DNA from: an uncultured Candidatus Poseidoniales archaeon
Lineage (GTDB): Archaea; Thermoplasmatota; Poseidoniia; Poseidoniales; Poseidoniaceae
NCBI GenBank assembly: GCA_964009815.1
Contig: CAXGJQ010000001.1
Location: 5,332-69,331, forward strand
Direction: 5' to 3'
Length of the DNA stretch: 64,000 nt
The notes under the pieces were generated by a model. It saw nothing but the letters and a program-made list of their open reading frames with translations. It searched no databases and was not told where the DNA came from. Position numbers and translations under genes: made by a program. This document shows, one piece after another, positions 1 through 64,000 of the stretch (positions within the stretch are counted from its first letter, which is position 1; every line of letters begins with the position of its first letter).

Positions 1-1452
1 CTTGTTGCTTTCCACGGCGGTCGTTGTGTTGTGGAGGACGGCCGCCTGAAGGGCGGTTGGGGCGGTCGCTTTTCTGCCCAGGTCGATTTGGGCGGTTGTT
101 CGAGTTACGGTCGTCGTTTCGCCGGTTGCCGCCACGTTGGCCGCCAGACCGATTGCCGCCACGTTGACCTCCCGAGCGGTTGCCGCCATCGCCTCGCTTC
201 TGGCCACCACGGTTGTAACGACGCATTCCGCTGCCGCGCCCGGTGCCGCGACGAGAACGTCCCCCGCCGGGTGAGCCCTTGACCCGTCCGGGTTTTTGAC
301 CGGGCTTGGGCCGTGCCTTCTCGAAATGGTACGGTTGGTCTTCCAACACTTCGATTTCTTCACCAAGGAGTTGCTGAATGCCAACCAAATACCCCGATTC
401 TGTTTCATCACAAAACGAGTAGGCCAATCCTTCTCGTCCTGCCCGTGCCGTTCGGCCGATGCGATGGATGTAGACTTCCGGTTCATTGGGAAGATCAAAA
501 TTGAACACGTGCGTGATGTCTTCGACATCGATGCCGCGACTGGCGATATCGGTGGCCACCAGCACAAACACATCGCCTTTTTTGAACGAGGCGAGGGCTT
601 TGGTTCGGGCGGTTTGACTCTTATCACCATGAATGGAATCGGAGGGAATGCCAACCTTGCTGAGCTGCTTCGCCAAACGATTTGCAGCGTGTTTTGTTCG
701 TGTGAAAACAATGCCGCACGAAACCATTTGTCCCTCGATAAGGTCAATGAGCAACTCGCGCTTGTCACTTTTTTGGACGAACGCAATGTACTGCTCGATC
801 CGGTCGGTGGTTGGCGCTTCTGGACTGATGTCAACTTCTACAGGACGGTGAAGCATTCGGCCGGCGAGTGTACCAATGGCTTTGGGCATGGTTGCACTGA
901 ACATCAGATTCTGACGCTTGTTTGGAACAAGGGCGAGGATACGCTCAACGTCCTTGCTAAAGCCCATGTCAAGCATGCGGTCAGCCTCATCCAAAACGAA
1001 GTGCTCCACCTGGCTCAAATCAACATGGCCTTGATTGTGAAGGTCCAGGAGGCGTCCTGGTGTTGCGACCAAAATATCCACGCCACGTCGAAGAGCTTTG
1101 ACCTGTGGCGATTGCCCGACTCCACCGAAAATGACGGTCGAGTACAACGGAAGATGGCGCCCGTAAACGCGCAGGCGTTCAGCAATTTGGGCAGCCAGTT
1201 CACGGGTGGGGGTGAGCATGAGCGCTCGAATGGGTCGTCCAGAATTGGGCTGCTCACTGGCGAGGTGGTGAAGAATGGGAAGGGCGAAGGCAGCCGTTTT
1301 TCCCGTACCGGTCTGCGCGATACCCATCACGTCGCGGCCCGACATCAGGGCTGGAATTGTTTCGGATTGAACCGGTGTAGGGGTCTGATACCCTTCGGAA
1401 GTCAGAGCTTCCAAAATTCGTTCATCAAGTTCTAAATCGCTGAAGGTTGACA
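1..1452 (-). CDS. ATP-dependent DEAD-box RNA helicase, 3' end runs off left edge; C-terminal RGG/GGQRGGNRS-rich tail
   Basis: Reverse-strand translation starting at ATG (rc) 1450-1452 gives MSTFSDLELDERILEALTSEGYQTPTPVQSE (Q-motif), AQTGTGKT (motif I), VLDEADRML (DEAD), SAT, HRIGRTARAG. It is followed by a Gly/Arg-rich repeat tail that continues past position 1. It is absent from the ORF track because it has no in-window stop. Confidence 0.85.
40..290. repeat. Imperfect short tandem nucleotide repeats encoding GG(Q/N)R(G/S)GN repeats of the helicase tail
   Basis: Repeated ggttgccgccacgttg / cgccagaccgattgccgcc units are visible in the sequence. On the minus strand they encode RGGNRSGGQRGGNRSGGQRGGNRRNDDRN. 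Confidence 0.6.
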
Positions 1453-1631
1453 TGCCGATGCCTCAAGGACGAGCACCCCGCGACCGTAGCCTTCGGACCA
1501 ACCGCTCCATTCGGGCCTCCAACCCTTTCCCTATGAACACCGAGGGTCGCGACCAAGTCAAACAAGACATTCAGTTTGATATCCATGAAAACGAACCATG
1601 GGTTTCTTGTTCATGACATCGGTTTCGGGTT

Positions 1632-2564
1632 ATGGGCCGGCCTCTTCACGTTGTGACCGGCGCTTTTGGCTACTCAGGCCGATGGATTGCTCACCACCTG
1701 TTGAAAGAGGGTGTGCACGTTCGAACATTGACCAACGCCGTGGGACGAGACGACCCCTTTGATGGGCAAGTGGAAGTGCATGGACTTGATTTCAACGATA
1801 TGGACCGGTTGGTCGATTCATTGCGTGGTGCTGAAGTGCTCTACAACACGTATTGGGTTCGATACAACAAGCGAGACAAGCAATTCGCTCACAACACCGC
1901 CGTAGAGAACACACGACGGTTGTTTGAGGCAGCAACCTTGGCCGGTGTCAAGCGCATCGTCCAATTCTCTGTGGCCAATCCAACCAAAGCTCCAAATTGG
2001 ACGTATTTTGAAGGCAAAGTGGAAGTTGAGCGTCTATTGGAAACATCGGGACTCTCCTACGCCATTTTGCGTCCAACGGTTCTTTTTGGTGGCCATCGAA
2101 ACGTCCTCATCAACAACATCGCCTGGATGCTCCGTCGATTCCCTGTTTTCGGCGTGTTTGGTTTTGGCAATTATCCGATTCAACCGGTTCATGTTGAGGA
2201 TGTTGCAGAGGTGGCCATCGCCCAAGGCAAGGCAAAAGAGAACGCCATCGTAGACGTTACTGGCCCCGAGACGTTTCGCTACAAGGACTACATTCGCCAC
2301 ATGGTAAAGGCGATGGGATTGAGGCGGATGATTCTCCCCATACCTCCGCTGGCCGGGTGGATGTTTGGAAGGGTGTTGGGTGTGTTTTTGCAGGACGATG
2401 TCATCACGCGCGCTGAAATCAAAGGTCTCCGTCAAGGATTGATGGCCTCGTCTGCCCCACCGGTGGGCACGCGTTTGTTCTCAGAATGGATCGCTGAGCA
2501 CGGGGCGTCCTTTGGTGAACGCTATCAAAATGATTTGAAAGAGCGACGCTACAAAGCGCCCTGA
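1632..2564 (+). CDS. NAD(P)-binding Rossmann protein, NmrA/SDR/NDUFA9-like (epimerase/dehydratase family)
   Basis: N-terminal VTGAFGYSGRWIA dinucleotide-binding motif. Overall resemblance to NmrA-like / complex I 39 kDa-like atypical SDRs. Confidence 0.55.
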   Translation: MGRPLHVVTGAFGYSGRWIAHHLLKEGVHVRTLTNAVGRDDPFDGQVEVHGLDFNDMDRLVDSLRGAEVLYNTYWVRYNKRDKQFAHNTAVENTRRLFEAATLAGVKRIVQFSVANPTKAPNWTYFEGKVEVERLLETSGLSYAILRPTVLFGGHRNVLINNIAWMLRRFPVFGVFGFGNYPIQPVHVEDVAEVAIAQGKAKENAIVDVTGPETFRYKDYIRHMVKAMGLRRMILPIPPLAGWMFGRVLGVFLQDDVITRAEIKGLRQGLMASSAPPVGTRLFSEWIAEHGASFGERYQNDLKERRYKAP

Positions 2565-3017
2565 TTACAGCCCGAGGGCCTCGGGCTTGACTCGGGAGGA
2601 AAATCGCGTGACCGTACCGTCGGCCTCGATGATGAATTTTTCAAAATTCCAACGAATATCGCCATCGTAACCATCGGCATCAGCGGTCTGGCAAAGGGCA
2701 TCGTAGAGTGAAAGGCGGTCCTCCCCGTTCACATCGGCCTTCGCCATGAGCGGAAAGGACACGTTGTAGGTAGAGGAGGTAAATTCGCAAATCTCCTCAT
2801 GGGTTCCAGGCTCTTGACGGCCGAATTGATTGCACGGAAAACCGATGACGGTCAAATCGTCATGGGCTTCGTGAAGAGACTGCAGGCCAGCGTATTGTGG
2901 CGTTGCTCCACAAGCACTGGCCACGTTCACCACCAGCCAACGAGTGCCGCCGAGTGCTCGAAGAGTGGTTTGTTCGCCGTCCATGTTCGTAAAGGGGATG
3001 TCGAGTGGGTTGCCCAT
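2565..3017 (-). CDS. Glutathione peroxidase (Cys-type)
   Basis: LVVNVASACGATPQY (catalytic Cys), FPCNQFGRQEPG and WNFEKF motifs of the GPx family. Confidence 0.85.
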   Translation of the reverse strand: MGNPLDIPFTNMDGEQTTLRALGGTRWLVVNVASACGATPQYAGLQSLHEAHDDLTVIGFPCNQFGRQEPGTHEEICEFTSSTYNVSFPLMAKADVNGEDRLSLYDALCQTADADGYDGDIRWNFEKFIIEADGTVTRFSSRVKPEALGL

Positions 3018-3105
3018 GATTTATTTTTGATGCCCATTAATTATCAAGGTGTGGTTCACTGCAAGAGAGGCAAATCCTCTTCAAGTGCCGGTCAGTGGTT
3101 AGGCT

Positions 3106-3669
3106 ATGCACATTCTCATGGAGACCACCGCAGGCAACATAACCATCGAACTCTTTACCGAAACCATGCCGGTCACGGCAGGCAATTTCCTTGATTTGGT
3201 TCAACAAGGCTACTACGATGGCCTTCACTTCCATCGAGTCATCAAGGGATTCATGCTTCAAGGCGGTTGCCCCTACTCGGCAGACCCCAACTCCCCGCGT
3301 GCAGGGACTGGAGGGCCAAAGAGTGGAGGGAACTACACGACCAGTGATGGCCAATCAATTACTCGAAACCGAGGAGGAAACATCCCCGATGAGCATCCAG
3401 AAAATGCTCAGTTTTCAAACAAAGTCGGAACGCTTTCCATGGCCAACACGGGCCGGCCCGACAGTGGTGGCTCGCAATTCTTCATCAACACCAAACACAA
3501 TGATTTCCTTGATTGGTGGGACACTCGCTCACCCTCTGCCCACCCTGTCTTTGGCAAGGTCACTGAAGGTATCGATGTCGTGAGAACCATTGAGAACACG
3601 AAAACAAATCCACAAACAGATCGCCCGAAAACTCCTCAGCAAATCATCCGATGCACCGTCGTAGAGTGA
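3106..3669 (+). CDS. Peptidyl-prolyl cis-trans isomerase, cyclophilin type
   Basis: FHRVIKGFMLQGG, LSMANTGRPDSGGSQFFIN, FGKVTEGIDVV cyclophilin signatures. Confidence 0.9.
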   Translation: MHILMETTAGNITIELFTETMPVTAGNFLDLVQQGYYDGLHFHRVIKGFMLQGGCPYSADPNSPRAGTGGPKSGGNYTTSDGQSITRNRGGNIPDEHPENAQFSNKVGTLSMANTGRPDSGGSQFFINTKHNDFLDWWDTRSPSAHPVFGKVTEGIDVVRTIENTKTNPQTDRPKTPQQIIRCTVVE

Positions 3670-3675
3670 CCTCCA

Positions 3676-4641
3676 TTGGAGCGTGAAGGTTTGGTTGTTC
3701 TCGCCGTGCACGGAGGTGCAGGTGGCGACGGGCCCTGGCGCGGCATGACCGACGCAGACCCACAACGTGTTGCCTGCATGCAAGCGCTCCTCACAGACCT
3801 CGGGAAGCGGCTCGCTCAAGGTGAACTCACGGCGACTGAAGCGGTGACCTTGGCGGTCGAAGCCATGGAAGACGAACCGTTGTTCAACGCTGGAAAAGGC
3901 TCAGTGCTGGACGAAAACGGCGAGGTGAGCATGGACGCCAGCATCATGCGAGGCGTGGACCAAGCAGCTGGCGCCGTCATCGGCCTGAAGACCTCACGCC
4001 ACCCAATACGAGTAGCGCATCATCTGTTGGCCAAAGGTTGGCCCGTTATGTTGACCGGTTCGGCCGGCGACCGATTTGGCGAGGAAGAGGGAGTTGAGCA
4101 GGTGGAATTGCCATGGCTCAAAACCGAACTGCGTCAAGCGCAGTGGGCCAAATGGAAGGACCAACGCCTCCGCCCCGGGGCAACCGACGAAGAGGATGCT
4201 TTGCTCGACCACGATGGAGATGAGGATGGATGGGGCACGGTTGGAGCGGTGGCCTTGGACGTCCATGGAAACGTGGCTGCAGCCACGTCCACCGGCGGAA
4301 TGACCGGAAAGCCGGTTGGACGTGTTGGTGACACCGGAATCATCGGAGCAGGCACCTGGGCTGACGCCAGCATAGCGGTTTCCTGCACCGGAATTGGTGA
4401 GGCCTTCATTCGAACGGCGGCGGCCCATTCAATGGCCATTCACCATCGAACGATGTCCTTGCCGCAGGCAGCGGAACGTGTGTTGAATGAAGTGGAACCG
4501 TTTGGCGGGCGTGGTGGATTGATTGCCCTCAACAGCCAAGGCGACGTCGTCATGCCATTTCAGACGATGTTGATGTACCGAGGGGTGTTTCAAGATGGCG
4601 AGGTGAAGGTTGGCATTGGACCGGAGTTCATTCAATCATAA
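3676..4641 (+). CDS. Isoaspartyl peptidase / L-asparaginase (Ntn-hydrolase, plant-type asparaginase family)
   Basis: LAVHGGAG N-terminus. GTVGAVALD with Thr nucleophile after the autocleavage site. GIIGAGTWAD. Confidence 0.8.
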   Translation: MEREGLVVLAVHGGAGGDGPWRGMTDADPQRVACMQALLTDLGKRLAQGELTATEAVTLAVEAMEDEPLFNAGKGSVLDENGEVSMDASIMRGVDQAAGAVIGLKTSRHPIRVAHHLLAKGWPVMLTGSAGDRFGEEEGVEQVELPWLKTELRQAQWAKWKDQRLRPGATDEEDALLDHDGDEDGWGTVGAVALDVHGNVAAATSTGGMTGKPVGRVGDTGIIGAGTWADASIAVSCTGIGEAFIRTAAAHSMAIHHRTMSLPQAAERVLNEVEPFGGRGGLIALNSQGDVVMPFQTMLMYRGVFQDGEVKVGIGPEFIQS

Positions 4642-4682
4642 ACGCCCCTAAGTTCATGACCTGTTAGGCGGACCGGAGGCTT

Positions 4683-5858
4683 ATGCCTGTGGATGCGGAT
4701 GAAGCCTTGCGCAGAGCAACATTGATTCGCAGCGACCCGTCACTCCGAGGAATATCACGCCGCAACGCAGCGACCGAAGAAGGCGAAATCCTGTGGGAAT
4801 ACCTCGCTCCAGACGGTGAGCTCGTTGAGGAGGAAGATATCGTTGAACGCTGGAATAAGATGGGACTGCCGCCGGCGTGGGAAGATGTTTGGATTTGCCC
4901 CAATCCACGAGGCCACATTCAAGCAACTGGCAGGGACGTGAAGGGCCGATTGCAATACCGCTACCATTCTGATTGGACGGAGATCACCACCGAAATGAAG
5001 TACGATGACGTGGTGTATTTCGCCTCCCAACTCCCCCGCCTCCGGCGCCAAGTTGCTCGTGATTTGGAGTCGGGAGGAATGACCCTCAACACGGTCGCGG
5101 CCCTGGTGGTTCGATTGATTGACCTTTACAACATCCGCGTGGGTTCTGATGAATACGCGAAAGCCAACGAATCCTACGGTTTGACGACCCTCAAATCCAT
5201 GCACGTGAAACACATCAAAGGAGACGACGCAGAAGGGCGCCATGATGCAATTTTCTCCTTCACCGGTAAGTCGGGTAAAGATTGGGACATCACCATCAAG
5301 GACGACTACCTCGTGGATTTGATTCTCAAAACCAATCGTCTCGGGGCAAAGAATGCTGACTTGTTCATGTACATCTCAGAGGCTGGAAACGAGGTTGACC
5401 TCAAGGCCGAACATATCAACCAGTACATTCGGGAGTCAAGTGGTATGGCGTTCACAGCCAAAAATTTCCGAACATGGGCGGCGACGTACCGTTGCGCAGA
5501 ACGCTTGGCCTTTCTGGCCAGGCCAAAAACCAGCCAAGAAATGAAAAAATGGATGAGGTCCATTCCGAAGGTTGATTCAATGACCAAACTGTGGAGCGAA
5601 GGCGATTGGGCGCCTCCGGCCAGTGAAGCCGCCAAGAACAAGGCCATGCTTGCCGTTATTGATACCGTCGCTGCTGACCTTGGAAACACACGAACGGTGT
5701 GCCGTTCATCCTACATTCATCCTTGGTTCCTCGATGCTTGGGCGGAAGAACGGTTGGGGGAAAAATGGGCTGAATTTGAGGAAATGCGCGCCATGGGCAA
5801 CATGACCGGGGGCGAAAGCACCACCCTTCGAATCTTGAAATCAGTCATCAAAGGGTGA
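4683..5858 (+). CDS. DNA topoisomerase IB (poxvirus/bacterial-type TopIB)
   Basis: [25 protein letters not shown], and a C-terminal CRSSYIHP containing the putative catalytic Tyr. Size and motif order fit small TopIB enzymes. Confidence 0.7.
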
Positions 5859-5934
5859 GCCTCTTCATTGGGCTTGGTTCGCCTCTTTTTCTGTCTGCGC
5901 ATTATTTATTAAATGCCGCCACCGGATTGAAATC

Positions 5935-7536
5935 ATGGCAAAACACCGAGCGGGCGACCGTCGAATTATCAGCATCAGCATTCCAGAAGACTTGGCCAAA
6001 AAACTGGACCGTAAAGTCGGAAAAGGCCGAGCAGGTGGCCGGTCAGCGACCATCGCCCGGTTGATTCAGCAAGGGCTTGAAGAACAAACTCCCACGGTTT
6101 CTGAACCGCCTGCAGAAAGCCGTCGGGCAGAAGCCACCGAAGGGGAAGTGCGAATTGAATCCGATACGATGGGTGAGCTCAACGTCCCGGCCGACCGCTA
6201 TTTTGGGTGTCAAACCGCTCGCTCACTTCTCAACTTTGATATCGGCCATGACACCATGCCTTTGGGCGTTGTTCGCGCCTTTGGTGTGCTAAAGCAAGCC
6301 GCTGCAAAGACCAACGTGGCCCTCAAACAACTCGACCCAGAAGTGGGCGACCTCATCATCGCTGCGTCGCAAGAAGTGATTGATGGACACTTGAACGAGC
6401 ACTTTCCACTTCGCGTTTGGCAAACCGGAAGCGGTACGCAATCGAACATGAACACCAACGAGGTGATCGCCAATCGAGCCATCGAAATTGCGGGTGGCGT
6501 CTTGGGTTCCAAATCACCCGTTCATCCCAACGACCACGTCAATCGGGCTCAATCGTCCAATGACACGTTTCCAACCGCCATGCACATCGCCGCTGCCGAG
6601 GCGTTCACGCATCGTCTGCTCCCCAGCGTACGTGCTCTTCGCGATGCTTTGCAAGCCAAATCAGTGGAATGGAGAGACATCGTAAAAATCGGGCGCACCC
6701 ACCTCATGGACGCTGTCCCTCTGACCCTCGGGCAGGAAGCATCGGGATGGGTGGCTCAATTGGACGCCGACCTCCGGCGGCTTGACTTTGCACTGGACGA
6801 CTTGTTTGAATTGGCCCTTGGCGGAACGGCGGTGGGGACTGGACTCAATGCCCATCCCCTCTTCGCTCAGATGGTGGCTGATGAAATTGCCAACATAACA
6901 GGCTTGACCTTTTGCTCTGCAGAGAACAAATTCGCTCAACTGGCTGCACACGATGCTATCGTTGCAGCGTCCGGGGCGCTGAACACCTTGGCGGCGTCAC
7001 TGATGAAAATCGCCAACGACATTCGGTGGTTGGGCTCCGGTCCCCGTTGCGGACTTGGCGAATTGGCTTTGCCGGCCAACGAGCCGGGGTCGTCCATCAT
7101 GCCTGGAAAGGTGAACCCGACCCAATCCGAAGCCATGACCATGGTGTGCTGCCAAGTCATGGGCAACCACACGGCCATCACCATTGGAGGAAGCCAAGGC
7201 AACTTCGAATTGAACGTCTTCAAGCCACTGATGATTCACAATTTCATGCACTCCGTGGACCTGCTCACAGATGCGTGCCGAACCTTCCGAACCCGCTGTG
7301 TGGAGGGGCTGGTCGCTGTTGAAGACAACATCCAGTCGCACTTGGAGAATTCGCTGATGCTGGTCACCGCCCTCAACAACCACATTGGGTACGATAAATC
7401 GGCCAAGATTGCGAAGAATGCCCACGAAAAGGGAACAACGCTTCGCGAATCTGCGCTTGAATTGGGCTACTTGACCAATGATGAGTTCGATGCTTGGGTT
7501 CGCCCTGAGCTTATGACGGGACCGAAACAAGGTTGA
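5935..7536 (+). CDS. fumC: Fumarate hydratase class II (FumC) with about 70-aa N-terminal ribbon-helix-helix-like extension (or fused upstream RHH ORF)
   Basis: [22 protein letters not shown] and [17 protein letters not shown] (class II fumarase/aspartase superfamily signature; fumarase-like version). Residues 1-70 read [19 protein letters not shown]...[12 protein letters not shown], which is RHH/CopG-like. An in-frame GTG at 6148 would give a canonical fumarase N-terminus [16 protein letters not shown]. Confidence 0.85.
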
Positions 7537-7537
7537 G

Positions 7538-8617
7538 TCAAGAACGGCGGAGCGCCCGAAGTTTTGCCTGGAGGGCAGAGGTTCGCTCATCGGTCTGTTC
7601 TGTCATTGAAGGCCCCTGGCTCTTCAGGCGACGGTGCAACATTTCACGATCCCAGACATGGATTTGACCATCTTCGCACCCGATAGCGGCCCGTTCCTGA
7701 GTGCCGTGCATGCTCCGCACTTTGGCAAACTCACCCGTCGCAACTTTTCCGCCTTTATCGGTGGCCCAAACGTTGAGCATACTGCCTTGACCGTCGTCAC
7801 GGGCCAACCACAGGAGTGAGGCTCCGTTTTGCTCCATGGCTTCGGTTTGGGCAGAGACTGGCGCCCCATGCGATGACCAACATTTGTCGCCTTTCTCTGT
7901 TCGACCAACGGCAAGGCCAGCATCGGTGGTTGCCACGTAGCCTTTGACCATGCACGTCAAGTGTTCAATGGCGCCTTCTTCGGTGGAGAGCACCGTTCCA
8001 AGATGTGAAACAACGCTCCCGTCGGTTTGCCCAAACAACCCTTGGGTTCGCCCGGTCGCTCCCGCGGTGGTGGGAGAAGAAGTGGGGGGTTTTGTGTGGG
8101 TGAAGGGCGGAGCGCCTGAGATGTCGAGGTGGCCGCATCGTGGACGCCCCAATCCGGCGAGCAAAGCATCGTCGGTGCAAACGAGAGTCCACGGGCGTTC
8201 ATCCATCCGTTCGACCCAAAGCAAGGTTCCATCCGAAGCGATTCTCCAAATCGCCGATTCAATGAAATCGTTGTGCTCGATATCGTACACCGAAGAGATG
8301 GCCACGACATCGCCTTGCCACCAAATGATGTCGTCAGCGCTTCCCTCGAGGGCCATTGACCACAGCTCTTCACCGGTGTTTCTGTCAAGGGAAACGACGT
8401 GCAAACCACTGGCTACGACGACTTGGGTTTCACTCAAGGCGATGGCGCTAACCCGGTCGTTGGTTTGAGCAGTCCACCGGTGTTCGCCGTCTTCGGCCCA
8501 GTGCGTCAAGCGACCATGCCATCCCCCTGCAAACACATCCTGTTCGGGCGTAAGGTGAACCATGGAAACCGGTTGGTCCAAATTTCGGACCATCCATGTC
8601 GCCCCCTTCAGGTCCAT
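7538..8617 (-). CDS. PQQ-like / WD40-like beta-propeller repeat protein
   Basis: Repeated W/G-rich blades (GDVVAISS..., DGTLLWV..., DGQIHVWD) typical of PQQ-enzyme-repeat beta-propellers. Confidence 0.45.
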   Translation of the reverse strand: MDLKGATWMVRNLDQPVSMVHLTPEQDVFAGGWHGRLTHWAEDGEHRWTAQTNDRVSAIALSETQVVVASGLHVVSLDRNTGEELWSMALEGSADDIIWWQGDVVAISSVYDIEHNDFIESAIWRIASDGTLLWVERMDERPWTLVCTDDALLAGLGRPRCGHLDISGAPPFTHTKPPTSSPTTAGATGRTQGLFGQTDGSVVSHLGTVLSTEEGAIEHLTCMVKGYVATTDAGLAVGRTEKGDKCWSSHGAPVSAQTEAMEQNGASLLWLARDDGQGSMLNVWATDKGGKVATGEFAKVRSMHGTQERAAIGCEDGQIHVWDREMLHRRLKSQGPSMTEQTDERTSALQAKLRALRRS

Positions 8618-8752
8618 GCAACGAGGAAGCCCTCCCCCGACATAAGGAGGTCGCTCGGTAGCGTCAACTTTCCTCGCATTCTGGACCGTTCACTTCCACC
8701 GAGCAAAAAAGAAAGGCTACCGTGAACAACACGGCTTAGGGATGGTGAGCGC

Positions 8753-9220
8753 ATGATAACACGGGAAGGTATTGAAAAGGCACAACAAGCATGGGGAGAA
8801 GGAATTGTAGCGATGGCTTCGGCACACCTCGAGGAGGGCGATTATGTTGGAATCGCTCGAAACCACGTCGAAACCCTGTACGCTTACGGAATGAGCACGG
8901 TTTTGTTCAAGCCAACCCTCGCTGCCGTGGAGCAATTTCGCCCCACCTTCGAGCAAGCACTCTCCTATTTTGTCGCCTCCAACAATGCCTGCCCTGAAGA
9001 CAAAGGATTCGCTATCAAGGGATGGACAAAGGTTCGATTTGAGAACACCGACATCATCCTCGATGGGTCAACCGCTTTGGCCATGGGGAACTATTTCTTC
9101 ACGCCCCCGAAGGGCGAGGAAGTCAAGGTGGAATACACGTTTGGCTACGTGCTGGATGATGCTGGCGCCTTGCGAATCAATCTCCATCACTCCTCCATGC
9201 CAGCCATTGCCGACCAATAG
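8753..9220 (+). CDS. Small conserved protein, NTF2-like/SnoaL-like (DUF4440-like) fold suspected
   Basis: 155 aa, no TM. The pattern AWGEG...F...G...W..V resembles ketosteroid-isomerase-like proteins. Weak call. Confidence 0.3.
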   Translation: MITREGIEKAQQAWGEGIVAMASAHLEEGDYVGIARNHVETLYAYGMSTVLFKPTLAAVEQFRPTFEQALSYFVASNNACPEDKGFAIKGWTKVRFENTDIILDGSTALAMGNYFFTPPKGEEVKVEYTFGYVLDDAGALRINLHHSSMPAIADQ

Positions 9221-9231
9221 GCCCTCTTCCT

Positions 9232-10113
9232 TCACAGCATTGGAATTCGGCGGCGCGGAATAGCAAACGTGAGCACAAAGGCAAGCAAGCCGAAAATGCA
9301 GGCCGACCAGTAATGCCCTACCGTGAAAAAGGCGACCACAGAGGATGTACGAAGCAGAACAATGGAACCCGATTTCAGTGCCCAAACAGAAAACCCAGCC
9401 GCGATGAGGGAGAGGCCCATGAACGCAAAGCCAACCAAAACATACACGGCTTGAGCGCTGGAATCCATCAAAGGATGGTCTTGTTGAGAAGGGGTTCGAT
9501 CCACTGTGCGAATCTCGCATGCTTCGGTGGTTCCTTCACAGGGCTCTTCTGCAAAGGTTTGCTCGGAGGGGAATTCGAAATCAATCGATGTAAATCCAAT
9601 GGGTTCAATCAATGCCGGGGGAGACAAGAGAACGCGGTTGGAATAGACGTCGCGATGGTCGTTGCGATGAACGATGATGTCCACGCGAATCAACCCAGGG
9701 TCCAATTGTTCAAAGGAGAAATATCCCGATTCGTCGGTCACGTTTTCCTCGGAAACCCACATGCTCGAGGCGTCGTCCAACCATGAAAGGTAGACCGTGG
9801 CGTTCACCATGGGTTGTCCAGCCTCATCCACCACCGTTCCGGTGAATGTCGCCGTATCGTCTGGAGCCGTCAACGCCAATCGGTAAACAAATTCATCCGG
9901 TCGCACCAAACCATCGTTGGGAGAAGCATAATCCAAACCGTTGAGAAAACCCAACATGCACGTGAAGAGGAGAAACACAGCGGTCGCTTTTCCGATGGGG
10001 TGGAGATTTGGGTCTTCGATGGTGAGAACAGCCTTGGAAGAGGCAAACAGCATGGGCGTCTCATCGGTCATTTCGTCGAGGTAGGTCGCATCGTCTTCTG
10101 CGCCCTCCGACAT
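9232..10113 (-). CDS. Membrane protein with carboxypeptidase-regulatory-like (CarbopepD_reg) beta-sandwich domain
   Basis: GTVVDEAGQPMVNATVYL...TDESGYFSF motif. Several hydrophobic helices (AVFLLFTCMLGFL, VLVGFAFMGLSLIAAGF, LLAFVLTFAI). Confidence 0.45.
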   Translation of the reverse strand: MSEGAEDDATYLDEMTDETPMLFASSKAVLTIEDPNLHPIGKATAVFLLFTCMLGFLNGLDYASPNDGLVRPDEFVYRLALTAPDDTATFTGTVVDEAGQPMVNATVYLSWLDDASSMWVSEENVTDESGYFSFEQLDPGLIRVDIIVHRNDHRDVYSNRVLLSPPALIEPIGFTSIDFEFPSEQTFAEEPCEGTTEACEIRTVDRTPSQQDHPLMDSSAQAVYVLVGFAFMGLSLIAAGFSVWALKSGSIVLLRTSSVVAFFTVGHYWSACIFGLLAFVLTFAIPRRRIPML

Positions 10114-10134
10114 GGTCTTGCTGAGGCGGGCGCC

Positions 10135-11538
10135 CTACTTGATGTCAATGCGCGAGCCCCAACGGCCACGAAGTTGAGCTAGGCACGCCTTGGTCATCCA
10201 GACGTTCATGTGAATCATTCCATTTTCCCCACGCTCATCTTCCTCCACCATACCTTGGTCATAAATGGCTGAAACAATGCGTTCGCTGGCGTCCGGATGG
10301 GCGGTGGTTGGAGGATGTATGTGGAGGATGAAGGGTGAACCAAAAAGACGCTCGCGGATGAAGTGTTGAAGTTCCTCAACCCCCTCTCCAGTCATTGAGG
10401 AAAGGGCCACTGGGGCCGGAAAGCCACGTTGAGTGACCAGGTCTGAAACCGCTGCTTGTTGAGCGGGTGTGACTTTGTCAATTTTGGTTAACACGACGTA
10501 AGGGGGTCGGTCATCGTCAAGGCCTTCAGTTTCGTGCTCTTGACGTTCGAGCACCTCTCGCCGGGTGGTTTCCAATTTTCGGGTGACCTCGGGTAATGAG
10601 TCAGAGGTGTCAACCAAAATAAGCGTTAAATCGGCATTTAGTGCTTCAGCAATAGTTGCTTTAAATGCCGCTAAGGTTGCATTTGGTATGTTATCAATAA
10701 ATCCAATGGTGTCGGCCAAGAGAATTCGAGGGCTTTTCTCCATCCGCCCCACCGTGGTCTCCAACGTGGAGAACAATTGGTCCTCAACCAGCACCGGTTT
10801 GCCAGATAAGTGCTGGAAAAGTGAGGACTTTCCTGCGTTGGTGTATCCAACAAACCCGACGGTCATCGCCCCACTGCGAATGCGTTGACGGCGGTGTTCA
10901 CGCTGAGCATTGGCGTGTCGCTTTTGCCGACGACGCAGGTTGGTGAGTTCTCGATTTAGATTCGCAATGACGTTTTGGAGGGCCGTGACACCGCCACCAC
11001 CGTACCCTGCTCGCTCACCGGTTGTTTGTTGTTGAGCAACCTCTCTCAGAATGGTGCGGTCTGACTGAAGCTGTGCGATTCGAACCTGCGTTCTTGCTTC
11101 GACCGAAGAGGCGTGCGCCGTGAACAGGGCGAGGAGAAGACGGACTCGATCCCAAACCTCGACTCCGAGGGCTTGATTGACACCAACGAGTTGACGTGGG
11201 GTAGCATTGGTGTGGATGATGGTCAAATCAACGCCCTCCCAAGGATGCCCGGAAAGTGTGCTCCTGCGCTCGTCGGCGATGTCTTCAAGCCGGCCTTTTC
11301 CAAAGTAGGTGCGTGGGTCAACATGGCCGCTTTGCAAAACGGTTTCAACGATGGTTATGCCCATGGTTTCAGCTAAGGCTCTCAATTCAGTCGTGTCTTC
11401 CGAGCCTCGAACCAAAAGGAGCGCTTTACGGCCCTGGTGATTGGTTCTCGCTTCGCCTAGGACCACGCCTCCGCTTCCCGCCACGACGAATGGGTCATCG
11501 GAAGGCTGAGCCATGCCCATCGGGATGGTTAGTCTCAT
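10135..11538 (-). CDS. hflX: GTPase HflX
   Basis: N-terminal HflX domain (LLLVRGSEDTTELRALAETMGITIV), G-domain motifs VGFVGYTNAGKSSLF (G1), LADTIGF (G3), TKID (G4). The ORF-track start at 11865 is an unsupported 5' extension. An internal Met (MRLTIPMG) at 11538 fits HflX length. Confidence 0.85.
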   Translation of the reverse strand: MRLTIPMGMAQPSDDPFVVAGSGGVVLGEARTNHQGRKALLLVRGSEDTTELRALAETMGITIVETVLQSGHVDPRTYFGKGRLEDIADERRSTLSGHPWEGVDLTIIHTNATPRQLVGVNQALGVEVWDRVRLLLALFTAHASSVEARTQVRIAQLQSDRTILREVAQQQTTGERAGYGGGGVTALQNVIANLNRELTNLRRRQKRHANAQREHRRQRIRSGAMTVGFVGYTNAGKSSLFQHLSGKPVLVEDQLFSTLETTVGRMEKSPRILLADTIGFIDNIPNATLAAFKATIAEALNADLTLILVDTSDSLPEVTRKLETTRREVLERQEHETEGLDDDRPPYVVLTKIDKVTPAQQAAVSDLVTQRGFPAPVALSSMTGEGVEELQHFIRERLFGSPFILHIHPPTTAHPDASERIVSAIYDQGMVEEDERGENGMIHMNVWMTKACLAQLRGRWGSRIDIK

Positions 11539-11562
11539 ATCAGCCCACCTCAAGGCCCCATC

Positions 11563-11790
11563 ATGACCGAACAGCACGAGATGGAGGTGCGGTGGTCCGG
11601 CGATTCTGCCCTCGGAGAGGCGATGGTTGCAGCGGCCAAGGAACAAGGGTTTGAGGCGGTGCTTCAGACCGAAGAAGCCGAGGTTGAATTGCTCGTGAAA
11701 GTCGTCGACCATGACCTTCAAGCACTTCGCGACCGGGTTGATCACCTCCTCGTGACCCTCAGTGCATTGGAAGAAGCACACAACGGGTGA
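11563..11790 (+). CDS. Small acidic hypothetical protein (75 aa)
   Basis: ORF occupying the otherwise empty divergent interval between hflX and the DCC-family gene. No recognisable motif. Confidence 0.2.
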   Translation: MTEQHEMEVRWSGDSALGEAMVAAAKEQGFEAVLQTEEAEVELLVKVVDHDLQALRDRVDHLLVTLSALEEAHNG

Positions 11791-11794
11791 GGCC

Positions 11795-12154
11795 ATGTCC
11801 AAGACCACTGTCTTGATCGATGCACACTGTGTCATGTGTAACGGCCTAGCCCGGTTTTTGCGCAAGAGGGTGAAGTCATCCGTGGATTTTGAGGTTCATG
11901 GCATTGACTCGGAGGAAGGACAAGCCATCATCGCTTCGTTTCCCGAACGCCTTCAAGCCATGGACACCGTGTATGTCGTTCGAAATGGACGCCCCTATGT
12001 TCGCTCTGCAGGAGCCATTCGCTTGCTGCTGTGCATGCCGTGGTACTATGCCATGTGGTTCCCGTTGGCGTGGTTGGTGCCCCTGCCCGTTCGCGATGCT
12101 GCGTATTGGGTTGTTTCGAAAGTAAGGCACCGTTTTGGACGAATCGACGGTTAG
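11795..12154 (+). CDS. Thiol-disulfide oxidoreductase DCC family (DUF393/YuxK-like)
   Basis: VLIDAHCVMCNGLARFL CxxC signature at the N-terminus as in DCC1-like proteins. Start taken at MSKTT (11795) rather than the ORF-track 11762. Confidence 0.65.
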   Translation: MSKTTVLIDAHCVMCNGLARFLRKRVKSSVDFEVHGIDSEEGQAIIASFPERLQAMDTVYVVRNGRPYVRSAGAIRLLLCMPWYYAMWFPLAWLVPLPVRDAAYWVVSKVRHRFGRIDG

Positions 12155-12930
12155 ATGTCGAGGTCCAAGACGACCGGTGCGTGGTCGGAAACATCGATGC
12201 CTCCTTGCCGTACGATGGTGCAGTCAACCATGGCCTCGGCCGCAGCAGGATTGAGGAGGAAATAGTCAATGCGCCAGCCTCGGTCTTTTGCTCGAGCCTG
12301 TCCACGGTTTGACCACCAAGAGTATACCTTGGCGCCATCCCCAACCTTGTGACGGAAGGCGTCAAGCCATCCATCGGCCAACAAATCGGAGAACCAAGCT
12401 CGTTCGTGGGGCAAGAATCCGGAATTTCGAGCGTTGCCTTTCGGATTCCAAATATCGTCCTCAGTGTGGGCGATGTTGAGGTCCCCGCAAACGACGACGG
12501 GGCGGGCATCGTCCAAATAGGGCCGAATGAATTGCCGCCATTCTTCCATCCAACCTTCCTTGAACGTCTGACGTTCATCTTTGTTGGAACCGCTTGGAAG
12601 GTACGTGTTGACGCAGACAACCCCGTTGACTTCGCATACTAAGACGCGCCCTTCGCCATCATTCGGGTCAAAAACTCCGCCTTTTCCCTTGGCCACCACG
12701 GCGTGGGCTTGAGTCGAGGCAGTCGCTACACCAGAATATCCCTTCTTTTCAGCAGGGTGGAGGGTGACGTCCCAGCCCGTCGGCCAAGCCCAATCCTTGG
12801 GCAATTGTTCTTCCAAAGTTCGTGTTTCCTGAAGCATCACCACATCCGCTTTGAGGTCCTCAAAATAACCGTCGATTCCTTTTCGGATCGCCGCTCGAAG
12901 CCCGTTTACGTTCCAAGAAACAAAGCGCAT
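12151..12930 (-). CDS. xth: Exodeoxyribonuclease III / AP endonuclease (Xth family)
   Basis: MRFVSWNVNGLRA, VVMLQET, GDLNIAHTEDD, WSNRGQARAKDRGWRIDY, VSDHAPV signature blocks of the ExoIII/APE1 family. Confidence 0.85.
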   Translation of the reverse strand: MRFVSWNVNGLRAAIRKGIDGYFEDLKADVVMLQETRTLEEQLPKDWAWPTGWDVTLHPAEKKGYSGVATASTQAHAVVAKGKGGVFDPNDGEGRVLVCEVNGVVCVNTYLPSGSNKDERQTFKEGWMEEWRQFIRPYLDDARPVVVCGDLNIAHTEDDIWNPKGNARNSGFLPHERAWFSDLLADGWLDAFRHKVGDGAKVYSWWSNRGQARAKDRGWRIDYFLLNPAAAEAMVDCTIVRQGGIDVSDHAPVVLDLDI

Positions 12931-12963
12931 GAATGACGGTCAACGGTGAAGGTGAATAAGGAT

Positions 12964-14049
12964 TCAAGCAATGTTCTGTCCGCATTTCCGTCCTGTTTCT
13001 GCAGCTGCATCGGCCAATTCATGGTCAGAGGCGACCCATTCCCCAGCCAGGAGAATGCCGTTGGAAACATAAGCGTCATACGCCGGTTTCTTCCCTTTCG
13101 TCTGAACGACGATGTTCTCTTGGCGCCGTTCGTGGAGCACGTGATGTTGCCACCCTTTGGCGTGTTGCTCAAGGAAGTGCTCAAAGCGAATGGCGCGCGC
13201 TTCTTTTGTTTCATTCTCTTGTTCCACCATAACCGCTGAAAGAAAGGCTCCTTGCAACCCTAATCGTGGTTGGATGTTGGCGAGGTCTAGCATGTACGCC
13301 CCCTCGTGGGCATCGATGATGCCGTGTTTTTCACCGAGTGGACGAGAGGTCAAGGTGGCATCCAGGGTACTGGCTCGAACGGGGGAAATTCCAGAAAGGG
13401 CTTTCTCGTCTACCGAACGCAACAAGCGTTGGGCTTGCGATTTGCCACAAGCAAGAACGACGATGTCGCTGTCAAATGTTCGTCCGTCTTTCAGCGACAC
13501 GCGTCCATTTTCAACGGTGTCGACTTGGCAGTGAGCTTCGATGAGCACGCCCACTTCATCCAGTGCAGCGGCCATTCTTCCAACGACTCCCGCCCATCCT
13601 TCACCAATCACCGCCAATCGACCTTTTTGCAGCGCCGTGTACCGGCCATCAAACCGTTGAACACCTGAGCCTGCGACAAGAGCGGCCCCCCGGGCGGCTG
13701 GGGATGAAGGGTCAGCTTGCTTGAGTGCGCGTCGAAGTTGAGCAGCGAGGCGGATGTTGTTTCTCGGTCGGAGCGGCCCAACACCGACCACGTGAAGGTG
13801 GTCAAGTCGAGGGTTGGAAAGGACCATCCGTAAACGGCTAATCTTCCGAACCACCTTCATCAACGGTCCTCGTTGATGGAGCAAGTGCAGCCCATAACCA
13901 AACGGAGCACCATCCACGGTTTGGGACGTCGCCCGCCCCCCGATGCGGTCAGTCCGGTCAAGGACCACCACGTGATGGCCAGCAGTCACCGCATACAAAG
14001 CGGTGGTCAGGCCTGCGATGCCCGCGCCAACCACCGTAACACGAACCAT
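12964..14049 (-). CDS. FAD/NAD(P)-binding oxidoreductase (amine oxidase / phytoene desaturase-like superfamily)
   Basis: VTVVGAGIAGLTTA...VVVLDRTDRIGGR dinucleotide-binding motif. Second GxGxxG-like AVIGEGWAGV. Confidence 0.55.
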   Translation of the reverse strand: MVRVTVVGAGIAGLTTALYAVTAGHHVVVLDRTDRIGGRATSQTVDGAPFGYGLHLLHQRGPLMKVVRKISRLRMVLSNPRLDHLHVVGVGPLRPRNNIRLAAQLRRALKQADPSSPAARGAALVAGSGVQRFDGRYTALQKGRLAVIGEGWAGVVGRMAAALDEVGVLIEAHCQVDTVENGRVSLKDGRTFDSDIVVLACGKSQAQRLLRSVDEKALSGISPVRASTLDATLTSRPLGEKHGIIDAHEGAYMLDLANIQPRLGLQGAFLSAVMVEQENETKEARAIRFEHFLEQHAKGWQHHVLHERRQENIVVQTKGKKPAYDAYVSNGILLAGEWVASDHELADAAAETGRKCGQNIA

Positions 14050-14124
14050 GACACTCGCATGGGGTGCGCATCAAAAGGTCGTTGGAAGGGGTGCTTTGAA
14101 GAGGTAGCCCACACTCCAATCATC

Positions 14125-15069
14125 ATGGCCGATGCACCGCTCTTGCCTCACGACCGTGGGCATGAATTGTGGACCATGGAAGAAGGTGCGAGCCGAAAAC
14201 TCACAGCCAGCATTGACCGATGGGTTGGAGCCATGGTTGGTGATGATGGAATTGACATGCCCCTCTCGGGCGGTGGACCATCCGTTGAAGCCACAGTATT
14301 TGCTCGCCAAGACGGTTTGGTCGTCGGGTGTGCGGTCGTTGATTACCTGCTGCAGATTTGGGCACCATCGGTTCGCGTTTCATGGTTTGCAGGAGACGGG
14401 AAGCGCGTGTCATCTGGCGATGAAATCGCCATGTTCTCAGGGACAAGCGAAGATGTGCTGGCCGTCGAACGTCTTGCACTCAACGTACTGGGTCAACTCT
14501 CCGGCATTGCGACTGAGACAAAACGCTGGTCGTCCATCGCTCCAAAACAAATTGCTTGCACGCGCAAAACCATTTGGGGGCTCCTCGATAAGTGGGCAGT
14601 TCACATGGGTGGAGGATTGACGCACCGACTTTCAAAAGACGATGCGGTGATGATCAAGGAGAACGATTTGGCCAGCATGCATGACCACCTCGAGACCCAT
14701 GCAGAACGGCTCGTCACCTATTTGCAAGACGTTGATCCCAACGAAGTGGGCGCCTTCCTTGAGGTTGAAACCAGGACCGAAAAGGAAGCGTTGATGGCCG
14801 CTATGGTCTGGTCTCAGCGCCGTTCTGACTTGACCGTCCCCCGTCTGGTCATCATGTTGGATAATTTCTCTCCTGAGCAATGCAAAACCGTGAATGAACA
14901 GATGGAAGACCAAGGCATCCGAGACCACGTGGTGCTGGAAGCCAGTGGAGGCATTGTCTTTGATGAACTGAAGTCATGGCACGAGTGTGGGTTGGACGTT
15001 GTGTCCACCAGTGCCGTCAACCGGGGCGTTGCTCCACTCGACATGAGCATGCTCGTCAAAGGCCTGTGA
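14125..15069 (+). CDS. nadC: Nicotinate-nucleotide pyrophosphorylase [carboxylating] (quinolinate phosphoribosyltransferase)
   Basis: TRKTIWGL, VMIKENDLA, IMLDNFSPEQ, LEASGGI motifs. The ORF-track start (13873) overlaps the convergent upstream gene. An internal Met at 14125 was chosen. Confidence 0.8.
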   Translation: MADAPLLPHDRGHELWTMEEGASRKLTASIDRWVGAMVGDDGIDMPLSGGGPSVEATVFARQDGLVVGCAVVDYLLQIWAPSVRVSWFAGDGKRVSSGDEIAMFSGTSEDVLAVERLALNVLGQLSGIATETKRWSSIAPKQIACTRKTIWGLLDKWAVHMGGGLTHRLSKDDAVMIKENDLASMHDHLETHAERLVTYLQDVDPNEVGAFLEVETRTEKEALMAAMVWSQRRSDLTVPRLVIMLDNFSPEQCKTVNEQMEDQGIRDHVVLEASGGIVFDELKSWHECGLDVVSTSAVNRGVAPLDMSMLVKGL

Positions 15070-15081
15070 GGTGGCGGTACC

Positions 15082-15831
15082 ATGGACGACATCGCGGCCG
15101 ACCCAAGTCATCCACGGTATGCTTCGCTGCTGATGCGTCATCGTCTTGAGGTCGCCGCAGAAAAAGGCATGTTGGCCGGGAGCGCCATGATTGCACACGG
15201 TCGTGGAGAAGCGTTTGATTATCTCCTTGGTGAGCGAACAACCGCCAGTGCTTTGCAAGCAAGTCGCCAAGCGCTGGCCACCTTGCAAGCTGCGAAGAAG
15301 CCGGTGTTGAGCATCAACGGAAACGTTGCTGCCCTAGCCTGTGATGAAATGTTACGGTTGGCTAATGCATTGTCGTGTGCTGTTGAAGTCAACATCTTCT
15401 ATCGCACTCCGGAGAGGATGAAAGCGATCCTCGACCACATGAACGAGCGGAAACATGTCCTCGGCGTGGAGGTTCCCGTGCTCGGGCACGCCCCAGATGC
15501 TCGCATCCCTGGGTTGAAAGGGCCGCGAGCCGCATGCCATCGCGATGGCATTCTCGAGAGCGATGCCATTCTCGTTCCATTGGAGGATGGAGACCGGTGC
15601 CAAGCCCTGGTCGCCATGGGCAAAGAAGTGATTGTCATCGACCTCAACCCACTTTCACGGTCGGCTCAGCAAGCAACCATAACCATTGTTGACGAACTTT
15701 CACGTGCACTTGGCAACATGCTGGACTTCGCTGCGTCGGAAGGAACGCTGGAAGTCGATTCCGACTACAACCACATCACGGTGCTTGAGGAAGGTGTGAA
15801 CGAGATGCTCAACGCTTTCAAGCGAACCTGA
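15082..15831 (+). CDS. Archaeal 4-phosphopantoate--beta-alanine ligase (phosphopantothenate synthetase, PPS; PF02006-like)
   Basis: About 250 aa. GEAFDYLLGERT and PVLSINGNVAAL blocks resemble archaeal PPS (MJ0209/TK1686 family). Family call from memory, not searched. Confidence 0.5.
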   Translation: MDDIAADPSHPRYASLLMRHRLEVAAEKGMLAGSAMIAHGRGEAFDYLLGERTTASALQASRQALATLQAAKKPVLSINGNVAALACDEMLRLANALSCAVEVNIFYRTPERMKAILDHMNERKHVLGVEVPVLGHAPDARIPGLKGPRAACHRDGILESDAILVPLEDGDRCQALVAMGKEVIVIDLNPLSRSAQQATITIVDELSRALGNMLDFAASEGTLEVDSDYNHITVLEEGVNEMLNAFKRT

Positions 15832-15832
15832 A

Positions 15833-17026
15833 TCAGCGTTCCTTGAGTTTGTCCGCTAATCGGTTCGCAATGCTGATCCCAACGTCTGAGCAGGAAGTTG
15901 TTCCGCCGAGGTCGTAGGTGAGGGAGGTGCCGGCCTTGAGGTGCTCCGCCACGCTTTCATCAATGAGTCCTCCAATAGCAACAAGGTCATCGTCGTTGGT
16001 CTTTCGACCAAGGTAATCCATCATCATCTGGATTGAATTGATCGAAGCGATGGGGTTGACTTTGTTTTGGCCTGCGTGCTTGGGTGCAGAGCCATGTACG
16101 GGCTCAAAGAAAGCGTGGTGGTCTCCGATGTTTCCGGAAGCGGCCATGCCCATGCCCCCTTGTAAAACGGCACCGAGGTCGGTAGAAATATCTCCAAACA
16201 TGTTCGAGGTAACCACCGTGTCGTAGTGTTCAGGTGAACGGGTAATCCACTGCATGAAGGCGTCAATGTATCCGTAATCCGCTTCCGTGCCGGGGTATTG
16301 AGCGGCGACTTCATCAAAGGTGGAACGGAAGAGTTGGCACCCTCGGGTAACATTGGATTTGTCAATGCACGACACGCGTCGGACGCCGTCAGCGGGTGCG
16401 CCGTTTCGCGTTTCAGCGATCTCGAAGCCCATGCGAATCAAGCGTTCAGAGCCATTCTTTGAGATGGGGCGTGGGTCGTAGGCAACCTCGCCATCAAGGC
16501 CAGGGAAGGTCATTGGTTCAGGCTCGTATTCGGGGCGTCCCTGGGCGCGGTCGGCTGAGCGTCGCAAAAGAGCATGGTACAAACCTTCGGTGTTTTCTCG
16601 GAGGATGGTCATGTCCACCATGCCAGGTTCCCAAATTTGACGGAATCCGCCGTGAATTTTGTGTGGAACTCCTTCGTAGAGCTTGATGGGGCGGACATTG
16701 GCGTACAAATCCAGTCCGCTCCTCAAACCGAGAATGACCGAACCGCCTGCCAAGTCGCCGTTGGGCAACCGTGCACCGGGATATCCGATGGCACCAAGGA
16801 ATATCGCATCGGTTTCATTCTTGCAGAGGTCGAATGAACCTTCGGCCCATTCTTCACCGGTGGCGAGGTAATGCTCTCCTCCACAGGGAATCACCGTTTG
16901 CTCAAATCCGTGATTTGAATGCGCTTGGATGGTGTCCAAGATGCGTTGCGCTTCCAAGGCAACTTCTCGTCCCGTCCCGTCGCCTGGCAGAACCGTGATG
17001 CGATGGTCACTCATGCCTTGGCGCAC
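15833..17026 (-). CDS. Isocitrate/3-isopropylmalate/tartrate dehydrogenase family (decarboxylating beta-hydroxyacid dehydrogenase)
   Basis: [25 protein letters not shown]-like [35 protein letters not shown] signatures. Confidence 0.8.
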
Positions 17027-17143
17027 ATGGCGCTTCTACATGAACGCGACCCTCGTGAAGTGAAGAAAATTTGACTCGAAACGGAGAGGTTTTGGGATGA
17101 ATTACCGGTGGATGATTGACTGAAAATCAATCGGTTTCAGGAT

Positions 17144-17839
17144 TTGAGAAGGGCATGCTTCATAGGCTGTCAAGTGGGAAGATTGTCCATGGCAGACGAG
17201 CACAAAAACGAGCAGGAACGCCGTGTCTCCGTTGATGACATGCCTGCCGAAGTGCGCCAGCTCGCCGACGCCATGCTCGGAGTCAATCCACAATGGAACG
17301 TTCATGATTGGCTGGTCGAACAAGCCAACTTGTCGATGGATTTGTTGGCGCTTGATTTGCTCCGTGAAAAAGTGATGATCGACCAGCGGTTACAACGCTT
17401 GGATGACCTCGGACGCCGTCTTGAAAGCGATGAAAAGAGCGAACCTCTTGATGAGGACCCGAACCAGCGTAACCTCTTCGATTGTTTTGACCTGAACGAG
17501 GAACACGCCCTTCGAGGGCTCGGAGAGCGCGCCACAGAACCCGTCAATTCCACTCCATTAAACGGAGAAGAACATCACCCTTCCAACATCTTCCTCGACC
17601 TGTTGCCAAACGCCAACACCGATGACCCGCTGTTGGCCATCGCCTGCCAATCGGTCATCATCAGTATTGAGCTTGAAGTCGCAAAGGGTGAGCCTTTGGC
17701 CACCTTACAAGCCATTTTTGCCCACACCCGCGCCTCGAACATCGACGACAGTGAAACCGACGAAGCCTTGGACCATCTCCTCACCACAGGGATGGTCATC
17801 GAAGTTGACGACGATTGTTTCATTTTGCTCCCACCTTAA
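17144..17839 (+). CDS. Hypothetical acidic protein
   Basis: ORF with coding-like composition, no recognisable motif. Start possibly MADEHKNE at 17189. Confidence 0.35.
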   Translation: MRRACFIGCQVGRLSMADEHKNEQERRVSVDDMPAEVRQLADAMLGVNPQWNVHDWLVEQANLSMDLLALDLLREKVMIDQRLQRLDDLGRRLESDEKSEPLDEDPNQRNLFDCFDLNEEHALRGLGERATEPVNSTPLNGEEHHPSNIFLDLLPNANTDDPLLAIACQSVIISIELEVAKGEPLATLQAIFAHTRASNIDDSETDEALDHLLTTGMVIEVDDDCFILLPP

Positions 17840-17898
17840 TGGGGAGCCCGTAGCAGTCCCAACAACGGGCTTTAGTCTACAAGAGCGTATGTTTCAGT

Positions 17899-18507
17899 AT
17901 GGGAATAGTAAGATCGGTCTTCTGGGGAGGCATGACGTGGTTTTCAGCAATGGCCATGATGGTGCATCCTGAAACGGCTTTGGGATTAGCAATCGTGGTG
18001 GCTTTCTTATCGGAATCTGCTCACCACAGCGCAGAATTAAATCGAATGGAACGAGGCGGGCGTCAACTCGCTTCTGAATTGCGACAAGCCAATGAACACG
18101 TTGAGAATCTACGACGTGCCCTGACGCATCGCCACATGGAATTGAACAACGCCATCGAAGAACTTCATCGGCGAGATGCGGTTGGAAGCCCGGCCGCCCG
18201 AGAATTGCTGAAGCGGCAAGAGGAAGCCATGACAGCAGCGTCCACTGCCCTTGAAACAAGGCAAGAGCAAAACGACGTGGTGTTCAACAGCATGGAGCGA
18301 CTCTTGAACATGCAAGTTGAACAAACCGCGAACATGCAGCGAGCGATGAGCGATCTTCTTCAACATCTCATTTCCCAACCACGAGGACACTTTACCATGA
18401 GTGACAGTGTTGTGGTTCAGGAGCAAAGAAATCAAGACACTGGCCTTTCTGAAACCTTCAATCTCATCAATGAGTGGTTGGATGCCGAAGCGGTATCTTC
18501 ACCATGA
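17899..18507 (+). CDS. Hypothetical protein, N-terminal TM helix plus coiled-coil
   Basis: Hydrophobic N-terminus (WFSAMAMMV...LAIVVAFL) followed by a heptad-like charged region. Confidence 0.35.
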   Translation: MGIVRSVFWGGMTWFSAMAMMVHPETALGLAIVVAFLSESAHHSAELNRMERGGRQLASELRQANEHVENLRRALTHRHMELNNAIEELHRRDAVGSPAARELLKRQEEAMTAASTALETRQEQNDVVFNSMERLLNMQVEQTANMQRAMSDLLQHLISQPRGHFTMSDSVVVQEQRNQDTGLSETFNLINEWLDAEAVSSP

Positions 18508-18526
18508 GGACAGCACTGCGTGAAGC

Positions 18527-18838
18527 ATGGGAAGCAAAAAGGAAGGTGCTCAGCGTGTGCTCGACGCCCATGCTTCTTCATTGAAGGTCAAGGGGCGATT
18601 GGTGCCCGTCGCCGTCGGCATTCTTGCCATTGGGCTCGTTGTCGCCTATCTCACTCGATGGGAATTCGGCCTTGCCACTGTTTTGATGTGTGGGTTGCTT
18701 TTCCAGTACGCCGTCGAACGGATGAACACCCTCCTCGAAGCAAGCATCGCTAATGGCCTCAAGGACATGGGGTGGGAGCAACCGGACGAATTGGATGAGA
18801 AAACGCTGAGCAAAATCAGAACCATCGCAGAAAAATAG
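18527..18838 (+). CDS. Small membrane protein
   Basis: Two predicted TM helices (LVPVAVGILAIGLVVAYL / LATVLMCGLLF). Confidence 0.3.
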   Translation: MGSKKEGAQRVLDAHASSLKVKGRLVPVAVGILAIGLVVAYLTRWEFGLATVLMCGLLFQYAVERMNTLLEASIANGLKDMGWEQPDELDEKTLSKIRTIAEK

Positions 18839-19564
18839 GTGGAGAACGTGTCTGGGAACAAAGAATTGGTTGAGCAATTCTTCGTGCAGGAGCGAAAAAA
18901 ACACCGACGCATGGTCGTGCTCCTCTGGATCACGGCTGGAATTGGCGACCTGTTTGCTATCGTTGCGTGGCTCGAAGGCGTTGAAATCAGTCGCATACTC
19001 CGAGGATTGGTCGTTCTCGGCGGTTTCGCTTTCGTGATGATGTGGTTGAGTTTACACCAGAAAAAGACATTGCAGGGCCGGTTGAGTGCATTGCTGGCCA
19101 GCATTGAATTTGGCTGGGAAGAATTCCACGGATTGGACCTGAACTCAACAGAAGCTGACCATCTGCACATCGCCTTCGCCGCCACCACCCTTGGGCGTAC
19201 CACGACCAATGAATCCTACCTTCGAACACGGGGGGGTGATGAGAAAGGACCAGCTTTTGACAAGACGGAAGCGGCCATCAAGCCCGGCAAACAACGCGTG
19301 GACCCTCAACTCCACGAGGAAGATTACCTGGGCCTCGAGGGAGACCTCCGAGTGGCCGAGCAACTGGTTGAAGAAGCCAATCAACAGTATGCTGACGAAG
19401 CGCAGCGGCTATGGGACATCGCCGAAGCACGGGACATGGACAACATCGAAGCAGGCGTAGAGCGACTTGGAGATTTGGTAGCGACAGGTTGGTTTGAGCG
19501 GAACGCCAAGGATGGAGCTGTTGAGGAACTGATGAATTCACATCTCAAAGATGAGCCCCTATAA
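18839..19564 (+). CDS. Hypothetical membrane protein
   Basis: Two N-terminal TM helices then a soluble acidic domain. Immediately follows the previous ORF (stop/start adjacent). Confidence 0.35.
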   Translation: MENVSGNKELVEQFFVQERKKHRRMVVLLWITAGIGDLFAIVAWLEGVEISRILRGLVVLGGFAFVMMWLSLHQKKTLQGRLSALLASIEFGWEEFHGLDLNSTEADHLHIAFAATTLGRTTTNESYLRTRGGDEKGPAFDKTEAAIKPGKQRVDPQLHEEDYLGLEGDLRVAEQLVEEANQQYADEAQRLWDIAEARDMDNIEAGVERLGDLVATGWFERNAKDGAVEELMNSHLKDEPL

Positions 19565-19599
19565 GCATCTTCTAAAGCCGTCGCTCAGCACTTCGGTTT

Positions 19600-20346
19600 A
19601 TGACGGTGAAAGCCATCCTCGTTGCGGGAGGGTACGGTTCACGCCTTCATCCATTTACCCATTACACACAAAAAACGCTCCTCCCGCTTTACGAACGCCC
19701 CGTCATCGACTACACCTTGGGGACCATCCGTCGGGCAGGCATCAAAGACATCACCATCATCTCCAACCAATTCGTTGGCCAAATCACAAAGCACATCGGC
19801 CAAGGGCTTCCCGGTGAACGAATCCATTACGTCATTGAAGAGGAGCCGTTGGGGGTCGCCCACGCCTTGAATTTAGCACGGCCCTACAACAAAGATTCGC
19901 GATTGATGGTCTATTTTTCCGACAACATCACGACCCTTGAATTCAAAGAACACGTGTCGGCGTTTGAACAGGCCAAAGAGCCCCCTGGGTGCCTCCTCAT
20001 CGCCCGCGAAGAGCCAAATCCACAGGCGTTTGGGGTCGCTGTTTTGGACGAAGAAGGTTCGATTTGTGATATCGTTGAAAAACCAAACAACCCACCTTCC
20101 AATCTAGCCATTGGGGGAATTTACATGTTTGATGAAAATTTTTGGCAGTACCTTGACCGCACTGTTGATCAACTCGGCGATGCTTTTTCCATTTCAGACA
20201 TCACGCGAATCTACGTCAAAGCAGGACTGGCTGAGGTGCTTTCAGTTGGAACGGAAACCTGGGTCGACTGTGGAACTCCCGAGGCCCTTCTGCAAGCATC
20301 GCAAATGGCGAAGGATGGAAAATTAGACCCAACCCCCCACCGTTGA
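19600..20346 (+). CDS. Sugar-phosphate nucleotidyltransferase (glucose-1-phosphate thymidylyl/uridylyltransferase-like)
   Basis: KAILVAGGYGSRLHPFT (G-x-G-t-R-L signature), EEPLGVAHAL, KP...GGIYMF. Confidence 0.8.
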   Translation: MTVKAILVAGGYGSRLHPFTHYTQKTLLPLYERPVIDYTLGTIRRAGIKDITIISNQFVGQITKHIGQGLPGERIHYVIEEEPLGVAHALNLARPYNKDSRLMVYFSDNITTLEFKEHVSAFEQAKEPPGCLLIAREEPNPQAFGVAVLDEEGSICDIVEKPNNPPSNLAIGGIYMFDENFWQYLDRTVDQLGDAFSISDITRIYVKAGLAEVLSVGTETWVDCGTPEALLQASQMAKDGKLDPTPHR

Positions 20347-20355
20347 ACTGGAGCA

Positions 20356-21186
20356 TTGAACATGAAAATCGGAATCATTGGAGCAGGCATGGTTGGAGGA
20401 GCCATTGAACATTGTTTTGCCCATGCCCACGAATTGTTTGTTCACGACCCTGCAAGAGGGACTGAACTGAACCAAGTTATTGACAACGTGGACATGGCCT
20501 ACATCGCTGTTCCAACTCCTCCCCATCCCGAAACAGGAGCCTGTGACACCCGCATCGTTGAAGAGGTGCTCGATGCTTTACCAGATGGATTCACGGCCGT
20601 CATCAAAAGCACCGTTGTGCCTGGAACAACGCAACAATACCACGAACGGTACAGCCATTTGAAGATCGCCTACTCGCCTGAATTTTTGGTGGAGCGGCAG
20701 CGCCTCGAAGATTTTGCCAACCAAGACATCTTGGTCGTAGGGACGCACCACAAGGAAGTGGCAGAAACCGTGTTCCAGCACCACAAGGAAGCCGGTGTTC
20801 TGCGCAAAGAGCAACTGTTCCAAGTAACCCCTACGCAGGCGGAACTGGTGAAGTACACCAAGAACACCTTCTATGCCCTCAAAGTCACCTTTGCCAACCA
20901 AATGTACGACATTTGCCAGGGAATGGGCGAAGATTGGTACGCCATTCGGGACATCATCACCGCTGACCAAGCGCAGCCCATCGGTCCATCGCACCTCGAC
21001 CCAATCTTCGGTCTACGCCGAGGGTTTGGAGGAAAATGCCTCCCCAAGGACAGTTCTGCCCTCGGTGTTCTCGCTGGTGAGCTGGGAGTCAAATATGCCA
21101 TCATGGACGCCATGCAGACCGACAATGAGGCGCTGCGAGCTATGCTAACTGGGAAACCCAGTGATGTGGTGACCAATGACGACTGA
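20356..21186 (+). CDS. UDP-glucose/GDP-mannose 6-dehydrogenase family protein, short form (276 aa, lacks C-terminal UDP-binding domain)
   Basis: [12 protein letters not shown] Rossmann, catalytic [10 protein letters not shown] (Cys nucleophile motif GFGGSCFPKD). The ORF stops about 150 aa short of typical family length. Confidence 0.65.
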
Positions 21187-21628
21187 CGCCTTGGCTTGGC
21201 TTGACCAGCGCGTGCCTCGAGGGTCGATTGTTCGATTCAGCATCGCTGGAGGATTCAACAGTTTTCTCTTCTATGTGTGTTGGGCAGGCCTCATGCTGAT
21301 GTTGGCCGATGCTGATGTTCGAATCCTTTGGGGAATTTGTTGGGGAGTCACCGGCGTCCTCGCCCATTTTGTCCATCGGTGGTTTACATTTGACGATAGA
21401 AAGCCGGTTGCATGGACCCTTTCCACCGCAGTTCCAGTGTATGTATCGAGTTTGGTCGGGTCAAGCATCACCATCGGTTGGCTTTCCGACACCTACACGG
21501 TCGATGTCCGCCTCCTGGGGCTTCTCAATCTGCTCGCTTGGGGCGTGATTGTTTGGCTGATGATGCGCTTGTTTGTGTTCCAGTATTCACCTACAGAGCA
21601 TGAGTCTCAAGAACATCAAACGGAATGA
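21176..21628 (+). CDS. GtrA-family membrane protein (polysaccharide/lipid-linked sugar translocation)
   Basis: [22 protein letters not shown]-terminal GtrA signature, 4 predicted TM helices, about 150 aa. Overlaps the upstream dehydrogenase by 11 nt (operonic). Confidence 0.55.
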
Positions 21629-21971
21629 CATCCAGAGCTCGTTGGTGGGTCGCTTCCAAGTCAACCGGGCAAGCCTTTCCAGCGTTCACCGCGAGAAGCC
21701 ATGTGCGGGCACAAACACACCATGAATCTCCAGCTTTCAATCCTGGAAAGTTAAATCGAGGCGCGGGCGTGATGAGGTCGTTGCCCATGTCTCGGGCGAA
21801 GTGAAGGAAATCGTCGTTGAGCACGCAGCAAACGGTATGAGAACCATGGTCTTGGTCGTCCGTGTTGCAACAACCGTCTCGAAACCATCCCGTTAGGGGG
21901 TCTCGTGAACAAGGTTCGAGTTCAGTGCCAATGACGTTCACGCTGGGGTCCATGCCCAAAGCAAAGGGCAT
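21591..21971 (-). CDS. DUF2237-family Cys-rich conserved protein
   Basis: LTGWFRDGCCNT, HTVCCVL, FPGLKAGDSWCVCA pattern matching DUF2237. Confidence 0.5.
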   Translation of the reverse strand: MPFALGMDPSVNVIGTELEPCSRDPLTGWFRDGCCNTDDQDHGSHTVCCVLNDDFLHFARDMGNDLITPAPRFNFPGLKAGDSWCVCARTWLLAVNAGKACPVDLEATHQRALDVIPFDVLETHAL

Positions 21972-22000
21972 CGCCCTATGAACGCTTGTTCAACCTTCTC

Positions 22001-22375
22001 TCACCGCCGGAATACGTTCTTGAAACGATTCAAAATACTTGGTTTTTCAGAAGGTTGTGCTCGCCCAAGCAGCACATCGAGTTCGCCAGAACGGTCAAGA
22101 TTCAACAAATCGTCAAATCCACCAACCGATTTTCCGGCCACGATGATCTGCGGGACGGTTCGTGCGCCACCCGTAGCTCGGGCAAAAGCCCGTTGCGCCT
22201 CGGGAGTGTTTTTCAAGCGGCGCTCCTTGTACGTGACCCGTTTAGAATCAAGGAGGCGTTTGGCTTGAACACAAGCACCGCAGCCTCGATTGGTCCAGAC
22301 AATGACCGGCGAGTCATCACCTTGAACCATGGTTGACGGAGGAGTGAAACGGGTTTCAAGATTGGGGTCTGCCAA
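22001..22375 (-). CDS. Glutaredoxin/NrdH-like redoxin (CGAC active site)
   Basis: VIVWTNRGCGACVQAK, TVPQIIV, GGFDDL thioredoxin-fold glutaredoxin signatures. The likely start is the internal MVQGDD (about 22330). Confidence 0.6.
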   Translation of the reverse strand: MADPNLETRFTPPSTMVQGDDSPVIVWTNRGCGACVQAKRLLDSKRVTYKERRLKNTPEAQRAFARATGGARTVPQIIVAGKSVGGFDDLLNLDRSGELDVLLGRAQPSEKPSILNRFKNVFRR

Positions 22376-22425
22376 GGGGTTTTGTCCGTTGGGTTCATTG
22401 GGAAGAAGCGCGCAAAGGTGCAGTA

Positions 22426-22857
22426 ATGCTACCCGACACGGTTCACAAACTCCCCCGAGAAGAACGGTTTGCCTACGCCCGATTGCTGGCCTTCATGGCT
22501 CGAATTGACAATGAGTTGACCGTTGACGAAATGGCCATGTTTGAGCAACGCCTTGGCACCGCTCTGCTCTCGCCGAGTCAACGGGAATCGATTCGTGATG
22601 CCCTGAAGAACCCTCCAAGCCTCGAAGAGTGCTTGGAAGATTTGTCTGGAGAAGCGGGTCGGCTCGCTCTACGAGACGCCGTAATGATGGCGGCCGCTGA
22701 CGGTACCGTCGACGAGGATGAGCGGGATGCACTGGAGGACATTTCAGAACACCTGGGGCTGCGTGAGGATGCTGTTGAGCAACTCCTCAATTGGACGGTC
22801 AAGGGCTACAGATGGATGAAGGATGGTTACGAACTCCTTGATTCGCTTGAGGAATGA
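22426..22857 (+). CDS. TerB-like (tellurite-resistance TerB family) helical protein, paralog 1
   Basis: Two ADG-x-x-DE-x-E half-repeats (FMARIDNELTVDEMAMF; MAAADGTVDEDERDALEDISEHLGL) typical of the TerB fold. Confidence 0.5.
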   Translation: MLPDTVHKLPREERFAYARLLAFMARIDNELTVDEMAMFEQRLGTALLSPSQRESIRDALKNPPSLEECLEDLSGEAGRLALRDAVMMAAADGTVDEDERDALEDISEHLGLREDAVEQLLNWTVKGYRWMKDGYELLDSLEE

Positions 22858-22863
22858 GGCCGT

Positions 22864-23286
22864 ATGTTCCCCGATGGTTTGATCCATCGTTCGCCACAAG
22901 AACGCGTCCGCTATGCCGAAATATTGGTGTTCATCGCAGCAGCGGATGGAGAATTGGTGCGCGAAGAAATAGCCATGATTGAAGCCATGATGGGGCGAGC
23001 CATGATTCACCCCGAATCGAGAATCACTGTTCGAGGAGGATTTGAACAACCCATTCCACTTGAACAATCTCTGGCCGACCTTGATCCAGTCTTTGCTCAA
23101 CTCGTCCTCAGGGACGCTGCGTTGGTCGCGGCTGTTGACGGGGATTACGACCGGAAAGAATTGACCGCTCTTCGTAAAATTGCGAAAGCGGCGGACGTGA
23201 CTCCGAAACAACTCTCACTGTTGCTTGATTGGGTGACAAAAGGATGGCATTGGTTTGAAGAAGCCAGTGTTTTTTTGGCGAAGTAA
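22864..23286 (+). CDS. TerB-like helical protein, paralog 2 (tandem duplicate of the previous gene)
   Basis: Same architecture and similar motifs (IAAADGELVREEIAMIE; VAAVDGDYDRKELTALRKIAK). It ends like paralog 1 with W-V-T-KG-W-(hydrophobic). Only 6 nt separate the two genes. Confidence 0.5.
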   Translation: MFPDGLIHRSPQERVRYAEILVFIAAADGELVREEIAMIEAMMGRAMIHPESRITVRGGFEQPIPLEQSLADLDPVFAQLVLRDAALVAAVDGDYDRKELTALRKIAKAADVTPKQLSLLLDWVTKGWHWFEEASVFLAK

Positions 23287-23347
23287 CGGGCGTTTTCCAT
23301 CCTCTCATTGAGAGACATCTTCAAAGAGAGAAAGCCGTCCCGTCGGT

Positions 23348-25354
23348 TTGGTGGGGACATTGCAAAACGGGGTTAGCGGATGGTATGCACGATTGGACCG
23401 ATGCCTTGACAACCGCGAACAACAAATTGAGATTTGGCTCACCACGTGGGAAAAATCGCTCAAGACCTTTCAGCCCATCGCCGCTCTTCTCCCCGAAGAC
23501 TGGCCAACTCTCCCGGCCAACCTTTTGACGGACCCAGGTCATGTGCTTGACCACCTTCTCGCTCGTCATGACGCCGAGTCCGATGGACGCTCTCCTCGAG
23601 GCGCCCACCCTACGCCACCACGTTTGGCGGACGCGGTTATTTGTTCTGAAATGAAAGACAACATGGTGAATCCTAAGAAACCCGTTCAGCAGTCCAATTT
23701 CCTGATCAGCAACCTCCCTCCCGGCTTCCGCCAGCACGTTGAACAACTCAATTTGCCAAAGGCAACCCAGGACAATGAAGTGGATGACGAAGCTGAGCAA
23801 CAAGCTGTTGAGGCCAACAAACGCACGCTGAGCGGCATACCTTTGCCGGTGGCCGACACAGCAACGGGAGGAGGTTTGTTCCATGCACGCTTGATTCGAC
23901 GACACGCCGATGCTCACGAAGATGCGGACCTTGAACTGCGCAAAGAAGACAGTCGCCGTCTGTTCTCAAACATCCAACTTTTGGATGTCAACCCCTTGGT
24001 GGTCAAGAGCACAAAAACAAGGCTTTTGCTCGAATCCATTCGTCATGAGCTCGTCAGTTTTGGGCCCGAAACACCAGGAAAAATTTCTCGAAAGGAAATG
24101 GAAGCCTTGCTTGACAGTGGTGTTCGTCAAGGAGACGCTTTGCAAGGTGATTGGCCATGGGACCAACCCCCTGAACTGGTACTGACCAACCCGCCATGGT
24201 TGCGCATTAAAGACCGGTTCAGAGGCATGGAAGACGGCAGCCAACTCCGCAAAGAATTGGGTGAACAACTTCGAAGCCTTGCCGACAACGGCACGCCTCG
24301 TTTTTCCACCATGCGTGGAAACGTCAACCTCTACCGCTTATTCATCGAGCGCAGCCTCCAGATTTTGAATGAAGGAGGCCGATTACGCATCATCGCACCC
24401 GACAGTCTTCTTCGGGAACAATCGTCACATCCGCTTCGAGAATTGCTTGTCAAGCACCACGGCTGGACCCATGCTTGGGCCATTGAGGAGGCCAACCTTC
24501 TCTTCCCAGGAATGACACAAGGCGTGGTTGTACTCGGAATTACCGCCAACGGCGAAGCCCCCGTACTCAACCTCCAAGGGCCGATTACTCGGGCTGACCT
24601 GCGCCGTGAAGGTGAGGGTTTATCCTCCCGCGTTCCTGTGTTTGAACTCAAAGAAGAACAGTGGACGGGTTGGGCACGAGACACATGGGCAGTACCTCGT
24701 CTTCCCCGGGATCGCGTTGAACGCACCTACACCCTTGAGGTGCTTGACCGCCTAGCGAAACTCCCACGCCTGAGTGATGAAGAACACCCGCTGACCACCA
24801 ACAAACGCCAGGTTCGTGTGCGGGTTGGAGAAATTGACCAGACTTCCCATGCCAAGAGCATCGAAACATGGGTCAAAGGCAAGCGAAGCCGTCCTTTCAT
24901 CCGGGGAGTTCACTTCTCAGAAAGTGAAGATGGGAAAGTTTTCATTCGCCATCCTGCCTTCCGGACCGACATTCCATCCCGTGCGAGTGAACGCCAGCTT
25001 GCCATGTGGGTGGGCGACAACCATCCATCCTACGGGCCCCGACTGGCCTGTCAAGCCATCGTTAATGCTCATCAAGAACGCCGTCTGCGCTGGGCCGTTA
25101 TCCCCCAAGGGAGTGTTCTTGGGAACAGCGTGAACCACATCGAATTGCATGACGACATCCAATCCCGCTTGATGGAAGAGCACTCGGACATCGAAACCGG
25201 CTTGGAATGGCTCTGCAACCACCTGAACAACAACGACCTTGACGAATGGGCTCGAGCCTGGGCTGCCAACAACAACGTCAACAATTACGAATTGGAAATG
25301 TTGCCAGTTGAACTACCCGACTCCTTTCCACAATTCAGCAGTCTCGTCCGCTGA
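23348..25354 (+). CDS. Divergent N6-adenine (gamma-class, Eco57I/TaqI-like) methyltransferase-like protein with C-terminal TRD-like region; motif I degenerate
   Basis: LVLTNPPWL (motif IV NPPW) followed by NLYRLFIERSLQILNEGGRLRIIAPDSLL (motifs V-VIII of gamma MTases). No canonical DPxxGxG motif I upstream (closest is LLDVNPLVVKS). The first about 100 codons overlap an antisense ORF. The start may be the internal MKDNM (about 23651). Confidence 0.5.
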   Translation: MVGTLQNGVSGWYARLDRCLDNREQQIEIWLTTWEKSLKTFQPIAALLPEDWPTLPANLLTDPGHVLDHLLARHDAESDGRSPRGAHPTPPRLADAVICSEMKDNMVNPKKPVQQSNFLISNLPPGFRQHVEQLNLPKATQDNEVDDEAEQQAVEANKRTLSGIPLPVADTATGGGLFHARLIRRHADAHEDADLELRKEDSRRLFSNIQLLDVNPLVVKSTKTRLLLESIRHELVSFGPETPGKISRKEMEALLDSGVRQGDALQGDWPWDQPPELVLTNPPWLRIKDRFRGMEDGSQLRKELGEQLRSLADNGTPRFSTMRGNVNLYRLFIERSLQILNEGGRLRIIAPDSLLREQSSHPLRELLVKHHGWTHAWAIEEANLLFPGMTQGVVVLGITANGEAPVLNLQGPITRADLRREGEGLSSRVPVFELKEEQWTGWARDTWAVPRLPRDRVERTYTLEVLDRLAKLPRLSDEEHPLTTNKRQVRVRVGEIDQTSHAKSIETWVKGKRSRPFIRGVHFSESEDGKVFIRHPAFRTDIPSRASERQLAMWVGDNHPSYGPRLACQAIVNAHQERRLRWAVIPQGSVLGNSVNHIELHDDIQSRLMEEHSDIETGLEWLCNHLNNNDLDEWARAWAANNNVNNYELEMLPVELPDSFPQFSSLVR

Positions 25355-25446
25355 ACGGAGAAAAGCGCGCGTTTGATTTCCGAATTCCCGCGTTTTGAAC
25401 ACGATAATTTATAGCGACTGCCTCGTTAGCACCACCTGCGTACTCT

Positions 25447-26046
25447 TTGGGAGATGAATTGACAATGGGCGTTCATCCAAAGATTGGCATCACTGGCTTG
25501 CCACGCAGTGGGAAATCAGCCGTTATGGAAAAGGTCCTCGACATGCTCCTCGACGAGCGAAAGCGAGAGATCTCTATGCGAGGGGGGTCCACAGAGAACC
25601 CCATTTTGGGTGGCCTGCGAACCGAACCGTTGCTTGAAAACGGTGAGCGAATGGGTTACAAGGTCATCGACATTGTTTCTGGAGAAGAAGGTACCATCGC
25701 TCACAAGAAGATCGACTCTCGTCTGCGGGTGCTTGGATACGGTATCGATGTCGAAGAGCTCAACCGAGTGGCTCTGCCAGCCATTGATTACGCTCAGCAC
25801 CATTGCGAAGTGTTGGTCATTGACGAGATTGGGAAATTCTCAGTTGAATCGGAAGCGTTCGTTCAAGCGGTGCGTAGCGCTTTGGAAGTGGACATGCCAA
25901 CCTTGCTGACCTTGCACAAGAAAAGCCGCCATCCGCTGCTTCAAGACATCCGTCGCCGGGACGATGGTCGAATTCTCGAAGTGACCCCCGTCAACCGTGC
26001 CTTGTTGCCCTACAAGATTCACAAGCTCATGCGGGAAACGTATTGA
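25447..26046 (+). CDS. Nucleoside-triphosphatase THEP1 family (MJ1559-like P-loop NTPase)
   Basis: KIGITGLPRSGKSAV Walker A, LVIDEIGKFS Walker B-like, overall about 190 aa THEP1 layout. Upstream gataatttatag TATA-like element at about 25395. Confidence 0.75.
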   Translation: MGDELTMGVHPKIGITGLPRSGKSAVMEKVLDMLLDERKREISMRGGSTENPILGGLRTEPLLENGERMGYKVIDIVSGEEGTIAHKKIDSRLRVLGYGIDVEELNRVALPAIDYAQHHCEVLVIDEIGKFSVESEAFVQAVRSALEVDMPTLLTLHKKSRHPLLQDIRRRDDGRILEVTPVNRALLPYKIHKLMRETY

Positions 26047-26056
26047 GCAAGAATCC

Positions 26057-26440
26057 ATGCATCGGTTCTTTGATGTGGCTACCCTGCTTGGACTGGTCAT
26101 GCACCCCCCAAGCGTTGCCGTTGAACGCCTCCTCTATGGAACGGGCGTGGGCCTCTTGCTTGGAATCGGGTTTGGTTTGCAGGCGGGCCGAAGTTTTGGC
26201 TCAACGTACCTTGCATTGGAACTGTTCATCGTTTTGGCCGTTGGTTGTTTTGTCCTCGGCTGGATGCTTGGAAACGGCGGCGGCCCACTGGCGCGCTGGT
26301 TCTCTCATGAGACCGAGGATGCCATGGCCAAGCGCGTTCGTTCGGACATTGAAGAAGTCCACCGCTCCGAGGATGTAACGGCCAAATGGGCCGAGATGGA
26401 AGCAAAGGTTCTCACCGAAGACCTCAGTGAAGAAGCATGA
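26057..26440 (+). CDS. Small membrane protein
   Basis: Three hydrophobic helices (VATLLGLVM, GVGLLLGIGFGL, LELFIVLAVGCFVLGWML). Start taken at MHRFF. Confidence 0.35.
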   Translation: MHRFFDVATLLGLVMHPPSVAVERLLYGTGVGLLLGIGFGLQAGRSFGSTYLALELFIVLAVGCFVLGWMLGNGGGPLARWFSHETEDAMAKRVRSDIEEVHRSEDVTAKWAEMEAKVLTEDLSEEA

Positions 26441-26498
26441 GTGTCGCATCGTAGGGTTGATGTGTATTCGCCACCTCGTTTGATGCAGAGGCGAGACC

Positions 26499-26882
26499 AT
26501 GAGCGATGTCCCCGAAGGATTGTACTACACCAAAGAACACGAATGGATGCGAGTTGAAGGGGACACCGTCACCATCGGCATCACCGACCACGCCCAAGAC
26601 ATGTTGACCGACATCGTGTACATCGAACTTCCAGAAGAAGGCGATGAAGTTGACGACATGGGTGAATTTGCGGTGGTCGAATCGGTCAAGTCCGCATCCC
26701 CAATCTTCGCTCCACTTGCCGGCACCATCACCGCTGTCAACATGGATCTTGAAGACGCCCCCGAACTCATGAATTCCTCACCCTACGGTGATGGATGGAT
26801 TGTCAAGATGACCCTGGAGAACCCCGGTGCTGTTTCTGGGCTCATGGACGCCGCCGCCTACAAAGCGGAAATTGGCGAGTGA
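26499..26882 (+). CDS. gcvH: Glycine cleavage system H protein
   Basis: YTKEHEWMRVEGDTVTIGITDHAQ, lipoyl-Lys motif AVVESVKSAS, SPYGDGWIVK. Confidence 0.85.
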   Translation: MSDVPEGLYYTKEHEWMRVEGDTVTIGITDHAQDMLTDIVYIELPEEGDEVDDMGEFAVVESVKSASPIFAPLAGTITAVNMDLEDAPELMNSSPYGDGWIVKMTLENPGAVSGLMDAAAYKAEIGE

Positions 26883-26886
26883 GTCC

Positions 26887-27426
26887 ATGGTTGAAGCCAC
26901 GGCGTTGACCCTGTACGTCGATGGTTCGTGCCTTGGCAACCAGAACGTCGACGCTTCAACACCAGCCTCTTGGGGATTGGTCGTCGTCATCGGTGATTCT
27001 GGACTTGGGAAAGGGTCTGGTGAACTGCACCATGAAGAAGCCGGTCCCGTCATTACCTCTCCCAGCGCTGAGGGTTTTCTCGGTGCAGAGGTTGGCTCCA
27101 ACAACACAGCAGAATTGAGTGGTTTCGCAGCCGCTCTTCGGTGGCTTCTGGTTGAGGGAGGTGAGTCCCCTGCAATGATCCGAGCGGACTCAACCTATGC
27201 AGGAAACCTTGCAAGCGGGGTTTGGAAAGCCAAGAAGAATCGAGAATTGGTGGCCAATGTGCAAACGCTATGGACGGAAGTCGCTGCATTACGTGAACTG
27301 TCATGGTCCCATGTGAAAGCTCACCGAGGCCATCGATGGAATGAACGCGCCGACCATTTGGCTGCGCGTCATGCCTCGGGGGAACTCCCCGAGCCTCTGA
27401 CGTTTTGGAAGCCGGGTCAGCGTTAA
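26887..27426 (+). CDS. rnhA: Ribonuclease HI (type 1 RNase H)
   Basis: LTLYVDGSC, NNTAELSG, IRADSTY, WSHVKAHRGHRWNERADHLA (DEDD carboxylates in RNase HI order). Start chosen at MVEATAL, 4 nt after the gcvH stop. Confidence 0.8.
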   Translation: MVEATALTLYVDGSCLGNQNVDASTPASWGLVVVIGDSGLGKGSGELHHEEAGPVITSPSAEGFLGAEVGSNNTAELSGFAAALRWLLVEGGESPAMIRADSTYAGNLASGVWKAKKNRELVANVQTLWTEVAALRELSWSHVKAHRGHRWNERADHLAARHASGELPEPLTFWKPGQR

Positions 27427-28286
27427 CCGTCAAGTCGGCCCTTCAGCCAATGCGTGAACTCATCGCGATAATCGGGGCGGCGTAAAGCATGGTCAACTTG
27501 CGCTTTTAACCACAGCAATGGGGCACCTGAATCGTACCACTGCGTCTCATCAAACACGACTCCGTGAAGCGTACCATCGTTCATCCAGTGGTGAAGTAAA
27601 GCGATGCTTTGCAAATCTCCATGCGCTTCGTAGGAGTATGTTTGCAGAAGTTTCTGGGTTTCTTTTGGAAAGACATAGCGGCCGCACAAGGCCAATCGAG
27701 AGGGGGCTGCGTCAAGCGTTGGTTTCTCAACGATGTGGTGAATGCGCTGGCCTTCTAGCGCTACGATCCCGTACTGTGAAACGACGCTTTCGTCCACTTC
27801 CATCAATCCCACTGTTGCCTCACCGGTGCTCATGTAGGCCTCGATCAAGCGCTTTGAGCACCCAGATGGTTTGAAGTTGTCAACAGGGGCATGCATATCC
27901 ATCATGAGGGTGTCTCCAAGCATGACCAAAAACGGGCCTTCCACTTCGTGAAGCGCTGCTTCAATGGCGTTTCCAACCCCCATGGGCTGATGTTGCAGGT
28001 GAACGTGAACTTCGAGGTCGGCAACAGCATGAAACAGCGATTCATCGAGATGTGGTCTTAGGGCGTGAAGGTCCCGGCGGTCCTCGAGGAGAGAATCAAA
28101 CGATTTTGACGGAGAGGTGACGATGTGAATGCGTTCCACACCTGCTTCTTTGGCTTCAAAAAGAAGGTGGGTAAGGAGAGGAACATCGACCAAGGGGAGC
28201 GATTCTTTGGAAGAAAAGGCACTCGCTGGAAACATTCGCGTGCCAAGGCCCGCAGCAATCAAGACGGCATCCTGAACCGGGTCCAT
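27423..28286 (-). CDS. UTP--glucose-1-phosphate uridylyltransferase-like sugar nucleotidyltransferase
   Basis: AVLIAAGLGTRMFP signature, VMLGDTLM, VEKP. The ORF-track N-terminal 65 aa are Arg/Pro-rich and overlap the neighbouring gene. An internal Met at 28286 fits the family. Confidence 0.7.
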   Translation of the reverse strand: MDPVQDAVLIAAGLGTRMFPASAFSSKESLPLVDVPLLTHLLFEAKEAGVERIHIVTSPSKSFDSLLEDRRDLHALRPHLDESLFHAVADLEVHVHLQHQPMGVGNAIEAALHEVEGPFLVMLGDTLMMDMHAPVDNFKPSGCSKRLIEAYMSTGEATVGLMEVDESVVSQYGIVALEGQRIHHIVEKPTLDAAPSRLALCGRYVFPKETQKLLQTYSYEAHGDLQSIALLHHWMNDGTLHGVVFDETQWYDSGAPLLWLKAQVDHALRRPDYRDEFTHWLKGRLDG

Positions 28287-28335
28287 GGCCCTCCACACAA
28301 GGCACAGGCTTTCAAGCGTGGCGTCCCAGCACGGC

Positions 28336-28752
28336 ATGATGGAACGAAAAGGCACCGTCGGTCTTCTCGTGGCTGGCACCCTTCTCGTGGCCCAAACCCT
28401 CACCACCGTGGCTCCGCCTGGACCATGGGATTCCTCATCGTTCACACGCGGCGTGTTCGGCCTGTTGGGCTTGGTGCTCATCTATTTGGCATGGTTCAAC
28501 CATACCTTTGGCATGGTTGGAGTGGCGCCAACGGTGAACCGATGGAAAACACCGGAGACCACCTGGCTCCAAGTGGTGGTGTTTGGCCTCGCTTGCCTCG
28601 TCCTGACCAGAGCCATCCGATGGGGGGATACGGGCGGGTTTATTCCAGAACCAACTGGACTCTTGCTCGCTCTGATCGGTTTCTTTGCCTTGATGAACGG
28701 CCTCTATGTGTGGCTCATCACCAACGGGCCTTTGGCGGATGAAGAAGAATAA
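28336..28752 (+). CDS. Small membrane protein (4 TM)
   Basis: Hydrophobic helices VGLLVAGTLLVA, FGLLGLVLIYLAWF, LQVVVFGLACLVL, LLLALIGFFALM. Acidic C-terminus. Confidence 0.35.
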   Translation: MMERKGTVGLLVAGTLLVAQTLTTVAPPGPWDSSSFTRGVFGLLGLVLIYLAWFNHTFGMVGVAPTVNRWKTPETTWLQVVVFGLACLVLTRAIRWGDTGGFIPEPTGLLLALIGFFALMNGLYVWLITNGPLADEEE

Positions 28753-28754
28753 AT

Positions 28755-30272
28755 TCACTCATCCAACGAACGTAGAGCATCGCCAAGCTCTGGAAGATTG
28801 TCAGGCGCTTCCATCTGAGAAACATGAACGGGTCGTTGTTCGCTGACCGGTGGTTCACCTTCTCCAGCCAGCCACGCCTGCCAGGCTTCGCTGCGCTCAG
28901 CACGGCGAAGGGAGAGCGGTTTCCAAAGCGGCTCCAAATCTGCGCCGGCATCGTACAATGCTTTGATTTGCGGAGCAAAATGCTCCGGTGCAACTTCTTC
29001 CATGCGCAACATGAGTTCACGCAGACGGGTGCGGACGACTTCGTCGCCGTCTTTCCAAAGGTCGTGAAAAACGCCTCGACTATCCGTGGGGTCGTGTTCA
29101 ATGTACTCGCGCAGGTTGGGCACAAGGTTTCGACGAACAATGGCGAGAGGATGATTGGCCAGTTGCTGAAGACGGTCGGCCCACTGTTCTTTGTCGAGAT
29201 ACTTGACGTCACCGACCGTGGCGCTAGCGGCGGCCAGTACGCCCTCATCCTCGGACGCTAACATGGCGTCCAAAAACGGGAGCGCGTCCCATGTGAGGCG
29301 GCGAAAAAGGCGGGTGAGTACGTCAGCCATCGCCCGCTGAACCAACGTCTCCTCACGCTCGTGGAGACGCAAGGCCAGTTGGTGACCAAAGTCTCGGTCG
29401 GCCTCGATGGCTTTGGCCAAGCAGAGGGTCACCTTGTTGGCCACCTCGGCGACCGGGTCGGAGGCTCTTCGCAGAAGAATTTCTTTGAGGCCGAGCGGTT
29501 CAATGAGGGGTTTTCGCTCCAAAAGAAGGCGAACCCATTCGAGCAGCAAGAGGCGGCGGTCCAAGTCGCCGCCCTCGAGGCGTTCAAGGAGCCAACGAGC
29601 CGCAGCGACACCATGGTCATGCGCCACCACCGTACTGGACATGCGAGGCACGACGGCGTGAGCGTTCCAGTCCATGTGTTGAGGCCCTGCGTCGGGTTGA
29701 GTGTGCCAAGTACCAGGCCGTTCAGCCAACGCGATCGATTCCACGAGATGGTAGCCTTGGTGAACCGGTTGGCCGTAAGGTACGGTGGCCAAACCGTTGA
29801 TCAAAGCGATGCTGAGCCACCAACGGTCGGTATTGGGGGCGTGTGGGTCAAAGGCTTGGGCCAGCCAATCGGTGGCGATGTGAAACAGCAAGCGGTGAGC
29901 CACATCGTCCATTCTTCGACCCAACCACTTTTGATGAATTTCAAACGGGTCATCGCTCAAATTCATCCGATGTGGGACGATGAGGTCAACAACGGTGTTG
30001 AGATGCCGGTCGAACATGCCGCGGTCAATGTTGAGGATGCCGAGTCCTTCTTCGAACAAACGATGAGGAGAAGTGGGGGGAATGGGGGGGAAATCGGGGT
30101 CGGACATCGGCGGCTCTGGTAGCGGCCACGCTTCAGTGCCGCGTTCAAGGGCTTCAACAAGCCCCGTTGCCACACGCTCAAACGCTGCATCGGAGATTTT
30201 GGTTCGGCTCTTGCTCACGCTGTTGACCTCCAAATACCATCGGGAGAACGTAGACTCAAATGTCCAGTTCAA
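28755..30272 (-). CDS. Hypothetical alpha-helical repeat protein (505 aa)
   Basis: Long ORF with Leu/Arg-rich helical repeats. No enzyme motif recognised. Confidence 0.4.
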
Positions 30273-31203
30273 TGTTGAGGTTCTGAATCAGTTCCTTGTA
30301 TCGGTTTCGAATGGTGACTTCTGTAACACCAGCGACTTCAGCGACTTCACGCTGCGTGCGGCGCTTTCCACACAGCACCGAGGCGATGTAAATGATGGAT
30401 GCGGCAATACCGGTTGGGCCACGGCCGCTGGTCAATTCCTTTTCTTGGGCGGCTTTGATGAGTTCGTAAGCCTTGGCTTCGACGTCAGCATCAAGACCAA
30501 GTCCCGAACAGAAACGAGAGATGTAATCCTCTGGGCCAGTTGGCATGATCTTCATCTTCAGTTCTCGGACCATGAATCGGTACGTACGTCCGATTTCCTT
30601 GCGGCCGGTACGGGAAGCTTGTCCGATTTCGTCAAGGGTTCGAGGTACGCCACACTGACGGCAAGCCGCATAGAGGGATGCCGCGGCGACACCTTCGATG
30701 GAACGGCCTCGGATCAACCGCTTGTCCACGGCTTTCTTGTAGTTCACAGCTGCAGCCTCACGAACTGACTTGGGGAGTTCCAATCGGCTGGCCATGCGGT
30801 CAAGTTCGGCGAGGGCCATTGCAAGATTGCGTTCAGTGGCGTTGCTCACTCGGCTTCGCTTCTGCCACTTTCGCATGCGGTAAAATTGGGAGCGGTATCG
30901 AGAATTGATGGTCTTCCCGGAGTAATCCTTGTTTTGCCAGTCGATGTCCGTGGACAATCCTTTGTCGTGAAGCATGACGGTCATGGGTGCACCGGTACGG
31001 GCGCGCTGGTCGCCTTGTTCGGGTGAAAAGACACGCCATTCGGCGCCCTGGTCAATGACGTTGTCTTCCAAGACCAATCCACAATCGTCGCAAACGACTT
31101 CGCCACGGGTCTCATCTCTAGAGAGCGATCGGCTTGAGCATTCAGGGCATTTGACAATATCTTCGACTTGTTGTTCATCCATAGTAATCCCACACGTGTT
31201 CAC
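30256..31203 (-). CDS. tfb: Transcription initiation factor IIB (archaeal TFB)
   Basis: N-terminal Zn-ribbon CPECSSRSL...CDDCGLVL, B-reader, two cyclin-fold repeats ([11 protein letters not shown]..., [24 protein letters not shown]). Confidence 0.95.
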
Positions 31204-31359
31204 ATCGATGTGCGAACCTATTTAACCCCTTTTGGAATTCGTATATATACTTGATGATTCAATTTATTCTAGAATCATTCGAAGGTCACCTGCTCTGGAA
31301 AAATCGCCTCCCGAACCGATTATGAACGGTTAACCCCTGAACGGAGTTGAGGGGGGGAC
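31204..31359. promoter_or_regulatory. AT-rich divergent promoter region between tfb and the aconitase-family gene, with tatatata TATA element
   Basis: GC drops sharply. The sequence ttttggaattcgtatatatacttgatgattcaatttattctag contains a palindromic TATATATA flanked by purine-rich BRE-like sequences usable in both orientations. Confidence 0.5.
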
Positions 31360-33348
31360 ATGGGGACCAACAAACCGCCGGAACACATCACCCTCACCCC
31401 AGGGAAACGAGTCCTCTTTCTCACCAAAGATTTGGACCTCATCAAACAACAACTCTACGAAGGACTGGATTTGCGAATGGAAGACCTCACGATAGAGGAC
31501 CTCCTTGACGACATCAACACCGACGTGATGACGCCCGCATGGGTGTGTTTCGACCACGACCCGGCTGAAATAGCAAAGAACGCCTATGCAGGTCTCATGC
31601 ACAACGGTCTTCGAGTGTTCCGAGAAAACGCCCTCAAGGACGGAAATTTCGAGGTCATCGTCTCCGGACAGCGAAAAGGCACGGGGTCGAGCCGAGAGAC
31701 CGCTGCCCAATGCGAACGCTGGGCGGGCATTGGCATCGTTATTGCCGCATCATTCGCACCCATCCACGAACGCAACAACATCAACCTCGGCCAGTTGATG
31801 GGGAGCCATGTCATGCTTGAACGGCTCCAAAATGGAGAAGCCATACCGCTCAAGGAATTTACCGGGCAATACGATCCGGTCACTCAACTCATCGTTGAAT
31901 ACGGCGGCCTGTTCCCCTTCGCAAAGGCACTCAAAGCAGGTGAACTTGACCTTGCGCCACTCGACACCCCTCACCAACCGATGACGATGGCTGAACACAT
32001 CATCAGCCGAAACCTCGTCGGGCAGCCTGACGGTCAATGCGTCAAGCCTGGCGACCCCGTCATCGCCCAAGTGCAGGGAGGCTACTCACACGAGTTCACC
32101 ACAGCTCAAGTTCACACCTTCCTGCAAGAGGAATACGGGGCGGATTACGCTCTGCCAAACCCCGGAAAATTTGCTGTTTTTGAAGACCACCTGCTTTACG
32201 CCCATCACAATCCCAAATTTGTGCCTTTCATGCACAAAGTACAGACGCTTCGGGATTTACAAGTGGCGTTTCAACAGCACACGGGCGTTCGCGATTATTC
32301 AGCCGTGGACGGGGTGTCCCCGGGAATATGCCATCAAGTCGCTCGAGAGGAGTTCATTGAAATCGGGGATTTCATCCAAGCCACCGATTCCCACACCTGC
32401 ATGGGCGGAGCCTCAAACGCTTTGACGTGGGGCGTGGGGGCCACCGAATACGCCAATCTCGTCAGTGCTGGATTTACCTTCGTCAAGATTCCTGAGTCCA
32501 TCCGATTTGAACTCGTGGGGAAATTGCACCATGGCTGTACGGCCAAAGACATCATTCTCGCCATTTTAGCCGACCATGCTCGAAAGGAGTTAACGCTGAA
32601 TCGGAGCATGGAATTCGGCGGGCCTGGTCTGGCCTCGCTCTCCATTGACGAACGAGCAACGCTCTGCAACATGGCCACTGAATGCTCGGGGCGAACCGGT
32701 ATCTGTGAAGCCGATGATGCGTTGATGGCATGGATGCTCAAGGCACAGCCTCACCTCGATGAATCCGAACAACGCGCTCGCATGGTCGCCCCCGACGAGG
32801 GAGCAAACTATGACGGCGGAGTCCACACCATCGACCTCTCATCCATTGTACCCATGGTTGCTCATCCAGGAAATCCTGACGAAGGCATTCCAAGCGATCC
32901 GACCAACGGGGCCAACATCGCTGACATCGGAGCGGTGGCCGTTGACATCGCTTACGGCGGCTCATGTACGGCTGGAAAAGAAGATGACATCGCTTACTAT
33001 GCTGAGGTTTGCCAAGCTGCCAAGGATGCTGGACTCACCGTCAAAGAAGGCGTAGATTTCTACATTCAGTACGGCTCAGGCCAAGTCAAAGCACTCGCCG
33101 AACGTATGGGTTGGCATGACCTGTTTCTCGAAGTCGGTGTCAAACTCATTGACCCGGGGTGCGGGGCGTGCATCGGAGCAGGCCCCGGAGTATCCATCAC
33201 ACCCGACCAAGTGACCGTTTCAGCCATCAACCGCAATTTCCAGGGGAGGAGCGGTCCTGGTAAACTCTACCTCGCCAGCCCCTTAACCGTCGCAGCGTCG
33301 GCCTTTACCGGCCACATCAGCATATGGAACCCAGAATTGTTCGCTTAG
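31360..33348 (+). CDS. Aconitase-family hydratase with permuted (swivel-domain-first, AcnB-like) domain order
   Basis: N-terminus has LeuD/swivel motifs (DDINTDVMTPAW; SGQRKGTGSSRETAAQ). The C-terminal 450 aa carry catalytic-domain motifs ATDSHTCMGGA, GGSCTAG, CGACIGAG (Fe-S Cys ligands) and SAINRNFQGRSG. Confidence 0.8.
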   Translation: MGTNKPPEHITLTPGKRVLFLTKDLDLIKQQLYEGLDLRMEDLTIEDLLDDINTDVMTPAWVCFDHDPAEIAKNAYAGLMHNGLRVFRENALKDGNFEVIVSGQRKGTGSSRETAAQCERWAGIGIVIAASFAPIHERNNINLGQLMGSHVMLERLQNGEAIPLKEFTGQYDPVTQLIVEYGGLFPFAKALKAGELDLAPLDTPHQPMTMAEHIISRNLVGQPDGQCVKPGDPVIAQVQGGYSHEFTTAQVHTFLQEEYGADYALPNPGKFAVFEDHLLYAHHNPKFVPFMHKVQTLRDLQVAFQQHTGVRDYSAVDGVSPGICHQVAREEFIEIGDFIQATDSHTCMGGASNALTWGVGATEYANLVSAGFTFVKIPESIRFELVGKLHHGCTAKDIILAILADHARKELTLNRSMEFGGPGLASLSIDERATLCNMATECSGRTGICEADDALMAWMLKAQPHLDESEQRARMVAPDEGANYDGGVHTIDLSSIVPMVAHPGNPDEGIPSDPTNGANIADIGAVAVDIAYGGSCTAGKEDDIAYYAEVCQAAKDAGLTVKEGVDFYIQYGSGQVKALAERMGWHDLFLEVGVKLIDPGCGACIGAGPGVSITPDQVTVSAINRNFQGRSGPGKLYLASPLTVAASAFTGHISIWNPELFA

Positions 33349-33487
33349 CGGATTTCCATTCTGTGTCCGCTTTTTGCCCTTCTTCATCGCGGTTCGCCTG
33401 TGGAGATTATAATCCCTCAAAGAACGGGATGAATATCTGTCGGCCCGACGTCAATGGACGGAGGAGGACCGAGGGAGGTGAACGCCC

Positions 33488-35572
33488 ATGGCAGGCACAG
33501 CAGAACGCATGGCAAAAAATCAGAAGCAGGTCGCAATTTCAGAATTCTTTGAGAAAAACAAGCACTTTCTTGGTTTTGATTCCCTTACCCGCTCCCTCAT
33601 CACGGCCGTCAAAGAAGCGGTTGACAATTCACTTGACGCTTGTGAAGAAGCGCGCATATTGCCCGAAATTCGAGTTCAAATCAACAAGATCGATGACAAA
33701 AAGAACATCATTGAACTGAAGACCGAAGACAACGGCCCTGGCATCCCAAAGCGCAGCATCGAGAAGGTGTTCGGCCAACTCTTGTTCGGTTCCAGATTCC
33801 ACGCGATTCGTCAGTCTCGAGGGCAACAAGGCATCGGAATTACTGGAGTGGTCATGTACAGTCAATTGACGACGGGACGGAAAACCCATGTCCGCTCAAA
33901 AATTGCGACGGAGACCTCGGCAGCCACCGTCGATATTGGTCTTGACACACGCAAAAACAAAGCCACCAAAACCAATGAAGGCCGCGAATTGTGGGAGCGC
34001 CCCGACGGTACGCTGAAAGAACACGGGTTGGAAATCACCTGTAGAATGAAAGCCAAGTACCAGCGAGGAAGACAAAGCGTCTACCAATACCTGCGTATGA
34101 CCAGCATCGTAAACCCTCACGCCGATATCACATTTGTTGACCCGGACGGTGAAGTTCACCACTGGCCAAGAGTCACGGAGCGTCTTCCGCGGAAGGTGGA
34201 AAGCATCAAGCCGCACCCTCACGGAATCCATCTCGGAACCCTGCAACGTATGTGCACCGAATCGACGGACAGTCGAATGACCTCGTTTCTGTACAAGAAT
34301 TTCAGTGGTGTTTCATCTCGTGCAGCCAAACAACTGCTCGAAGCCGCGGGGGTTTTGGAAAAGGCAAAACCAAAATCGATGAAACCCGACCAAATTCGTG
34401 CGCTTCTCGAGGCCTTCCAAGGCGAGCGTTTGCTCAACGATAAAGCGGTCAAATTGCTCAATCCCCCTACCAATTGTTTGTCGCCCATCGAGGAGTTGCT
34501 CATCAAAAAGGGCCTCTCGAAGACCATCGATTCTCGCTTCGTCACCACCATGACGCGCTCGCCCACGGTCTCTCAAGGCAACCCGTATCAAGTGGAAGTC
34601 GGCCTGATCTTTGGAGACGGCATGGCAGCGGACAAGCCCGTTGAAGTGCTCCGATTCGCAAACCGCGTGCCGCTGATGTACCAACAAGGTGGTTGTTTGC
34701 TGACGAAAGCCATTGAATCGGTTGACTGGCGACAATATGGAATGGACCAAGCCGGTGGACGGGGCGTCCCGAAAGGCCCAGCAGCCATTCTGGTCCATCT
34801 GGCAAGCACGAACGTTCAATTCACTTCGGAAGCCAAGGAAGCCCTCGCCGAAAACGGCGAGGTCATGGACGAAGTTCGAAAAGCCATGTTGGAAATGGGA
34901 CGAGGGCTCCGAAAACACCTTGAGAAAAAGAAGAAAATGGTCAAGGTCCAAGAGAAGTTCGAACTGGTGAACGATATCATCCCCGCTATCGCTGAAAAAT
35001 CAGCGGCCATTTTACAACGCCCCGTTCCAGATTTGGCCGGCTCAATCACGAGGATCATGGGAGCGGTTATCGCAGAGAGCACCACGACTTGGAACAAGGA
35101 AACCAAGATGGTGGACATTGCCATCAAGCTGTTCAATTACACTTCGCGTGCTCGCGCCTACACCCTTCTTGCCTCTTGGCCAGAAAGTGCCGGGGCAAGC
35201 ATGGAAAACAACACCACTGGGGGGCGGAAAGAAGCAACAGGGGTTTGGGCGTGGAAACTTGAAACCCTTGACCCAGGCGAAACCTACACCATCACCTATG
35301 CGCTGAATGGATTGGAAAAGGGAGATTGGACGGAAACCGATGTGTTTTATCGAGGCAGTCAAGAAGTCATTGGTGCCTCAAAAATGGATGAAAAACTTCT
35401 GGAAGAAATTCGCCGTCAAGAAGCCAGGGAACAAGGCGAGGAAGAAGAGAGTGGCGAGGAAGAGGTCTCCCTTGAGGATACAGAGGAGAATGACGCCCCC
35501 CCTGAAATCGCTGATGACCAACCAAAGCCCTCGGGTCAACAAACCCTCATGGGGTTCGGGAGTGATGCATGA
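33488..35572 (+). CDS. top6B: DNA topoisomerase VI subunit B (GHKL ATPase) with acidic C-terminal tail
   Basis: Bergerat-fold motifs EAVDNSLDA, EDNGPGIP, GQQGIG, transducer domain. The last about 70 aa are E/D-rich. Confidence 0.9.
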   Translation: MAGTAERMAKNQKQVAISEFFEKNKHFLGFDSLTRSLITAVKEAVDNSLDACEEARILPEIRVQINKIDDKKNIIELKTEDNGPGIPKRSIEKVFGQLLFGSRFHAIRQSRGQQGIGITGVVMYSQLTTGRKTHVRSKIATETSAATVDIGLDTRKNKATKTNEGRELWERPDGTLKEHGLEITCRMKAKYQRGRQSVYQYLRMTSIVNPHADITFVDPDGEVHHWPRVTERLPRKVESIKPHPHGIHLGTLQRMCTESTDSRMTSFLYKNFSGVSSRAAKQLLEAAGVLEKAKPKSMKPDQIRALLEAFQGERLLNDKAVKLLNPPTNCLSPIEELLIKKGLSKTIDSRFVTTMTRSPTVSQGNPYQVEVGLIFGDGMAADKPVEVLRFANRVPLMYQQGGCLLTKAIESVDWRQYGMDQAGGRGVPKGPAAILVHLASTNVQFTSEAKEALAENGEVMDEVRKAMLEMGRGLRKHLEKKKKMVKVQEKFELVNDIIPAIAEKSAAILQRPVPDLAGSITRIMGAVIAESTTTWNKETKMVDIAIKLFNYTSRARAYTLLASWPESAGASMENNTTGGRKEATGVWAWKLETLDPGETYTITYALNGLEKGDWTETDVFYRGSQEVIGASKMDEKLLEEIRRQEAREQGEEEESGEEEVSLEDTEENDAPPEIADDQPKPSGQQTLMGFGSDA

Positions 35573-36669
35573 TGTCCGCCAGCCACACGCCAGAGGAAAC
35601 CAAAATTGCGCTGCACGAAGTTGTCACAGAAATGTACGACAAAATTGTCAAAGGCGAGCCTCCCACCATGACGTTGCCCGTCCGAACCAAAAACAACATT
35701 GGATTTGACAAGTCGCTCGGGGTCTACAAATACGGCAAGAAGCGGTCGATTCGAGATGCTACAAGCCTTGGTTCTGCCAAGCAATTGCTACGAGCCCTTT
35801 ACGTGGTGGAATTTATTGAAGAAATGATCAACACCAACAAATCCTCGACCCTCAGAGAGATGTATTACATCTCGGAGAGTTGGGGCCTTGGAAAGTTCTC
35901 ATCCCAGAACGAATCCAACAATCTCGCTGAAGATTTGGAAGTCGTGACCAAATGCCTTCGTGAAGACTTCAAGCTCCGCCCGGAAGAAGATGGAGCCAGA
36001 ATGATTGGAAACATCACCCTTCAGGAACGCAACCGACGAGGAGAATGGATGCGAATCAACGCTCGCGACGATGTAGGCGACTCTGGATACGGCGTTCCTT
36101 ACAACGTGGAAGAGGAGAAAATTGAGTTGCTTGAGCATGATGTCAAGTTCATCATGGCCATTGAGACCGGTGGTATGTTTGACCGGCTCATCGAAAATGG
36201 CTTCGATGAAGCATACAATTGCGCCCTTGTCCACCTCAAAGGCCAGCCTGCTCGTTCTACACGGCGCATCTTGAAGCGAATGAGTGAGGAATGGGACTTA
36301 CCCGTCGTCGTTTTCCTTGACGGCGACCCGTGGTCGTTCCGAATCTTTGCCTCCATTGCTTACGGAGCCATCAAGACGGCGCACATTTCCGAATACCTCG
36401 CCACCCCAACCGCCACCTACCTCGGCATTACATCGGATGACATTGAGGCCTACGACCTCCCAAGCGACGACCTTTCCTCACGAGACGTTGACGCGTTGAA
36501 GGCTGAACTTTCTGACCCACGGTTCGCCGACGCATGGTGGCAAGAGCAGATCAACATGATGCTGGAACTTGGCAAAAAGGCTGAACAGCAATCGTTGGCC
36601 AAATATGGACTTGATTTCGTCACCGACACCTACCTACCTGAGAAATTGAATGATTTGGGCCTAGCCTGA
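35569..36669 (+). CDS. top6A: DNA topoisomerase VI subunit A (Spo11-like)
   Basis: Winged-helix/CAP region with putative catalytic Tyr (EMYYISE) and Toprim (IMAIETGGMFDRL...FLDGDPWS). The start overlaps the top6B stop (ATGA). Confidence 0.9.
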   Translation: MMSASHTPEETKIALHEVVTEMYDKIVKGEPPTMTLPVRTKNNIGFDKSLGVYKYGKKRSIRDATSLGSAKQLLRALYVVEFIEEMINTNKSSTLREMYYISESWGLGKFSSQNESNNLAEDLEVVTKCLREDFKLRPEEDGARMIGNITLQERNRRGEWMRINARDDVGDSGYGVPYNVEEEKIELLEHDVKFIMAIETGGMFDRLIENGFDEAYNCALVHLKGQPARSTRRILKRMSEEWDLPVVVFLDGDPWSFRIFASIAYGAIKTAHISEYLATPTATYLGITSDDIEAYDLPSDDLSSRDVDALKAELSDPRFADAWWQEQINMMLELGKKAEQQSLAKYGLDFVTDTYLPEKLNDLGLA

Positions 36670-36711
36670 TTTCATCAGCGAGCCTTATGGAGGAAGAGGG
36701 TCTGGAAAGCA

Positions 36712-37758
36712 ATGATGCAAGCACCCGAGCCTGCCAAACGCTCCCCTTGGGGATTTAGGCTTGCTGTGGCCGGCGCCCTCATGCTGTTGATCGGTACCGT
36801 GATGGTGGTCAGCCAATCGGAAACCATCAGCGCTACGATGGACCCGAGGGAACAGCATCACGACAAACCGTACGTTGGAGAAGGGACTTTTCCAACCGGT
36901 GAGCTCACCGACACATGTTACCGGTTTTATCAGCAGGCAGACGACATCGAAATGACCGTTCAACTCTACCGTGTTGAAGGCTCCTCGTTGGTGGGAGATG
37001 CGCTTGAAGAGAGCAAGTGCATGCTCGACTGGCAGGTGATGGCCGCAGACGGAACGACTTTCGCCGAACAAGGTTCATGGCAACTCAACGGAACAGGGAA
37101 GTACGCTTTGGTCACAACGTGTGAAACCAATTGTGAAGAAGCCACGGGGTGGTTGATTTCGGTTGACGCCATCCAATCCGACCTGCTCTCTTCAACATGG
37201 TTGATGGTCGGTGGAGCCATGTGTTGCTTGGGCATTCTCACAACCCCTATCGCACTAACCGTCTATCTCGCCTCAAAACCAAGTCGGGCTCCCCGCGTCA
37301 TGATGGTTGGCCCAGAGGGACAATTAATTCCCATCACTGACGTAAACCCTGACCATCCGACATTGTTCACACAAGCTTCTGAACAAAACGCAAACCAGCC
37401 GACGGTGGCCCCACCATTTGCAGATACAGCCGAACATCAACCGTCAGAAGCATTTGTCGACGGCCTCAACGATGTAGCTGCAGGAACCCTGTTGACCACC
37501 GAACAAGTCTATGCACTCATGCGAGGAGATGTCGAGGGCGCCCAAGAACACACCAAGACCGGTCGATATCAAACCACCACGGCTGAAGACGCCATTCAAG
37601 ATGCTGCTAACGTAGCGGCCATTGCTTCGTGGGATGAAGGCGTGCCACTTGCCGAGCCGCAACCCGTTCAATCAAAACCCCTCACAGCAAAGAGAAACAT
37701 GGACGTTCCTCAATCCGAGAAACCCAGTGAATCGTGGAAGGATTGGGACGAGCAGTAA
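36712..37758 (+). CDS. Hypothetical membrane-anchored protein
   Basis: N-terminal TM (LAVAGALMLLIGTVMVV), Cys-containing ectodomain, second TM (LMVGGAMCCLGILTTPIALTVYL). Confidence 0.4.
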   Translation: MMQAPEPAKRSPWGFRLAVAGALMLLIGTVMVVSQSETISATMDPREQHHDKPYVGEGTFPTGELTDTCYRFYQQADDIEMTVQLYRVEGSSLVGDALEESKCMLDWQVMAADGTTFAEQGSWQLNGTGKYALVTTCETNCEEATGWLISVDAIQSDLLSSTWLMVGGAMCCLGILTTPIALTVYLASKPSRAPRVMMVGPEGQLIPITDVNPDHPTLFTQASEQNANQPTVAPPFADTAEHQPSEAFVDGLNDVAAGTLLTTEQVYALMRGDVEGAQEHTKTGRYQTTTAEDAIQDAANVAAIASWDEGVPLAEPQPVQSKPLTAKRNMDVPQSEKPSESWKDWDEQ

Positions 37759-37803
37759 CTTAACGGTGCGTTCATAGAGGAGGGGGGACTACCCAACCTC
37801 GGG

Positions 37804-38559
37804 TTGAGGAGTATGAACGACATTGACCGAGCACTGTACCTTCTGCAAAACAAAGTTCGTCGCCAAATCTTGGAGCGCTTGGCCCGAGAGCCGCACTACC
37901 CCATGCAATTATCAGAGTTGATCGGTGTAAGTCAACCCGCCGTGGTCAAACATCTCAAAGAACTCGAGAAGGGCGGAATGGTCTCCAAGAACAAGGTTCC
38001 GTCAGAAAAAGGCGGGCCACCACGAACCATTTACGCGGTTGAGCGTGCCATGTCCATTCATGTTGATATCGGTCCAGATTTGTTCCGTTGTGAAGAACGA
38101 AAACTCCCTGCAGGGGGCCCAATGCGATTGTCAACCAACCTGCCAAAGGCCTCCGTTCCTATTGCTGAATCACTGAGCGGGCGTAAAAAAATCGCTGTCG
38201 CAGAAGGTTTGGCGCACATGCGAACCCTGGCTTCGGTTCTCGAAGAGTTGGATGCCCAACGGGATGCATTGATCTCCCTTCACCAACATGTCCGCCAACG
38301 TGTGTCCGCTGCTGTTGAAACGGACTTCGAATCCTACGAGGAACGAAGCATCATCCAAACCATGGTTGAGGCAACAGGAGAGCGCCTTGACCTTACAGCT
38401 CTTGTCCAACAAGAACTGGTTGGCCAAGGCAACGTGGGCGATGTCATCAACACCCTGCGTTCAAGGTTGGAAAAGCAGATTGCTCGAAGGTCTGGACAAG
38501 TCATCGCTGCTCCGCTTGACACCGAGCTCCGATGGTACCTTGGACCGAAGTCCAAGTGA
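37804..38559 (+). CDS. Winged-helix (ArsR/TrmB-like HTH) transcriptional regulator with C-terminal coiled-coil extension
   Basis: RRQILERLAREPHYPMQLSELIGVSQPAVVKHLKELEKGGMV is a classical ArsR-type wHTH. Confidence 0.6.
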   Translation: MRSMNDIDRALYLLQNKVRRQILERLAREPHYPMQLSELIGVSQPAVVKHLKELEKGGMVSKNKVPSEKGGPPRTIYAVERAMSIHVDIGPDLFRCEERKLPAGGPMRLSTNLPKASVPIAESLSGRKKIAVAEGLAHMRTLASVLEELDAQRDALISLHQHVRQRVSAAVETDFESYEERSIIQTMVEATGERLDLTALVQQELVGQGNVGDVINTLRSRLEKQIARRSGQVIAAPLDTELRWYLGPKSK

Positions 38560-38574
38560 ATTCATCAAAGCAAA

Positions 38575-41500
38575 TCAGTTGTCAAGCTCGTCTGCAAGGA
38601 CTGAAACGAGAGACGATTGTTCAGCCAATCGCTTGTTCACTTCATCTCGACGTCCCTTGCCAACCAGATACACAACACCCAAGAGTGCGATGGTCAGGAC
38701 GATGACGGCGAATGGAAGGGCCGTCTTGCCCACAACTTCACGAGCAAGGTCAAGGACCGGGCTGTTGGACTGAAGGTCTTCTGGAATCGGTTTGACGTTG
38801 TCTTTCTCATCGGATTCAACGATCTCATTCATTGGGTCGACCACGACATAAACGCCCTTGCTACCGGCTGAAACAGGGTAGAGCAAGTAGAGTTCAATCT
38901 CCTTGGCATCTTCCGTGTCATCTGGTGCAAGCAACGCTCCCACCACTTGGCGCATGACCACGCGTTCTTCTTCGCAACCGTTGTCACGAATTTCCTTCAT
39001 GATGTCAGCATCGTTAGCTTCGCCATATTCGCAAAGAACAATCTCAATGTCAGTGGCATGGACGTTTCCAGTGTTTTGCAAGATGATACCGATAGGAATC
39101 GTCGAGTCAACTTCGCCCGATGTAGATGGTGGCATGATGATCTCCTTGATTTCGAGGTTTGGTGCTCGCAGACGGAGCGTGACAATGAACTCATTCGTGT
39201 CCAAATTCTCACCGTCCCATGCTGGGGAGTCGTCGTGGTCTCCATCGTTCTCCATGTCGCCAAACATGGAAACCACCTTCAGACCAATGCTTCGTGTGTC
39301 GAGTTTGGCGTCGGTGCCAATCTTCACAGCTGCAACGGCCGTGATGGTTTCATACGGAGCCATCTCAGGAAGGCGCCACTCGTCGAGGTCTTCGAGATAG
39401 ATACAGGCGTCTTCGGGGTAGGATGATGCGGTTGACTGCATGGTCATGCAAGATTCTTCGACAACGAGGTCAGCGCTGAGTTGGCGCATGATGAACCAGT
39501 CGACATCCCAACTGCTGAGAACGCTCATTCCAGGCAATTCATTCCATAGGAGTGAATCCCCATCGCGTTGGGCCGTATGGTTGTTCAAGGTTGGAACATC
39601 GGGCACGTTTCCGTTGTTGGTCACGTTGAACATGAAGCGAACGACACGGCCAGGAGCAGAAGTCTTCACCGCATTGTCAACGGTTGGATCCATTGAAATT
39701 TGCATGTCATGGAATTCATCAACGGTGACAGTTAGAACGATGGCATCTCGAATTCGTGTTTCACGACCGCTGGCGTCCGGATAGACTTCTTCGGAGAAGG
39801 CTTGGAGCACGATGGTGTATTCACCTGCTGGCACACGGTTCGGAACGTTCATTTCCACATCAAACGCCTGATAGGTATCTGGTGAGAGTTCTTGGAGAGT
39901 TTCACGAGGAATCTCAATGTCCCAGATGACGTCAACGCCGAAGGCATCGGTCACTCGAGCGAGGCGGAAATCAAACCGGTCGGGTCCATTGCCGTCGTTG
40001 GTGACCGTGATTGGCAAAGTGATCTTTTCGCCAGGATTCACATTCATTGAATTGCCAATCGCCGGGTCAATGCCAGCATCAAGGTCGAAAACGTGCTCTA
40101 CGGTGGTGGACAGGATCTCCGAATCCGAAATTCTCGGATATCCGTCAAGGTAGCCCTTCAGCGTAATGGCGGGCCCAAGGCCGGCCGTGGCGTTGTTTGG
40201 AGCGCAAACGTAGACCGTGATGCGCTTGGTGATTTTCTCTGCGTTTCCTGGGATGGTCCAAGCAATCGGGTCGCCTAGGCCATCGCCTGCATCCGCTGAG
40301 CCAGTAGCGTTATCGAAGTCAACGAGAACAACCCAGTTCTCTTCTCGCCAGGCAGGCATGCCCACACCGTCGGGCTTGGCATCGGGCGCTCCGGGTGTGG
40401 CAAAGACGAGTTCGCCGCTGTCAAAGTTCTTGGTGACGTTGACGTTGTAAGTGGCGCACTCTCCTGGCTTGACCTGTTCGGAGCGGTCATCGGCAGCAAA
40501 GACGATGTTTCCTGTTGAACGGATTGAAACGAACACGCCGAGTTCAAGGATGTCGTAGGTTCCCTTCTCAACGGACTTGATGGGTTCTCCTTCCGACCAA
40601 CCCTTCACGTAGATGACGAACGCTCCTGGATCTTCGGTTGTCGGCACAAAGACCTCGAGGTTCTTTGTAACCGATTGACCCGGGTCCAATTCCACTCGAA
40701 TGGGGAAGTTTACCTGCCATCCGAATGGCAACAACCATTCTTGCTGACCTTCGAGGCTGTTCGGGTCCCAGAAGACGAAGGCGTCGTTGACGTTCCCTGT
40801 GTTGGTGATGGTGATCGAGAAGATAGCGGTGTCGCCTTGTTCAATGTCCGCCATGCTGTGCGAGGTGTCGAGGTTGATTCCGTGAACAACGTCCATCAGT
40901 GTCAAGGTGATGATGTCGTTCTGAATGGCTGGATCTTTGTACGATTGTGCCGTTACACGAACTTCCGCAAGCTCGTCGCCGTTGGCCTGATAGATGGATG
41001 GTGCCTGAACTCGCATGTAGAATCGAATATCTTCGCCGCCTTCGAGGAAAATCGGGGTGTCCGGGAAGATGCTTGAATGGTTGGAGGCGAAGTAGAGGTT
41101 CGCCGTCCAATTCATTGGCACGCCTGAAATGTTCAGTCCATAGGTATCAGCGACCAGGTCTTTTGGACCGGGCGTTGAGTTGTTCATGGTCATGTTGTAG
41201 ATGGTCTGTTGGCCGGGTTCGATGACGTGGTAGAAGGTTTCACCCTCATCAAAGTCAACATCAACTTGACCTGTTAAGACGTGGGAATAGCATATTGTGA
41301 ATCGGTTGTTGTTACCGTCGTCACCGCACTTGTTCGTATCCGACCACGCAATGTGGGCGCCGCTTCCAAGGTCATTGGAAAATGCCGGGGGCATACCGAT
41401 GGAGGGTTGGCGTCCGCTATTTGGCCCGAGTTTATTCGAATTCCACGAGGTTACCGGAACCGCTTCCCACGGGTCGAGGGCCGTCAGGCCATCACCGGTG

Positions 41501-43605
41501 AGGTCGGTTTGATTCAATCGGACGTAGAGAACCTCTTCGTTAGCAGAGAGGTTACCTGAGTCGACCCATGCGATGTGGACATTGTTTTGGTCATCGGTCA
41601 GAAGCGATGGGAACACCGAGTTCCCGGCGTAAGGGGAGGCAGGTGGCAGCCCATTCTTTCCTTCAACGTTGGAAATGGGCGTGTCGTTAATCTTCTTGAT
41701 GGCGTACGTGGAAAGGCCTTCTTCAGCGCCATCCCAAGCACCTGCACCTTGGAGTCGAAGTTTGGTGTAGTAGATTTCGTAGTTGACGTCCTTTTCAAAT
41801 CCGTAATCTCGGCCATCCATCCAAGCGATGTGCGTGTTGCCTTGCATGTCAACACCAATGGAAGGGTGGAAGGAGTAGGCGTCATCAATCGTGACACGGG
41901 TGTCGTTGACCACAACCAAGTGGCCGTCGGCGCCTGCGCCGGTGTCTTCCGCGTAGGTGCCGCCCTGAGCTGTGTGTCCGGGCAACCCAGGTGTGAAACT
42001 TGGGTCGTTGTTCATCTTGGCATATGGGTCAAGAATGGACATGTAGATTTCACGGGAGTTGTTGGTGGAGATGTATACCATGGCTTCGACGAGGAGGGCC
42101 ATTTGGTTGGTTCCGGATCCCGATGGGAATTCGTATGCCTGGCCGCCGGCATCAGTGCTAGCGAGGGTATTACCGGGGCAATTTCGAGACTGAGTGGAGA
42201 CGATGCCGTTGGGGCACTGGACCAAGTCCATGAAGTGGGATTGGATGTTTCCTGCACCACCGTAGCCTTGGCCGTACAAACCAACGGGAACAACGCCGGC
42301 GAGGAGGCAGTTGTCGTGGGCCTCCTGGATGGCCGCTTTGTCATCGGCTTGCTGAGACGGGTCGCCGTCTTTGGGGCCTTCGTCTGAAACGGGAATCACG
42401 ATCTTTGTGGCGTTTGGGTTCCATCGGTGATCGGATTGAGTAGGAGGATTACCGGGAACGTTTCCGGCTGCGTCCTTCCATGAAAGACATGCCCAGTTGG
42501 AACCGGGGCCCCAATCCTCACCAGAATATCCGGAGTAGGTGTTGCCGTTGTAGATGGTCCCGGGCAGTTTGCGAATACCGCCAGAGTCGTCGCCGGGGGT
42601 TTGACCAAGCGGAGTGGTTCGTGGGCCGGTGTTCTGGTTGTATCCCTGGCAGTTGCCTGAGCTGGCTGCGCCGGGAAGGGTGTTGCCCAAACCATAGATG
42701 GTCTCGTAAACGGTCATGTTGCCTTCTTCGAGCATCGGCTTGATGCCTTGGAAGTAAGGGCCGCTTGCGAAGTTGCCGCCGTAAATGACCGTGCAGATGT
42801 CGGCCCATTCCGAATACATCGAACCGGAGGTGTCAACGATAAAGGCCAATTCGACCTTTCCACCGCGAGTGTCATCCCAAGCGATCTGAACGTAATCGTT
42901 GGCATCAACGACAACATCTGGGTGCCCCTTGTGGCCAATGATGGGTGTGAGGAGGGTGTCATCAAAGAGAGTGATGGTTGCACCAGAACCGATGTCGGGC
43001 TGAATCATGGAGTAGTAGATTTGCGGTTGGTTGAAGAAACGCCCCAATTCGTCATAGTTGTCTTGCCAAACGATGTGAACGTTGTTTTGACTGTCGATAT
43101 CGAGAGAGGGCCAGTCTCGGTTTTGAGACCGCCGCGAGATGATGGTGTCATCGATGGCCGTAATGGTGCCGTCGTCCGATGCCATGCCGTCCATTGGAGC
43201 GGCCCATGGCGAGAGTGCCGTGTACATGATGGCGTGTTGACCTGCTTTGTCGGCCCATACGATGTGGATGCGGTCGTATTCGTCGACAGCGAGATCAGGG
43301 TGCCAAACCTTGTGGAGTCCAGAATTGGTAATTTGGGTGGCGTCGATCAATGTCTCACCACGGGGAGACATCATCGAGTAGTAGAGGTGGAGGTTGTTCC
43401 GAGTCCATACCACGTGAACGTTTCCGGAGCTGTCAGAGCCAACAGCTGCTTGCGCATCGGACGATGTGCCACCGTCCACGATTTGGACGGCTTCGGTGAT
43501 TACGACGGTGTTTGCACTCACGGTAACGGAGGCGAGCAACAAGGAAGACATCACGGATAGAACCATGATTGATGCTAGACTGATGGATTTGATTTTTTGA
43601 CGCAT
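38575..43605 (-). CDS. Giant (1676 aa) membrane-anchored surface adhesin-like protein: signal peptide, beta-propeller-like HI(A/V)W-D repeats, VWA-like domain, multiple CARDB/Ig-like modules, C-terminal TM anchor
   Basis: N-terminal signal (SLASIMVLSVMSSLLLASVTVSA). Recurring NVHIVWxD / HIAWxD...YY units. VWA-like MIDAS region ELAFIVDTSGSM. CARDB-like segments (LEIKEIIMPPSTSGEVDSTIPIGIILQNTGNVHATD). C-terminal TM LPFAVIVLTIALLGVVYLVGKGRRD. Confidence 0.8.
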   Translation of the reverse strand: MRQKIKSISLASIMVLSVMSSLLLASVTVSANTVVITEAVQIVDGGTSSDAQAAVGSDSSGNVHVVWTRNNLHLYYSMMSPRGETLIDATQITNSGLHKVWHPDLAVDEYDRIHIVWADKAGQHAIMYTALSPWAAPMDGMASDDGTITAIDDTIISRRSQNRDWPSLDIDSQNNVHIVWQDNYDELGRFFNQPQIYYSMIQPDIGSGATITLFDDTLLTPIIGHKGHPDVVVDANDYVQIAWDDTRGGKVELAFIVDTSGSMYSEWADICTVIYGGNFASGPYFQGIKPMLEEGNMTVYETIYGLGNTLPGAASSGNCQGYNQNTGPRTTPLGQTPGDDSGGIRKLPGTIYNGNTYSGYSGEDWGPGSNWACLSWKDAAGNVPGNPPTQSDHRWNPNATKIVIPVSDEGPKDGDPSQQADDKAAIQEAHDNCLLAGVVPVGLYGQGYGGAGNIQSHFMDLVQCPNGIVSTQSRNCPGNTLASTDAGGQAYEFPSGSGTNQMALLVEAMVYISTNNSREIYMSILDPYAKMNNDPSFTPGLPGHTAQGGTYAEDTGAGADGHLVVVNDTRVTIDDAYSFHPSIGVDMQGNTHIAWMDGRDYGFEKDVNYEIYYTKLRLQGAGAWDGAEEGLSTYAIKKINDTPISNVEGKNGLPPASPYAGNSVFPSLLTDDQNNVHIAWVDSGNLSANEEVLYVRLNQTDLTGDGLTALDPWEAVPVTSWNSNKLGPNSGRQPSIGMPPAFSNDLGSGAHIAWSDTNKCGDDGNNNRFTICYSHVLTGQVDVDFDEGETFYHVIEPGQQTIYNMTMNNSTPGPKDLVADTYGLNISGVPMNWTANLYFASNHSSIFPDTPIFLEGGEDIRFYMRVQAPSIYQANGDELAEVRVTAQSYKDPAIQNDIITLTLMDVVHGINLDTSHSMADIEQGDTAIFSITITNTGNVNDAFVFWDPNSLEGQQEWLLPFGWQVNFPIRVELDPGQSVTKNLEVFVPTTEDPGAFVIYVKGWSEGEPIKSVEKGTYDILELGVFVSIRSTGNIVFAADDRSEQVKPGECATYNVNVTKNFDSGELVFATPGAPDAKPDGVGMPAWREENWVVLVDFDNATGSADAGDGLGDPIAWTIPGNAEKITKRITVYVCAPNNATAGLGPAITLKGYLDGYPRISDSEILSTTVEHVFDLDAGIDPAIGNSMNVNPGEKITLPITVTNDGNGPDRFDFRLARVTDAFGVDVIWDIEIPRETLQELSPDTYQAFDVEMNVPNRVPAGEYTIVLQAFSEEVYPDASGRETRIRDAIVLTVTVDEFHDMQISMDPTVDNAVKTSAPGRVVRFMFNVTNNGNVPDVPTLNNHTAQRDGDSLLWNELPGMSVLSSWDVDWFIMRQLSADLVVEESCMTMQSTASSYPEDACIYLEDLDEWRLPEMAPYETITAVAAVKIGTDAKLDTRSIGLKVVSMFGDMENDGDHDDSPAWDGENLDTNEFIVTLRLRAPNLEIKEIIMPPSTSGEVDSTIPIGIILQNTGNVHATDIEIVLCEYGEANDADIMKEIRDNGCEEERVVMRQVVGALLAPDDTEDAKEIELYLLYPVSAGSKGVYVVVDPMNEIVESDEKDNVKPIPEDLQSNSPVLDLAREVVGKTALPFAVIVLTIALLGVVYLVGKGRRDEVNKRLAEQSSLVSVLADELDN

Positions 43606-43744
43606 AGGTATACCCCGGACTTCTACGCTTTATCGTGAATCTAATCATACTTAACCGCGTCCCCTTTCGGTCATGTTTCAAGGGCTTGGGCAAGGAGTAT
43701 CAAAAACGATACCTCTCGGAAGAAAGAGAGGGTTTTCTCTCAAT

Positions 43745-44380
43745 TTAAGCCCATTCAGTCGGGTCAAATCCTGAGCCAAATGACATCTTCTCATCGAACT
43801 CGATTTGAGCAGGTGGGTGGGCCTCTTCGGCGAGGGGTTGTCCCTCGCTGTTGGGCTTGGATTTCGCCCAATCATCAACCGGTCCAGATTTGCCCACTCC
43901 GGGGCCGTAGGAATACTTGATTTCATGAATCAAGGCAAGTTTTGCCAGCCATAGACGTCGGAGGCTGTTCATGAACTCATGTTTGGTAAGTCCATCAAAC
44001 CAAATTGGTAGACTCACGTTGAAGGCTTGGAGGGGGCCTGGTTTCTTTTCGCCCTTATGGCCCATGTGTATCACCCAATCCACGCCGGTACGAATCAAAT
44101 GCAATCGACTTTCATGAATCCATTCAGACCAATCACTCTCTTCGTCATCCATGTGGTCTTTCATTTCCTTTTGTTGCCCTTCATCGACCCTCGTCATGCT
44201 CGATACAGCCACCAAGTCTCTGCCCTTCGGAACAACGATGGCGAACATGTGCCCTTGCTTGCCGCTTGGATATCGAACAAGGAAATGAGCGTGGGCCCGA
44301 GGGTCCTTTTGCGCCTTGGCTGAAAGCCGCTCTTCCGTGAGCCACTTTTTGAGCAGGGCGACGGTTTCGTCGGGCGTCAT
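43745..44380 (-). CDS. Hypothetical conserved protein
   Basis: 211-aa ORF with coding composition. No motif recognised. Confidence 0.35.
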   Translation of the reverse strand: MTPDETVALLKKWLTEERLSAKAQKDPRAHAHFLVRYPSGKQGHMFAIVVPKGRDLVAVSSMTRVDEGQQKEMKDHMDDEESDWSEWIHESRLHLIRTGVDWVIHMGHKGEKKPGPLQAFNVSLPIWFDGLTKHEFMNSLRRLWLAKLALIHEIKYSYGPGVGKSGPVDDWAKSKPNSEGQPLAEEAHPPAQIEFDEKMSFGSGFDPTEWA

Positions 44381-44418
44381 GGTCTCCCGAGACTCTCATC
44401 CCGTTTGAATGCAACCGT

Positions 44419-46011
44419 TCACGAGGCCAATTCATCCAATAGACGACCAAGTCGCGCTTTTTCCTCGCTCGAAAACCTCATTCGGACCCATGCATTTCGG
44501 GTGTCAACCCATGCATCCCACGCTGCAGCGAATGATTTGCCGCTCATCCAAAAGACAGGAAAACAAAGAAAATACACCACGAGAAGGCCACTGGCGGGCG
44601 AATACCCCCCGAGTTCAAGCCATGAAACGTTCCATCCAAATGTGCAGGCGATCCACTCACGGTAGAACCAAGTCAGTGTGGTCCAAAATCCAGCCACTAC
44701 AGGCCAGATGAGGAGTGAGCCAAAGAAAGCGGCGAGGAACTGATAGCTGGTTCGTGCATCCAGCCCTTCGTCCGTGGAATCACCGAGGAGGCGCCCAAGG
44801 GCGACTTGGAATCCAAGAGAAGTAAGAGCAAAAGGAAGGAGTGCAATAAAGAAGAGCACAGAGAGCAACGCCGATGGTAGGCGTTTCCAGTTGGCCTTTC
44901 GAAGCACCCGCCCCTGCGGGCCGAGGGCTCGTCCATCCAACCCATGTGATTCGAGCAGTTCTGCTGCTTCCGAGGCTCGTTCAAACCTCTCCCCTTCCAG
45001 CGGCTGTGGTGGAAGCACGGCTTGGCGCCCCGGCCATGTATCTCGAATGGCTCGTGCGGCCAAAACCTCGTCTTGCCAGGATTTGAGGCGTTTTCCATTC
45101 CCCCGCGCCTGAGCATGAGCCATGAGGTGCAAGGCACGGTGCTCCTCCCATGAGGATGAATTCGGTGTCATGGTCGGGAGGCGTTCTTGGAGTTGATCGC
45201 GTATTCGGTGAACGGAGGCCTCAGGCGGTTCGGTCCAGCCGCCTTGTCGGACAGCATCTACCATCTCAGAAGGAATCATCTCGTCAGACAATTCAATCGG
45301 TTCTCCAAATTCAATGAACTGATCGGTTCGAAACAATTCTCTTCGGCGGAAATGCAAGCCAATGGGAACGAGATGGGGCAGAGGGAGTCCTTTGGCCTTG
45401 GCCAGTGCTGCGGCGGCGAGGACTGTCCGGAAAGGCCCGGTCTTGAACCGAATCATGTGGGATTCGCTGTGACTGGTGCCTTCCGGGAACAGGACGCATC
45501 CAAAGCCGTGCGCGATCCCGCTGGAGAGGGCGAGAAGAGACCGCCCATTGAGGTGGAGAGCTTCCTCTTCTGTGCAACCTCCCCTGAGAAGTTCGGCTTT
45601 GCGGACCACGGGTTGGACGGCCAAACGTCGTGTCCACCACCCCAACAGAGGGCGGGTGACCAAATCATGGCGGGCACCGACGACGAACTCTTTGGGGTGA
45701 TTAAGGAAAATGGCGAGAGGGTCCATGAGGCCGTTGGTGTGCCACCCGCAACACATTGCCCCAGCACCATCTACAGTCAGGGGCGTTGCCTTGGAAGTGG
45801 CCGTGGTTCGAAACTGAACGCTCGATACCCTTCTGCACATCCAAAAGGCAACCTTTGTCCAAAGGTAGGATCCAGGAACTGAGGAATCGTAGGTAGGCAG
45901 AGGAGTTGCTAGCAACTTTTCGATGTTCATGTTCTTCGCAGAGGATGACAGGATGGGGAGTGCTTCGCCGTTATGCATCATTTCTTCTTCTTCAGTGACG
46001 ATGGTGGCCAT
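44419..46011 (-). CDS. Lysophospholipid/glycerol-3-phosphate acyltransferase family (PlsC/LPLAT) with C-terminal multi-TM extension
   Basis: Acyltransferase motif I HTNGLMD (H-x4-D), motif III FPEGTSH, downstream hydrophobic helices (LLSVLFFIALLPFALTSLGF, SLLIWPVVAGFWTTL). Confidence 0.6.
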   Translation of the reverse strand: MATIVTEEEEMMHNGEALPILSSSAKNMNIEKLLATPLPTYDSSVPGSYLWTKVAFWMCRRVSSVQFRTTATSKATPLTVDGAGAMCCGWHTNGLMDPLAIFLNHPKEFVVGARHDLVTRPLLGWWTRRLAVQPVVRKAELLRGGCTEEEALHLNGRSLLALSSGIAHGFGCVLFPEGTSHSESHMIRFKTGPFRTVLAAAALAKAKGLPLPHLVPIGLHFRRRELFRTDQFIEFGEPIELSDEMIPSEMVDAVRQGGWTEPPEASVHRIRDQLQERLPTMTPNSSSWEEHRALHLMAHAQARGNGKRLKSWQDEVLAARAIRDTWPGRQAVLPPQPLEGERFERASEAAELLESHGLDGRALGPQGRVLRKANWKRLPSALLSVLFFIALLPFALTSLGFQVALGRLLGDSTDEGLDARTSYQFLAAFFGSLLIWPVVAGFWTTLTWFYREWIACTFGWNVSWLELGGYSPASGLLVVYFLCFPVFWMSGKSFAAAWDAWVDTRNAWVRMRFSSEEKARLGRLLDELAS

Positions 46012-46436
46012 CAGTTCACCCCCTCAAGTTTGGTCGAAAGAGCCCCAAGGGCGACGTGGTTTGGTTCAGTGGCCTTGGTCGCCGGCCACATGGCCATCAA
46101 CGTACCTCCTCCATCACCGGGGGTGCGTGGGAGAACATGGACATGGACATGGGGGACTTCTTGACCTGCAAGTGGTCCATCGTGGACGCAAACGGTGAAA
46201 TCGGTCGTTGAGAAGTGATGTCCAAGGCGACGTTGGACCTCCTCTACGCCGTCCATCAAAGCCGCCCGTTCATCCGATTGGAGGGCGGCTAAGCGTTGGA
46301 CGGGGCGAGTCGGGATGACCAAGGTGTGGCCTTCCCGCCGCGGGAAGATGTCAAGAAAGGCGTACCATCCGTCGCCACGAGCCACTGGATGGGAGGGAAT
46401 CTCGCCCGACAAGATCCTCTCGAAGAGCGTGGTCAT
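46011..46436 (-). CDS. HIT-family (histidine triad) nucleotide hydrolase
   Basis: HVHVHVLPR histidine-triad motif. FERILSGEIPS N-terminus typical of Hint proteins. Start taken at MTTLFERIL. Confidence 0.8.
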   Translation of the reverse strand: MTTLFERILSGEIPSHPVARGDGWYAFLDIFPRREGHTLVIPTRPVQRLAALQSDERAALMDGVEEVQRRLGHHFSTTDFTVCVHDGPLAGQEVPHVHVHVLPRTPGDGGGTLMAMWPATKATEPNHVALGALSTKLEGVN

Positions 46437-46465
46437 GCCATGCCCTGTGGGACTGATGTCTTTTT

Positions 46466-48085
46466 TCATTGTGGAGGAAGAACCCAATGTCCGCCTGCTC
46501 CTTTCTTGATGGCCAAAGAGGCCACTGTTCCCTCGCGGTCCACCGTAATGTGGTGCAGGAAGTCATCGTTGGACTCCGGGAAGTCATCGCGCTGGAAGGC
46601 CCCCCGCGATTCTTCTCTCGCCAAACCGCTCTGAACCGAAGCCGTGACCATACGAACGGCGGCTTGAGCACGAAGTATTTCGAGAAGATTCGTGTTGGCA
46701 ATGAGCGATTTTTGGTCGACGTGAAGGGATTCTGCTGCTATTGAAATTTGTTCGAGTTTGCCATGAAGTTTGTTCATGCTGTCAGCCGAGAGAGAGGATG
46801 TTGCGGCGAGGGCCGCCTGGAGGTTGGCCATGACCGTCCCGCAGCGCACAACATGGCTTTCATCACCGGTTTCCATCATCGCTGAAACATCGCTTGTTGC
46901 TTCAGCGAGAGCCGATTCAAGTCCGGAGGCCGCACTGAATTTTCGACTTGAAACCCATTCGCCGGCTTGGTTTCCAGCAGCAGCGCCGGAGCCGATGGCA
47001 TCGAGGAGGCGATTTCCACTCAATGGGGCTGCTCCATGGAAGCCAGTGCAAGCTGCGCTACCTGCAGCATAAAGACCGGTGAACCAGCGAGACCATGCCC
47101 CTACGACGCAACGGCCATGCCCATCAACGGGCAATCCGCCAAGGGTATGGCCGACCGTTGGTTGCAGTGGAACCGTTTGACGGTTCATGTCAATGCCTGT
47201 TCGTTGCTGGACGAGCCGGAAGAGTGAGGTCCACCACGCTGCACTTTGCCCGAGGTTTCGAGCATCAAGGACCGGTTGAACGGCTGCGTTCAAGGCTTCA
47301 GTCAGTTCTTGAGAGGATTGGTTGGCCACCTCGATAGGGGCTCCAGATGCCTCGTGAAGTTGAGCGCCATCCAAAAGGAGGCCGGTTGGAAGGAACACGT
47401 CCGTGCCCTTGATCGTTAATGGATGATGAGCCATGAATTCCATGTCCCGGAGGGCAACTCCAGCTCGAAAGGCCATGTCCATGCCCAGTCCAACGACGCC
47501 TGAAGAATAGGCGCCTTCGAAACCTTCATCGGCGATGATAATCGCTTTGCATTGCAACCCAATAATGCGACCATTCACCATGTCAAGGGCAATCATGCCT
47601 TCAACCGATTGATTGGCGTGAACCAAGGTGAGGGGGATTTGATCTCCACGGCGAATGACGCCATGGCGCATGCACTGTTCTTCACCCACCTGTTGGATAC
47701 CGAGGGCTGTGCCGCTTCCGGCATCAACCGTTCGGGGTTGTTGGTGGCCTGGACCTTTTCGAACCATAGGGAGACCTTGTTGATCTCGGCGAAAATTCAC
47801 GCCGCGGCGTTCCAGAAGGTCAACTTGCTTGATGGCTCCAGCCGTCCTTTCAGCAACGATGTCTTGGTCGCAAAGAAACGCTCCACAGCGGATAGTATCT
47901 TCCCGGTGGCTACGGTTGTTTGATTCTTGCAGCGAGGCTGAGAGCCCTTCAAGAGCGGCCATTCCAGGATTTCCTAATCCTGTCGCAGACATCATCAAGG
48001 TGCTGGCACCGGACTTGGCCGCTTCAGCAGCAGCGTGCAATGCAGCGGGCCCGTCTCCAAGCACAATCACATCCCATGCTTCCAT
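46466..48085 (-). CDS. nadB: L-aspartate oxidase (SdhA/FrdA/NadB flavoprotein family; NadB-like)
   Basis: DVIVLGDGPAAL FAD motif. RSHREDTIRCGAFLCDQD aligns with the E. coli NadB block DSHVEDTLIAGAGICDRH and lacks the SdhA covalent-His SHT motif. HHPLTIKG, ESRGAFQRDDFP. No adjacent Fe-S subunit. Confidence 0.65.
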   Translation of the reverse strand: MEAWDVIVLGDGPAALHAAAEAAKSGASTLMMSATGLGNPGMAALEGLSASLQESNNRSHREDTIRCGAFLCDQDIVAERTAGAIKQVDLLERRGVNFRRDQQGLPMVRKGPGHQQPRTVDAGSGTALGIQQVGEEQCMRHGVIRRGDQIPLTLVHANQSVEGMIALDMVNGRIIGLQCKAIIIADEGFEGAYSSGVVGLGMDMAFRAGVALRDMEFMAHHPLTIKGTDVFLPTGLLLDGAQLHEASGAPIEVANQSSQELTEALNAAVQPVLDARNLGQSAAWWTSLFRLVQQRTGIDMNRQTVPLQPTVGHTLGGLPVDGHGRCVVGAWSRWFTGLYAAGSAACTGFHGAAPLSGNRLLDAIGSGAAAGNQAGEWVSSRKFSAASGLESALAEATSDVSAMMETGDESHVVRCGTVMANLQAALAATSSLSADSMNKLHGKLEQISIAAESLHVDQKSLIANTNLLEILRAQAAVRMVTASVQSGLAREESRGAFQRDDFPESNDDFLHHITVDREGTVASLAIKKGAGGHWVLPPQ

Positions 48086-48184
48086 TCAAATCTCCCCTGT
48101 TGCCGGCGACGCAGAGGACTGCCATAAGGTGCGCGCTTCCGCCGCAAGCATGGAACCTTCAATAAACGCCAACCTGCGCTCCCG

Positions 48185-49720
48185 TCAGACTTTGGGGAGA
48201 GGGAGTGTTGCCCACGTCCGGGCTCGTTCGAGATGGCGGTTTTTCTTTCGGAGTTGGAAATTGGATTTTCGCTTCACTACGGTCCGAAGGACGCGCGATT
48301 CGATAACAACACCGGACTCATCGCGCAAAATAACCTGGACGTATCGGTCTCCTTGCTCTCGCGTAGGCCATGCGACTCCCAACCACAGCACGACCCCTTG
48401 TTGCAGATACCGTGGCACCCAGTCCAAAGCGTCATCCTCTCCTTCGGCATTGAGGCTGACAGCTTGGCGAGGGGGAGGGCAAGCCTGCAATTCAAACCGG
48501 TGATCGCGGGCAAAGGGCTCTCCGCCGGGGCAGACGACCTCAATCCTCGCCACGGTTTGATTGAAGGTCTGATTGTTGAGGGCGATGAACAGATGCCCGG
48601 TTCCATCATCGCATTCGGGGTCAAGAGCAACATCCATTCGCCAAGGAGAGCGCAACATGCTCGGCGACCCTGAAAGAAGGTCGAGTTGCAAGCGCTCGAG
48701 CAAACGGAAGGCGCTGGGTTGCCACACCCGAGCGTGCGCCAACAGACGTTGAAGCGAACGCCAGTTGAATTTGGCCCCCTCGTCGAGTAAAACGTCGTGG
48801 ATGGCATCCGGTCGGATAAATTCGCTCAATTCACTCATGGCGATGTCATTGCTCAAGTCGCCCTTTGCATGCAAATGAAGGATGTACAATACGCGCTCCC
48901 AAGATTGCTCTTTGTCGTAGCCGGGCAAAATACTCTCTCGGAATCCGTCCAACCAAGCTCGCCAATCCAAGTAAAGGTCAGGATCGAGGTGCAACACAAT
49001 CAATTCGCCAAGAATTGAGCCCAACTGGGTCGGATGGTGGGTTGGTGCATGATGGGCCAGGCAGGGCATTTGATCGCCGTGTTGACGAACGGCATCAGAC
49101 GTGAAGAACGAATGGAAGGAATGGGCGAAACCCAACGTCATGGACACGAGGAACGAAAGGTTCCACACCAAGGAATCTTGTCGAATGACCGTACCAAGTC
49201 CGAGAAGAAATACTGCGCTAATGGCTAACAAGCTGTTGATGGTGTTGTGCCTGCGGACATCGGTTAATCCCTCAAGTATGCGGTCCATACCGGGTTGAGA
49301 GCGCAAAGAAAGTTTGCCGCCGGTGGTCTCATCATCAATTTCACGAAGGGAAATCCGCGCTTGGATGGATTGCCACATGGCTTCGCCAGCAAAGAGAGGT
49401 GGGGCCGCCGTGACCAGGAGAGGCAGTAGCCAAAACAGCATGACATAGCCCGGGTTAGGAGGGGCCACTGAGGGGAGAATTACTGAGAGAAGGGCGACGA
49501 CGGCAACACTGGCGCCAAAAAGAAGGCGGACCATCATCGAAATGGGGTGCCTTGCCACCCTTCCAAACCGCATGCGAAGTTTCTCTTGATGTTGCCATTT
49601 CTCAACGGTACGTTCCAGTGGATTTTCGGTTCGTGCGAACCCATGTCCGTACGGATCGGGAAGCGAACTGGCTGCATCCGATGGGTCGTCCGCCATGTCA
49701 TCCCCATCCAAGGGGTGCAT
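48185..49720 (-). CDS. Hypothetical membrane protein (about 510 aa)
   Basis: Multiple TM helices in the N-terminal half, soluble C-terminal half. The ORF-track start (49804) overlaps the tRNA-Arg. An internal Met at 49720 was used. Confidence 0.4.
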   Translation of the reverse strand: MHPLDGDDMADDPSDAASSLPDPYGHGFARTENPLERTVEKWQHQEKLRMRFGRVARHPISMMVRLLFGASVAVVALLSVILPSVAPPNPGYVMLFWLLPLLVTAAPPLFAGEAMWQSIQARISLREIDDETTGGKLSLRSQPGMDRILEGLTDVRRHNTINSLLAISAVFLLGLGTVIRQDSLVWNLSFLVSMTLGFAHSFHSFFTSDAVRQHGDQMPCLAHHAPTHHPTQLGSILGELIVLHLDPDLYLDWRAWLDGFRESILPGYDKEQSWERVLYILHLHAKGDLSNDIAMSELSEFIRPDAIHDVLLDEGAKFNWRSLQRLLAHARVWQPSAFRLLERLQLDLLSGSPSMLRSPWRMDVALDPECDDGTGHLFIALNNQTFNQTVARIEVVCPGGEPFARDHRFELQACPPPRQAVSLNAEGEDDALDWVPRYLQQGVVLWLGVAWPTREQGDRYVQVILRDESGVVIESRVLRTVVKRKSNFQLRKKNRHLERARTWATLPLPKV

Positions 49721-49749
49721 GGCCCTGATTATGGCTCTTGTCCAAAAAC

Positions 49750-49826
49750 TGGCGGGCGTGGCAGGATTCGAACCCGCGATCTCCGGCTTAGGAGGCCGGT
49801 GCATTATCCAGCTGTGCTACACGCCC
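49750..49826 (-). tRNA. tRNA-Arg (anticodon CCT)
   Basis: The minus-strand sequence GGGCGTGTAGCACAGCTGGATAATGCACCGGCCTCCTAAGCCGGAGATCGCGGGTTCGAATCCTGCCACGCCCGCCA folds with a 7-bp acceptor stem, a 5-bp anticodon stem with loop CUCCUAA (CCU), a GGTTCGAATCC T-loop and an encoded CCA. The D-stem has one mismatch. Confidence 0.8.
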
Positions 49827-49849
49827 ATCAGATGCTGATGTGCAACCTT

Positions 49850-51007
49850 TCATGACGCTTGCGATGCAGAGGGGCCGAGGTGTTCTTGCCCAATTTCGGC
49901 GATTCGGTGGAGAAGTTCCTCCAATTGAATGCGTTGTTGGGCCGACCGTTGCAGCCGCATGTCACACCTTGATACGGCGTTCAACAATTCTGCAAGAAGA
50001 GCATCGGGGTAGTGGGTTCGACCTGCAACGAGGAAATGATGGAGGCGATCAACGACGCCGCGTCCGTCCAAATCGTGGTTGTTCATCATTTGGTCCAATG
50101 CCCCCATTGCCCCTTTGAGGACGCGGGTGTTCTTCTCCCCTTGCTTTTCCCATTTCCAATCGTGAACACGCCCACGCAATGCTTCTTCAAGGACCAGTTG
50201 TATCTCTCTTCGACTGCTATTGGCCATCAAGAGCTGGATGTTTTTCCGGTCATTGAGCAACGAGCGCTGAGCGAGGAGTTGAAGGGTAAAGATGGCCTTT
50301 CGAAGGTTTCCGTTGGCGACGTGAGCGATGTCGCCCAAGACTCCCACCGTTGGGTTCAACGATTCCAACTGACTGATGGCCTCAAGGCGCTGCTCAATCA
50401 TGAGCCGAGAAAGGGAGGGCATTCGCACGTGTTGTGTTCGGCTTCGCAGGGCTTCAATGATTCGCGACGGCGTATGTGTGGTGAAGATGAACCGAGCACT
50501 CCGACTGCTTTCCTCCATCATTCTTCGCAGATAGGACTGGCGTGCGTGACCCAAATAGTCAGCATCCTCAATGATGATGATGCGTGAAACTGCAGCAAAA
50601 TTTCCGGCCTCCGGAGAGGATGATTCCTCGCCAGCGGGCGGGGGCGATGTGCTTGATGAGGCGCTGATGTTGTGGTCGAAGGCATCCAAACTGGTTCGTC
50701 CTGCGAGGGTGTCTTCTGAACCAGCACCTTCAGGGCGCAAAAACGCCTCGAACTTGGCCATGGCGCCCGAGGTTTTGTCCAGGTCTCGGGCCTGAAGAAT
50801 GTGGGTTGTTGAACGCCATGAAGGCCCCAGCACTTGACGGCAAACGAGTTGATGTGCTGCTGTTTTTCCGCAACCGGTGGGACCAGAGAGTAAAAGGTGA
50901 GGTGGGTTGGCTTGCAATGAAAGATTCTTCAAAGCATCAATGACGTTTGAAGATGTAAGGAGTTCGTCGAACAGGACGGGCTTGTATTGCTCAAGCCAGA
51001 CGGTCAT
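49850..51007 (-). CDS. rfcS: Replication factor C small subunit (clamp loader AAA+), with about 40-aa low-complexity insertion between Walker A and Walker B
   Basis: LLLSGPTGCGKT Walker A, IIIIEDADYL Walker B, SRT (SRC-like) sensor motif, lid and collar domains. There is an extra S/P/E-rich segment DAFDHNISASSSTSPPPAGEESSSPEAGN. Confidence 0.85.
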   Translation of the reverse strand: MTVWLEQYKPVLFDELLTSSNVIDALKNLSLQANPPHLLLSGPTGCGKTAAHQLVCRQVLGPSWRSTTHILQARDLDKTSGAMAKFEAFLRPEGAGSEDTLAGRTSLDAFDHNISASSSTSPPPAGEESSSPEAGNFAAVSRIIIIEDADYLGHARQSYLRRMMEESSRSARFIFTTHTPSRIIEALRSRTQHVRMPSLSRLMIEQRLEAISQLESLNPTVGVLGDIAHVANGNLRKAIFTLQLLAQRSLLNDRKNIQLLMANSSRREIQLVLEEALRGRVHDWKWEKQGEKNTRVLKGAMGALDQMMNNHDLDGRGVVDRLHHFLVAGRTHYPDALLAELLNAVSRCDMRLQRSAQQRIQLEELLHRIAEIGQEHLGPSASQAS

Positions 51008-51460
51008 GCTACAGAAGACCGGACCATGGTCTTTGAACTCTGCGAGTGGCTTTGTTCACTCGGCGTTCAAGCGCTTGGTGCCGTGGCGGCGGAGTTTCAT
51101 GAAGATGCGGGATCCGCAAGCTTTGCAGCTGATACCGTTTCGTTCTCGGTGGAACGATTCGAGGCTTCCACAGACGGCGCACTTGTAGTCAACGAGTTCA
51201 ACCATAGTTCTCTCTCCGATGTCCGCGACCGTGCATCCTGTTTTGAACCTTTCATTGGCTTCTTCGATGCTGCCATGCCTCGTAGGTGGGCTCAGACATC
51301 ACGACCAAACACCCTTTTTGATACAGATGAATGATCTTCAGTCCTACCGCTGAAGGAGAGCGCTGGAGGGTGCTCGCAATGGACACGATGTCGCAATTGA
51401 GTTCAAGACTCTCGATGAGATGTTCCTCTTCCTTGACCGTCCAAGGAACACCCATGGAAT

Positions 51461-51895
51461 TCAACAAGCACGTCCACCGACGAGTCCAGGCATCAAGCGA
51501 ATGCGGCTGCCTGCTTCCAAGTTCATGCCAGCAATGTCGGCTGCACTGACGAGTTGGTCGTTCACGAAGACCCAGGAACCCTGAGTGGAGTTGACCTTCT
51601 CGGAGATTTCAGCTTGGGTCATCACGGCTTCAGCGTGACCGGTGGAGTCGGCGATTTCGACCACGAAGGTCGGTGCGTCTTGGCCGCCCACGAGACCGGG
51701 CATCAAGCGAATGCGGCTGCCTGCTTCCAAGTTCATGCCAGCAATGTCAGCTGCACTGACGAGTTGGTCGTTCACGAAGACCCAGGAACCCTGAGTGGAG
51801 TTGACCTTCTCGGTAAGTTCGTTCTGTGTCATCTGAACGGTAGAGTGTCCAGATGCGTCTGCAATTTCAACTTCAAATTTCATATTGTTGTCCAT
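51461..51895 (-). CDS. Tandem di-domain ThiS/MoaD-like ubiquitin-like protein (two SAMP-like beta-grasp modules, each ending Gly-Gly)
   Basis: Module 1 is MKFEVEIADASGHSTVQMTQNELTEKVNSTQGSWVFVNDQLVSAADIAGMNLEAGSRIRLMPGLVGG. After a QDA linker, module 2 is PTFVVEIADSTGHAEAVMTQAEISEKVNSTQGSWVFVNDQLVSAADIAGMNLEAGSRIRLMPGLVGG, followed by RAC and the stop. Start taken at MDNNMKF/MKFEVE rather than ORF-track 51955. Confidence 0.7.
   Translation of the reverse strand: MDNNMKFEVEIADASGHSTVQMTQNELTEKVNSTQGSWVFVNDQLVSAADIAGMNLEAGSRIRLMPGLVGGQDAPTFVVEIADSTGHAEAVMTQAEISEKVNSTQGSWVFVNDQLVSAADIAGMNLEAGSRIRLMPGLVGGRAC
51491..51813. repeat. Direct repeat inside the di-Ubl gene: two about 113-bp near-identical copies spaced 210 bp apart
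   Basis: catcaagcgaatgcggctgcctgcttccaagttcatgccagcaatgtc[g/a]gctgcactgacgagttggtcgttcacgaagacccaggaaccctgagtggagttgaccttctcgg occurs at about 51491-51603 and again at about 51701-51813, with 1 mismatch seen by eye. Confidence 0.85.
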
Positions 51896-52039
51896 GTGTG
51901 TCCACCTTTGAGAGAGTGAGTTTCCAACAGTATATGAACTTCGCAACCAAAACACCCTTTTCGGATTTGGTCGTTGTTCAACAACTCTGTCAGCATTGCA
52001 CCCGCTTCCAAAAGAGGAAGTCGTTGAGGGTATATGAAC

Positions 52040-53350
52040 TCAAATTTTGAGATTGGCTTGACGGGCAAGAAGATGAATTTGCATGCTGTGTTCCACCATC
52101 GCAGCATTCGCCCACGCTTGGTCAAAGTCGGCCCCTACGGCATAAGCGCCGTTTCCGCGAACCACAACACAGCGCATGCCTCCTTGATTGAGGGCTTCTG
52201 CTACCTGACGAAGGTAATCCTCGGGGTGGTCAGGGTCAGGGTCAACGATGATGATCTTTCCAATGTGCTGCTTTCCAACCTCGTCGATGGGCGTCAACAA
52301 CACCAGGTCTTTTTCGCAACTCGCTGCAGTGGTATGGGGGCCATGCATATGGATGACGGCGGCGGGACCGCCGGTCACCATTGATACGGAGGCGAGAACG
52401 ACTTCAAGAGCGTGCCAATCGGGAGGTGCGCCCCGAGGAGAGGTTGAGCCGAGAGGAGCTGCACACAAACTCCGTTCATTCATTCGAGGGAGGGTGACCA
52501 TGTGTTTGGTGGAAACCATCACACCTGGCTGTTCTGGATGAATCATCGCCAAAGAGCCCATGGTGGCCCGAACCAAATGTTCGCGGTCAAGTTGCCGTCC
52601 GAGACGGACAAAGTCGGATACGACATAGGGGGGGATCACGATGTTGTCTTCCACAAGTGGTGGCATGGGGGGCTCCTCCAATTGTTCGATGACTTCGGTT
52701 GCACCGACAACCGATTGGCGGAGGCGTGCATTCTCCATGTGAAGTCGTTCGAGTTCCGCTTCCTTTTCAGCAAGGATGTCCAACGTCGCTTGGTCAACTT
52801 CTCCACTTCGTTCCTCGACGACCGGGGCTTCCTCAACGGGTTCTGGTTCAGCAGGGGACTCTGGTTCAGGCGTCGCTTCTTCAGCGGGTTCAGCAGCCGG
52901 AGCTTCCTCAACGGGTTCTGGTTCGGCGGGAGATTCTGGTTCAGGTGTCGGTTCTTCAGCGGGCTCCGGTTCGGACTCAGCCGGTTCGGCTTGAACGGGT
53001 TCTGCTTCCTCTTCGTGAGCTTTCTCAACCGGCTCAGACTTCGATGCTGGTGGAGCACTCGGGGGACCTGAGGGCGGGCCGCTTGGGGGGCCTGAGGGCG
53101 GACCAGATGGAGGGCCCGAGGGTGGGCCAGTCGGTGGGCCGGTTGGTGGACCGGTTGGTGGGCCGCTGGGCTCATTGGGCTTCTCATCTTCAACGGGTGC
53201 CGGTTCAGCCTCTTCTGGAGGTTGTTCAATGGAGCCTATGTCGCCAAAAGCGTCGCCCAACATGTTATCCAGTTGAGATTGTTCTTCATCGTCACGGGCT
53301 TTTTCTGCAGAAGTTTTTGGTTTCCCCATGGTGGCACCCAATTTAGCCAC
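52040..53350 (-). CDS. Class II aldolase/adducin-domain protein with about 200-aa disordered N-terminal extension (GPPT/GPPS and PEPE repeats, short coiled coil)
   Basis: C-terminal about 190 aa: HMHGPHTTAAS...VVVRGNGAYAVGADFDQAWANAAMVEHSMQIHLLAR resembles class II aldolase/MtnB/fuculose-P aldolase folds. N-terminus: (PPTGPP)x3(SGPP)x5 then EPTPEPESPAEPEPVEEAP x2. Confidence 0.55.
   Translation of the reverse strand: MAKLGATMGKPKTSAEKARDDEEQSQLDNMLGDAFGDIGSIEQPPEEAEPAPVEDEKPNEPSGPPTGPPTGPPTGPPSGPPSGPPSGPPSGPPSGPPSAPPASKSEPVEKAHEEEAEPVQAEPAESEPEPAEEPTPEPESPAEPEPVEEAPAAEPAEEATPEPESPAEPEPVEEAPVVEERSGEVDQATLDILAEKEAELERLHMENARLRQSVVGATEVIEQLEEPPMPPLVEDNIVIPPYVVSDFVRLGRQLDREHLVRATMGSLAMIHPEQPGVMVSTKHMVTLPRMNERSLCAAPLGSTSPRGAPPDWHALEVVLASVSMVTGGPAAVIHMHGPHTTAASCEKDLVLLTPIDEVGKQHIGKIIIVDPDPDHPEDYLRQVAEALNQGGMRCVVVRGNGAYAVGADFDQAWANAAMVEHSMQIHLLARQANLKI
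52828..53175. repeat. Low-complexity coding repeats: a 75-bp unit x2 (PEPE-rich) and 9/12-bp GPPx units
   Basis: cttcctcaacgggttctggttc...ttcttcagcgggt is repeated at 52828 and 52903. ggtgggccggttggtggaccggttggtgggcc units lie at about 53058-53175. Confidence 0.7.
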
Positions 53351-53395
53351 ATGGCGCGGCTTAAATAGCGGTTGCGTCCCGGAGGAGATGAAACT

Positions 53396-53470
53396 GCCCG
53401 CTTGGTGTAGAGGTTATCATGCAGGATTGTCATTCCTGCGACCCGGGTTCAATTCCCGGAGTGGGCGCCA
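53396..53470 (+). tRNA. tRNA-Asp (anticodon GTC)
   Basis: GCCCGCTTGGTGTAGAGGTTATCATGCAGGATTGTCATTCCTGCGACCCGGGTTCAATTCCCGGAGTGGGCGCCA. It has a 7-bp acceptor stem, anticodon loop UUGUCAU, a T-arm CCGGG/CCCGG with TTCAATT loop and an encoded CCA. It matches the archaeal tRNA-Asp consensus GCCCGGGTGGTGTAG.... Confidence 0.85.
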
Positions 53471-54376
53471 CTACTCTTCTTCATCGAAGAATTGCTTCTT
53501 CTGCACAATGGATGGTGCAGGCAAAAGATACCACATGATAGGCAAGATGAGGAGTGAGTCCAGATTTTTCCCGAGTTGAATATCAAACGTTGATTCGAAC
53601 GCGATGAATGACCGAGAATCTCTGGTCCCGTTAGCAGGGACATTTTCGGCTACTGAGGTTCGATTCTCTGGCTCAACCAGTCCCAAATCATACCCCGAAA
53701 AGTCCGCTTCCAGTTGAACTCCAAGCCAAATGAAGGAGAAATCCGATGACGAGTTGGTGTGGACAAAGGAAACAGTCTCGATGTTCGCGCCGGGCGTGTT
53801 GGTGGCGGTGGAGTCTTCTTCTTCATCACCACCCCCACTCAATTCCAACATGTAACACGCTGGGAAGATGACCGAGAAAGCGACAAGGGTGCCCAAGAAA
53901 GCGAGCGAACGAACATGATGGCGCCAGCGGAAGGACGACAACATCAGCAGCTCACTCAACACCAAGAGAGCCAATCCAAGTTTGATGGACTGCCGTCCAA
54001 AAGCAAGCCATTCTCGTTCCTCATTCTCGCCTTGCTCATCGGCCTCACCTGACTCATTCGGCGAATCTGGCTCATCCTCCGTGGCTGTGTCGTTGGAGGA
54101 AGCCGTATCGTCGACCGGAACCGCTGCATCGCCGTCCCGTTCAAGTGCATAGAAGAAAAAGGCCGTCGCCCGTTTAATTTCAATGTCGATCAGGGTCTGG
54201 TCTTTGTTGATGGCGATCAGCGAATGGGCTTCGGTTGGAGCAGGTTTCCCTTCGGTGTAGATGCCTTCAGCCGTGGCCACAAGCCATGCTGAGATGAACA
54301 CGTGCACTGCCAAAAACACCGTCACGGAAAGACGGATGATGCCAAAGGCCCGGTGAGGTGGTGGCCGTGGCAACAC
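53471..54376 (-). CDS. Hypothetical membrane protein with acidic loop
   Basis: TM helices (IIRLSVTVFLAVHVFISAWLV, LGLALLVLSELLMLSSF, LAFLGTLVAFSVIFPACYML, LLILPIMWYLL) and a D/E-rich segment. The stop abuts the tRNA-Asp 3' end. Confidence 0.4.
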   Translation of the reverse strand: MLPRPPPHRAFGIIRLSVTVFLAVHVFISAWLVATAEGIYTEGKPAPTEAHSLIAINKDQTLIDIEIKRATAFFFYALERDGDAAVPVDDTASSNDTATEDEPDSPNESGEADEQGENEEREWLAFGRQSIKLGLALLVLSELLMLSSFRWRHHVRSLAFLGTLVAFSVIFPACYMLELSGGGDEEEDSTATNTPGANIETVSFVHTNSSSDFSFIWLGVQLEADFSGYDLGLVEPENRTSVAENVPANGTRDSRSFIAFESTFDIQLGKNLDSLLILPIMWYLLPAPSIVQKKQFFDEEE

Positions 54377-54406
54377 GGCTGACCCTCCCCGTTCTTCCTT
54401 TTGATT

Positions 54407-57400
54407 TCACTCGTTCTCAGTTCGGCGGTTGCCAGCAACTGCAGCAAGGCCAATGAGAGCGATGACCGTGAGTGGGGAGACGAAGGGCAAGAGGCCTGAA
54501 TCTTCAGCGGCTTCTTCTGCCGTCTCAGGTTCATCCACTTCTTCGGCGGTGTTGTCGTCGCCCGTTTCTGTGTTGTCAGGGAATCCGAGGTCGGACGTGT
54601 CCGCACCTGCGTCTTCAAGCACCTGCGAGAGTTCACCAAGGTCGTGGTCTTCAACGTCCACGATGTCTTCAAGGTCGGAAAAGTCAGCCATTTCTTGCTG
54701 AGCTGCTTGTGCAGGAGCGCCAGTGATGTAGCGGATGCTAGCGAAGGTCATTGGTCGGTCTTCGCTGTAGCCGGTCGTGGTTGGTCCAGCGATGACGTAG
54801 CCGTTCTCGTCCTCGTCCCATGCGTAAAGGCCAACACCCACGATGGTGGCCTGTTCATCGCTCCAAAGAGGAGCCCACATGCCGTCAACGTAGGGGAATT
54901 CTGGAACTTCATTCTCTGCAACATCTTCGAAGGTTGCACCAATGTTCTCGCCAAAGGCTTGGAGAACATCTCCAAGACCTGATTCAGCAAGCGCTTCACC
55001 GATGGTCATGAGTTCGTCGCTGGGTTCGCGGGCTTCTTCGAACTCAATGCATTCACTCTGTGAATCAAAGGGCTCGCTTTGGCCGGCTTGTGTAAGGTGA
55101 ACTTCCAAGCAGTATTCTCCTGGACCGGAAACGTCAACGATTTCCTCAGAGTAGAGCGTTGATTCATCGGCCCACTCCTCGAAGCCTGTGGTCACCATGG
55201 TGTTGGCCCCGTCGGTGACGTCCATCAGTTGCCACGACATCGTAACGTCATCATATTCGCCGTAGCCGGCTTCGGCAACGACGCGGAGTTGGTTATCCTC
55301 TTCGAGGTACACGTGGGTGCCCCAAACTTCAGGGCCCATGTAATGACTACTGCAAATCTCAGTGGCCTCTACGAGCAACGTGCCATCGGCTTCAGAAATG
55401 TGCCCTCCAGAACACATTTCCATGCCGCCGTAGGTGGACGGTGCCATGACTTCAGAGGTGTAGGTAGTCCACTGATCGCTTCTCTCGTCGTCTACTGTAA
55501 TATCGCAGCCCCATTTGGCGCAAACCATGAGGTCCTGAGTTGCCATGAGGGCGTTCCCGTCTCCGTCGTTGATGTAAGCGTCCATCATGAAGAAGATGGC
55601 CTCGCCTTCATCAGAACCATCCGGGCAGTCAACGGTCCCGTCATTGAGGAGTTCAAAGGAAATGGAGTTGGTGTAATCGGCGCAATAGAATGTTTGCCCG
55701 TCGTTTTCATCGTACTCATCGCCTCCATCTTCGCAATTGGCCACGCCGTCGTTGACGTACTGCCATGGAATCTGGTCATAATTTTCGCACATGAACCATT
55801 TTCCTTCGTTGTCAGCTGGTTCATCCGAACCATCCGCGCAATCGCTGCTTCCATCGTTGACGAGTTCAAAGGAGATATCCATGCCGTCATGGCACGTATA
55901 GGTGGTCGTCTGGGTGTTGGCAAACTCATCGGAGCCATCATCGCAATCGTCCCAACCATCGTTGGCGTTGTCAATGGTCAGTTCTTGATACATGCCATCG
56001 TACTCGCACATGATGGTGGGTGAAGTTTCGAATCCAAAGACATCGATATCCATATGTTGACCAAATCCGTAATAGTAGTCGCCAGATTCCCAGTCCTCAT
56101 TCATTTGACCACGAAGATAGAAGTCCATTTCATCTGAACCATCGCTGCAATCTTCGTTTCCGTTGTTCATTTGCCATTCATAGATCATCTCACCACTGTC
56201 GCACATGACCATGTCATCGTCATGGTAGTGGTCATCTTCATCACCACCTACGCCGAAGATGTTCTCGAATATGTCTGCGAAGGAATCTTCGAGTTCGGCC
56301 TCAAAGTCTTCTGCAACCGCCTCGCCAAAAGATTGGCTGGCGTGGGTAATGACGTTGCCCATCATGATGAACATGACTGGGTTTCCAGGGGGGCATGTGT
56401 CACAGGGCGTGGCATCGATGACCGTACCGTCGCCGAGGTCAACTTCCAAGGTCTCGTCCGAGCGCATGTTGAAGTTGACATCTTCCATGTTGGCCTCGCC
56501 TTCGTAGTCGCCTTCGTTGGTGAGTTCGTCGCTGATGCTGATATCGAATTGACCTTCATCAAATCCAAACTCTTCCATGGGCAAGCCACTGAGATAAACG
56601 TTGTAATCGGCCGAACCGATGTAGGTGCCATCAAGCATTCCGCACAAATCTTCGACTTCTACTTCGCCGCCTTCTCCGTATACGCCGACATCGGATGGGT
56701 CGTCGATGCAATCCCAGTCCGTGTTGTCGTTTGCAGCCGCCTCAACGTAAATCGGGCTAGGGGCGCCCAAGCGCCATTCTGCATCAGAGCCAATGGAATA
56801 ACTGAATTCAATTCCAGTGTCGAAGTCAATGTTCAACTGCTCGCCACCGCCCTCGACCATAATGTCAATTCCGAGGTTCATGTCGTTGGAGATCATCATA
56901 TCGAAATCCATGTCTGCTCCAAGAAGTTGATACTGGTCGTTGAGGTACTCCGTGTAGAGCATGTCAACCGTCAAGACATTTTCAGCTTCGGCAATGACGT
57001 CGATATCAAAGCCATTTGGGTCGCTGCCAAAGGTGGTTTCTGACCAGTCCGTCATGATGACGGCGTTGGAAAGGAGACCGTGGCGAAGCACCACGTCGCT
57101 GGTGCGGCTCCAAACTTGCACGTCGTTGCCGTCCAGGTCTTGGATGGTCTGAACCGAGATGTCTTCGGTTTGGTGAACGTAGACGTTTGAGGAACCCGTG
57201 GTCAACTGACCAAGGTCGAGGTTGAACCCTGCGCCGTCAGCGTCTTCCATGATTTCAGAGAACAATTCTTGAATGTCCAAACCTGTGACGTTTTGCAAAT
57301 CACTGTCGAGGCTTGTCCAGTCGTATTCTACACCGTAGTAATACTCGGAGGCTTCAGCAGGGACTGCGGAAACGGTGGTTAGGGGGGTGATTGCTGCAAG

Positions 57401-57451
57401 CAAAAGAGCGGTTAGCAATAGGGCTGGTGAGGTTCGTCGCAACGTAGACAT
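54407..57451 (-). CDS. Large (1014 aa) highly acidic secreted/anchored protein with LDL-receptor class A-like (CxDGSDE) modules and C-terminal hydrophobic anchor
   Basis: Signal peptide ALLLTALLLAAITPLTTVSA. At least five Cys-rich modules ending DCSDGSDE / CDDGSDE / CADGSDE / CEDGGDE / CPDGSDE, which is the calcium-cage consensus of LDLa domains. pI clearly acidic. C-terminus LLPFVSPLTVIALIGLAAVAGNRRTENE. Confidence 0.75.
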   Translation of the reverse strand: MSTLRRTSPALLLTALLLAAITPLTTVSAVPAEASEYYYGVEYDWTSLDSDLQNVTGLDIQELFSEIMEDADGAGFNLDLGQLTTGSSNVYVHQTEDISVQTIQDLDGNDVQVWSRTSDVVLRHGLLSNAVIMTDWSETTFGSDPNGFDIDVIAEAENVLTVDMLYTEYLNDQYQLLGADMDFDMMISNDMNLGIDIMVEGGGEQLNIDFDTGIEFSYSIGSDAEWRLGAPSPIYVEAAANDNTDWDCIDDPSDVGVYGEGGEVEVEDLCGMLDGTYIGSADYNVYLSGLPMEEFGFDEGQFDISISDELTNEGDYEGEANMEDVNFNMRSDETLEVDLGDGTVIDATPCDTCPPGNPVMFIMMGNVITHASQSFGEAVAEDFEAELEDSFADIFENIFGVGGDEDDHYHDDDMVMCDSGEMIYEWQMNNGNEDCSDGSDEMDFYLRGQMNEDWESGDYYYGFGQHMDIDVFGFETSPTIMCEYDGMYQELTIDNANDGWDDCDDGSDEFANTQTTTYTCHDGMDISFELVNDGSSDCADGSDEPADNEGKWFMCENYDQIPWQYVNDGVANCEDGGDEYDENDGQTFYCADYTNSISFELLNDGTVDCPDGSDEGEAIFFMMDAYINDGDGNALMATQDLMVCAKWGCDITVDDERSDQWTTYTSEVMAPSTYGGMEMCSGGHISEADGTLLVEATEICSSHYMGPEVWGTHVYLEEDNQLRVVAEAGYGEYDDVTMSWQLMDVTDGANTMVTTGFEEWADESTLYSEEIVDVSGPGEYCLEVHLTQAGQSEPFDSQSECIEFEEAREPSDELMTIGEALAESGLGDVLQAFGENIGATFEDVAENEVPEFPYVDGMWAPLWSDEQATIVGVGLYAWDEDENGYVIAGPTTTGYSEDRPMTFASIRYITGAPAQAAQQEMADFSDLEDIVDVEDHDLGELSQVLEDAGADTSDLGFPDNTETGDDNTAEEVDEPETAEEAAEDSGLLPFVSPLTVIALIGLAAVAGNRRTENE

Positions 57452-57556
57452 CGGTCACACACGTGAAACTATGCGATTTAAGAGTATTGCACTGAGATTT
57501 TATCGTCTTCCCCTATAAATTCCGGATTTTGGAGAGTGATGTCCGGTTTCGCCCAA

Positions 57557-58639
57557 TCATTCGCCATGATTTTTTGTAAAGAGTGTGGGTAGTTGGTTAT
57601 TCTTCTGATACGCCTTGTTGAAGATTTTCCGAGCGAGTTTGTAGTCGAGGCGGCGGCGTCTTTCACCTGCTTTTGTATTCCCCATGAACGCCGTCAGAAA
57701 CACGTCATGCGTTGCTTCTCTGTAGTTGTCAATGATACGATTGGCTTCAGCGATGACGTCATCAAGGAGATTTCCTTCCAATTCAATTTCGATATAGGTA
57801 AGGTGCCGACTGCTCACTTTGATGTTGCTTCGGTCGTATCCCAGCTCTTCCCCACGACAGAATTTAATTCGCATGGAACCATCTTCTCTGGTGCCGTCAA
57901 CGGCACGATAACCGAGGGTTCCCTCGGGTGCGTTGAATTTCATTGGGGTCAATTTGGATGGGTTTTGAGCGGTTTGATTATGAGCGCTTCGAAGTTGGTT
58001 ATAACCACCGAGAAGTGTATCGTTTTTCCACACCTCATTAAGAGGATTTGATGCAGAGAAAATCATCACGCAAACTGGATGTTCCGTGTCGTCAAACGGG
58101 TTGTCTTCGAGAATGGTCACGGAATGGAGTTTGTTTTTCCAGTGGGGCAAATCATCGAGATCTTGGATACCCGACTCGGGAACAATCCAAATGGAGTCGT
58201 CGTATTTTGCCAAGGTTTGCTCTATGGCCAACTTGAACAAATCATCCAATACATTCAGGCGAGAATCATCGAGGGTCGGAATGAATCCCGGCCCGAAGTA
58301 CTCCACCATGGGTGATTTCATGCGTTTTGCAGAGTTCTTTGCAAGATAGGGTGGATTGGTCAGCACAAACGCTTGCTCGTGCCGAATAACACGTCGGATT
58401 GAGTCGTTTGGTTCACCCCACTGCTTTGAGGCACAGATGTTCTCATCGATGTCGTGCCCTCGGATTTCAAAGCCCATCTGTTGAGCAAGTTCCAGCAGGT
58501 GCCCGTCTCCTGCAAATGGGTCAACGCATAGCTTGTATTGGTTGCTCAATGATTCGATATGAGCTCGAATATGGGGGCGCAGCCAAACAGAATCTCGCGT
58601 GAAAAATTGGCCGAGGTCGCGCTTGGTTTTTTCTGACAT
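57557..58639 (-). CDS. N6-adenine DNA methyltransferase, gamma class (TaqI/Eco57I-like) with C-terminal target-recognition region; no adjacent endonuclease
   Basis: Motif X GQFFTRDSV, motif I CVDPFAGDGHLL, motif IV FVLTNPPYL, in gamma-class order. About 150-aa C-terminal region. Confidence 0.8.
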   Translation of the reverse strand: MSEKTKRDLGQFFTRDSVWLRPHIRAHIESLSNQYKLCVDPFAGDGHLLELAQQMGFEIRGHDIDENICASKQWGEPNDSIRRVIRHEQAFVLTNPPYLAKNSAKRMKSPMVEYFGPGFIPTLDDSRLNVLDDLFKLAIEQTLAKYDDSIWIVPESGIQDLDDLPHWKNKLHSVTILEDNPFDDTEHPVCVMIFSASNPLNEVWKNDTLLGGYNQLRSAHNQTAQNPSKLTPMKFNAPEGTLGYRAVDGTREDGSMRIKFCRGEELGYDRSNIKVSSRHLTYIEIELEGNLLDDVIAEANRIIDNYREATHDVFLTAFMGNTKAGERRRRLDYKLARKIFNKAYQKNNQLPTLFTKNHGE

Positions 58640-58684
58640 GGCGACAACTCATCACTGGCAACAGTACATAACGAATTTTGAAAT

Positions 58685-59278
58685 TCAATCCTCGCCTTGA
58701 CGGGCCCGGCACACGGCTACGAAATTCTCAAACATTTCTTTTCCAAACTCCGAATCGTTCACTTCGGGATGAAATTGCAAGCCAAAGCGGTCGCCAGCCT
58801 CATTTTCCATGCCTTGAACTTTGCACGAAGGGCTCCCCGCCGTGATAAAGAAGCCATCTGGGACGACATGAACTTCATCGTTGTGCGATTCCCAAACCGT
58901 TTGAGTGGGGTTGGTCCCTGCAAAGATGGCCCCTCCGCCTTCAATCAATTCGATGTCCATCGCCCCAAACTCAGGTTCAGGAGACTCGCGAGCGTCGCCG
59001 CCGTAATGCCGGGCCATGAATTGATGTCCGGCACAGATGCCGAGAATAGGGATGTCCAATTCCAAATACGCTCCGCAATTGCCCAACTCGCCGCTCAAGC
59101 CGACACGCGCCGCGCCGCCCGAGAGGATGAGGCCGTCGAGTTCACGGAGTTCACTCACCGGTGTTGTGTTGTCAATGATCTGTGTGTCCACTTTGAGATA
59201 ACGAAGCATGCGCCATTCTCGGTGTGTCCACTGGCCTCCATTGTCCACGACATCAATCACAAGGGGCCTGTCCGACAT
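58685..59278 (-). CDS. guaAA: GMP synthase [glutamine-hydrolyzing] subunit A (class I glutamine amidotransferase)
   Basis: LVIDVVDNGGQWTHREWRMLRYL, catalytic GICAGHQFM, HPEV triad region. About 200 aa as in archaeal split GMP synthase. Confidence 0.8.
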   Translation of the reverse strand: MSDRPLVIDVVDNGGQWTHREWRMLRYLKVDTQIIDNTTPVSELRELDGLILSGGAARVGLSGELGNCGAYLELDIPILGICAGHQFMARHYGGDARESPEPEFGAMDIELIEGGGAIFAGTNPTQTVWESHNDEVHVVPDGFFITAGSPSCKVQGMENEAGDRFGLQFHPEVNDSEFGKEMFENFVAVCRARQGED

Positions 59279-59540
59279 GGTGCTCACTCTCCCGGATGTG
59301 GTTGAGGAACGACCATGAACATGCCGATGCACGGGGATTCGTGAAGTGCTTCAACGACGATGAATTCGAAGATGCCGTTTAGCGCTGATGGGTCGTGACA
59401 GACCCGCAAACTCGGCACCAAACCTTGATGCCGTCCTTTCGTGGAGGAATGCCAGCGATGTTGATGCTCGCCCCGCATGTGCACTTCACGATGTTCTCCA
59501 TGGGCAATCCGAGTCATCGGTGCTTCATGAAGTGAACGCT

Positions 59541-60737
59541 TCAATCCCATGTGATGGTGGATTGAAACACCACAAAACATCGCGTGGTGGAGAACCCTTT
59601 GACTTCAGAAACCAGCGTGTCGCTTGGTATCCCTCCCGCAGCTTCAACCATCGCTTCCAGTTGGGCGACGCGCCCGTCGAGAGAGGTGCGCTCGATGATG
59701 GCCCACCCGCGCAAAAGGCCCAATTCAGAAGGGATAAACAACGGAAAGAGGTCTGGAAGGTGCTCAAAACTATCGTGAGGGAGGTTCACCAACACCACGT
59801 TGGCTTTCCCGCAAAGCCCCTCATCTTCTTTCCATGTTCGTGCGTCTTTGCACACCACGGCTGACGGTGAGAACGGGGAGGAGGATTTCCGCGTCCAACT
59901 GGAAAGGTTCTTGCTCAGTAAATCAACCGCTTTCGGGTTCAAATCTCCAGCAAGATACCCCGAAACGAGGCCTTCGTGCCTTAACAACAGAGGAAAAGCG
60001 GGGCCAACACCGGCGTAGGGGTCAGCGACCACCAAAGGAGAACCGAGTCGTTCTCGAAACCCTTGAAGCAATTCATACGTGTTCAATCGCTGCTTTGACA
60101 GGCGCGCAGAGTAATAGATCTCCCCTGGGTCAACGTGGATGGTGAATTCATGTTCTCGGACGGTAGTGGTCGTGTGCTGGCTCCCATCACGGCTGGCGAT
60201 TGGTCGGAGGTCACGGACGCGGAAATCGCCAACAACTCCTTCATCCGCGCATACAATGCGGACGCTTGGCATCTGCTCCATCATCGCTTTCGCCATGGCC
60301 GAAGCGTGAGGGCGAACCTCTTCCTCCAATTTCACGAGAAGGACATCCCCTTGAACCTCGTAGGACGAAGGCCAAAAGGAATCAGGAAGGGTTTGGAGTT
60401 CGGTCGGTAGGCGTTCCCTCCAATGCCTTGGTCCGTTCTCTCTTGGAGGCGCATCGATGTGGTTCAGCCCCTCCCAACAAGGGTCATCCTCGGCTGGAGC
60501 TTGGTCGTTGAGTGGAACGCCGCGGCGGCCTTCATCCAACGGAAGAACCCCGCTTCCACCGAGCCATCCATTCGCTTTGCAACGCTCCAACCAAACCTGT
60601 GTCTGGTCGCTCGGCACGCTCAAATGACGCATGGCCCTCGCCCTGTCCAAGCGCTTCGGTGGTTTGAGCATGGCGGCAAGAGATTCCGAATCCAGTGCCT
60701 TCCCTGAGAAAGGCTTGCTGTTGGTCGGCATGGGCAT
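59541..60737 (-). CDS. tRNA (guanine37-N1)-methyltransferase Trm5 / Taw2-family (Met-10+ like) class I SAM MTase
   Basis: DVLLVKLEEE, RIVCADEGVVGDFR, VVADPYAGVGPFA-like SAM motif (VVADPYAGVGPAFPLL), NLPH. Start position uncertain (overlaps the divergent dph5 start). Confidence 0.65.
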   Translation of the reverse strand: MPMPTNSKPFSGKALDSESLAAMLKPPKRLDRARAMRHLSVPSDQTQVWLERCKANGWLGGSGVLPLDEGRRGVPLNDQAPAEDDPCWEGLNHIDAPPRENGPRHWRERLPTELQTLPDSFWPSSYEVQGDVLLVKLEEEVRPHASAMAKAMMEQMPSVRIVCADEGVVGDFRVRDLRPIASRDGSQHTTTTVREHEFTIHVDPGEIYYSARLSKQRLNTYELLQGFRERLGSPLVVADPYAGVGPAFPLLLRHEGLVSGYLAGDLNPKAVDLLSKNLSSWTRKSSSPFSPSAVVCKDARTWKEDEGLCGKANVVLVNLPHDSFEHLPDLFPLFIPSELGLLRGWAIIERTSLDGRVAQLEAMVEAAGGIPSDTLVSEVKGFSTTRCFVVFQSTITWD

Positions 60738-61557
60738 GGGTTCACTCGATGGAATGACCGTTGAAGCCCAAAGGGCTGCAAAGGCCGCTGACCATCGACG
60801 ATACGAGGCTTACACGGCACTTTGGCCTGATGATGAATTGAATCGACTCGAAGAAATGGCCGGGCCCATTCAACGGGTGATGCGCCCTGAGGTTGAAGAG
60901 CCGGATGAGTTGTTTGCGCTCGCCAAACAATCCCTTGTTGCTCTGCTCGTGGTGGGCGACCCGCTTCAAGCCACCACGCACGTCGACCTGCAATTGCGCG
61001 CTCAAGATGCCGGTATTGACTGCCGGGTCGTCCATGGAATTTCCATCACCACCGTGGTCACTGGAGCCATTGGGCTCTCAAACTACAAATTCGGGCGTCA
61101 GACAACCCTGACGTATCCCTACGGAGATTGGATCGCCACCTCTCCATTGGAGGTCTTGGCAGCAAATTGGGAACAAAACCTGCACACCTTGGCGCTCCTG
61201 GACCTCGACCCCACTGGGCTGGGAACCGGTGACCAGCGCCCCATGCGGCCAAAAGACGCCGTCCAATCCATGCGCCTCATGTGGGAAAAACTTCAGGAAA
61301 CGGCGGATGAGCCGCTTTCAGAAGAATACGTGCGCTTGGCTTTTCGACAAATGGCGACTAAACTCTACCTTCAGCAATCCTTTGATGACATCCCAGTGGT
61401 GTTGTGTTCCGATATGGGGACCAGCGAGCAATCCATGGTGACCACCACGCTTGGAGGACTCGGCGATGAGCAGGGGGGGCGGTTGAACTGCCTCGTCTTC
61501 CCAGCAAGCACGGGTGAGGTTGAAGACAAGGCGTTGCTTCGTTGGAAAAAGGAGTGA
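60670..61557 (+). CDS. dph5: Diphthine synthase (diphthamide biosynthesis methyltransferase, tetrapyrrole-methylase fold)
   Basis: LLLVGMGMGSLDGMTVEA, YEAYTA, LLVVGDPLQATTHVDL, GIDCRVVHGISITT family blocks. About 295 aa. Confidence 0.75.
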   Translation: MAARDSESSAFPEKGLLLVGMGMGSLDGMTVEAQRAAKAADHRRYEAYTALWPDDELNRLEEMAGPIQRVMRPEVEEPDELFALAKQSLVALLVVGDPLQATTHVDLQLRAQDAGIDCRVVHGISITTVVTGAIGLSNYKFGRQTTLTYPYGDWIATSPLEVLAANWEQNLHTLALLDLDPTGLGTGDQRPMRPKDAVQSMRLMWEKLQETADEPLSEEYVRLAFRQMATKLYLQQSFDDIPVVLCSDMGTSEQSMVTTTLGGLGDEQGGRLNCLVFPASTGEVEDKALLRWKKE

Positions 61558-63668
61558 GGGAAATGTTCGGGCTTTCGGATGAACTGGTGCTCCTTCTCTC
61601 CTTCCTGTTGTTCATGGGCTTCTTTGCCGGTGTTGGCCTTGCGTCCATGCGCGTGAAGCAAGACACAACCGACGATTACCTGGTCGCAGGGCGAGGAATG
61701 CATCCGGCCCTCGCTGCTTTGAGTGCCGTCAGCACATGGAACTCGGGCTACATGTTCATCGGCTTCATCGGTTTCATTTTCGTCCAAGGATACTCGGGCA
61801 TATGGATTGGCCTCGTCTCAACCTTGGGCCAAGCCGTTGCGTGGATATGGCTCTACAAATTCATCCAAAAAGAAGGGGCTGAGCGCGGCGTTCGTTCCCT
61901 TTCCTCACTCGTTTCGAAAACAAGAGGGTCTCCTGAAGCAAAATTAGCTGGCATCCTCTCAGTGGTGTTTCTTGCTATTTATGCCGCGGCGCAACTCGTC
62001 GCTGGCGGTGTGGCGCTCCGGGCCATGCTTGGATGGTCGGAAGTAGCTGGCATCCTCATTGGTTTCGTGCTCGTTGTGGCGTACTGCTATGCTGGGGGCA
62101 TCCGCGCCTCCATCTGGACCGATGCGGCGCAATCCTGTGTTATGCTGGTCGGCTCAACCATCCTGTGCTACGTGGCGGTTTCCGAAGTCGGCGGCTTATC
62201 CGGCCTCCATGGAACACTTCGGGACATCGACCCAGGGATGGTGAATTTCTTCCCCGCCGACCTTACCTTCGGTGTCACGTTGTGGATTGGCGCATTTTTC
62301 CTTGGCGGACTTGGCGTGGCAGGCCAACCGCAAGTGGTGTCGCGTGTCATGACACTCAAGGACGACAAGGACAGAAAAGAAGCAGCGATTTGGTTCTTCG
62401 TCTGGCAGACGCCGTTTATCGCACTCATGTTCATCATTGGCCTTGCGTGTCGCGCTATTTTCCTCGACCTGGATGCTTCTCAAGCCCAGGACGGTCTGCC
62501 CTTGTTGGCCATGGAAGTGCTCAGTCCCTTCCTTGCAGGTGTGATTCTCGCCTCCATTTTTGCAGCCACCATGTCAACAGCTGACAGCCAGGTGCTGGCC
62601 TGTACGGCGGCCATCACCGACGACGTGAAACCCGAATGGAGTCAAGAGCACAAGACCACGAAACTCGTGACCATGGTCGTCGCTGTGTTTGCCACCCTCA
62701 TCGCCTTGGTCGGGCAGCAATTCCCCGGCTTCGGAGATTCGGTCTTTGCCCTCGTGGTGTTGGCGGTGTACGGCTTGGGCGGCATCTTCGTGCCCTTGTT
62801 GTTGATTCGCATGATGGGGTATGAACCTGATACAGAGCACACGATTTGGATGATGATCGCCGCTCTGAGCGCCGTCATCGTTTGGAGTTTTAGCCCGTGG
62901 GGCGCAGACATCTTCCCATCCATTCCCGCCATGAGTTCGGCGTTCGCCACGCACTTCATTCTCTGTTGGAAGCGGTCGGAATCCCCTTCAGAACCGTTTG
63001 GGCGGTACAGCCTGCCAACCCAACGGACCACCACCATCGGAGCGGTCGTTCTCTTGGTCCTCTTTGGAGCATTGGAAGGCACCTACTACACCATGGCGCC
63101 AGATGCCAGTGAGGCTTCCGGAGACAACCCCTACCAGCTGAGTTACACCGTCAGTGAATGGACGCAATCCGAAACGTTGAACCTCAACGATGGCGAGACA
63201 CAGACCTTCAGTGTCTCCATTGACGACACCATGACCGCTGTCCTCGGTGCGACCCTCACCATCACGTACAGTGACACCGGTGAAACGGCCACAAATGCGT
63301 GCGATGACATCGTCACGAATCCTGATTATAGTGCACTCGCTGGTCCCTTTTCGGAGAGTGACGATTCGGAGCGAAGCACCAATGCGTGCGATACCACCAC
63401 CGTTGTGGGCAGCATCGTCCCGAACGTAGCCCTTCAGGAATACGCCTCCGGCGTAGGTGATTACACGCTCAACGGTACGGAAGACAACCTCATCGAAGTC
63501 CTGAACATGCTCGGTAAATCACCGGAAATGATGGGGACGTTGAACATGGACGTCGGTTTGAATGCCAACAATGGAAATTTCTTCGGTGGAGATTCAACTG
63601 AATCGGTCACCGTCACGCTCAACCTGCTGGTGTTTCAACCGAGCGGCATGACTCCTCTCACAATGTGA
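61542..63668 (+). CDS. Sodium:solute symporter family (SSS/PutP-like) transporter with about 230-aa C-terminal extracytoplasmic extension
   Basis: About 13 TM helices, SSS motifs DYLVAGRGM, GIRASIWTDAAQ, AATMSTADSQVLA. C-terminal Thr/Asp-rich soluble region. Confidence 0.8.
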   Translation: MEKGVREMFGLSDELVLLLSFLLFMGFFAGVGLASMRVKQDTTDDYLVAGRGMHPALAALSAVSTWNSGYMFIGFIGFIFVQGYSGIWIGLVSTLGQAVAWIWLYKFIQKEGAERGVRSLSSLVSKTRGSPEAKLAGILSVVFLAIYAAAQLVAGGVALRAMLGWSEVAGILIGFVLVVAYCYAGGIRASIWTDAAQSCVMLVGSTILCYVAVSEVGGLSGLHGTLRDIDPGMVNFFPADLTFGVTLWIGAFFLGGLGVAGQPQVVSRVMTLKDDKDRKEAAIWFFVWQTPFIALMFIIGLACRAIFLDLDASQAQDGLPLLAMEVLSPFLAGVILASIFAATMSTADSQVLACTAAITDDVKPEWSQEHKTTKLVTMVVAVFATLIALVGQQFPGFGDSVFALVVLAVYGLGGIFVPLLLIRMMGYEPDTEHTIWMMIAALSAVIVWSFSPWGADIFPSIPAMSSAFATHFILCWKRSESPSEPFGRYSLPTQRTTTIGAVVLLVLFGALEGTYYTMAPDASEASGDNPYQLSYTVSEWTQSETLNLNDGETQTFSVSIDDTMTAVLGATLTITYSDTGETATNACDDIVTNPDYSALAGPFSESDDSERSTNACDTTTVVGSIVPNVALQEYASGVGDYTLNGTEDNLIEVLNMLGKSPEMMGTLNMDVGLNANNGNFFGGDSTESVTVTLNLLVFQPSGMTPLTM

Positions 63669-64000
63669 AGGTCATGCCCTGCTCGCCAACCGCCCAACCC
63701 ATATCGATGACGGTTTGATGTTCTGGTGAAGTGGGTACGTGAAGCGGGTTGGTATGGTTAAGATGAATGAACACGACCTCGGGGTCGCCCTCAGCACGCG
63801 GCCCTAATCGCTCGAGCGTTTCGCTGACGGTGGGGTGAGGTACCTCGTCTTGCCTTCGGCCGCGGAGTTCATTCGCACTCCAAAAGGTTCCATCGACAAG
63901 GGCGATGTCAACGCGAAGGGTGCTGAGCCATTCCCGAATTGAAGAAGCGTTGTGATGAGCGAGCGTGTCGTCCCATCGGTCGTGGTCGGGAAGAAAGAGA
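63658..64000 (-). CDS. MBL-fold metallo-hydrolase, PqqB/PhnP-like (3' part; 5' end beyond right edge)
   Basis: Reverse-strand translation gives ...VDGTFWSANELRGRR...VVFIHLNHTNPLHVPTSPEHQTVIDMGWAVGEQGMTFTL*, the C-terminal signature of PqqB/PhnP-type MBL proteins. It overlaps the symporter stop by 11 nt. Confidence 0.55.
   Translation of the reverse strand, partial: LFLPDHDRWDDTLAHHNASSIREWLSTLRVDIALVDGTFWSANELRGRRQDEVPHPTVSETLERLGPRAEGDPEVVFIHLNHTNPLHVPTSPEHQTVIDMGWAVGEQGMTFTL

Follow-up and report, generated by a model that had tools for sequence, protein, structure and literature searches.

Introduction

CamA, the orphan N6-adenine methyltransferase (MTase) of Clostridioides difficile, is a solitary enzyme conserved species-wide, in which a gamma-class domain is followed by a C-terminal DNA-recognition domain. 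M.TaqI (421 aa; PDB 2IBS etc.) belongs to a type II restriction-modification (R-M) pair and carries NPPY as its motif IV, as do the adenine MTases of the Alw26I/Eco31I/Esp3I family (TIGR02987) of type IIS R-M systems. The PglX/BrxX proteins of BREX share the Eco57I-type gamma-class architecture at a size of ~1200 aa. An archaeal precedent for solitary enzymes is provided by the Halobacteria, whose orphan MTase genes are highly conserved among lineages, in contrast to the patchy distribution of true R-M systems (Fullmer et al. 2019, PMC6471742); these orphans belong to other protein families, with the known or putative motifs CTAG and GATC.

Here we consider an MTase gene of Poseidoniales and its neighbours in a 64-kb window, by which we mean the whole stretch of DNA analysed. 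CamA is the best full-length structural match of its product (PDB 7LNI/7LT5; Foldseek E 1.2e-15, TM ~0.47-0.57), at an identity of only 12-13%, and the two are alike in domain order, in being solitary and in taxon-wide conservation. The Poseidoniales protein differs in an extra invariant N-terminal segment of ~60 residues and in a variable insertion of ~70 residues between motifs X and I, and it is conserved at the level of the order, with losses in some lineages, whereas CamA is conserved at that of the species. The closest sequence family is TIGR02987, which all of the nearest full-length outgroup proteins match; the homology spans motifs I-VI and the recognition blocks ACQxIxN, VLxNSxN and NNHVxNxE..LP. 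However, the window's MTase matches the model only partially (86.6 bits versus a curated cut-off of 353.5), has NPPW in place of NPPY, possesses a family-specific N-terminus that does not align to the outgroups, and has neither an adjacent restriction gene nor a fused m5C domain, unlike the TIGR02987 outgroup protein P0194 with its fused Dcm domain. Among proteins of solved structure, sequence search with the family profile retrieved M.TaqI alone (E 5e-5, over motifs V-VI); its fold match spans the catalytic domain and the target-recognition domain (TM to target 0.62-0.65), at 14-15% identity.

Results

Genes of the locus

An earlier note on this DNA had placed four open reading frames on one strand, and all four were confirmed (Table 1), as were three of its four domain calls; what proved wrong was its central premise, a degenerate SAM motif I. 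The gaps between TerB1, TerB2, MTase and NTPase are 6, 61 and 92 nt, each 1 nt shorter than previously given. Judging from its N-terminus, MQNGVSGWY, which matches the homologues, the MTase probably starts at TTG 23360 (664 aa), and the NTPase probably at ATG 25465, downstream of the TTG of its longest form. Sequence composition is uniform in the window, and the flanks (QRPTase, PPS_PS, Iso_dh, sugar-nucleotide genes, glutaredoxin, GcvH, RNase H and TFIIB) are of housekeeping type; the surroundings of the MTase gene are vertically inherited core genome. In one relative, L006, an RsmB-like gene is found close to the locus.

Table 1. Features of the locus (positions in the window)
Feature	Position	Strand	Details
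GGTTCWT element, conserved	~30 nt upstream of TerB1
TerB1	22426..22857	+	143 aa; ORF confirmed; PF05099 E 1.7e-7, 31.9 bits vs 24.4 cut-off
TerB2	22864..23286	+	140 aa; ORF confirmed; PF05099 E 2.2e-9, 38.0 bits vs 24.4 cut-off
CAYTCAAAG-like element, candidate promoter element	23316..23326	+	24-34 nt upstream of probable MTase start
MTase, longest form	23348..25354	+	668 aa; TTG start; ORF confirmed
Motif X region	23588..23632	+	residues 81-95, RSPRGAHPTPPRLAD; invariant in A1
Motif I, SAM-binding glycine loop	23849..23881	+	residues 168-178, VADTATGGGLF
Motif II, acidic D213	23975..23992	+	residues 210-215, QLLDVN; D213 invariant
Motif IV, catalytic NPPW	24188..24199	+	residues 281-284; invariant in A1
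C-terminal target-recognition domain	24545..25312	+	residues ~400-655
TTTATA, candidate archaeal TATA box	25408..25413	+	upstream of NTPase gene
THEP1-type P-loop NTPase, longest form	25447..26046	+	199 aa; TTG start; ORF confirmed; PF03266 E 3.2e-39

The description of two adjacent paralogous TerB genes, 6 nt apart, was borne out: both products pass the Pfam gathering score of PF05099, against which the TerB calls were judged, and they are 37% identical (E 2e-30). TerB1 is a stand-alone TerB-domain protein with two DGxxxxxE-type repeats (IDNELTVDE and ADGTVDEDE) and a C-terminal W..KGYxWM motif, 60-94% identical among Poseidoniales. TerB2 diverges faster (37-50% identity in distant lineages versus 63-73% for TerB1). 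The two genes are separated by 2-6 nt in nearly all loci (n=84) and form a tightly coupled, probably bicistronic pair encoding two stand-alone TerB-domain proteins. The fourth gene had rightly been called a THEP1 NTPase; its product scores 142.5 bits with PRK13695, below the cut-off of 156, and is an ordinary archaeal THEP1 orthologue.

MTase motifs

The note had taken the stretch LLDVNP for a motif I devoid of its glycine-rich loop. Profile alignment to canonical MTases fixes the register of the motifs: QLLDVNP lines up with motif II (lyGvDlD) of canonical outgroup enzymes, and the Pfam Eco57I match begins at residue 208, that is, at motif II. An intact canonical motif I, PVADTATGGGLF (residues 167-178; P-V-A-D170-T-A-T-G174-G175-G176-L-F), lies ~40 residues upstream and matches LtVLDPACGPGGFL and lePcvGtGvFi of the outgroups, with D170, G174, G175 and G176 unchanged in all 14 homologues compared (53-92% identity); an intact but mis-aligned motif I, which the note itself had named as a possible flaw, is thus what was found. 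The strings that it had quoted for the MTase core (LVLTNPPW, NLYRLFIERSLQILNEGGRLRIIAPDSLL and LLDVNPLVVKSTKTR) are all present. The motif X stretch shows the pattern of the N-terminal helix by which gamma-class MTases contact SAM. NPPW, which is experimentally required in archaeal M.PtoI (PMC10050889), lines up with the NPPY of the outgroups. The full gamma-class set (motifs X, I, II, III, NPPW as IV, V and VI) is invariant across the window's clade, and such invariance of the catalytic Asn and the SAM motifs is the signature of selection for catalysis. The target-recognition domain, with the invariant blocks ACQAIVNA, LGNSVN and AANNNVNNYELE, is homologous to that of TIGR02987-family MTases and structurally TaqI/CamA-like.

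In a large MGIIb sister clade, RPPW, KPPW or HPPW replaces NPPW at the same locus; among 217 family members the first residue of motif IV is N in 95, R/K/H in 120 and D in 2. The sister-clade MTase keeps motif I (FADPCVGAGLF), the Asp of motifs II and III, PPWLRIK, GNVNLYRL and the recognition-domain blocks. M.PtoI (PMC10050889) and TspGWI lose their activity, or retain little of it, when the motif IV Asn is mutated. Since R/K orthologues are conserved across the whole sister clade, the function retained by the family need not be canonical N6 methylation, and the note's idea of a repurposed MTase may apply to this clade, in which R/K stands for the catalytic Asn while SAM motifs and recognition domain are kept. 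These 120 orthologues, and the fact that a marine SMRT survey assigned no clade-wide methylated motif to the family, would fit a pseudoenzyme, that is, a SAM- and/or DNA-binding regulator or sensor that does not methylate. For the window, however, this is improbable, since its own clade keeps the catalytic Asn and all SAM motifs invariant (N in 95, D in 2) and the degenerate motif I was a mis-alignment.

Catalytically degenerate paralogues are familiar from the eukaryotic MT-A70 branch, where METTL14, with EPPL for DPPW, is the partner of an active subunit. The likeness is limited to the R/K-PPW sister clade, in which the acceptor residue of motif IV is replaced within a conserved MTase fold; unlike METTL14, which lies in another branch of the superfamily, the R/K forms are single orthologues, with no active copy beside them in the loci examined.

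Family, fold and substrate

The MTase fold proposed earlier for the 668-aa protein stands. The Eco57I domain (PF07669) scores 39.9 bits versus a cut-off of 25.3, the PADLOC model MTase_II matches with E 1.5e-26, and the AlphaFold model (pLDDT 80.9, pTM 0.79) retrieves DNA adenine MTases, foremost CamA, BrxX/PglX, M.BseCI and M.TaqI (Foldseek E 1e-15 to 1e-11). Relatives are encoded on 272 species-level genome contigs, essentially all labelled Poseidoniales, and the family is sharply bounded, with at least 740 bits inside, while the next full-length proteins score ~110 bits; a search for viral relatives found none. The family does not extend beyond Poseidoniales (marine Group II archaea), in which it is vertically inherited.

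Order-wide vertical inheritance with a nearly invariant recognition domain would also be compatible with a housekeeping N-methyltransferase acting on RNA or another substrate, the TaqI-like domain being accessory. The surroundings, reminiscent of rRNA/tRNA modification (RNase H, GcvH and THEP1; the RsmB-like gene of L006) and unlike typical R-M genes, and the want of a DNA motif assigned to the family in the marine SMRT survey point the same way. Nevertheless, we hold this to be decidedly improbable: the best 50 Foldseek matches listed are all DNA MTases, with the recognition domain covered, the nearest sequences belong to the Alw26I/Eco31I/Esp3I family of type IIS DNA MTases (one with a fused Dcm domain), and at least three losses of the gene would be unusual among core RNA-modification enzymes. 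DNA is the substrate that we infer.

Three types of loci

The conserved synteny predicted for the four genes holds in 116 loci of the window's type, TerB-TerB-MTase(NPPW)-NTPase (type A). Type B, MTase-NTPase without TerB, is found in one MGIIb clade (6 lineages), and type C, TerB-TerB-NTPase without MTase, comprises 23 loci in at least three independent lineages; the THEP1 NTPase holds the same position in all three types. At least three losses show the MTase to be dispensable, and TerB is independent of it, because the pair is kept intact in at least three MTase-less lineages; the pair probably represents an older unit, which stays where the MTase is lost. The four genes are thus best read as conserved neighbours and not as an obligate module. 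For the NTPase, the earlier suggestion of simply unrelated neighbours comes nearest to what the data show, whereas the link of the TerB pair is putative.

It is conceivable, though rather unlikely, that the tandem TerB proteins regulate or partner an active MTase, the NTPase being incidental; as putative metal- or ligand-binding domains, they could for example make methylation responsive to signals of stress or metal. TerB1-TerB2 lies directly upstream, on the same strand, of every NPPW gene with enough upstream sequence (116 loci in Poseidoniaceae and Thalassarchaeaceae, MTase identity 54-97%), NPPW is found in 40/40 metagenome TerB loci with a complete readable motif IV, and there is never an insertion between pair and MTase, while distant lineages have breaks at both outer edges of the block. 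Moreover, TerB is missing at the locus only in the clade with the motif IV change from N to R/K. However, this association amounts to a single evolutionary event, and the loss is not specific to TerB: what the locus lacks is a segment of ~5.4 kb that includes the pair. Also at odds with such a partnership are the intact TerB pairs of the MTase-less lineages, the MTase's own conserved upstream element, which is present also where TerB is absent, and the failure to find either fusion or co-occurrence outside this locus order.

Discussion

We consider it reasonably likely that the product of the 668-aa ORF is a complete and probably active orphan gamma-class N6-adenine DNA MTase with conserved, non-obligate neighbours. 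Its Rossmann-fold domain would bind SAM via motifs X, I, II and III, and the C-terminal TaqI/CamA-like domain would read one fixed DNA sequence, probably the same target in all members, given the near-invariance of this domain within the clade. The target adenine, flipped out into the NPPW pocket, would receive the methyl group at N6. A nuclease domain was found among the locus neighbours in no lineage, as judged from the locus neighbourhoods and, for the genome of the window, from its 64 kb. The lack of a nuclease partner, vertical inheritance and the housekeeping neighbourhood make a role other than classical restriction most likely, and the mark would be chromosomal (epigenetic/regulatory) or self-marking.

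The defence or DNA-modification-sensing module envisaged earlier fares poorly in a vertically inherited core genome with no nuclease, PADLOC system or viral relatives. Defence contexts are known for TerB domains and MTases, TerB1 weakly matches the PADLOC candidate PDC-S48 (E 4e-5), the NTPase weakly matches PD-T4-6 and mad8, and one orthologue, P0035, is labelled 'BREX-1 PglX' by NCBI. A new anti-virus system of TerB, MTase and NTPase is nonetheless very unlikely and largely refuted by distribution. There is no effector nuclease, and PADLOC returned only generic MTase matches and no system. The locus occupies a fixed chromosomal position with housekeeping flanks, composition is uniform, and the recognition domain is nearly invariant, not diversifying. 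Types B and C show the components apart from one another, contrary to a single four-gene unit, and the NTPase is an ordinary THEP1 in every configuration. The marine survey detected neither BREX- nor DISARM-associated MTases in its MAGs (PMC8919816). Despite structural matches to PglX/BrxX (9EWZ, 8C45), no BREX NCBIfam model, PglX included, matches the window's MTase at E<=0.1, and other BREX genes were found in no locus examined; the label on P0035 is best seen as an over-annotation.

In the SMRT survey of marine metagenomes, GATC was the only m6A motif common to nearly all archaeal MAGs (PMC8919816). One surveyed MAG, L011 (CM1_5m.P78), carries a 92%-identical orthologue of the MTase. GATC depletion is equal in lineages with and without the MTase gene. 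The known GATC enzymes are, to our knowledge, not gamma-class, and these observations together mean that a clade-wide motif attributable to the MTase was not seen.

TerB1, MTase and NTPase are each preceded by a separate conserved element (Table 1), and those of the MTase and the NTPase are candidate promoter elements. The CAYTCAAAG-like element is conserved in type A and in TerB-less type B loci of distant lineages. Most lineages keep a TTTATA/TTTATT/TTAATA box ~37-48 nt before the NTPase gene; this gene is a housekeeping neighbour and may have a TATA-like promoter of its own.

The four genes and their catalytic motifs

The four same-strand open reading frames (ORFs) described in the earlier note are all present (see table), separated by gaps of 6, 61 and 92 nt, and profile searches bear out its assignments for each of them: TerB for both small ORFs, a methyltransferase fold for the large one and a THEP1-type NTPase for the last. 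TerB1 and TerB2 are paralogues (37% identity, E 2e-30), and all matches to TerB1 in a homology search had at least 68% identity, with source-given taxon labels that were all Poseidoniales or Euryarchaeota. The true start of the methyltransferase is probably the TTG at 23360, because its homologues begin at the corresponding MQNGVSGWY, and that of the NTPase is probably the ATG at 25465. Walker A and B motifs are apparent in the NTPase sequence (GLPRSGKS and VLVIDEIG), which scores 142.5 bits against the NCBIfam equivalog PRK13695, slightly below the cut-off of 156.

Coordinates of genes, putative regulatory elements and methyltransferase motifs (nucleotides of the window, or residues of the methyltransferase where stated). 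A1 is an alignment of 14 methyltransferase homologues; locus type A is TerB-TerB-methyltransferase(NPPW)-NTPase and type B is methyltransferase-NTPase without TerB.
Feature	Position	Strand	Details
TerB1	22426-22857	+	143 aa; PF05099, 31.9 bits (cut-off 24.4)
TerB2	22864-23286	+	140 aa; PF05099, 38.0 bits (cut-off 24.4)
Methyltransferase	23348-25354	+	668 aa, TTG start; PF07669 (Eco57I-type), 39.9 bits (gathering score 25.3), residues 208-371
NTPase_1/THEP1	25447-26046	+	199 aa, TTG start; PF03266, 134.9 bits (cut-off 23.9), E 3e-39
GGTTCWT element			before TerB1
CAYTCAAAG-like element	23316-23326		24-34 nt upstream of methyltransferase start; types A and B
TTCCGRAA-like motif	25377-25384		just downstream of methyltransferase stop, upstream of the TATA-like box of the NTPase
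TTTATA/TTTATT/TTAATA box	25408-25413		about 37-48 nt upstream of NTPase; most lineages
Motif X	residues 81-95		RSPRGAHPTP..LAD; invariant in A1
Motif I (SAM loop)	residues 168-178		ADTATGGGLF (169-178); D170, G174, G175 and G176 invariant in A1
Motif II	residues 210-215		QLLD213; invariant in A1
Motif III	residues 262-266		D263; invariant in A1
Motif IV	residues 281-284		NPPW (N281-P-P-W284); invariant within clade
Motif V	residues 324-335		GNVNLYRLFxER; invariant in A1
Motif VI	residues 344-353		G344..R347..P351-D-S; invariant in A1
C-terminal target-recognition domain	residues ~400-655		after motif VI

On balance, we read the large protein as probably an intact, solitary gamma-class N6-adenine DNA methyltransferase that is specific to Poseidoniales and dispensable in some of their lineages, with an independent TerB pair and a housekeeping THEP1 NTPase as its flanks. 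The alignment A1 (53-92% identity) contains the complete gamma-class motif series with every motif invariant, in the linear order X-I-II-III-IV-V-VI followed by the target-recognition domain; motif I conforms to D/E-x3-G-x-G-x-F/L, and NPPW conforms to the motif IV consensus (D/N/S)PP(Y/F/W). Sequence searches of the PDB, either with the single sequence or with the family profile, reached only motifs V-VI of M.TaqI, a match too short to fix motif I, and the register was therefore set by hhalign against outgroup methyltransferases. In the profile alignment with the nearest canonical enzymes, PLPvADtAtGGGLF is paired with sLtVLDPACGPGGFL, QLLDVnp with the motif II stretch lyGvDlDaaa, and LTNPPWLRIK with vmNPPYerlK. 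Since this alignment fixes the register, the segment LLDVNPLVVKSTKTR, in which a degenerate motif I had been seen, is motif II. That part of the earlier observation has to be given up, on grounds the earlier note had itself named (an intact motif I), while its genes and domains stand. The by-eye reading was probably misled by a variable insertion of about 70 residues between motifs X and I. NPPW has been validated experimentally as an active motif in the archaeal M.PtoI, where mutation of its N and W severely reduces activity (PMC10050889); in TspGWI, replacing N by A all but eliminates modification (PMC3968444). The idea that the window's protein is a pseudoenzyme or sensor could draw on a sister clade in which the protein stays conserved despite a changed motif IV, and for that clade we rate it higher; in the window, however, motif I and NPPW are both intact and invariant, and here we consider it improbable.

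The AlphaFold model of the protein is good (pLDDT 80.9, pTM 0.79) and combines a Rossmann-type methyltransferase domain with a TaqI-like recognition domain. In a Foldseek search of the PDB, the best 50 matches listed were all DNA adenine methyltransferases, covering both the catalytic and the recognition domain; they include CamA (E 1.2e-15), BrxX/PglX, M.BseCI, M.TaqI and BpuSI, with E values from 1e-15 to 3e-11. The uniformity of these matches speaks against a substrate other than DNA, to which we attach a very small probability.

Family boundaries

The closest described family by sequence is Alw26I/Eco31I/Esp3I (TIGR02987), of which the protein is a distant offshoot and not a member, because it scores 86.6 bits against a curated cut-off of 353.5, and then with partial coverage only. 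Its neighbours also differ: instead of an adjacent type IIS restriction endonuclease there are TerB, TerB and THEP1, and no nuclease domain was found beside the methyltransferase in any related locus or lineage, within about 8-10 kb. The family is sharply bounded: in a profile search run exhaustively against 1.84 billion representatives, full-length members score at least 740 bits and the next full-length proteins about 110 bits; the latter align from motif I onward only and are themselves TIGR02987-like. The first ~60 residues (VSGWYARLDR..WPTLPA.LLT) are invariant and family-specific.

The protein likewise differs from PglX of the BREX system: no BREX model matches it at E<=0.1, and the other BREX genes (brxA/B/C, pglZ, brxL) are absent from the neighbourhoods examined. 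The NCBI name of the orthologue P0035 (83% identity), "BREX-1 system adenine-specific DNA-methyltransferase PglX", is thus likely to be an over-annotation.

Three locus types and their bearing on a possible TerB-linked module

The source names of the homologues (Ca. Poseidonia, Poseidoniaceae, Thalassarchaeaceae) place the window in Poseidoniales, the marine Group II archaea (MGII). In a scan with one genome per species, relatives of the methyltransferase are encoded on 272 contigs, at a locus that is fixed and syntenic. Poseidoniaceae genomes are collinear over about 12 kb around the block, which makes synteny there of little use; the informative comparisons are those with distant lineages. 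Type A, with all four genes, was counted at 116 loci and extends over MGIIa and some of MGIIb, with methyltransferase identity as low as 54%, while the genes outside the block differ.

Type B occurs in six lineages within one MGIIb clade, in the order QRPTase-PPS_PS-Iso_dh(-)-~200-aa ORF-methyltransferase-NTPase-small ORF-GcvH-RNaseH, with no TerB within 8 kb. The ~200-aa ORF was considered as a diverged TerB and rejected, as it has no TerB match and its orthologue in the window is the ORF at 17144-17839; the whole segment of ~5.4 kb equivalent to window 17899-23286 is therefore missing at the type B site. This ORF of ~200-230 aa beside Iso_dh (window 17144-17839, +; L006:2770-3417 and L088:7333-7938 in two related loci) is conserved but belongs to no Pfam family. 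It shows 31-33% identity between MGIIa and MGIIb and weak winged-helix-like matches (RPA_C, HTH_9) at its C-terminus, and is the immediate upstream neighbour of the methyltransferase-like gene in type B loci.

Type C has the NTPase directly after an intact TerB1-TerB2 pair, the methyltransferase being cleanly absent, and was found at 23 loci in a metagenome scan with the TerB1 alignment (L127, L138, L141, L152, L168 and 18 more; TerB1 at ~6001-6430, NTPase from ~6930-7140). These loci fall into at least three separate lineages on the NTPase tree, and the methyltransferase has therefore been lost from this locus at least three times independently. The NTPase is constant across all three types. 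TerB1 adjoined either the methyltransferase or the NTPase at all 80 sampled TerB1 loci, a hint, though no proof, that a close TerB1 is wholly absent from type B genomes.

Since TerB persists without the methyltransferase and the methyltransferase without TerB, the four genes do not form an obligate module. The first of these observations counts against a TerB-methyltransferase regulatory pair, for which it can be said that the NPPW form has, in every case found, a tandem TerB pair immediately upstream; we regard such a pair as possible, though unlikely. Across loci, TerB1 and TerB2 are 2-6 nt apart in nearly all cases, TerB2 and the methyltransferase 50-83 nt, and the methyltransferase and the NTPase about 90-110 nt. 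Together with the separate conserved elements before TerB1, the methyltransferase and the NTPase, which were read by eye and with regular expressions, these gaps suggest three putative transcription units (TerB1-TerB2, methyltransferase, NTPase) rather than one operon. The TTCCGRAA-like motif is kept in types A and B, at the equivalent position in L001, L011, L023, L031, L088, L092, L093 and L095, and may serve as a terminator element or bind a regulator.

The flanks of the block are housekeeping genes, with QRPTase, PPS_PS, Iso_dh, three small ORFs, an NTP-transferase, UDP-glucose dehydrogenase, a GtrA-like membrane protein, DUF2237 and glutaredoxin upstream, and a small membrane ORF, GcvH, RNase H and TFIIB downstream; base composition is even throughout the window. 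A scan of viral contigs found no relatives of the methyltransferase, which rules out a virus-borne enzyme. In a PADLOC-DB 2.0 scan of the four proteins there was no system-specific gene-set match: the methyltransferase had generic MTase_II/IIG/I matches only, weak single-domain matches were obtained to PDC-S48, PD-T4-6 and mad8, and TerB2 had none. On these results a known anti-phage defence system was rejected. With no adjoining nuclease and no viral relatives either, and with housekeeping genes on both sides, the defence module that the earlier note had envisaged loses its footing, and we consider a defence function highly improbable. The profile is that of a probably solitary, vertically inherited methyltransferase, not of a mobile restriction-modification system or a defence island; among archaea, orphan methyltransferases conserved across a clade have a precedent in Halobacteria (PMC6471742). 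What is defined here is an order-specific, vertically inherited family of putative, probably solitary adenine methyltransferases, and both the tempting misreading of a dead methyltransferase in a new defence module and the probably mistaken "BREX PglX" database label are corrected.

Possible methylation target

Metagenomic methylomes are the sole source of knowledge on how marine Group II archaea, an abundant and uncultured group, use DNA methylation. The marine-metagenome SMRT survey of Hiraoka et al. reports m6A at GATC for almost every archaeal MAG, a weak modification of AGCT for Poseidoniia and other motifs sporadically, and states that BREX- and DISARM-associated methyltransferases were not found (PMC8919816). 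Two MAGs, CM1_5m.P82 and Ct9H_90m.P24, are GATC-negative. One surveyed MAG, CM1_5m.P78, corresponds to our locus L011, whose orthologue is 92% identical to the window's methyltransferase.

No motif could be tied to the methyltransferase gene when palindromes and k-mers were compared for their representation across the three locus types. GATC and AGCT are strongly under-represented in type A (observed/expected 0.43 and 0.30) and are depleted to a like degree in type C, which has no methyltransferase (0.47 and 0.37), so neither depletion tracks the gene; in type B the depletion is weaker (0.64 and 0.67). The window itself has ratios of 0.32 for GATC, 0.42 for AGCT and 0.42 for CTAG. The depleted motifs coincide with those that the survey reports as modified in Poseidoniia MAGs (PMC8919816). 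That the motifs reported there include no clade-wide one attributable to the enzyme is the main evidence counted against simple constitutive activity. Existing PacBio and nanopore metagenomes could be compared across three natural genotypes (NPPW with TerB, R/K-PPW without TerB, and no methyltransferase), such that a motif could be assigned to the enzyme or excluded.

An altered motif IV in the sister clade

It is the R/K-PPW sister clade that merits following up. Of the 217 full-length family members, 95 begin motif IV with N and 2 with D, 111 with R, 8 with K and 1 with H. A neighbour-joining tree shows two cleanly separated clades, N/D and R/K/H, and within the latter the K forms nest among the R forms; N is ancestral, because the outgroups carry NPPY. 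The R/K forms, which are the orthologues found in type B loci (L088-L095, methyltransferase at ~8001-10000 in each), make up a large, deeply diversified, Thalassarchaeaceae-like MGIIb clade. They retain a canonical motif I (FADPCVGAGLF), and PPWLRIK, GNVNLYRL, the acidic residues in motifs II and III and the blocks of the recognition domain are kept as well; selection on these proteins is evident. Decay of motif X is confined to one KPPW subclade (P0121, P0270-P0273), which reads RGIGSIQIKLVD. By the established mechanism, the first residue of motif IV is the hydrogen-bond acceptor for the adenine amino group, a role in which Arg or Lys is unable to serve (PMC10050889), and the R/K-PPW proteins are thus probably not conventional N6-adenine methyltransferases.

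Given that the SAM motifs, PPWLRIK, motif V and the recognition domain stay conserved despite R, K or H, members of this clade might act as SAM-binding, sequence-specific DNA readers, that is, as prokaryotic pseudo-methyltransferases, or might perform an unrecognised chemistry at the flipped base. The switch from N to R/K coincides with the absence of the TerB pair from the locus, an association that is suggestive only, as it reflects a single evolutionary event. It is conceivable, although we have doubts, that the family has a conserved role other than plain N6-adenine methylation and that the TerB proteins, without which the NPPW form was never found, are partners or controllers of the active enzyme. 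If this were true, the cluster would represent a new kind of epigenetic module, linked to TerB, in an archaeal group that ranks among the most abundant in the ocean, and the R/K substitution in a conserved catalytic motif would offer a concrete, testable case of a possible enzyme-to-reader conversion in prokaryotes.

Further observations

At the long-read-polished locus L084 (JAYQOB010000001.1, 6001-8001), tblastn covers the methyltransferase at 6372-7856 only, with an apparent 201 nt before the NTPase versus the usual ~92, which may reflect assembly-error frameshifts or a decaying gene. L028 (PBRN01000001.1) and L043 (NZEQ01000050.1) carry the typical Poseidoniales gene block in MAGs labelled Pseudobdellovibrionaceae and Verrucomicrobiales, respectively; the odd labels are probably due to binning contamination of the public records. 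Elsewhere in the window, the gene at 57557-58639 (-), which had been taken for a canonical methyltransferase, has a weak match of 47 residues to the beta-class N6_N4_Mtase model PF01555 (E 1.9e-4, 21.9 bits, below the cut-off of 26.7), and a 1014-aa protein at 54407-57451 (-) combines an LDL-receptor class A repeat with a PRKCSH-like region (E ~1e-6), which is unusual in an archaeon.

Follow-up and report, generated by a model that had tools for sequence, protein, structure and literature searches.

A conserved acyltransferase of Poseidoniales archaea is best read as an HX5D enzyme of Sct1/Gpt2-like architecture rather than a canonical PlsC

The gene at 44419-46011 on the minus strand of the 64,000-nucleotide DNA stretch analysed here (the window) encodes a 530-aa acyltransferase of the LPLAT type, which is a conserved, vertically inherited core gene across Poseidoniales (MGII). 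Its catalytic His/Asp pair is spaced H-x5-D, and the best reading of its motif spacing and whole-protein architecture, as far as sequence comparison can place it, is with the yeast Sct1/Gpt2-type enzymes and not with PlsC, the name that the family carries in public annotation. We give an even chance to the fuller proposal of an active glycerolipid acyltransferase, anchored in the membrane and belonging to the HX5D 'GAT' clade of the LPLAT superfamily, which likely acylates the sn-1 position of G3P and possibly that of DHAP.

The ORF list gives exactly these bounds, and a Pfam scan matched residues 83-208 to PF01553 (Acyltransferase; E=4.8e-7, with 30.1 bits where the gathering score is 23), bearing out the acyltransferase named in a preliminary description of this DNA. 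Based on the Pfam match and the Foldseek hits, we delimited a predicted cytoplasmic LPLAT catalytic domain at residues ~50-260 (45232-45864; this and all other features of the gene lie on the minus strand). Motif I, HTNGLMD (45721-45741), contains the catalytic pair H91-x5-D97, with one extra residue between its members; the preliminary description had rightly pointed to this motif and to FPEGTSH, but had counted the former as HX4D. Motif II, QPVVRKAE (45592-45615), includes the invariant R137, is a putative glycerol-phosphate-binding element and fits the φPφxR pattern of fGPAT-B. In motif III, FPEGTSH (residues 175-181; 45469-45489), Ser-His replaces the EGT-Arg of PlsC. It is followed by a KTGPFR block (45427-45444), whose counterpart in the E. 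coli PlsC alignment is FKTGAF and whose T191, G192 and R195 are conserved across the superclade, and by motif IV, LVPIG (45358-45372), with conserved P216 and G218. The spacings between motifs I-II, II-III and III-IV are 35/34/31. Among 20 homologs of 50-84% identity, H91, N93, G94, D97 and F175-H181 are invariant; across 69 sequences from the three domains of life, H91, D97, R137, the FPEG and G192 are invariant, and P134, T191 and R195 are nearly so. This motif conservation far exceeds chance.

The catalytic domain is followed by a helical linker (residues ~264-354; 44950-45222) that is common to the bacterial and eukaryotic HX5D relatives and has no counterpart in PlsC; its helices span residues 264-281, 288-304, 312-324 and 341-354 in an AF2 model. 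Hydropathy and AF2 secondary structure together define a C-terminal membrane region at residues 375-511 (44479-44889). Hydropathy gives three hydrophobic segments in it (~380-404, 424-446 and 472-492), in agreement with the several TM helices described earlier, and AF2 gives a kinked pair of helices (375-390/392-411) and two further ones (417-449 and 472-511). P393 and P437 are nearly invariant in the 69-sequence, three-domain alignment, and no N-terminal hydrophobic segment was detected by hydropathy. The membrane region also includes an acidic loop, GRLLGDSTDEGLDARTS (residues 406-422; 44746-44796), which is specific to the archaeal core family: it is invariant in the 20-homolog alignment, with consensus G[DN]xTDEG[LI]DAR, and it is confined to archaeal sequences of the P0121-P0137 type, the bacterial and eukaryotic tiers being devoid of it.

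The AF2 model was obtained from the 69-sequence alignment (pLDDT 89.5, pTM 0.86), and another from 20 close homologs, with pLDDT <50 in the catalytic core, was discarded. In the retained model, the acyltransferase has the LPLAT alpha/beta fold, and Foldseek matched it with probability 1.00 to human GPAT1 (8E4Y), TmPlsC (5KYM) and the plastid GPATs (1IUQ/8IA1). The fold search, scoring 8E4Y at E=7.5e-6 and 5KYM at 1.7e-5, does not separate a GPAT from an LPAAT, which weighs against the GPAT reading. A search of the PDB with the single acyltransferase sequence returned no match; 5KYM was reached by profile only.

An exhaustive profile search of 1.84 billion protein representatives yielded only 1,973 relatives at E<=1e-3. 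H-x5-D is present in all 65 near-full-length proteins (>=380 aa) among the 150 best matches; the near-full-length relatives examined, which come from Thermoplasmatota archaea, Myxococcota bacteria and eukaryotes, without exception contain HxNxφφD and FPEGxSH, and C-terminal hydrophobic segments occur in most of them. Using hhalign, the family aligned with its Myxococcota counterpart through the linker and membrane region (probability 100%, E=1.7e-40, 389 columns), and with a group of oomycete, Willaertia and Basidiomycota proteins over the domain, linker and membrane region (E=2.3e-28, 320 columns). The superclade profile aligned with P0363, a protein carrying the Sct1/Gpt2 signature (HANQFVD, FPEGGSHDR), over 378 columns that again include the linker and membrane region (E=2.3e-35), as against 163 columns, covering the domain only, with PlsC. 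Several relatives bear the JGI label 'glycerol-3-phosphate O-acyltransferase/DHAP acyltransferase'. The archaeal-only profile also favours P0363 (hhalign probability 93%) over E. coli PlsC (50%), but its similarity to P0363 is modest (score 62, 111 columns), an observation that counts against the GPAT reading.

According to Smart et al. 2014 (PMC4207751), HX5D is the hallmark of the fungal Sct1/Gpt2 GPATs, whose consensus motifs are HxNxφφD, FPEG[T/G/I]S[H/Y] and φφP[V/C/T]π. HTNGLMD and FPEGTSH agree with this consensus, the latter exactly, and LVPIG fits it with Ile at the variable position. The same work distinguishes fGPAT-A (Sct1/Gpt2), the characterised group, from its uncharacterised sister group fGPAT-B, with spacing ranges of 36-40/21-104/29-35 (PMC4207751). 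The spacings of the window protein fall within the fGPAT-B ranges, except that I-II is one below the published 36-40.

In a neighbour-joining tree with a single short outgroup, the placement of which is not robust, the archaeal sequences form a clade with 100% bootstrap that is joined with Myxococcota at 72%; a second Thermoplasmatota clade belongs to the same grouping as the archaeal family and Myxococcota. This grouping suggests an ancient inter-domain transfer, in either direction. No conserved neighbourhood or pathway partner was found at the loci of the bacterial relatives (L083-L085 and L088-L090). An MFS transporter is translationally coupled to some of the bacterial relatives, and we considered these pairs as LplT-Aas analogues and rejected that idea, the MFS proteins being ACS/OPA-like.

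From these features we infer a catalytic activity, an acyl donor, an acceptor and a regiospecificity. The N-terminal domain would face the cytoplasm, where H91 and D97 would act as a charge relay activating one hydroxyl of a glycerol-phosphate acceptor, the phosphate of which may be held by R137, S180-H181 and K190/T191/G192/R195. Because ACP is missing from archaea and MGII carries out beta-oxidation, acyl-CoA would be the acyl donor. The linker and the C-terminal helices, probably kinked hairpins around P393 and P437, would keep the enzyme at the membrane. G3P would be supplied by the G3P dehydrogenase reported in the Poseidoniales literature, and the product would be lysophosphatidic acid, making this the first committed step towards ester lipids.

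Two other roles, at sn-2 or on a lyso-lipid, are less probable. The first would be a second acylation (LPAAT activity), with 1-acyl-G3P or an ether-linked lyso-lipid (for instance geranylgeranylglyceryl phosphate) as acceptor, and we consider it doubtful. Public annotation and the literature say PlsC, TmPlsC is among the top structural matches of the LPLAT fold, the FKTGxF block is common to E. coli PlsC, and MGII keeps GGGPS/DGGGPS in the absence of G1PDH; additionally, PlsC is reportedly relaxed on backbone stereochemistry. Nevertheless, the protein falls short of the PlsC model, with a TIGR00530 (AGP_acyltrn) score of 22.8 bits against the curated cut-off of 102.95, and motif I is HX5D instead of HX4D, such that HMMER opens a 1-residue gap in motif I of T. 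maritima PlsC to align HTNGLMD. Moreover, S180 sits opposite R159 in the alignment to 5KYM, and R159 is the EGT-Arg residue with which TmPlsC coordinates the phosphate of LPA. The hhalign match of the profile to E. coli PlsC (b3018) is marginal (probability 50%, 104 columns), and the whole-length relatives bear the signature of Sct1/Gpt2 and not that of AGPAT. Judged by its sequence, the acyltransferase is not a canonical PlsC, and the bacterial-type PlsC label of the preliminary description is not supported; hundreds of public archaeal and Myxococcota proteins that were automatically named 'PlsC' have probably been assigned to the wrong subfamily as well. That description had named tafazzin-like and lipid A acyltransferases as placements that would speak against its proposal. 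The family falls in neither; its subfamily differs from PlsC, and its members are still glycerolipid acyltransferases. A PlsB-type GPAT was rejected as well, since the profile comparison with E. coli PlsB was null (hhalign probability 0.2%).

The second role would be that of a lyso-lipid O-acyltransferase, active in remodelling, on a non-phospholipid (SqdA/SalA/OlsF-N-like) or in the Aas-like re-acylation of scavenged lysolipids, and we regard it as unlikely. SqdA, SalA and OlsF-N are known bacterial HX5D lyso-lipid O-acyltransferases on a branch separate from the HX4D enzymes. As they share HX5D, this spacing alone does not fix the substrate, an observation that also counts against the GPAT reading. 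The MFS coupling of some bacterial relatives and the lifestyle of MGII, a lipid-consuming heterotroph, would be consistent with a lyso-lipid substrate. However, the models of OlsF and of other curated lyso-lipid acyltransferases were unmatched even at E<=10, and the MFS partners are not LplT-like, with none at the archaeal locus. SqdA and SalA, compared here by description only, are much shorter and are not known to have the linker or the membrane region, which also counts against this role. It is very improbable that the protein keeps the LPLAT fold without catalysis and acts structurally or as a regulator in the membrane: the archaeal-specific loop 406-422 is highly conserved and has no known catalytic role, but all residues for catalysis and substrate binding are invariant in the three domains, as would be expected if purifying selection maintained an active enzyme.

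Directly upstream of the acyltransferase lies a HIT-family gene (46011-46487, minus strand; PF01230, 89 bits), which probably begins at the ATG at 46469 and whose TGA stop shares bases with the ATG of the acyltransferase gene (TGATG). The stop of an SdhA/NadB-family flavoprotein gene (46466-48085, minus strand) overlaps in turn the HIT ATG (ATGA); from these overlaps, the three genes apparently form a translationally coupled trio with the flavoprotein first. The flavoprotein scored below both relevant cut-offs (TIGR01812, 245 against 567; TIGR00551, 171 against 453). Its earlier identification as NadB therefore could not be kept, while the HIT gene and, in the flank of the acyltransferase, the RFC small subunit and tRNA-Arg(CCT) were found as described. 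A co-directional DUF2299 gene (43745-44380, minus strand; PF10061, 53.5 bits) is located 38 nt downstream of the acyltransferase; the only solved relative of DUF2299, 3CXJ, is uncharacterised. Archaeal markers in the window include TFB (30256-31203), Topo VI B/A (33488-36669), an archaeal phosphopantothenate synthetase and TYW2. No other ester-lipid gene (PlsY, PlsX, GpsA or a second LPLAT) was found within the 64-kb window, which counts against the GPAT reading.

Among species-representative genomes, we obtained 128 acyltransferase matches and compared the 80 listed loci. The neighbouring genes are kept at nearly all of them (HIT 79/80, flavoprotein 78/80, DUF2299 79/80), and the order RFC, unk539, flavoprotein, HIT, acyltransferase, DUF2299 and surface protein is kept in 72-79 of the 80 loci, down to 50% identity; the set includes the closed MG-II chromosome CM001443.1. 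The titles of the listed matches are archaeal in 79 of 80 cases (Poseidoniales, Euryarchaeota, Methanobacteriota or Thermoplasmatota), and the exception, a contig labelled Verrucomicrobiales (L014), has the same gene order, including Topo VI A. All named members among 566 acyltransferase homologs are Poseidoniales. The family is present in both Poseidoniaceae and Thalassarchaeaceae and is ancestral to Poseidoniales. An origin of the gene in contaminating bacterial DNA, in a chimeric assembly or in a recent horizontal transfer that left it without a fixed role, in favor of which one could cite the bacterial (Myxococcota) nature of the closest non-archaeal relatives and the label of L014, can practically be dismissed because the same block recurs in 72-79 of 80 Poseidoniales genomes, the closed chromosome included, the GC content of the gene is 0.560 against 0.543 in the window, its start overlaps the stop of a HIT gene that is itself syntenic in archaeal loci, and the archaeal clade is monophyletic with full bootstrap support; the archaeal nature of the contig, as put forward in the preliminary description, is thus upheld.

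MGII are among the most abundant archaea of surface seawater. According to the literature, they lack G1PDH and have a G3P dehydrogenase and fatty-acid metabolism, and their 'PlsC homologs' or ester-lipid acyltransferases have been discussed since 2017; thus, the link to the lipid divide drawn in the preliminary description is correct and already published, and the subfamily reassignment away from PlsC appears to be the only new element. A hybrid ether/ester lipid, which the enzyme would yield if it acylated an ether-linked lyso-lipid, was reportedly proposed for MGII by Villanueva et al. The characterised members of the HX5D 'GAT' clade are the yeast ER enzymes Sct1/Gpt2 (Gat2/Gat1), which carry out the first (sn-1) acylation of G3P/DHAP; the assignment to this clade thus offers a candidate enzyme for initiation and thereby changes the predicted MGII pathway. 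We hold it quite unlikely that Poseidoniales use ester, or hybrid isoprenoid-ether/acyl-ester, G3P lipids as membrane components with this acyltransferase as the entry step. If this were true, the lipid divide would have been crossed by an archaeal group that ranks among the most abundant in the ocean, and the eukaryotic ER glycerol-3-phosphate acyltransferase would have its prokaryotic root marked by the HX5D 'GAT' clade that Thermoplasmatota, Myxococcota and eukaryotes have in common.

Among known systems, the closest non-archaeal relatives are the ~500-aa HX5D proteins of marine Myxococcota (Sandaracinaceae), which are alike in motifs and length, uncharacterised and automatically annotated as PlsC or GAT. 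They differ in their low identity (~21-24%), in motif I (WHPNGLVDP against the archaeal WHTNGLMDP), in having no DEGxDAR loop and in gene neighbourhoods unrelated to the archaeal locus. SqdA, SalA and OlsF-N resemble the window protein in the HX5D of motif I and in an FP[E/S]G motif III; at the position of PlsC Arg159, SalA has Val where the window protein has Ser-His, and OlsF is a longer two-domain protein with HX5D in its N-terminal domain. GPAT1 shares the superfamily fold and is the top Foldseek match, at 12% identity, but in PlsB and GPAT1 motif I is HX4D and motif III is EGxRSR, and the domains are organised differently. PlsC has in common the LPLAT fold, the His/Asp pair and the FPEGT and FKTG blocks; it differs in HX4D, EGT-Arg, a length of ~240 aa and an N-terminal anchor, as opposed to 530 aa and a C-terminal anchor. 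With respect to Sct1/Gpt2, the window protein is prokaryotic, has the archaeal-specific loop and belongs to an operon-like trio with HIT and flavoprotein genes; in the middle of motif I, Gly-Leu-Met takes the place of the Gln-Phe-φ of fGPAT-A, the 97-132-residue insertion of fGPAT-A between motifs II and III is missing (34 residues here), a further point against the GPAT reading, and the identity of the window protein to the eukaryotic members is only ~15-21%. What it shares with Sct1/Gpt2 and fGPAT-B is the overall layout of an N-terminal LPLAT domain, a helical linker and C-terminal membrane helices.

The ORF at 44419-46011 on the reverse strand is, as the preliminary description proposed, a real gene; it encodes a 530-aa protein that matches the Pfam Acyltransferase family PF01553 over residues 83-208 (30.1 bits, gathering score 23, E=4.8e-7). 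Its motifs are HTNGLMD, QPVVR, FPEGTSH and LVPIG, with spacings of 35, 34 and 31. The FPEGT motif described earlier is located at residues 175-181 (FPEGTSH), and the claimed TM helices correspond to three hydrophobic segments C-terminal to the soluble domain, at approximately 380-404, 424-446 and 472-492. The reading of motif I as HX4D was wrong, since HTNGLMD is H91-x5-D97. In a 69-sequence three-domain alignment, H91, D97, R137, FPEG and G192 are invariant, while N93, P134, S180, T191, R195, P216, G218, P393 and P437 are nearly so.

An HX5D spacing sets the fungal Sct1/Gpt2 GPAT/DHAPATs apart from the other LPLATs compared (Smart et al. PMC4207751; Athenstaedt PMC7613133), and the consensus of their sister fungal group, fGPAT-B, reads HxNxφφD, φPφxR, FPEG[T/G/I]S[H/Y] and φφP[V/C/T]π, with spacings of 36-40, 21-104 and 29-35 (PMC4207751; PMC7613133). 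Searched exhaustively with a profile, 1.84 billion representative proteins yielded only 1,973 relatives (E<=1e-3). Among the best 150 of these 1,973, the H-x5-D spacing is present in all 65 sequences of at least 380 aa; most of these 65 also share the Asn at the third position, the FPEGxSH and PxGL motifs, and hydrophobic segments near the C-terminus. Four groups can be told apart among these relatives: the core archaeal family, a second Thermoplasmatota clade, a bacterial family of ~500-aa proteins (those with names are from Myxococcota/Sandaracinaceae, plus one Alphaproteobacteria MAG), and eukaryotes (Willaertia, oomycetes and Basidiomycota; fGPAT-B has its taxon range in Basidiomycota). 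In profile-profile comparisons, the archaeal family matched the Myxococcota family (probability 100%, E=1.7e-40, 389 columns), the eukaryotic group (probability 99.8%, E=2.3e-28, 320 columns) and, over 111 columns, P0363 (probability 93%), a protein whose motifs HANQFVD and FPEGGSHDR, together with a long insert separating motif II from motif III, reproduce the Sct1/Gpt2 signature exactly. The three-domain superclade profile aligned with P0363 over 378 columns (E=2.3e-35); as this alignment extends through the helical linker and membrane region, the two resemble each other in overall architecture rather than in just one motif. The HX5D clade spans Thermoplasmatota, Myxococcota and eukaryotes, namely Heterolobosea, oomycetes, Basidiomycota and the Sct1/Gpt2-signature protein (P0228, P0262, P0355, P0358, P0360, P0363).

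The activity, acyl donor, acceptor and regiospecificity that we infer are those of a membrane-anchored sn-1 acyltransferase facing the cytoplasm, which would use acyl-CoA to acylate glycerol-3-phosphate (G3P), and possibly DHAP as well, and would thereby begin ester-lipid synthesis from G3P. According to the literature, Poseidoniales can make G3P and lack G1P dehydrogenase. An sn-2 or hybrid-lipid role is a serious alternative. A further rival is a lyso-lipid O-acyltransferase of the kind represented by the bacterial SqdA, SalA and OlsF-N, which share HX5D with the archaeal protein, so that the substrate is not fixed by spacing alone; the protein gave no match to the OlsF model. SqdA and SalA are short proteins that are not known to have the linker and membrane region.

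Phylogeny with archaeal homologs, proposed earlier as a check, was carried out as a crude neighbour-joining tree (81 sequences, 422 columns, 200 bootstraps), in which the archaeal core family is monophyletic (100% bootstrap) and groups with Myxococcota and the second Thermoplasmatota clade (72%), the eukaryotic relatives being placed elsewhere. This tree suggests that the gene crossed between domains long ago, from marine Thermoplasmatota to Myxococcota or the reverse. The relatives that the eukaryotic ER GPAT family has among prokaryotes may merit a proper phylogenetic study. The second clade (533-548 aa, HPSGLID or HAGAMVD, labelled Euryarchaeota/Thermoplasmatota; P0204, P0282, P0260) lacks the DEGxDAR loop and groups with the Myxococcota family, not with the Poseidoniales core; its member P0282 (contigs L086/L087, 10001-11602) adjoins a xanthine-dehydrogenase-type molybdoenzyme cluster.

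The gene neighbourhoods of the bacterial relatives were uninformative. On two bacterial metagenomic contigs (L088 8718-11344, L090 8799-11281), the start of a gene for an HX5D acyltransferase of ~430-447 aa overlaps by 4 nt with the end of an MFS gene, whose product resembles the anion:cation symporter/organophosphate antiporter families; an LplT-Aas-like pair was rejected because the transporters are not LplT-like, and an uptake-acylation gene pair is possible. Close to the gene of the Sandaracinaceae homolog P0404 (contig L083) are a tandem pair of lipoxygenase genes and a GDSL lipase (11154-14632, 2825-3979); lipoxygenases are uncommon in bacteria. The 439-aa HX5D acyltransferase P0377 (L089 10001-11320) has a weak Pfam FA_desaturase match in its C-terminal membrane part. 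The sole plasmid-collection match to the archaeal protein, an unannotated stretch, was NZ_CP007129.1 406099-406695 (28% identity over residues 86-301), on a 1.1-Mb Gemmatirosa kalamazoonensis replicon.

The acyltransferase is a core gene of Poseidoniales, inherited vertically. We detected 566 homologs. The best 120 all run the full length (524-545 aa in most cases); wherever a source is named among these 120, it is Candidatus Poseidonia, Poseidoniaceae or Poseidoniales, and any functional label is the automatic annotation PlsC. Divergent members named Ca. Thalassarchaeaceae place the gene across both families of Poseidoniales. A scan of species-representative genomes gave 128 matches, and among the 80 listed, all but one contig carry archaeal titles (Poseidoniales, Euryarchaeota, Methanobacteriota, Thermoplasmatota); the closed MG-II chromosome CM001443.1 is among the carriers. 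A co-directional block made up of RFC, unk539 (a 539-aa ORF), SdhA/NadB-like flavoprotein, HIT, acyltransferase, DUF2299 and a surface protein of 1676 aa persists in 72-79 of the 80 loci, at identities as low as 50%. The one contig without an archaeal title, L014 (NZEQ01000016.1, 'Verrucomicrobiales bacterium ARS100'), shares the complete gene order of Poseidoniales, Topo VI A included, and is therefore an archaeal contig wrongly binned into a bacterial MAG. Contamination, already argued against in the preliminary description, and recent transfer were rejected given the archaeal-titled contigs and the gene order kept across Poseidoniales, closed chromosome included.

The archaeal neighbourhood claimed earlier was recovered: the window contains TFB (30256-31203), Topo VI B and A (33488-36669), RFC small subunit, archaeal phosphopantothenate synthetase, TYW2/Trm5, DUF2299, tRNA-Arg and tRNA-Asp, and the GC content of the acyltransferase gene (0.560) matches that of the window (0.543). 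The flavoprotein stop overlaps the in-frame HIT ATG (46469) as ATGA, and the HIT stop overlaps the acyltransferase ATG as TGATG, preceded by a GGGGGTG run; from these overlaps, the trio (46011-48085 on the reverse strand and on into the acyltransferase) looks translationally coupled. As the entire 20-kb region is syntenic, we draw no functional link from this coupling. The claimed NadB neighbour was not established, the SdhA/NadB-family flavoprotein scoring under the curated cut-offs of both SdhA and NadB. DUF2299 (43745-44380, reverse strand), whose sole solved relative is the uncharacterised 3CXJ, starts 38 nt 3′ of the acyltransferase and directly follows it in 79/80 loci. A 90%-identity cluster of the acyltransferase (P0134) also holds 212-aa DUF2299 members with no similarity to it (P0134/P0566), which implies a fused or read-through acyltransferase-DUF2299 gene call somewhere. 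The region 48185-49826 (reverse strand) holds unk539, with no assigned function and no match in Pfam or NCBIfam, and tRNA-Arg(CCT) (49750-49826), which the ORF as listed overlaps by 55 nt; its N-terminus PEIAGSNPATP is tRNA read-through, which makes Met29 or Met37 the probable true start. This ORF is syntenic in 72/80 Poseidoniales loci.

Elsewhere in the window, a type IB topoisomerase (4683-5858, forward strand) combines a eukaryotic Topo I catalytic core with a bacterial TopIB N-terminal domain in an archaeal chromosome, and a 668-aa protein (23348-25354, forward) contains a methylase domain of the Eco57I restriction-modification type. The reverse strand encodes two predicted surface proteins of very large size: the 1676-aa one (38575-43605; CARDB, DUF7507 and NEW3 domains), which starts with a signal-like segment and ends in a TM anchor, and one of 1014 aa (54407-57451) with weak LDL-receptor class A-like matches.

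The mixed-membrane context invoked earlier agrees with published work: MGII 'PlsC homologs' and a possible mixed membrane are reported in Villanueva 2017, as cited by later papers, and in Coleman 2019 and Besseling 2020, so the earlier finding as written was already known. In the literature searchable here, we found neither the reassignment to an HX5D Sct1/Gpt2-like clade nor the Thermoplasmatota-Myxococcota-eukaryote distribution of that clade.

Judged from its sequence, the protein is not a PlsC, contrary to its earlier naming: it scored 22.8 bits against TIGR00530 (cut-off 102.95), its only NCBIfam match at E<=10. The archaeal profile aligned with E. coli PlsC over 104 columns (probability 50%, score 38) and showed no similarity to E. 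coli PlsB; the superclade profile aligned with E. coli PlsC over 163 columns, confined to the domain. The AlphaFold2 model from a deep alignment (pLDDT 89.5, pTM 0.86; a shallow alignment failed in the catalytic core) confirms a predicted LPLAT fold, with Foldseek matches in the PDB to human GPAT1 8E4Y (7.5e-6), TmPlsC (1.7e-5) and two plastid GPATs that do not discriminate the subfamily. T. maritima PlsC (5KYM) is the sole solved structure within sequence reach, with half of the domain aligned. In this alignment, motif I of PlsC needs a one-residue gap, and Arg159 of its EGT-Arg, assigned by the literature to LPA-phosphate binding, faces Ser180 of the archaeal protein.

What the first reader, a model, noticed from the sequence alone, without database searches (positions are those of the whole stretch)
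51461..51895. Head-to-tail fused di-ubiquitin-like (ThiS/MoaD/SAMP-type) gene with internal GG and C-terminal GG-RAC, maintained by a near-identical 113-bp DNA repeat
The minus-strand ORF encodes two about 67-aa beta-grasp modules of ThiS/MoaD/SAMP type. Module 1 ends ...LMPGLVGG; after a 3-aa linker QDA, module 2 ends ...LMPGLVGG-RAC-stop. This is the layout of eukaryotic polyubiquitin precursors: tandem Ubl units each ending in the activatable Gly-Gly, plus a short C-terminal cap. Archaeal SAMPs and ThiS/MoaD proteins are normally single-domain. The C-terminal 38 codons of the two modules are identical at the DNA level (1 mismatch), while the N-terminal halves have diverged. That pattern suggests a recent duplication or ongoing gene conversion. 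If the internal and terminal GG are both processed (JAMM/MPN+ protease) and adenylated (E1-like UbaA/MoeB), this would be a poly-Ubl precursor used for sampylation or sulfur transfer. No E1 or JAMM gene lies in this window, so partners must be elsewhere.
Basis: partly seen in the sequence, partly recalled or inferred. Interest (0 to 1): 0.75.

Follow-up and report, generated by a model that had tools for sequence, protein, structure and literature searches.

The report
Tandem ubiquitin-like gene in marine archaea
A marine Group II archaeon (Poseidoniales) carries a gene laid out like a eukaryotic polyubiquitin gene, with two ubiquitin-fold units head to tail, each ending in Gly-Gly, plus a three-residue end cap; the layout recurs with two to four units in the other Poseidoniales genomes recovered, so it is real and probably a precursor that is cut into single tags.

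Summary
Window 51461-51895 (-) encodes 144 aa: leader MDNN, a 67-aa module, linker QDA, a second 67-aa module, then cap RAC. Both modules end in PGLVGG. A 115-bp tract with one mismatch is repeated at a 210-bp period.

It is not an artefact or a recent duplication. All 80 species-level genomes recovered, all but one labelled as Poseidoniales or unresolved archaeal MAGs, carry the gene, at the same chromosomal site in the four orthologous loci checked. Copy number is mostly 2 or 3, with one 4 and apparent single copies. Every complete module ends in GG (AG in one clade), followed by a 1-6 residue cap.

A single module models as a beta-grasp fold (pLDDT 80), and nearly all structural hits are ubiquitin, SUMO, ThiS or MoaD proteins. 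Sequence matches to ThiS/MoaD/SAMP stay below family cut-offs, so this is a distinct Ubl family.

In other Poseidoniales contigs, modules of this family are fused to or sit beside a minimal ThiF-type E1, which is followed by a protein with an invariant JAMM motif.

The best reading is a poly-Ubl precursor that is cut after each GG and then activated by an E1. Processing, E1/JAMM co-occurrence in the same genome, and the end use (tagging or sulfur transfer) are untested.

The parts
51461..51895 (-). Di-Ubl gene: 144 codons plus the TGA stop. The product is identical to database protein P0033.
51884..51895 (-). N-terminal leader MDNN. It varies among orthologues (MQNE, MDHN, MSDK and others).
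51683..51883 (-). Ubl module 1 (67 aa, MKFEV...LMPGLVGG). The internal Gly-Gly codons are at 51683-51688.
   Evidence: beta-grasp model; fold hits
51674..51682 (-). Inter-module linker QDA. Among homologues the linker is 2-6 residues and poorly conserved (QDA, SDA, NA, VDE, SSEEEE and others).
51473..51673 (-). Ubl module 2 (67 aa, PTFVV...LMPGLVGG). The terminal Gly-Gly codons are at 51473-51478.
   Evidence: 127 and 125 bits per module against the family profile
51464..51472 (-). C-terminal cap RAC after the last Gly-Gly.
51699..51813 (-). Copy 1 of the 115-bp near-identical tract (about codons 24-62 of module 1).
51489..51603 (-). Copy 2 of the 115-bp near-identical tract (1 mismatch to copy 1). 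This is the inferred substrate for gene conversion and unequal crossing-over.
51930..51938 (-). TATA-box-like TTCATATAC about 40 nt upstream of the ATG. A TATA-like box sits at a similar distance in the 20 loci compared; it is taken as the gene's own archaeal promoter (inference).
51902..51906 (-). GGTGG Shine-Dalgarno-like motif 6-10 nt upstream of the ATG; an SD-like purine-rich motif sits at the same place in the 20 orthologous loci compared.
51252..51455 (-). 67-aa ORF of unknown function starting 5 nt after the di-Ubl stop, probably co-transcribed. It is conserved in the Poseidonia clade only. Whether it belongs to the system is uncertain.

Best explanation
The gene encodes a poly-Ubl precursor from a distinct beta-grasp ubiquitin-like family that was found almost only in Poseidoniales (Marine Group II archaea).

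Proposed mechanism:
1. The polypeptide is made from its own promoter as 2 (elsewhere 3-4) head-to-tail Ubl units joined by short disposable linkers and closed by a 1-6 residue cap.
2. A JAMM/MPN+ metalloprotease cuts after each ...PGLVGG. This removes the cap and separates the units, so each unit exposes a free C-terminal Gly-Gly.
3. A minimal ThiF-type E1 of about 210-220 aa adenylates that glycine.
4. The activated Ubl is then either conjugated to proteins or thiocarboxylated as a sulfur carrier. The data do not decide between these.

The repeat structure multiplies Ubl output per transcript. Homologous exchange within the 115-bp tract keeps the units alike and changes the copy number.

Shown here: the anatomy, the fold, conservation of each GG, conservation of synteny, concerted evolution, and the link between this Ubl family and an E1 plus a JAMM-motif protein in related contigs.

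Inferred only: cleavage at each GG, which enzymes act on this particular protein, and the end use.

For: (2) Each GG is under selection.
- Of the 120 listed homologues, 78 have 2 modules and 41 have 3. Every module ends in [PA]G[LI][VI]GG and every complete protein carries a 1-4 residue cap.
- In 60 genome loci with an uninterrupted multi-module gene, the counts are 37 with 2 modules, 22 with 3 and 1 with 4.
- In lineages where the two modules have diverged to about 46% nucleotide identity, both still end in P[GP]LVGG.
- In the window, the two PGLVGG stretches differ by 5 synonymous changes.
- A second strain shows 10 synonymous and 0 non-synonymous differences over the whole gene.

(3) It is a stable chromosomal gene. 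The order aldolase - polyUbl - RpoP - RFC small subunit - unknown - SdhA-like - HIT - acyltransferase - DUF2299 - giant CARDB protein holds for orthologues down to 47% identity.

(4) Link to E1 and JAMM.
- Modules matching the family profile at 49-76 bits each are fused to the N-terminus of a ThiF-domain E1 (P0136, P0162, P0270-P0272; Pfam ThiF E = 3.6e-17). One fusion, P0271, comes from a MAG named Candidatus Poseidoniales.
- In other contigs a module is encoded immediately upstream of the E1, overlapping its start (L092, L099).
- In eight aligned loci from distinct contexts the E1 is followed by a 141-207 aa protein with invariant E...H-x-H-x(6-7)-S-x2-D. Its best PDB sequence hits are AMSH, Rpn11 and Sst2.
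- Stand-alone E1s of this family carry NCBI names from Candidatus Poseidoniaceae MAGs, the same family label that several of the polyUbl-bearing MAGs carry.

(5) Precedent. JAMM proteases HvJAMM1, PfJAMM1 and DRJAMM cleave linear Ubl fusions to expose the C-terminal Gly (PMC8832034).
Against: - No E1 or JAMM gene lies in the window or within +-10 kb of any of the 80 polyUbl loci.
- I could not show that one genome carries both the polyUbl gene and the E1-JAMM cassette.
- JAMM assignment rests on the motif and weak scores (Pfam Prok-JAB E = 0.07-0.16; PDB profile E = 0.035).
- No sequence model of ThiS, MoaD, SAMP or ubiquitin is matched above cut-off.
- The 2-6 residue linkers have no counterpart in eukaryotic polyubiquitin.
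- There is no proteomic or biochemical evidence of cleavage.
- One clade ends its modules in AG rather than GG.
Confidence: 0.6

Rival explanations
1. The protein is an unprocessed multi-domain Ubl, like ISG15, FAT10 or the two-domain bacterial BilA. It would work as one piece. At most the cap is trimmed and only the last Gly-Gly is activated, or it acts as a non-covalent adaptor.
For: Two-domain Ubls that stay intact are well known (established knowledge), and ISG15 is among the structural hits. Ubl-Ubl-E1 fusions in relatives (P0136, P0271) keep two modules in a row in a protein that might act in cis. Nothing here shows cleavage.
Against: The internal Gly-Gly and the whole ...MPGLVGG tail are kept in every module of 2-, 3- and 4-module proteins, including lineages without gene conversion where the modules share only about 46% nucleotide identity. 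From established knowledge, ISG15 and FAT10 have lost the internal GG. Copy number varies between 2, 3 and 4 among close relatives, which is easier to tolerate for a precursor than for a fixed-architecture protein. Linkers are short, variable and unconserved.
Confidence: 0.2
2. The units act purely as ThiS/MoaD-type sulfur carriers, thiocarboxylated for cofactor or tRNA thiolation, and are not protein modifiers. The tandem gene would simply raise the dosage.
Against: None of the loci examined has thiamine, molybdopterin or tRNA-thiolation genes next to the polyUbl gene or the E1-JAMM cassette, apart from a nearby TYW1 gene. The E1 has no rhodanese domain in its 211-222 residues. In some contigs the E1 operon also encodes Cys-rich zinc-ribbon proteins and a Ubl-X fusion, which looks more like a conjugation system. 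This rival overlaps the best explanation on processing and E1 activation and differs only in the end use.
Confidence: 0.3
3. The repeat is an assembly artefact or a very recent strain-specific duplication, and the real gene is single-copy.
For: Short-read assemblers can mis-count 210-bp repeats. Two genomes show a single module whose N-part is of the module-1 type while its cap matches that of multi-module relatives, as expected from repeat collapse (L020, L027). Several scaffolds have N runs inside the gene (L028, L037, L038, L045), though the tool says some stretches are masked.
Against: The two window modules differ at 37 of 201 bases, so they are separable by reads. The identical protein is encoded in an independent assembly of a different strain. 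Multi-module genes occur in 60 genome loci, including contigs whose names suggest long-read assemblies (L012 'NP...pilon', L067 'LRMED', L068). Anciently diverged module pairs exist. If there is an error, it is more likely an under-count of identical internal units, as in the 3-module relative L007.
Confidence: 0.02
4. The repeats are an unrelated repetitive or structural protein, and the terminal GG is coincidental.
For: The window protein has no Pfam, NCBIfam or PDB sequence hit above threshold, apart from an odd RBM39linker match.
Against: The fold prediction and nearly all structural neighbours are Ubl beta-grasps. The weak HMM alignments to ThiS, MoaD and SAMP1 all end in register at or near the C-terminal end of those models. 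Modules of the family are fused to ThiF-type E1 enzymes.
Confidence: 0.05

Closest known systems
Eukaryotic polyubiquitin precursor genes (yeast UBI4, human UBB/UBC)
   Same: Both have head-to-tail beta-grasp units each ending in Gly-Gly, a short non-Ubl cap after the last unit, variable copy number, and concerted evolution of the repeats. The weak phmmer hits to tetra-ubiquitin and polyubiquitin-C (E about 0.004) align the modules in register.
   Different: No significant sequence homology to ubiquitin (no PF00240 hit; hhalign probability 9%). The units are 67 aa rather than 76. Linkers of 2-6 residues sit between units, where polyubiquitin has none. There are only 2-4 units. Homogenisation covers only about 115 of 201 bp. 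The organism is an archaeon, and the candidate processing enzyme is a JAMM protease rather than a USP/UCH enzyme.
Archaeal SAMPs with UbaA and HvJAMM1 (Haloferax volcanii), and Urm1-type modifiers of Sulfolobales
   Same: Small archaeal beta-grasp proteins with C-terminal Gly-Gly, activated by a ThiF/MoeB-type E1 and handled by a JAMM/MPN+ protease that can also cut linear fusions (PMC2948915; PMC8832034).
   Different: From established knowledge, the characterised SAMPs are single-domain and end at GG without a cap. Sequence matches to SAMP1 and archaeal MoaD models are far below cut-off (18-24.5 bits versus 49.5-60). The candidate E1 here is a stripped-down 211-222 aa ThiF domain, not a UbaA/MoeB-length enzyme. 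The 2010 survey of archaeal Ubls reports no tandem Ubl.
Bacterial polyUbl proteins (Iyer, Burroughs and Aravind 2006, operon type 6e) and Bil-type two-domain Ubls
   Same: [quoted passage not shown]
   Different: The bacterial proteins sit inside mobile E1/E2-like/JAB operons. The archaeal gene is a stand-alone core chromosomal gene with no such neighbour within +-10 kb. No Pfam family for those bacterial Ubls appeared among the matches listed down to E = 1-10. A GG at the end of every unit plus a cap, the hallmark of a precursor, is the dominant feature here.
Capped or fused sulfur carriers matured by JAMM proteases (MoaD-MoaE with DRJAMM or HvJAMM1; QbsE/QbsD; CysO/Mec+)
   Same: A beta-grasp carrier whose Gly-Gly is masked by C-terminal residues or a fused protein and is exposed by a JAMM metalloprotease before E1 action (PMC8832034; QbsE and CysO are from my own knowledge).
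   Different: In those systems one carrier is fused to an enzyme or carries a dipeptide. Here the downstream 'cargo' is another copy of the carrier itself.

Membership tests
Ubiquitin-like beta-grasp superfamily | beta-beta-alpha-beta-beta-(3-10 helix)-beta grasp fold of about 65-80 residues | tested here: met
Ubiquitin-like beta-grasp superfamily | Flexible C-terminal tail ending in Gly-Gly, used for adenylation | tested here: met
   Both window modules end in LMPGLVGG. The same holds for every module of the 120 listed homologues. One clade has AG instead. Use of the tail in adenylation was not tested.
ThiS/MoaD family (Pfam PF02597, TIGR01683, TIGR01687) | Sequence match above the curated family cut-off | tested here: not met
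   The window protein has no PF02597 hit at E <= 10, and scores 19.0 bits against TIGR01683 versus a cut-off of 37.45. Orthologues reach at best 29.7 bits (E = 6e-7). PF02597 matches 5 of 34 proteins. The module profile finds no ThiS or MoaD chain in the PDB.
ThiS/MoaD family | Genomic association with thiamine, molybdopterin or tRNA-thiolation genes | tested here: not met
   The neighbours are an aldolase II, RpoP, RFC, an SdhA-like protein, a HIT protein and an acyltransferase.
Archaeal SAMPs | Match to the SAMP1 model NF041918, or demonstrated UbaA-dependent conjugation | tested here: not met
   NF041918 scores only 16.5-20.9 bits in orthologues against a cut-off of 60, and the window protein has no hit. 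Conjugation cannot be tested with these tools.
Polyubiquitin-type precursor (architecture, not homology) | Tandem head-to-tail Ubl units, each with its own terminal Gly-Gly | tested here: met
   Searches show 2-4 units. Unlike polyubiquitin, 2-6 residue linkers separate them.
Polyubiquitin-type precursor (architecture, not homology) | Short C-terminal cap that blocks the last Gly-Gly | tested here: met
   The window cap is RAC.
Polyubiquitin-type precursor (architecture, not homology) | Concerted evolution and copy-number change of the units | tested here: met
   In 16 of 37 two-module genes the C-part is 86% or more identical within the gene, against about 60% between genomes. The sister module is the nearest neighbour for 27 of 74 C-parts but only 3 of 74 N-parts. 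The 3-module relative L007 has the structure expected from unequal crossover.
Polyubiquitin-type precursor (architecture, not homology) | Proteolytic release of monomers | not testable with these tools
   This needs proteomics or an in vitro JAMM assay.
Ubiquitin family proper (PF00240) | Sequence homology to ubiquitin | tested here: not met
   No Pfam ubiquitin hit. phmmer against PDB polyubiquitin gives E = 0.004 only by summing repeats of about 9 bits each. hhalign gives probability 8.6%.
Bacterial polyUbl (Iyer 2006, type 6e) | Encoded in an operon with E1, JAB and E2-like genes | tested here: not met
   No E1 or JAMM by tblastn in the window or in the 80 polyUbl loci with +-10 kb flanks. 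No bacterial Ubl family appeared among the Pfam matches listed.
JAMM/MPN+ metalloprotease (candidate partner encoded next to the E1 in related contigs, not in the window) | E ... H-x-H-x(7)-S-x(2)-D metal-binding motif | tested here: met
   E60, H98, H100, S108 and D111 are invariant in 8 sequences. The best PDB hits are AMSH-LP, AMSH, Sst2 and Rpn11. The Pfam Prok-JAB match is below cut-off (12-13.5 bits versus 25).
ThiF/E1 adenylyltransferase (candidate partner, not in the window) | Pfam PF00899 match above cut-off and physical linkage to the Ubl | tested here: met
   P0136 and P0162 score 62.7 and 61.5 bits against a cut-off of 28.1. Ubl modules are fused or adjacent to the E1. Presence in the same genome as the window gene was not shown.

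The most novel reading that the evidence does not exclude
Poseidoniales, among the most abundant archaea of the surface ocean, may run a self-contained and undescribed Ubl protein-tagging system. Its parts would be a polyubiquitin-style precursor gene (2-4 units, capped), a minimal E1 of about 215 aa, a dedicated JAMM protease that both matures the precursor and reverses tagging, and a conserved helical protein of about 80 aa (plus Cys-rich zinc-ribbon proteins in some lineages) in place of E2/E3. On this reading the polyprotein way of making a protein tag arose independently in archaea and eukaryotes.
Probability: 0.3. Interest if true: 0.8.

Novelty: new variant of a known kind. Interest (0 to 1): 0.62.

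Why it matters
The polyubiquitin gene layout, with many tags made from one capped polyprotein kept uniform by concerted evolution, is usually taught as a eukaryotic feature. The characterised archaeal modifiers (SAMPs, Urm1) are single units that need no maturation.

Here the same layout is a conserved core gene of a globally abundant archaeal order. A plausible minimal E1 and JAMM partner pair is identified by fusions in relatives.

If processing is confirmed, this would be an independent origin of the precursor strategy. It would also give a compact system of a 67-aa tag, an E1 of about 215 aa and a protease of about 185 aa for studying how Ubl maturation, activation and removal can work without recognisable E2 or E3 enzymes.

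The repeat region also matters for annotation. These proteins are currently labelled 'hypothetical' or 'sulfur carrier protein ThiS', and their copy number is probably mis-assembled in some short-read MAGs.

Tried and rejected
- **RBM39linker hit.** The Pfam RBM39linker match (26.1 bits, above its cut-off of 23) straddles the module junction and recurs in 26 of 34 orthologues. I treat it as a spurious summed match from a repeated sequence.
- **Full-length model.** The full-length AF2 model has low confidence (pLDDT 60, pTM 0.33). I used it only for secondary structure. The relative orientation of the modules is not interpretable.
- **PDB profile search.** The module profile against PDB sequences gave nothing relevant.
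- **Viral origin.** No relative of the Ubl module or of the E1 was found in IMG/VR.
- **Same-genome co-occurrence.** I tried to show the polyUbl gene and the E1-JAMM cassette in one genome through cluster members and encoding contigs. The records returned were metagenome contigs or MAGs outside the species-representative set, so this remains open.
- **P0190.** This protein gave four weak profile stretches but is a degenerate relative without GG ends. I did not count it as a 4-unit precursor. The true 4-unit case is L021.
- **Unavailable library.** The afdb50 fold library was not available.
- **Limits of the E1/JAMM check.** The window was checked by regex and family-specific tblastn only, not by an HMM scan of every ORF. 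Whether Poseidoniales also have canonical UbaA/MoeB enzymes and canonical single-domain SAMPs or ThiS was not tested.
Full report
**1. The observation**

The minus strand of window 51461-51895 carries a 144-codon ORF (ATG at 51893-51895, TGA at 51461-51463). It reads MDNN | MKFEV...RIRLMPGLVGG | QDA | PTFVV...RIRLMPGLVGG | RAC.

The two 67-aa modules lie 210 bp apart. Codon-by-codon comparison shows three zones:
- The first 24 codons are diverged: 31 of 72 bases differ, with many amino-acid changes.
- A 115-bp tract has a single synonymous mismatch (51699-51813 versus 51489-51603).
- The last six codons, PGLVGG, differ at five bases, all synonymous.

The tract is 115 bp rather than 113 bp. It also stops just short of the Gly-Gly codons instead of running to the end of the module.

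A conserved TATA-like box (TTCATATAC, 51930-51938) and a GGTGG ribosome-binding motif (51902-51906) precede the ATG. Equivalent TATA-like and SD-like motifs occur at about the same distances in the 20 orthologous loci compared.

**2. It is a real, old, conserved gene**

A search of 5.8 billion proteins returned 184 homologues. Of the 120 listed, 78 have two modules and 41 have three. Every module ends in [PA]G[LI][VI]GG. Every complete protein ends with 1-4 extra residues after the last GG: RAC in 70, SVC in 11, and others such as LAC, HAC, LC, RC, F and GLHF.

A scan of one genome per prokaryotic species found 92 loci. Of the 80 kept, 79 are MAGs labelled Poseidoniales, Poseidoniaceae or Poseidonia, or carrying only higher-level archaeal labels, and they include the first MG-II genome CM001443.1. 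The one exception is a contig binned as Salinimicrobium.

Among 60 loci with an uninterrupted multi-module gene, 37 have two modules, 22 have three and one has four (L021). Contigs whose names indicate long-read assemblies (L012, L067, L068) carry two or three modules, so the layout does not depend on short-read assembly.

The chromosomal neighbourhood is conserved down to orthologues of 47% identity. The order is aldolase II, polyUbl, RNA polymerase subunit P, RFC small subunit, an unknown protein, an SdhA/NadB-like flavoprotein, a HIT protein, an acyltransferase, DUF2299 and a giant CARDB protein.

An independent Tara assembly of another strain encodes exactly the same 144 residues, with 10 synonymous and no non-synonymous differences. 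Its flanks differ by 4-5%.

**3. Repeat dynamics**

In the window's clade the central and C-terminal part of the modules evolves in concert. In 16 of 37 two-module genes this part is 86-100% identical within the gene, while the same positions average about 60% between genomes. The N-terminal 24 codons keep position-specific identities: module 1 resembles module 1 of other species. The sister module is the nearest neighbour for 27 of 74 C-parts but only 3 of 74 N-parts.

A close relative (L007) has three modules. Its middle module combines the module-2 N-part with the internal type of ending. This is the product expected from unequal crossing-over inside the 115-bp tract.

In other lineages, including CM001443.1, the two modules share only about 46% nucleotide identity in that tract yet still end in P[GP]LVGG. 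The tandem layout is therefore ancestral. The internal Gly-Gly is kept by selection, not merely by homogenisation. 'Recent duplication' is rejected, while gene conversion and unequal exchange are supported.

Two caveats apply. Two apparent single-module genes (L020, L027) have the chimeric structure that repeat collapse would produce. The window's own count of two could also miss identical internal copies.

**4. What the module is**

No curated sequence model claims the window protein:
- Pfam gives only a presumably spurious RBM39linker match.
- NCBIfam ThiS scores 19 bits against a cut-off of 37.
- A module profile finds no ThiS, MoaD, SAMP or ubiquitin chain in the PDB.

Orthologues give repeated sub-threshold hits to ThiS (best E = 6e-7), archaeal MoaD and SAMP1. 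These always align to the C-terminal part of those models, at or within a few positions of their end. phmmer finds linear polyubiquitin at E = 0.004 by summing weak repeats that are in register.

An exhaustive HMM search of 1.84 billion cluster representatives found only 149 relatives. The family is small. It contains single units of 66-75 aa ending in GG plus 0-3 residues, together with the 2-4 unit forms and several fusions. I conclude that it is a distinct ubiquitin-like beta-grasp family, related to ThiS/MoaD only at superfamily level.

**5. Partners**

Neither the window nor any of the 80 polyUbl loci with +-10 kb flanks encodes an E1 or a JAMM protein. The family's fusions point to the partners.

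P0136, P0270, P0271 and P0272 are Ubl-Ubl-ThiF proteins, and P0162 is a Ubl-ThiF protein. Their Pfam ThiF scores are 62.7 and 61.5 bits for P0136 and P0162, and each module scores 49-76 bits against the family profile. P0271 comes from a MAG named Candidatus Poseidoniales.

In other contigs a single Ubl, or a Ubl fused to a domain of about 300 aa, is encoded just upstream of the E1 and overlaps its start (L092, L099).

In every context examined the E1 (211-222 aa when free) is followed, with overlapping or abutting stop and start codons, by two genes:
- A 141-207 aa protein. Across 8 aligned sequences E60, H98, H100, S108 and D111 are invariant, which is the JAMM/MPN+ motif. Its best PDB hits are AMSH, Rpn11 and Sst2, at weak E-values.
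- A helical protein of 68-82 aa.

A widespread version of this cassette has no Ubl gene nearby. Its order is PHO4 - TYW1 - GST - epimerase - E1 - JAMM - small protein - FadB-like (L090, L105-L113). Members of the E1 family carry NCBI names from Candidatus Poseidoniaceae MAGs, the family label that several of the polyUbl-bearing MAGs also carry.

This makes the stand-alone polyUbl gene the obvious substrate for that orphan E1-JAMM pair. However, I could not place both in one genome with the look-ups available. That step remains inference.

**6. Mechanism**

JAMM proteases are known to cut linear Ubl fusions and expose the C-terminal glycine (HvJAMM1, PfJAMM1, DRJAMM; PMC8832034).

The most economical reading is that the 144-aa product is a precursor. 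The JAMM enzyme would remove RAC and cut after the internal GG. Each unit, the second one carrying QDA at its N-terminus, would then be adenylated by the minimal E1.

The data do not settle whether the activated unit is transferred to lysines or turned into a thiocarboxylate. No sulfur-metabolism neighbours were seen, and no E2 or E3 was recognised.

The main rival is an unprocessed two-domain Ubl like ISG15. The strict retention of every internal GG in anciently diverged modules, and the free variation in unit number, argue against it.

**7. Comparison with what is known, and novelty**

The architecture matches eukaryotic polyubiquitin genes in tandem GG-ended units, a cap, copy-number change and concerted evolution. 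There is no detectable sequence homology, and the units are joined by linkers.

Bacterial polyUbl proteins with 2-3 Ubl domains have been known since 2006 (PMC1779556). Those sit in mobile E1/E2-like/JAB operons.

The 2010 survey of archaeal Ubls mentions no tandem forms (PMC2948915). Full-text searches combining Poseidoniales or Marine Group II with ubiquitin terms found no description of this gene.

Database annotations are 'hypothetical protein' or 'sulfur carrier protein ThiS'. I rate this as a new variant of a known kind.

Noticed in passing
window 51252-51455 (-): A 67-aa ORF (MGVPWTVKEEEHLIESLELNCDIVSIASTLQRSPSAVGLKIIHLYQKG...) starts 5 nt after the di-Ubl stop. It is present at the same spacing in Poseidonia-clade loci (L001, L005, L006, L007) and absent in the distant clade (L003). 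It has no Pfam hit. It looks like a small helix-turn-helix or Myb-like protein, but that was not tested.
   Followed up: partly
window 51896-52039 and 51307-51318: The intergenic region upstream of the di-Ubl gene has two copies of GTTCATATAC, at about 51930-51939 and about 52025-52034, the second right after the aldolase stop. The 12-mer AAAAGGGTGTTT (minus strand) occurs both upstream of the di-Ubl gene (51950-51961) and inside the 3' end of the 67-aa ORF upstream of rpoP (51307-51318). This may be a shared promoter or regulator site.
   Followed up: partly
L088 5193-10080; L092 264-7532; L099 1-7362: In several Poseidoniales contigs the Ubl-E1-JAMM-small cassette lies just downstream of a single-subunit T7-like RNA polymerase gene (Pfam RNA_pol PF00940, 861-1289 aa). 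Alongside it are a protein with a weak, below-cut-off TFIIB zinc-ribbon match (in L088) and a 392-545 aa protein with an N-terminal CxxC...CxxC-PW motif. A phage-type RNA polymerase in these archaeal contigs is unexpected. No IMG/VR relative of the E1 was found.
   Followed up: partly
L090, L103, L104, L105-L113: A chromosomal cassette of a 211-218 aa ThiF-type E1, a 182-185 aa JAMM-motif protein and a 78-79 aa helical protein has no Ubl gene within 5-8 kb. It is widespread in marine metagenomes (275 E1 clusters at E <= 1e-10).
   Followed up: yes
L054 and L075 (Poseidonia sp. MAGs); P0146, P0148, P0155, P0138, P0139, P0144: A paralogous gene family has one Ubl module of this family ending in PGL[IV]GG, followed directly by a domain of about 130 aa of unknown function that ends ...LVLVATKC, ...LIAKAC or similar. 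One MAG (JALRLR01) has both this gene and the di-Ubl gene.
   Followed up: no
L077, L078, L081-L086: One Poseidoniales clade has two-module genes whose units end in ...PALQAG and ...PALLAG-Q (or SLQAG) instead of Gly-Gly. The penultimate glycine is therefore replaceable by alanine in this family.
   Followed up: no
P0128, P0175, P0142, P0179; L099 4814-6010: One or two Ubl modules are fused N-terminally to a conserved domain of about 300 aa with no Pfam match, encoded immediately upstream of the E1. This could be a built-in target or an E2/E3 analogue.
   Followed up: partly
window 52040-53350 (-): The class II aldolase/adducin-domain protein upstream of the di-Ubl gene carries an N-terminal extension of about 240 aa made of low-complexity repeats ((PPTG/PPSG)n and duplicated EPEPAEE...PEPESPAEPEPVEEAP blocks).
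   Followed up: no
window 49750-49826 (-) and 53396-53470 (+): tRNA-Arg(CCT) overlaps the N-terminal part of the mechanical ORF 48185-49804, so that gene must start further downstream. tRNA-Asp(GTC) sits between the aldolase gene and the next gene. In the distant clade (L056, L069) what looks like the 3' end of a tRNA gene (ending ...GCGCCA) lies directly upstream of the polyUbl gene.
   Followed up: no
window 54407-57451 (-): A 1014-aa, very acidic, signal-peptide-bearing protein has weak matches to LDL-receptor class A repeats (29.5 bits) and a below-cut-off glucosidase II beta-like (PRKCSH) match, plus a C-terminal membrane anchor. It is conserved next to the locus in L005.
   Followed up: no
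L020, L027, L028, L037, L038, L045: Some MAGs show a single chimeric module or runs of N inside the polyUbl gene. This suggests the 210-bp repeat is often collapsed or broken in short-read assemblies, so published copy numbers for this gene are unreliable.
   Followed up: partly
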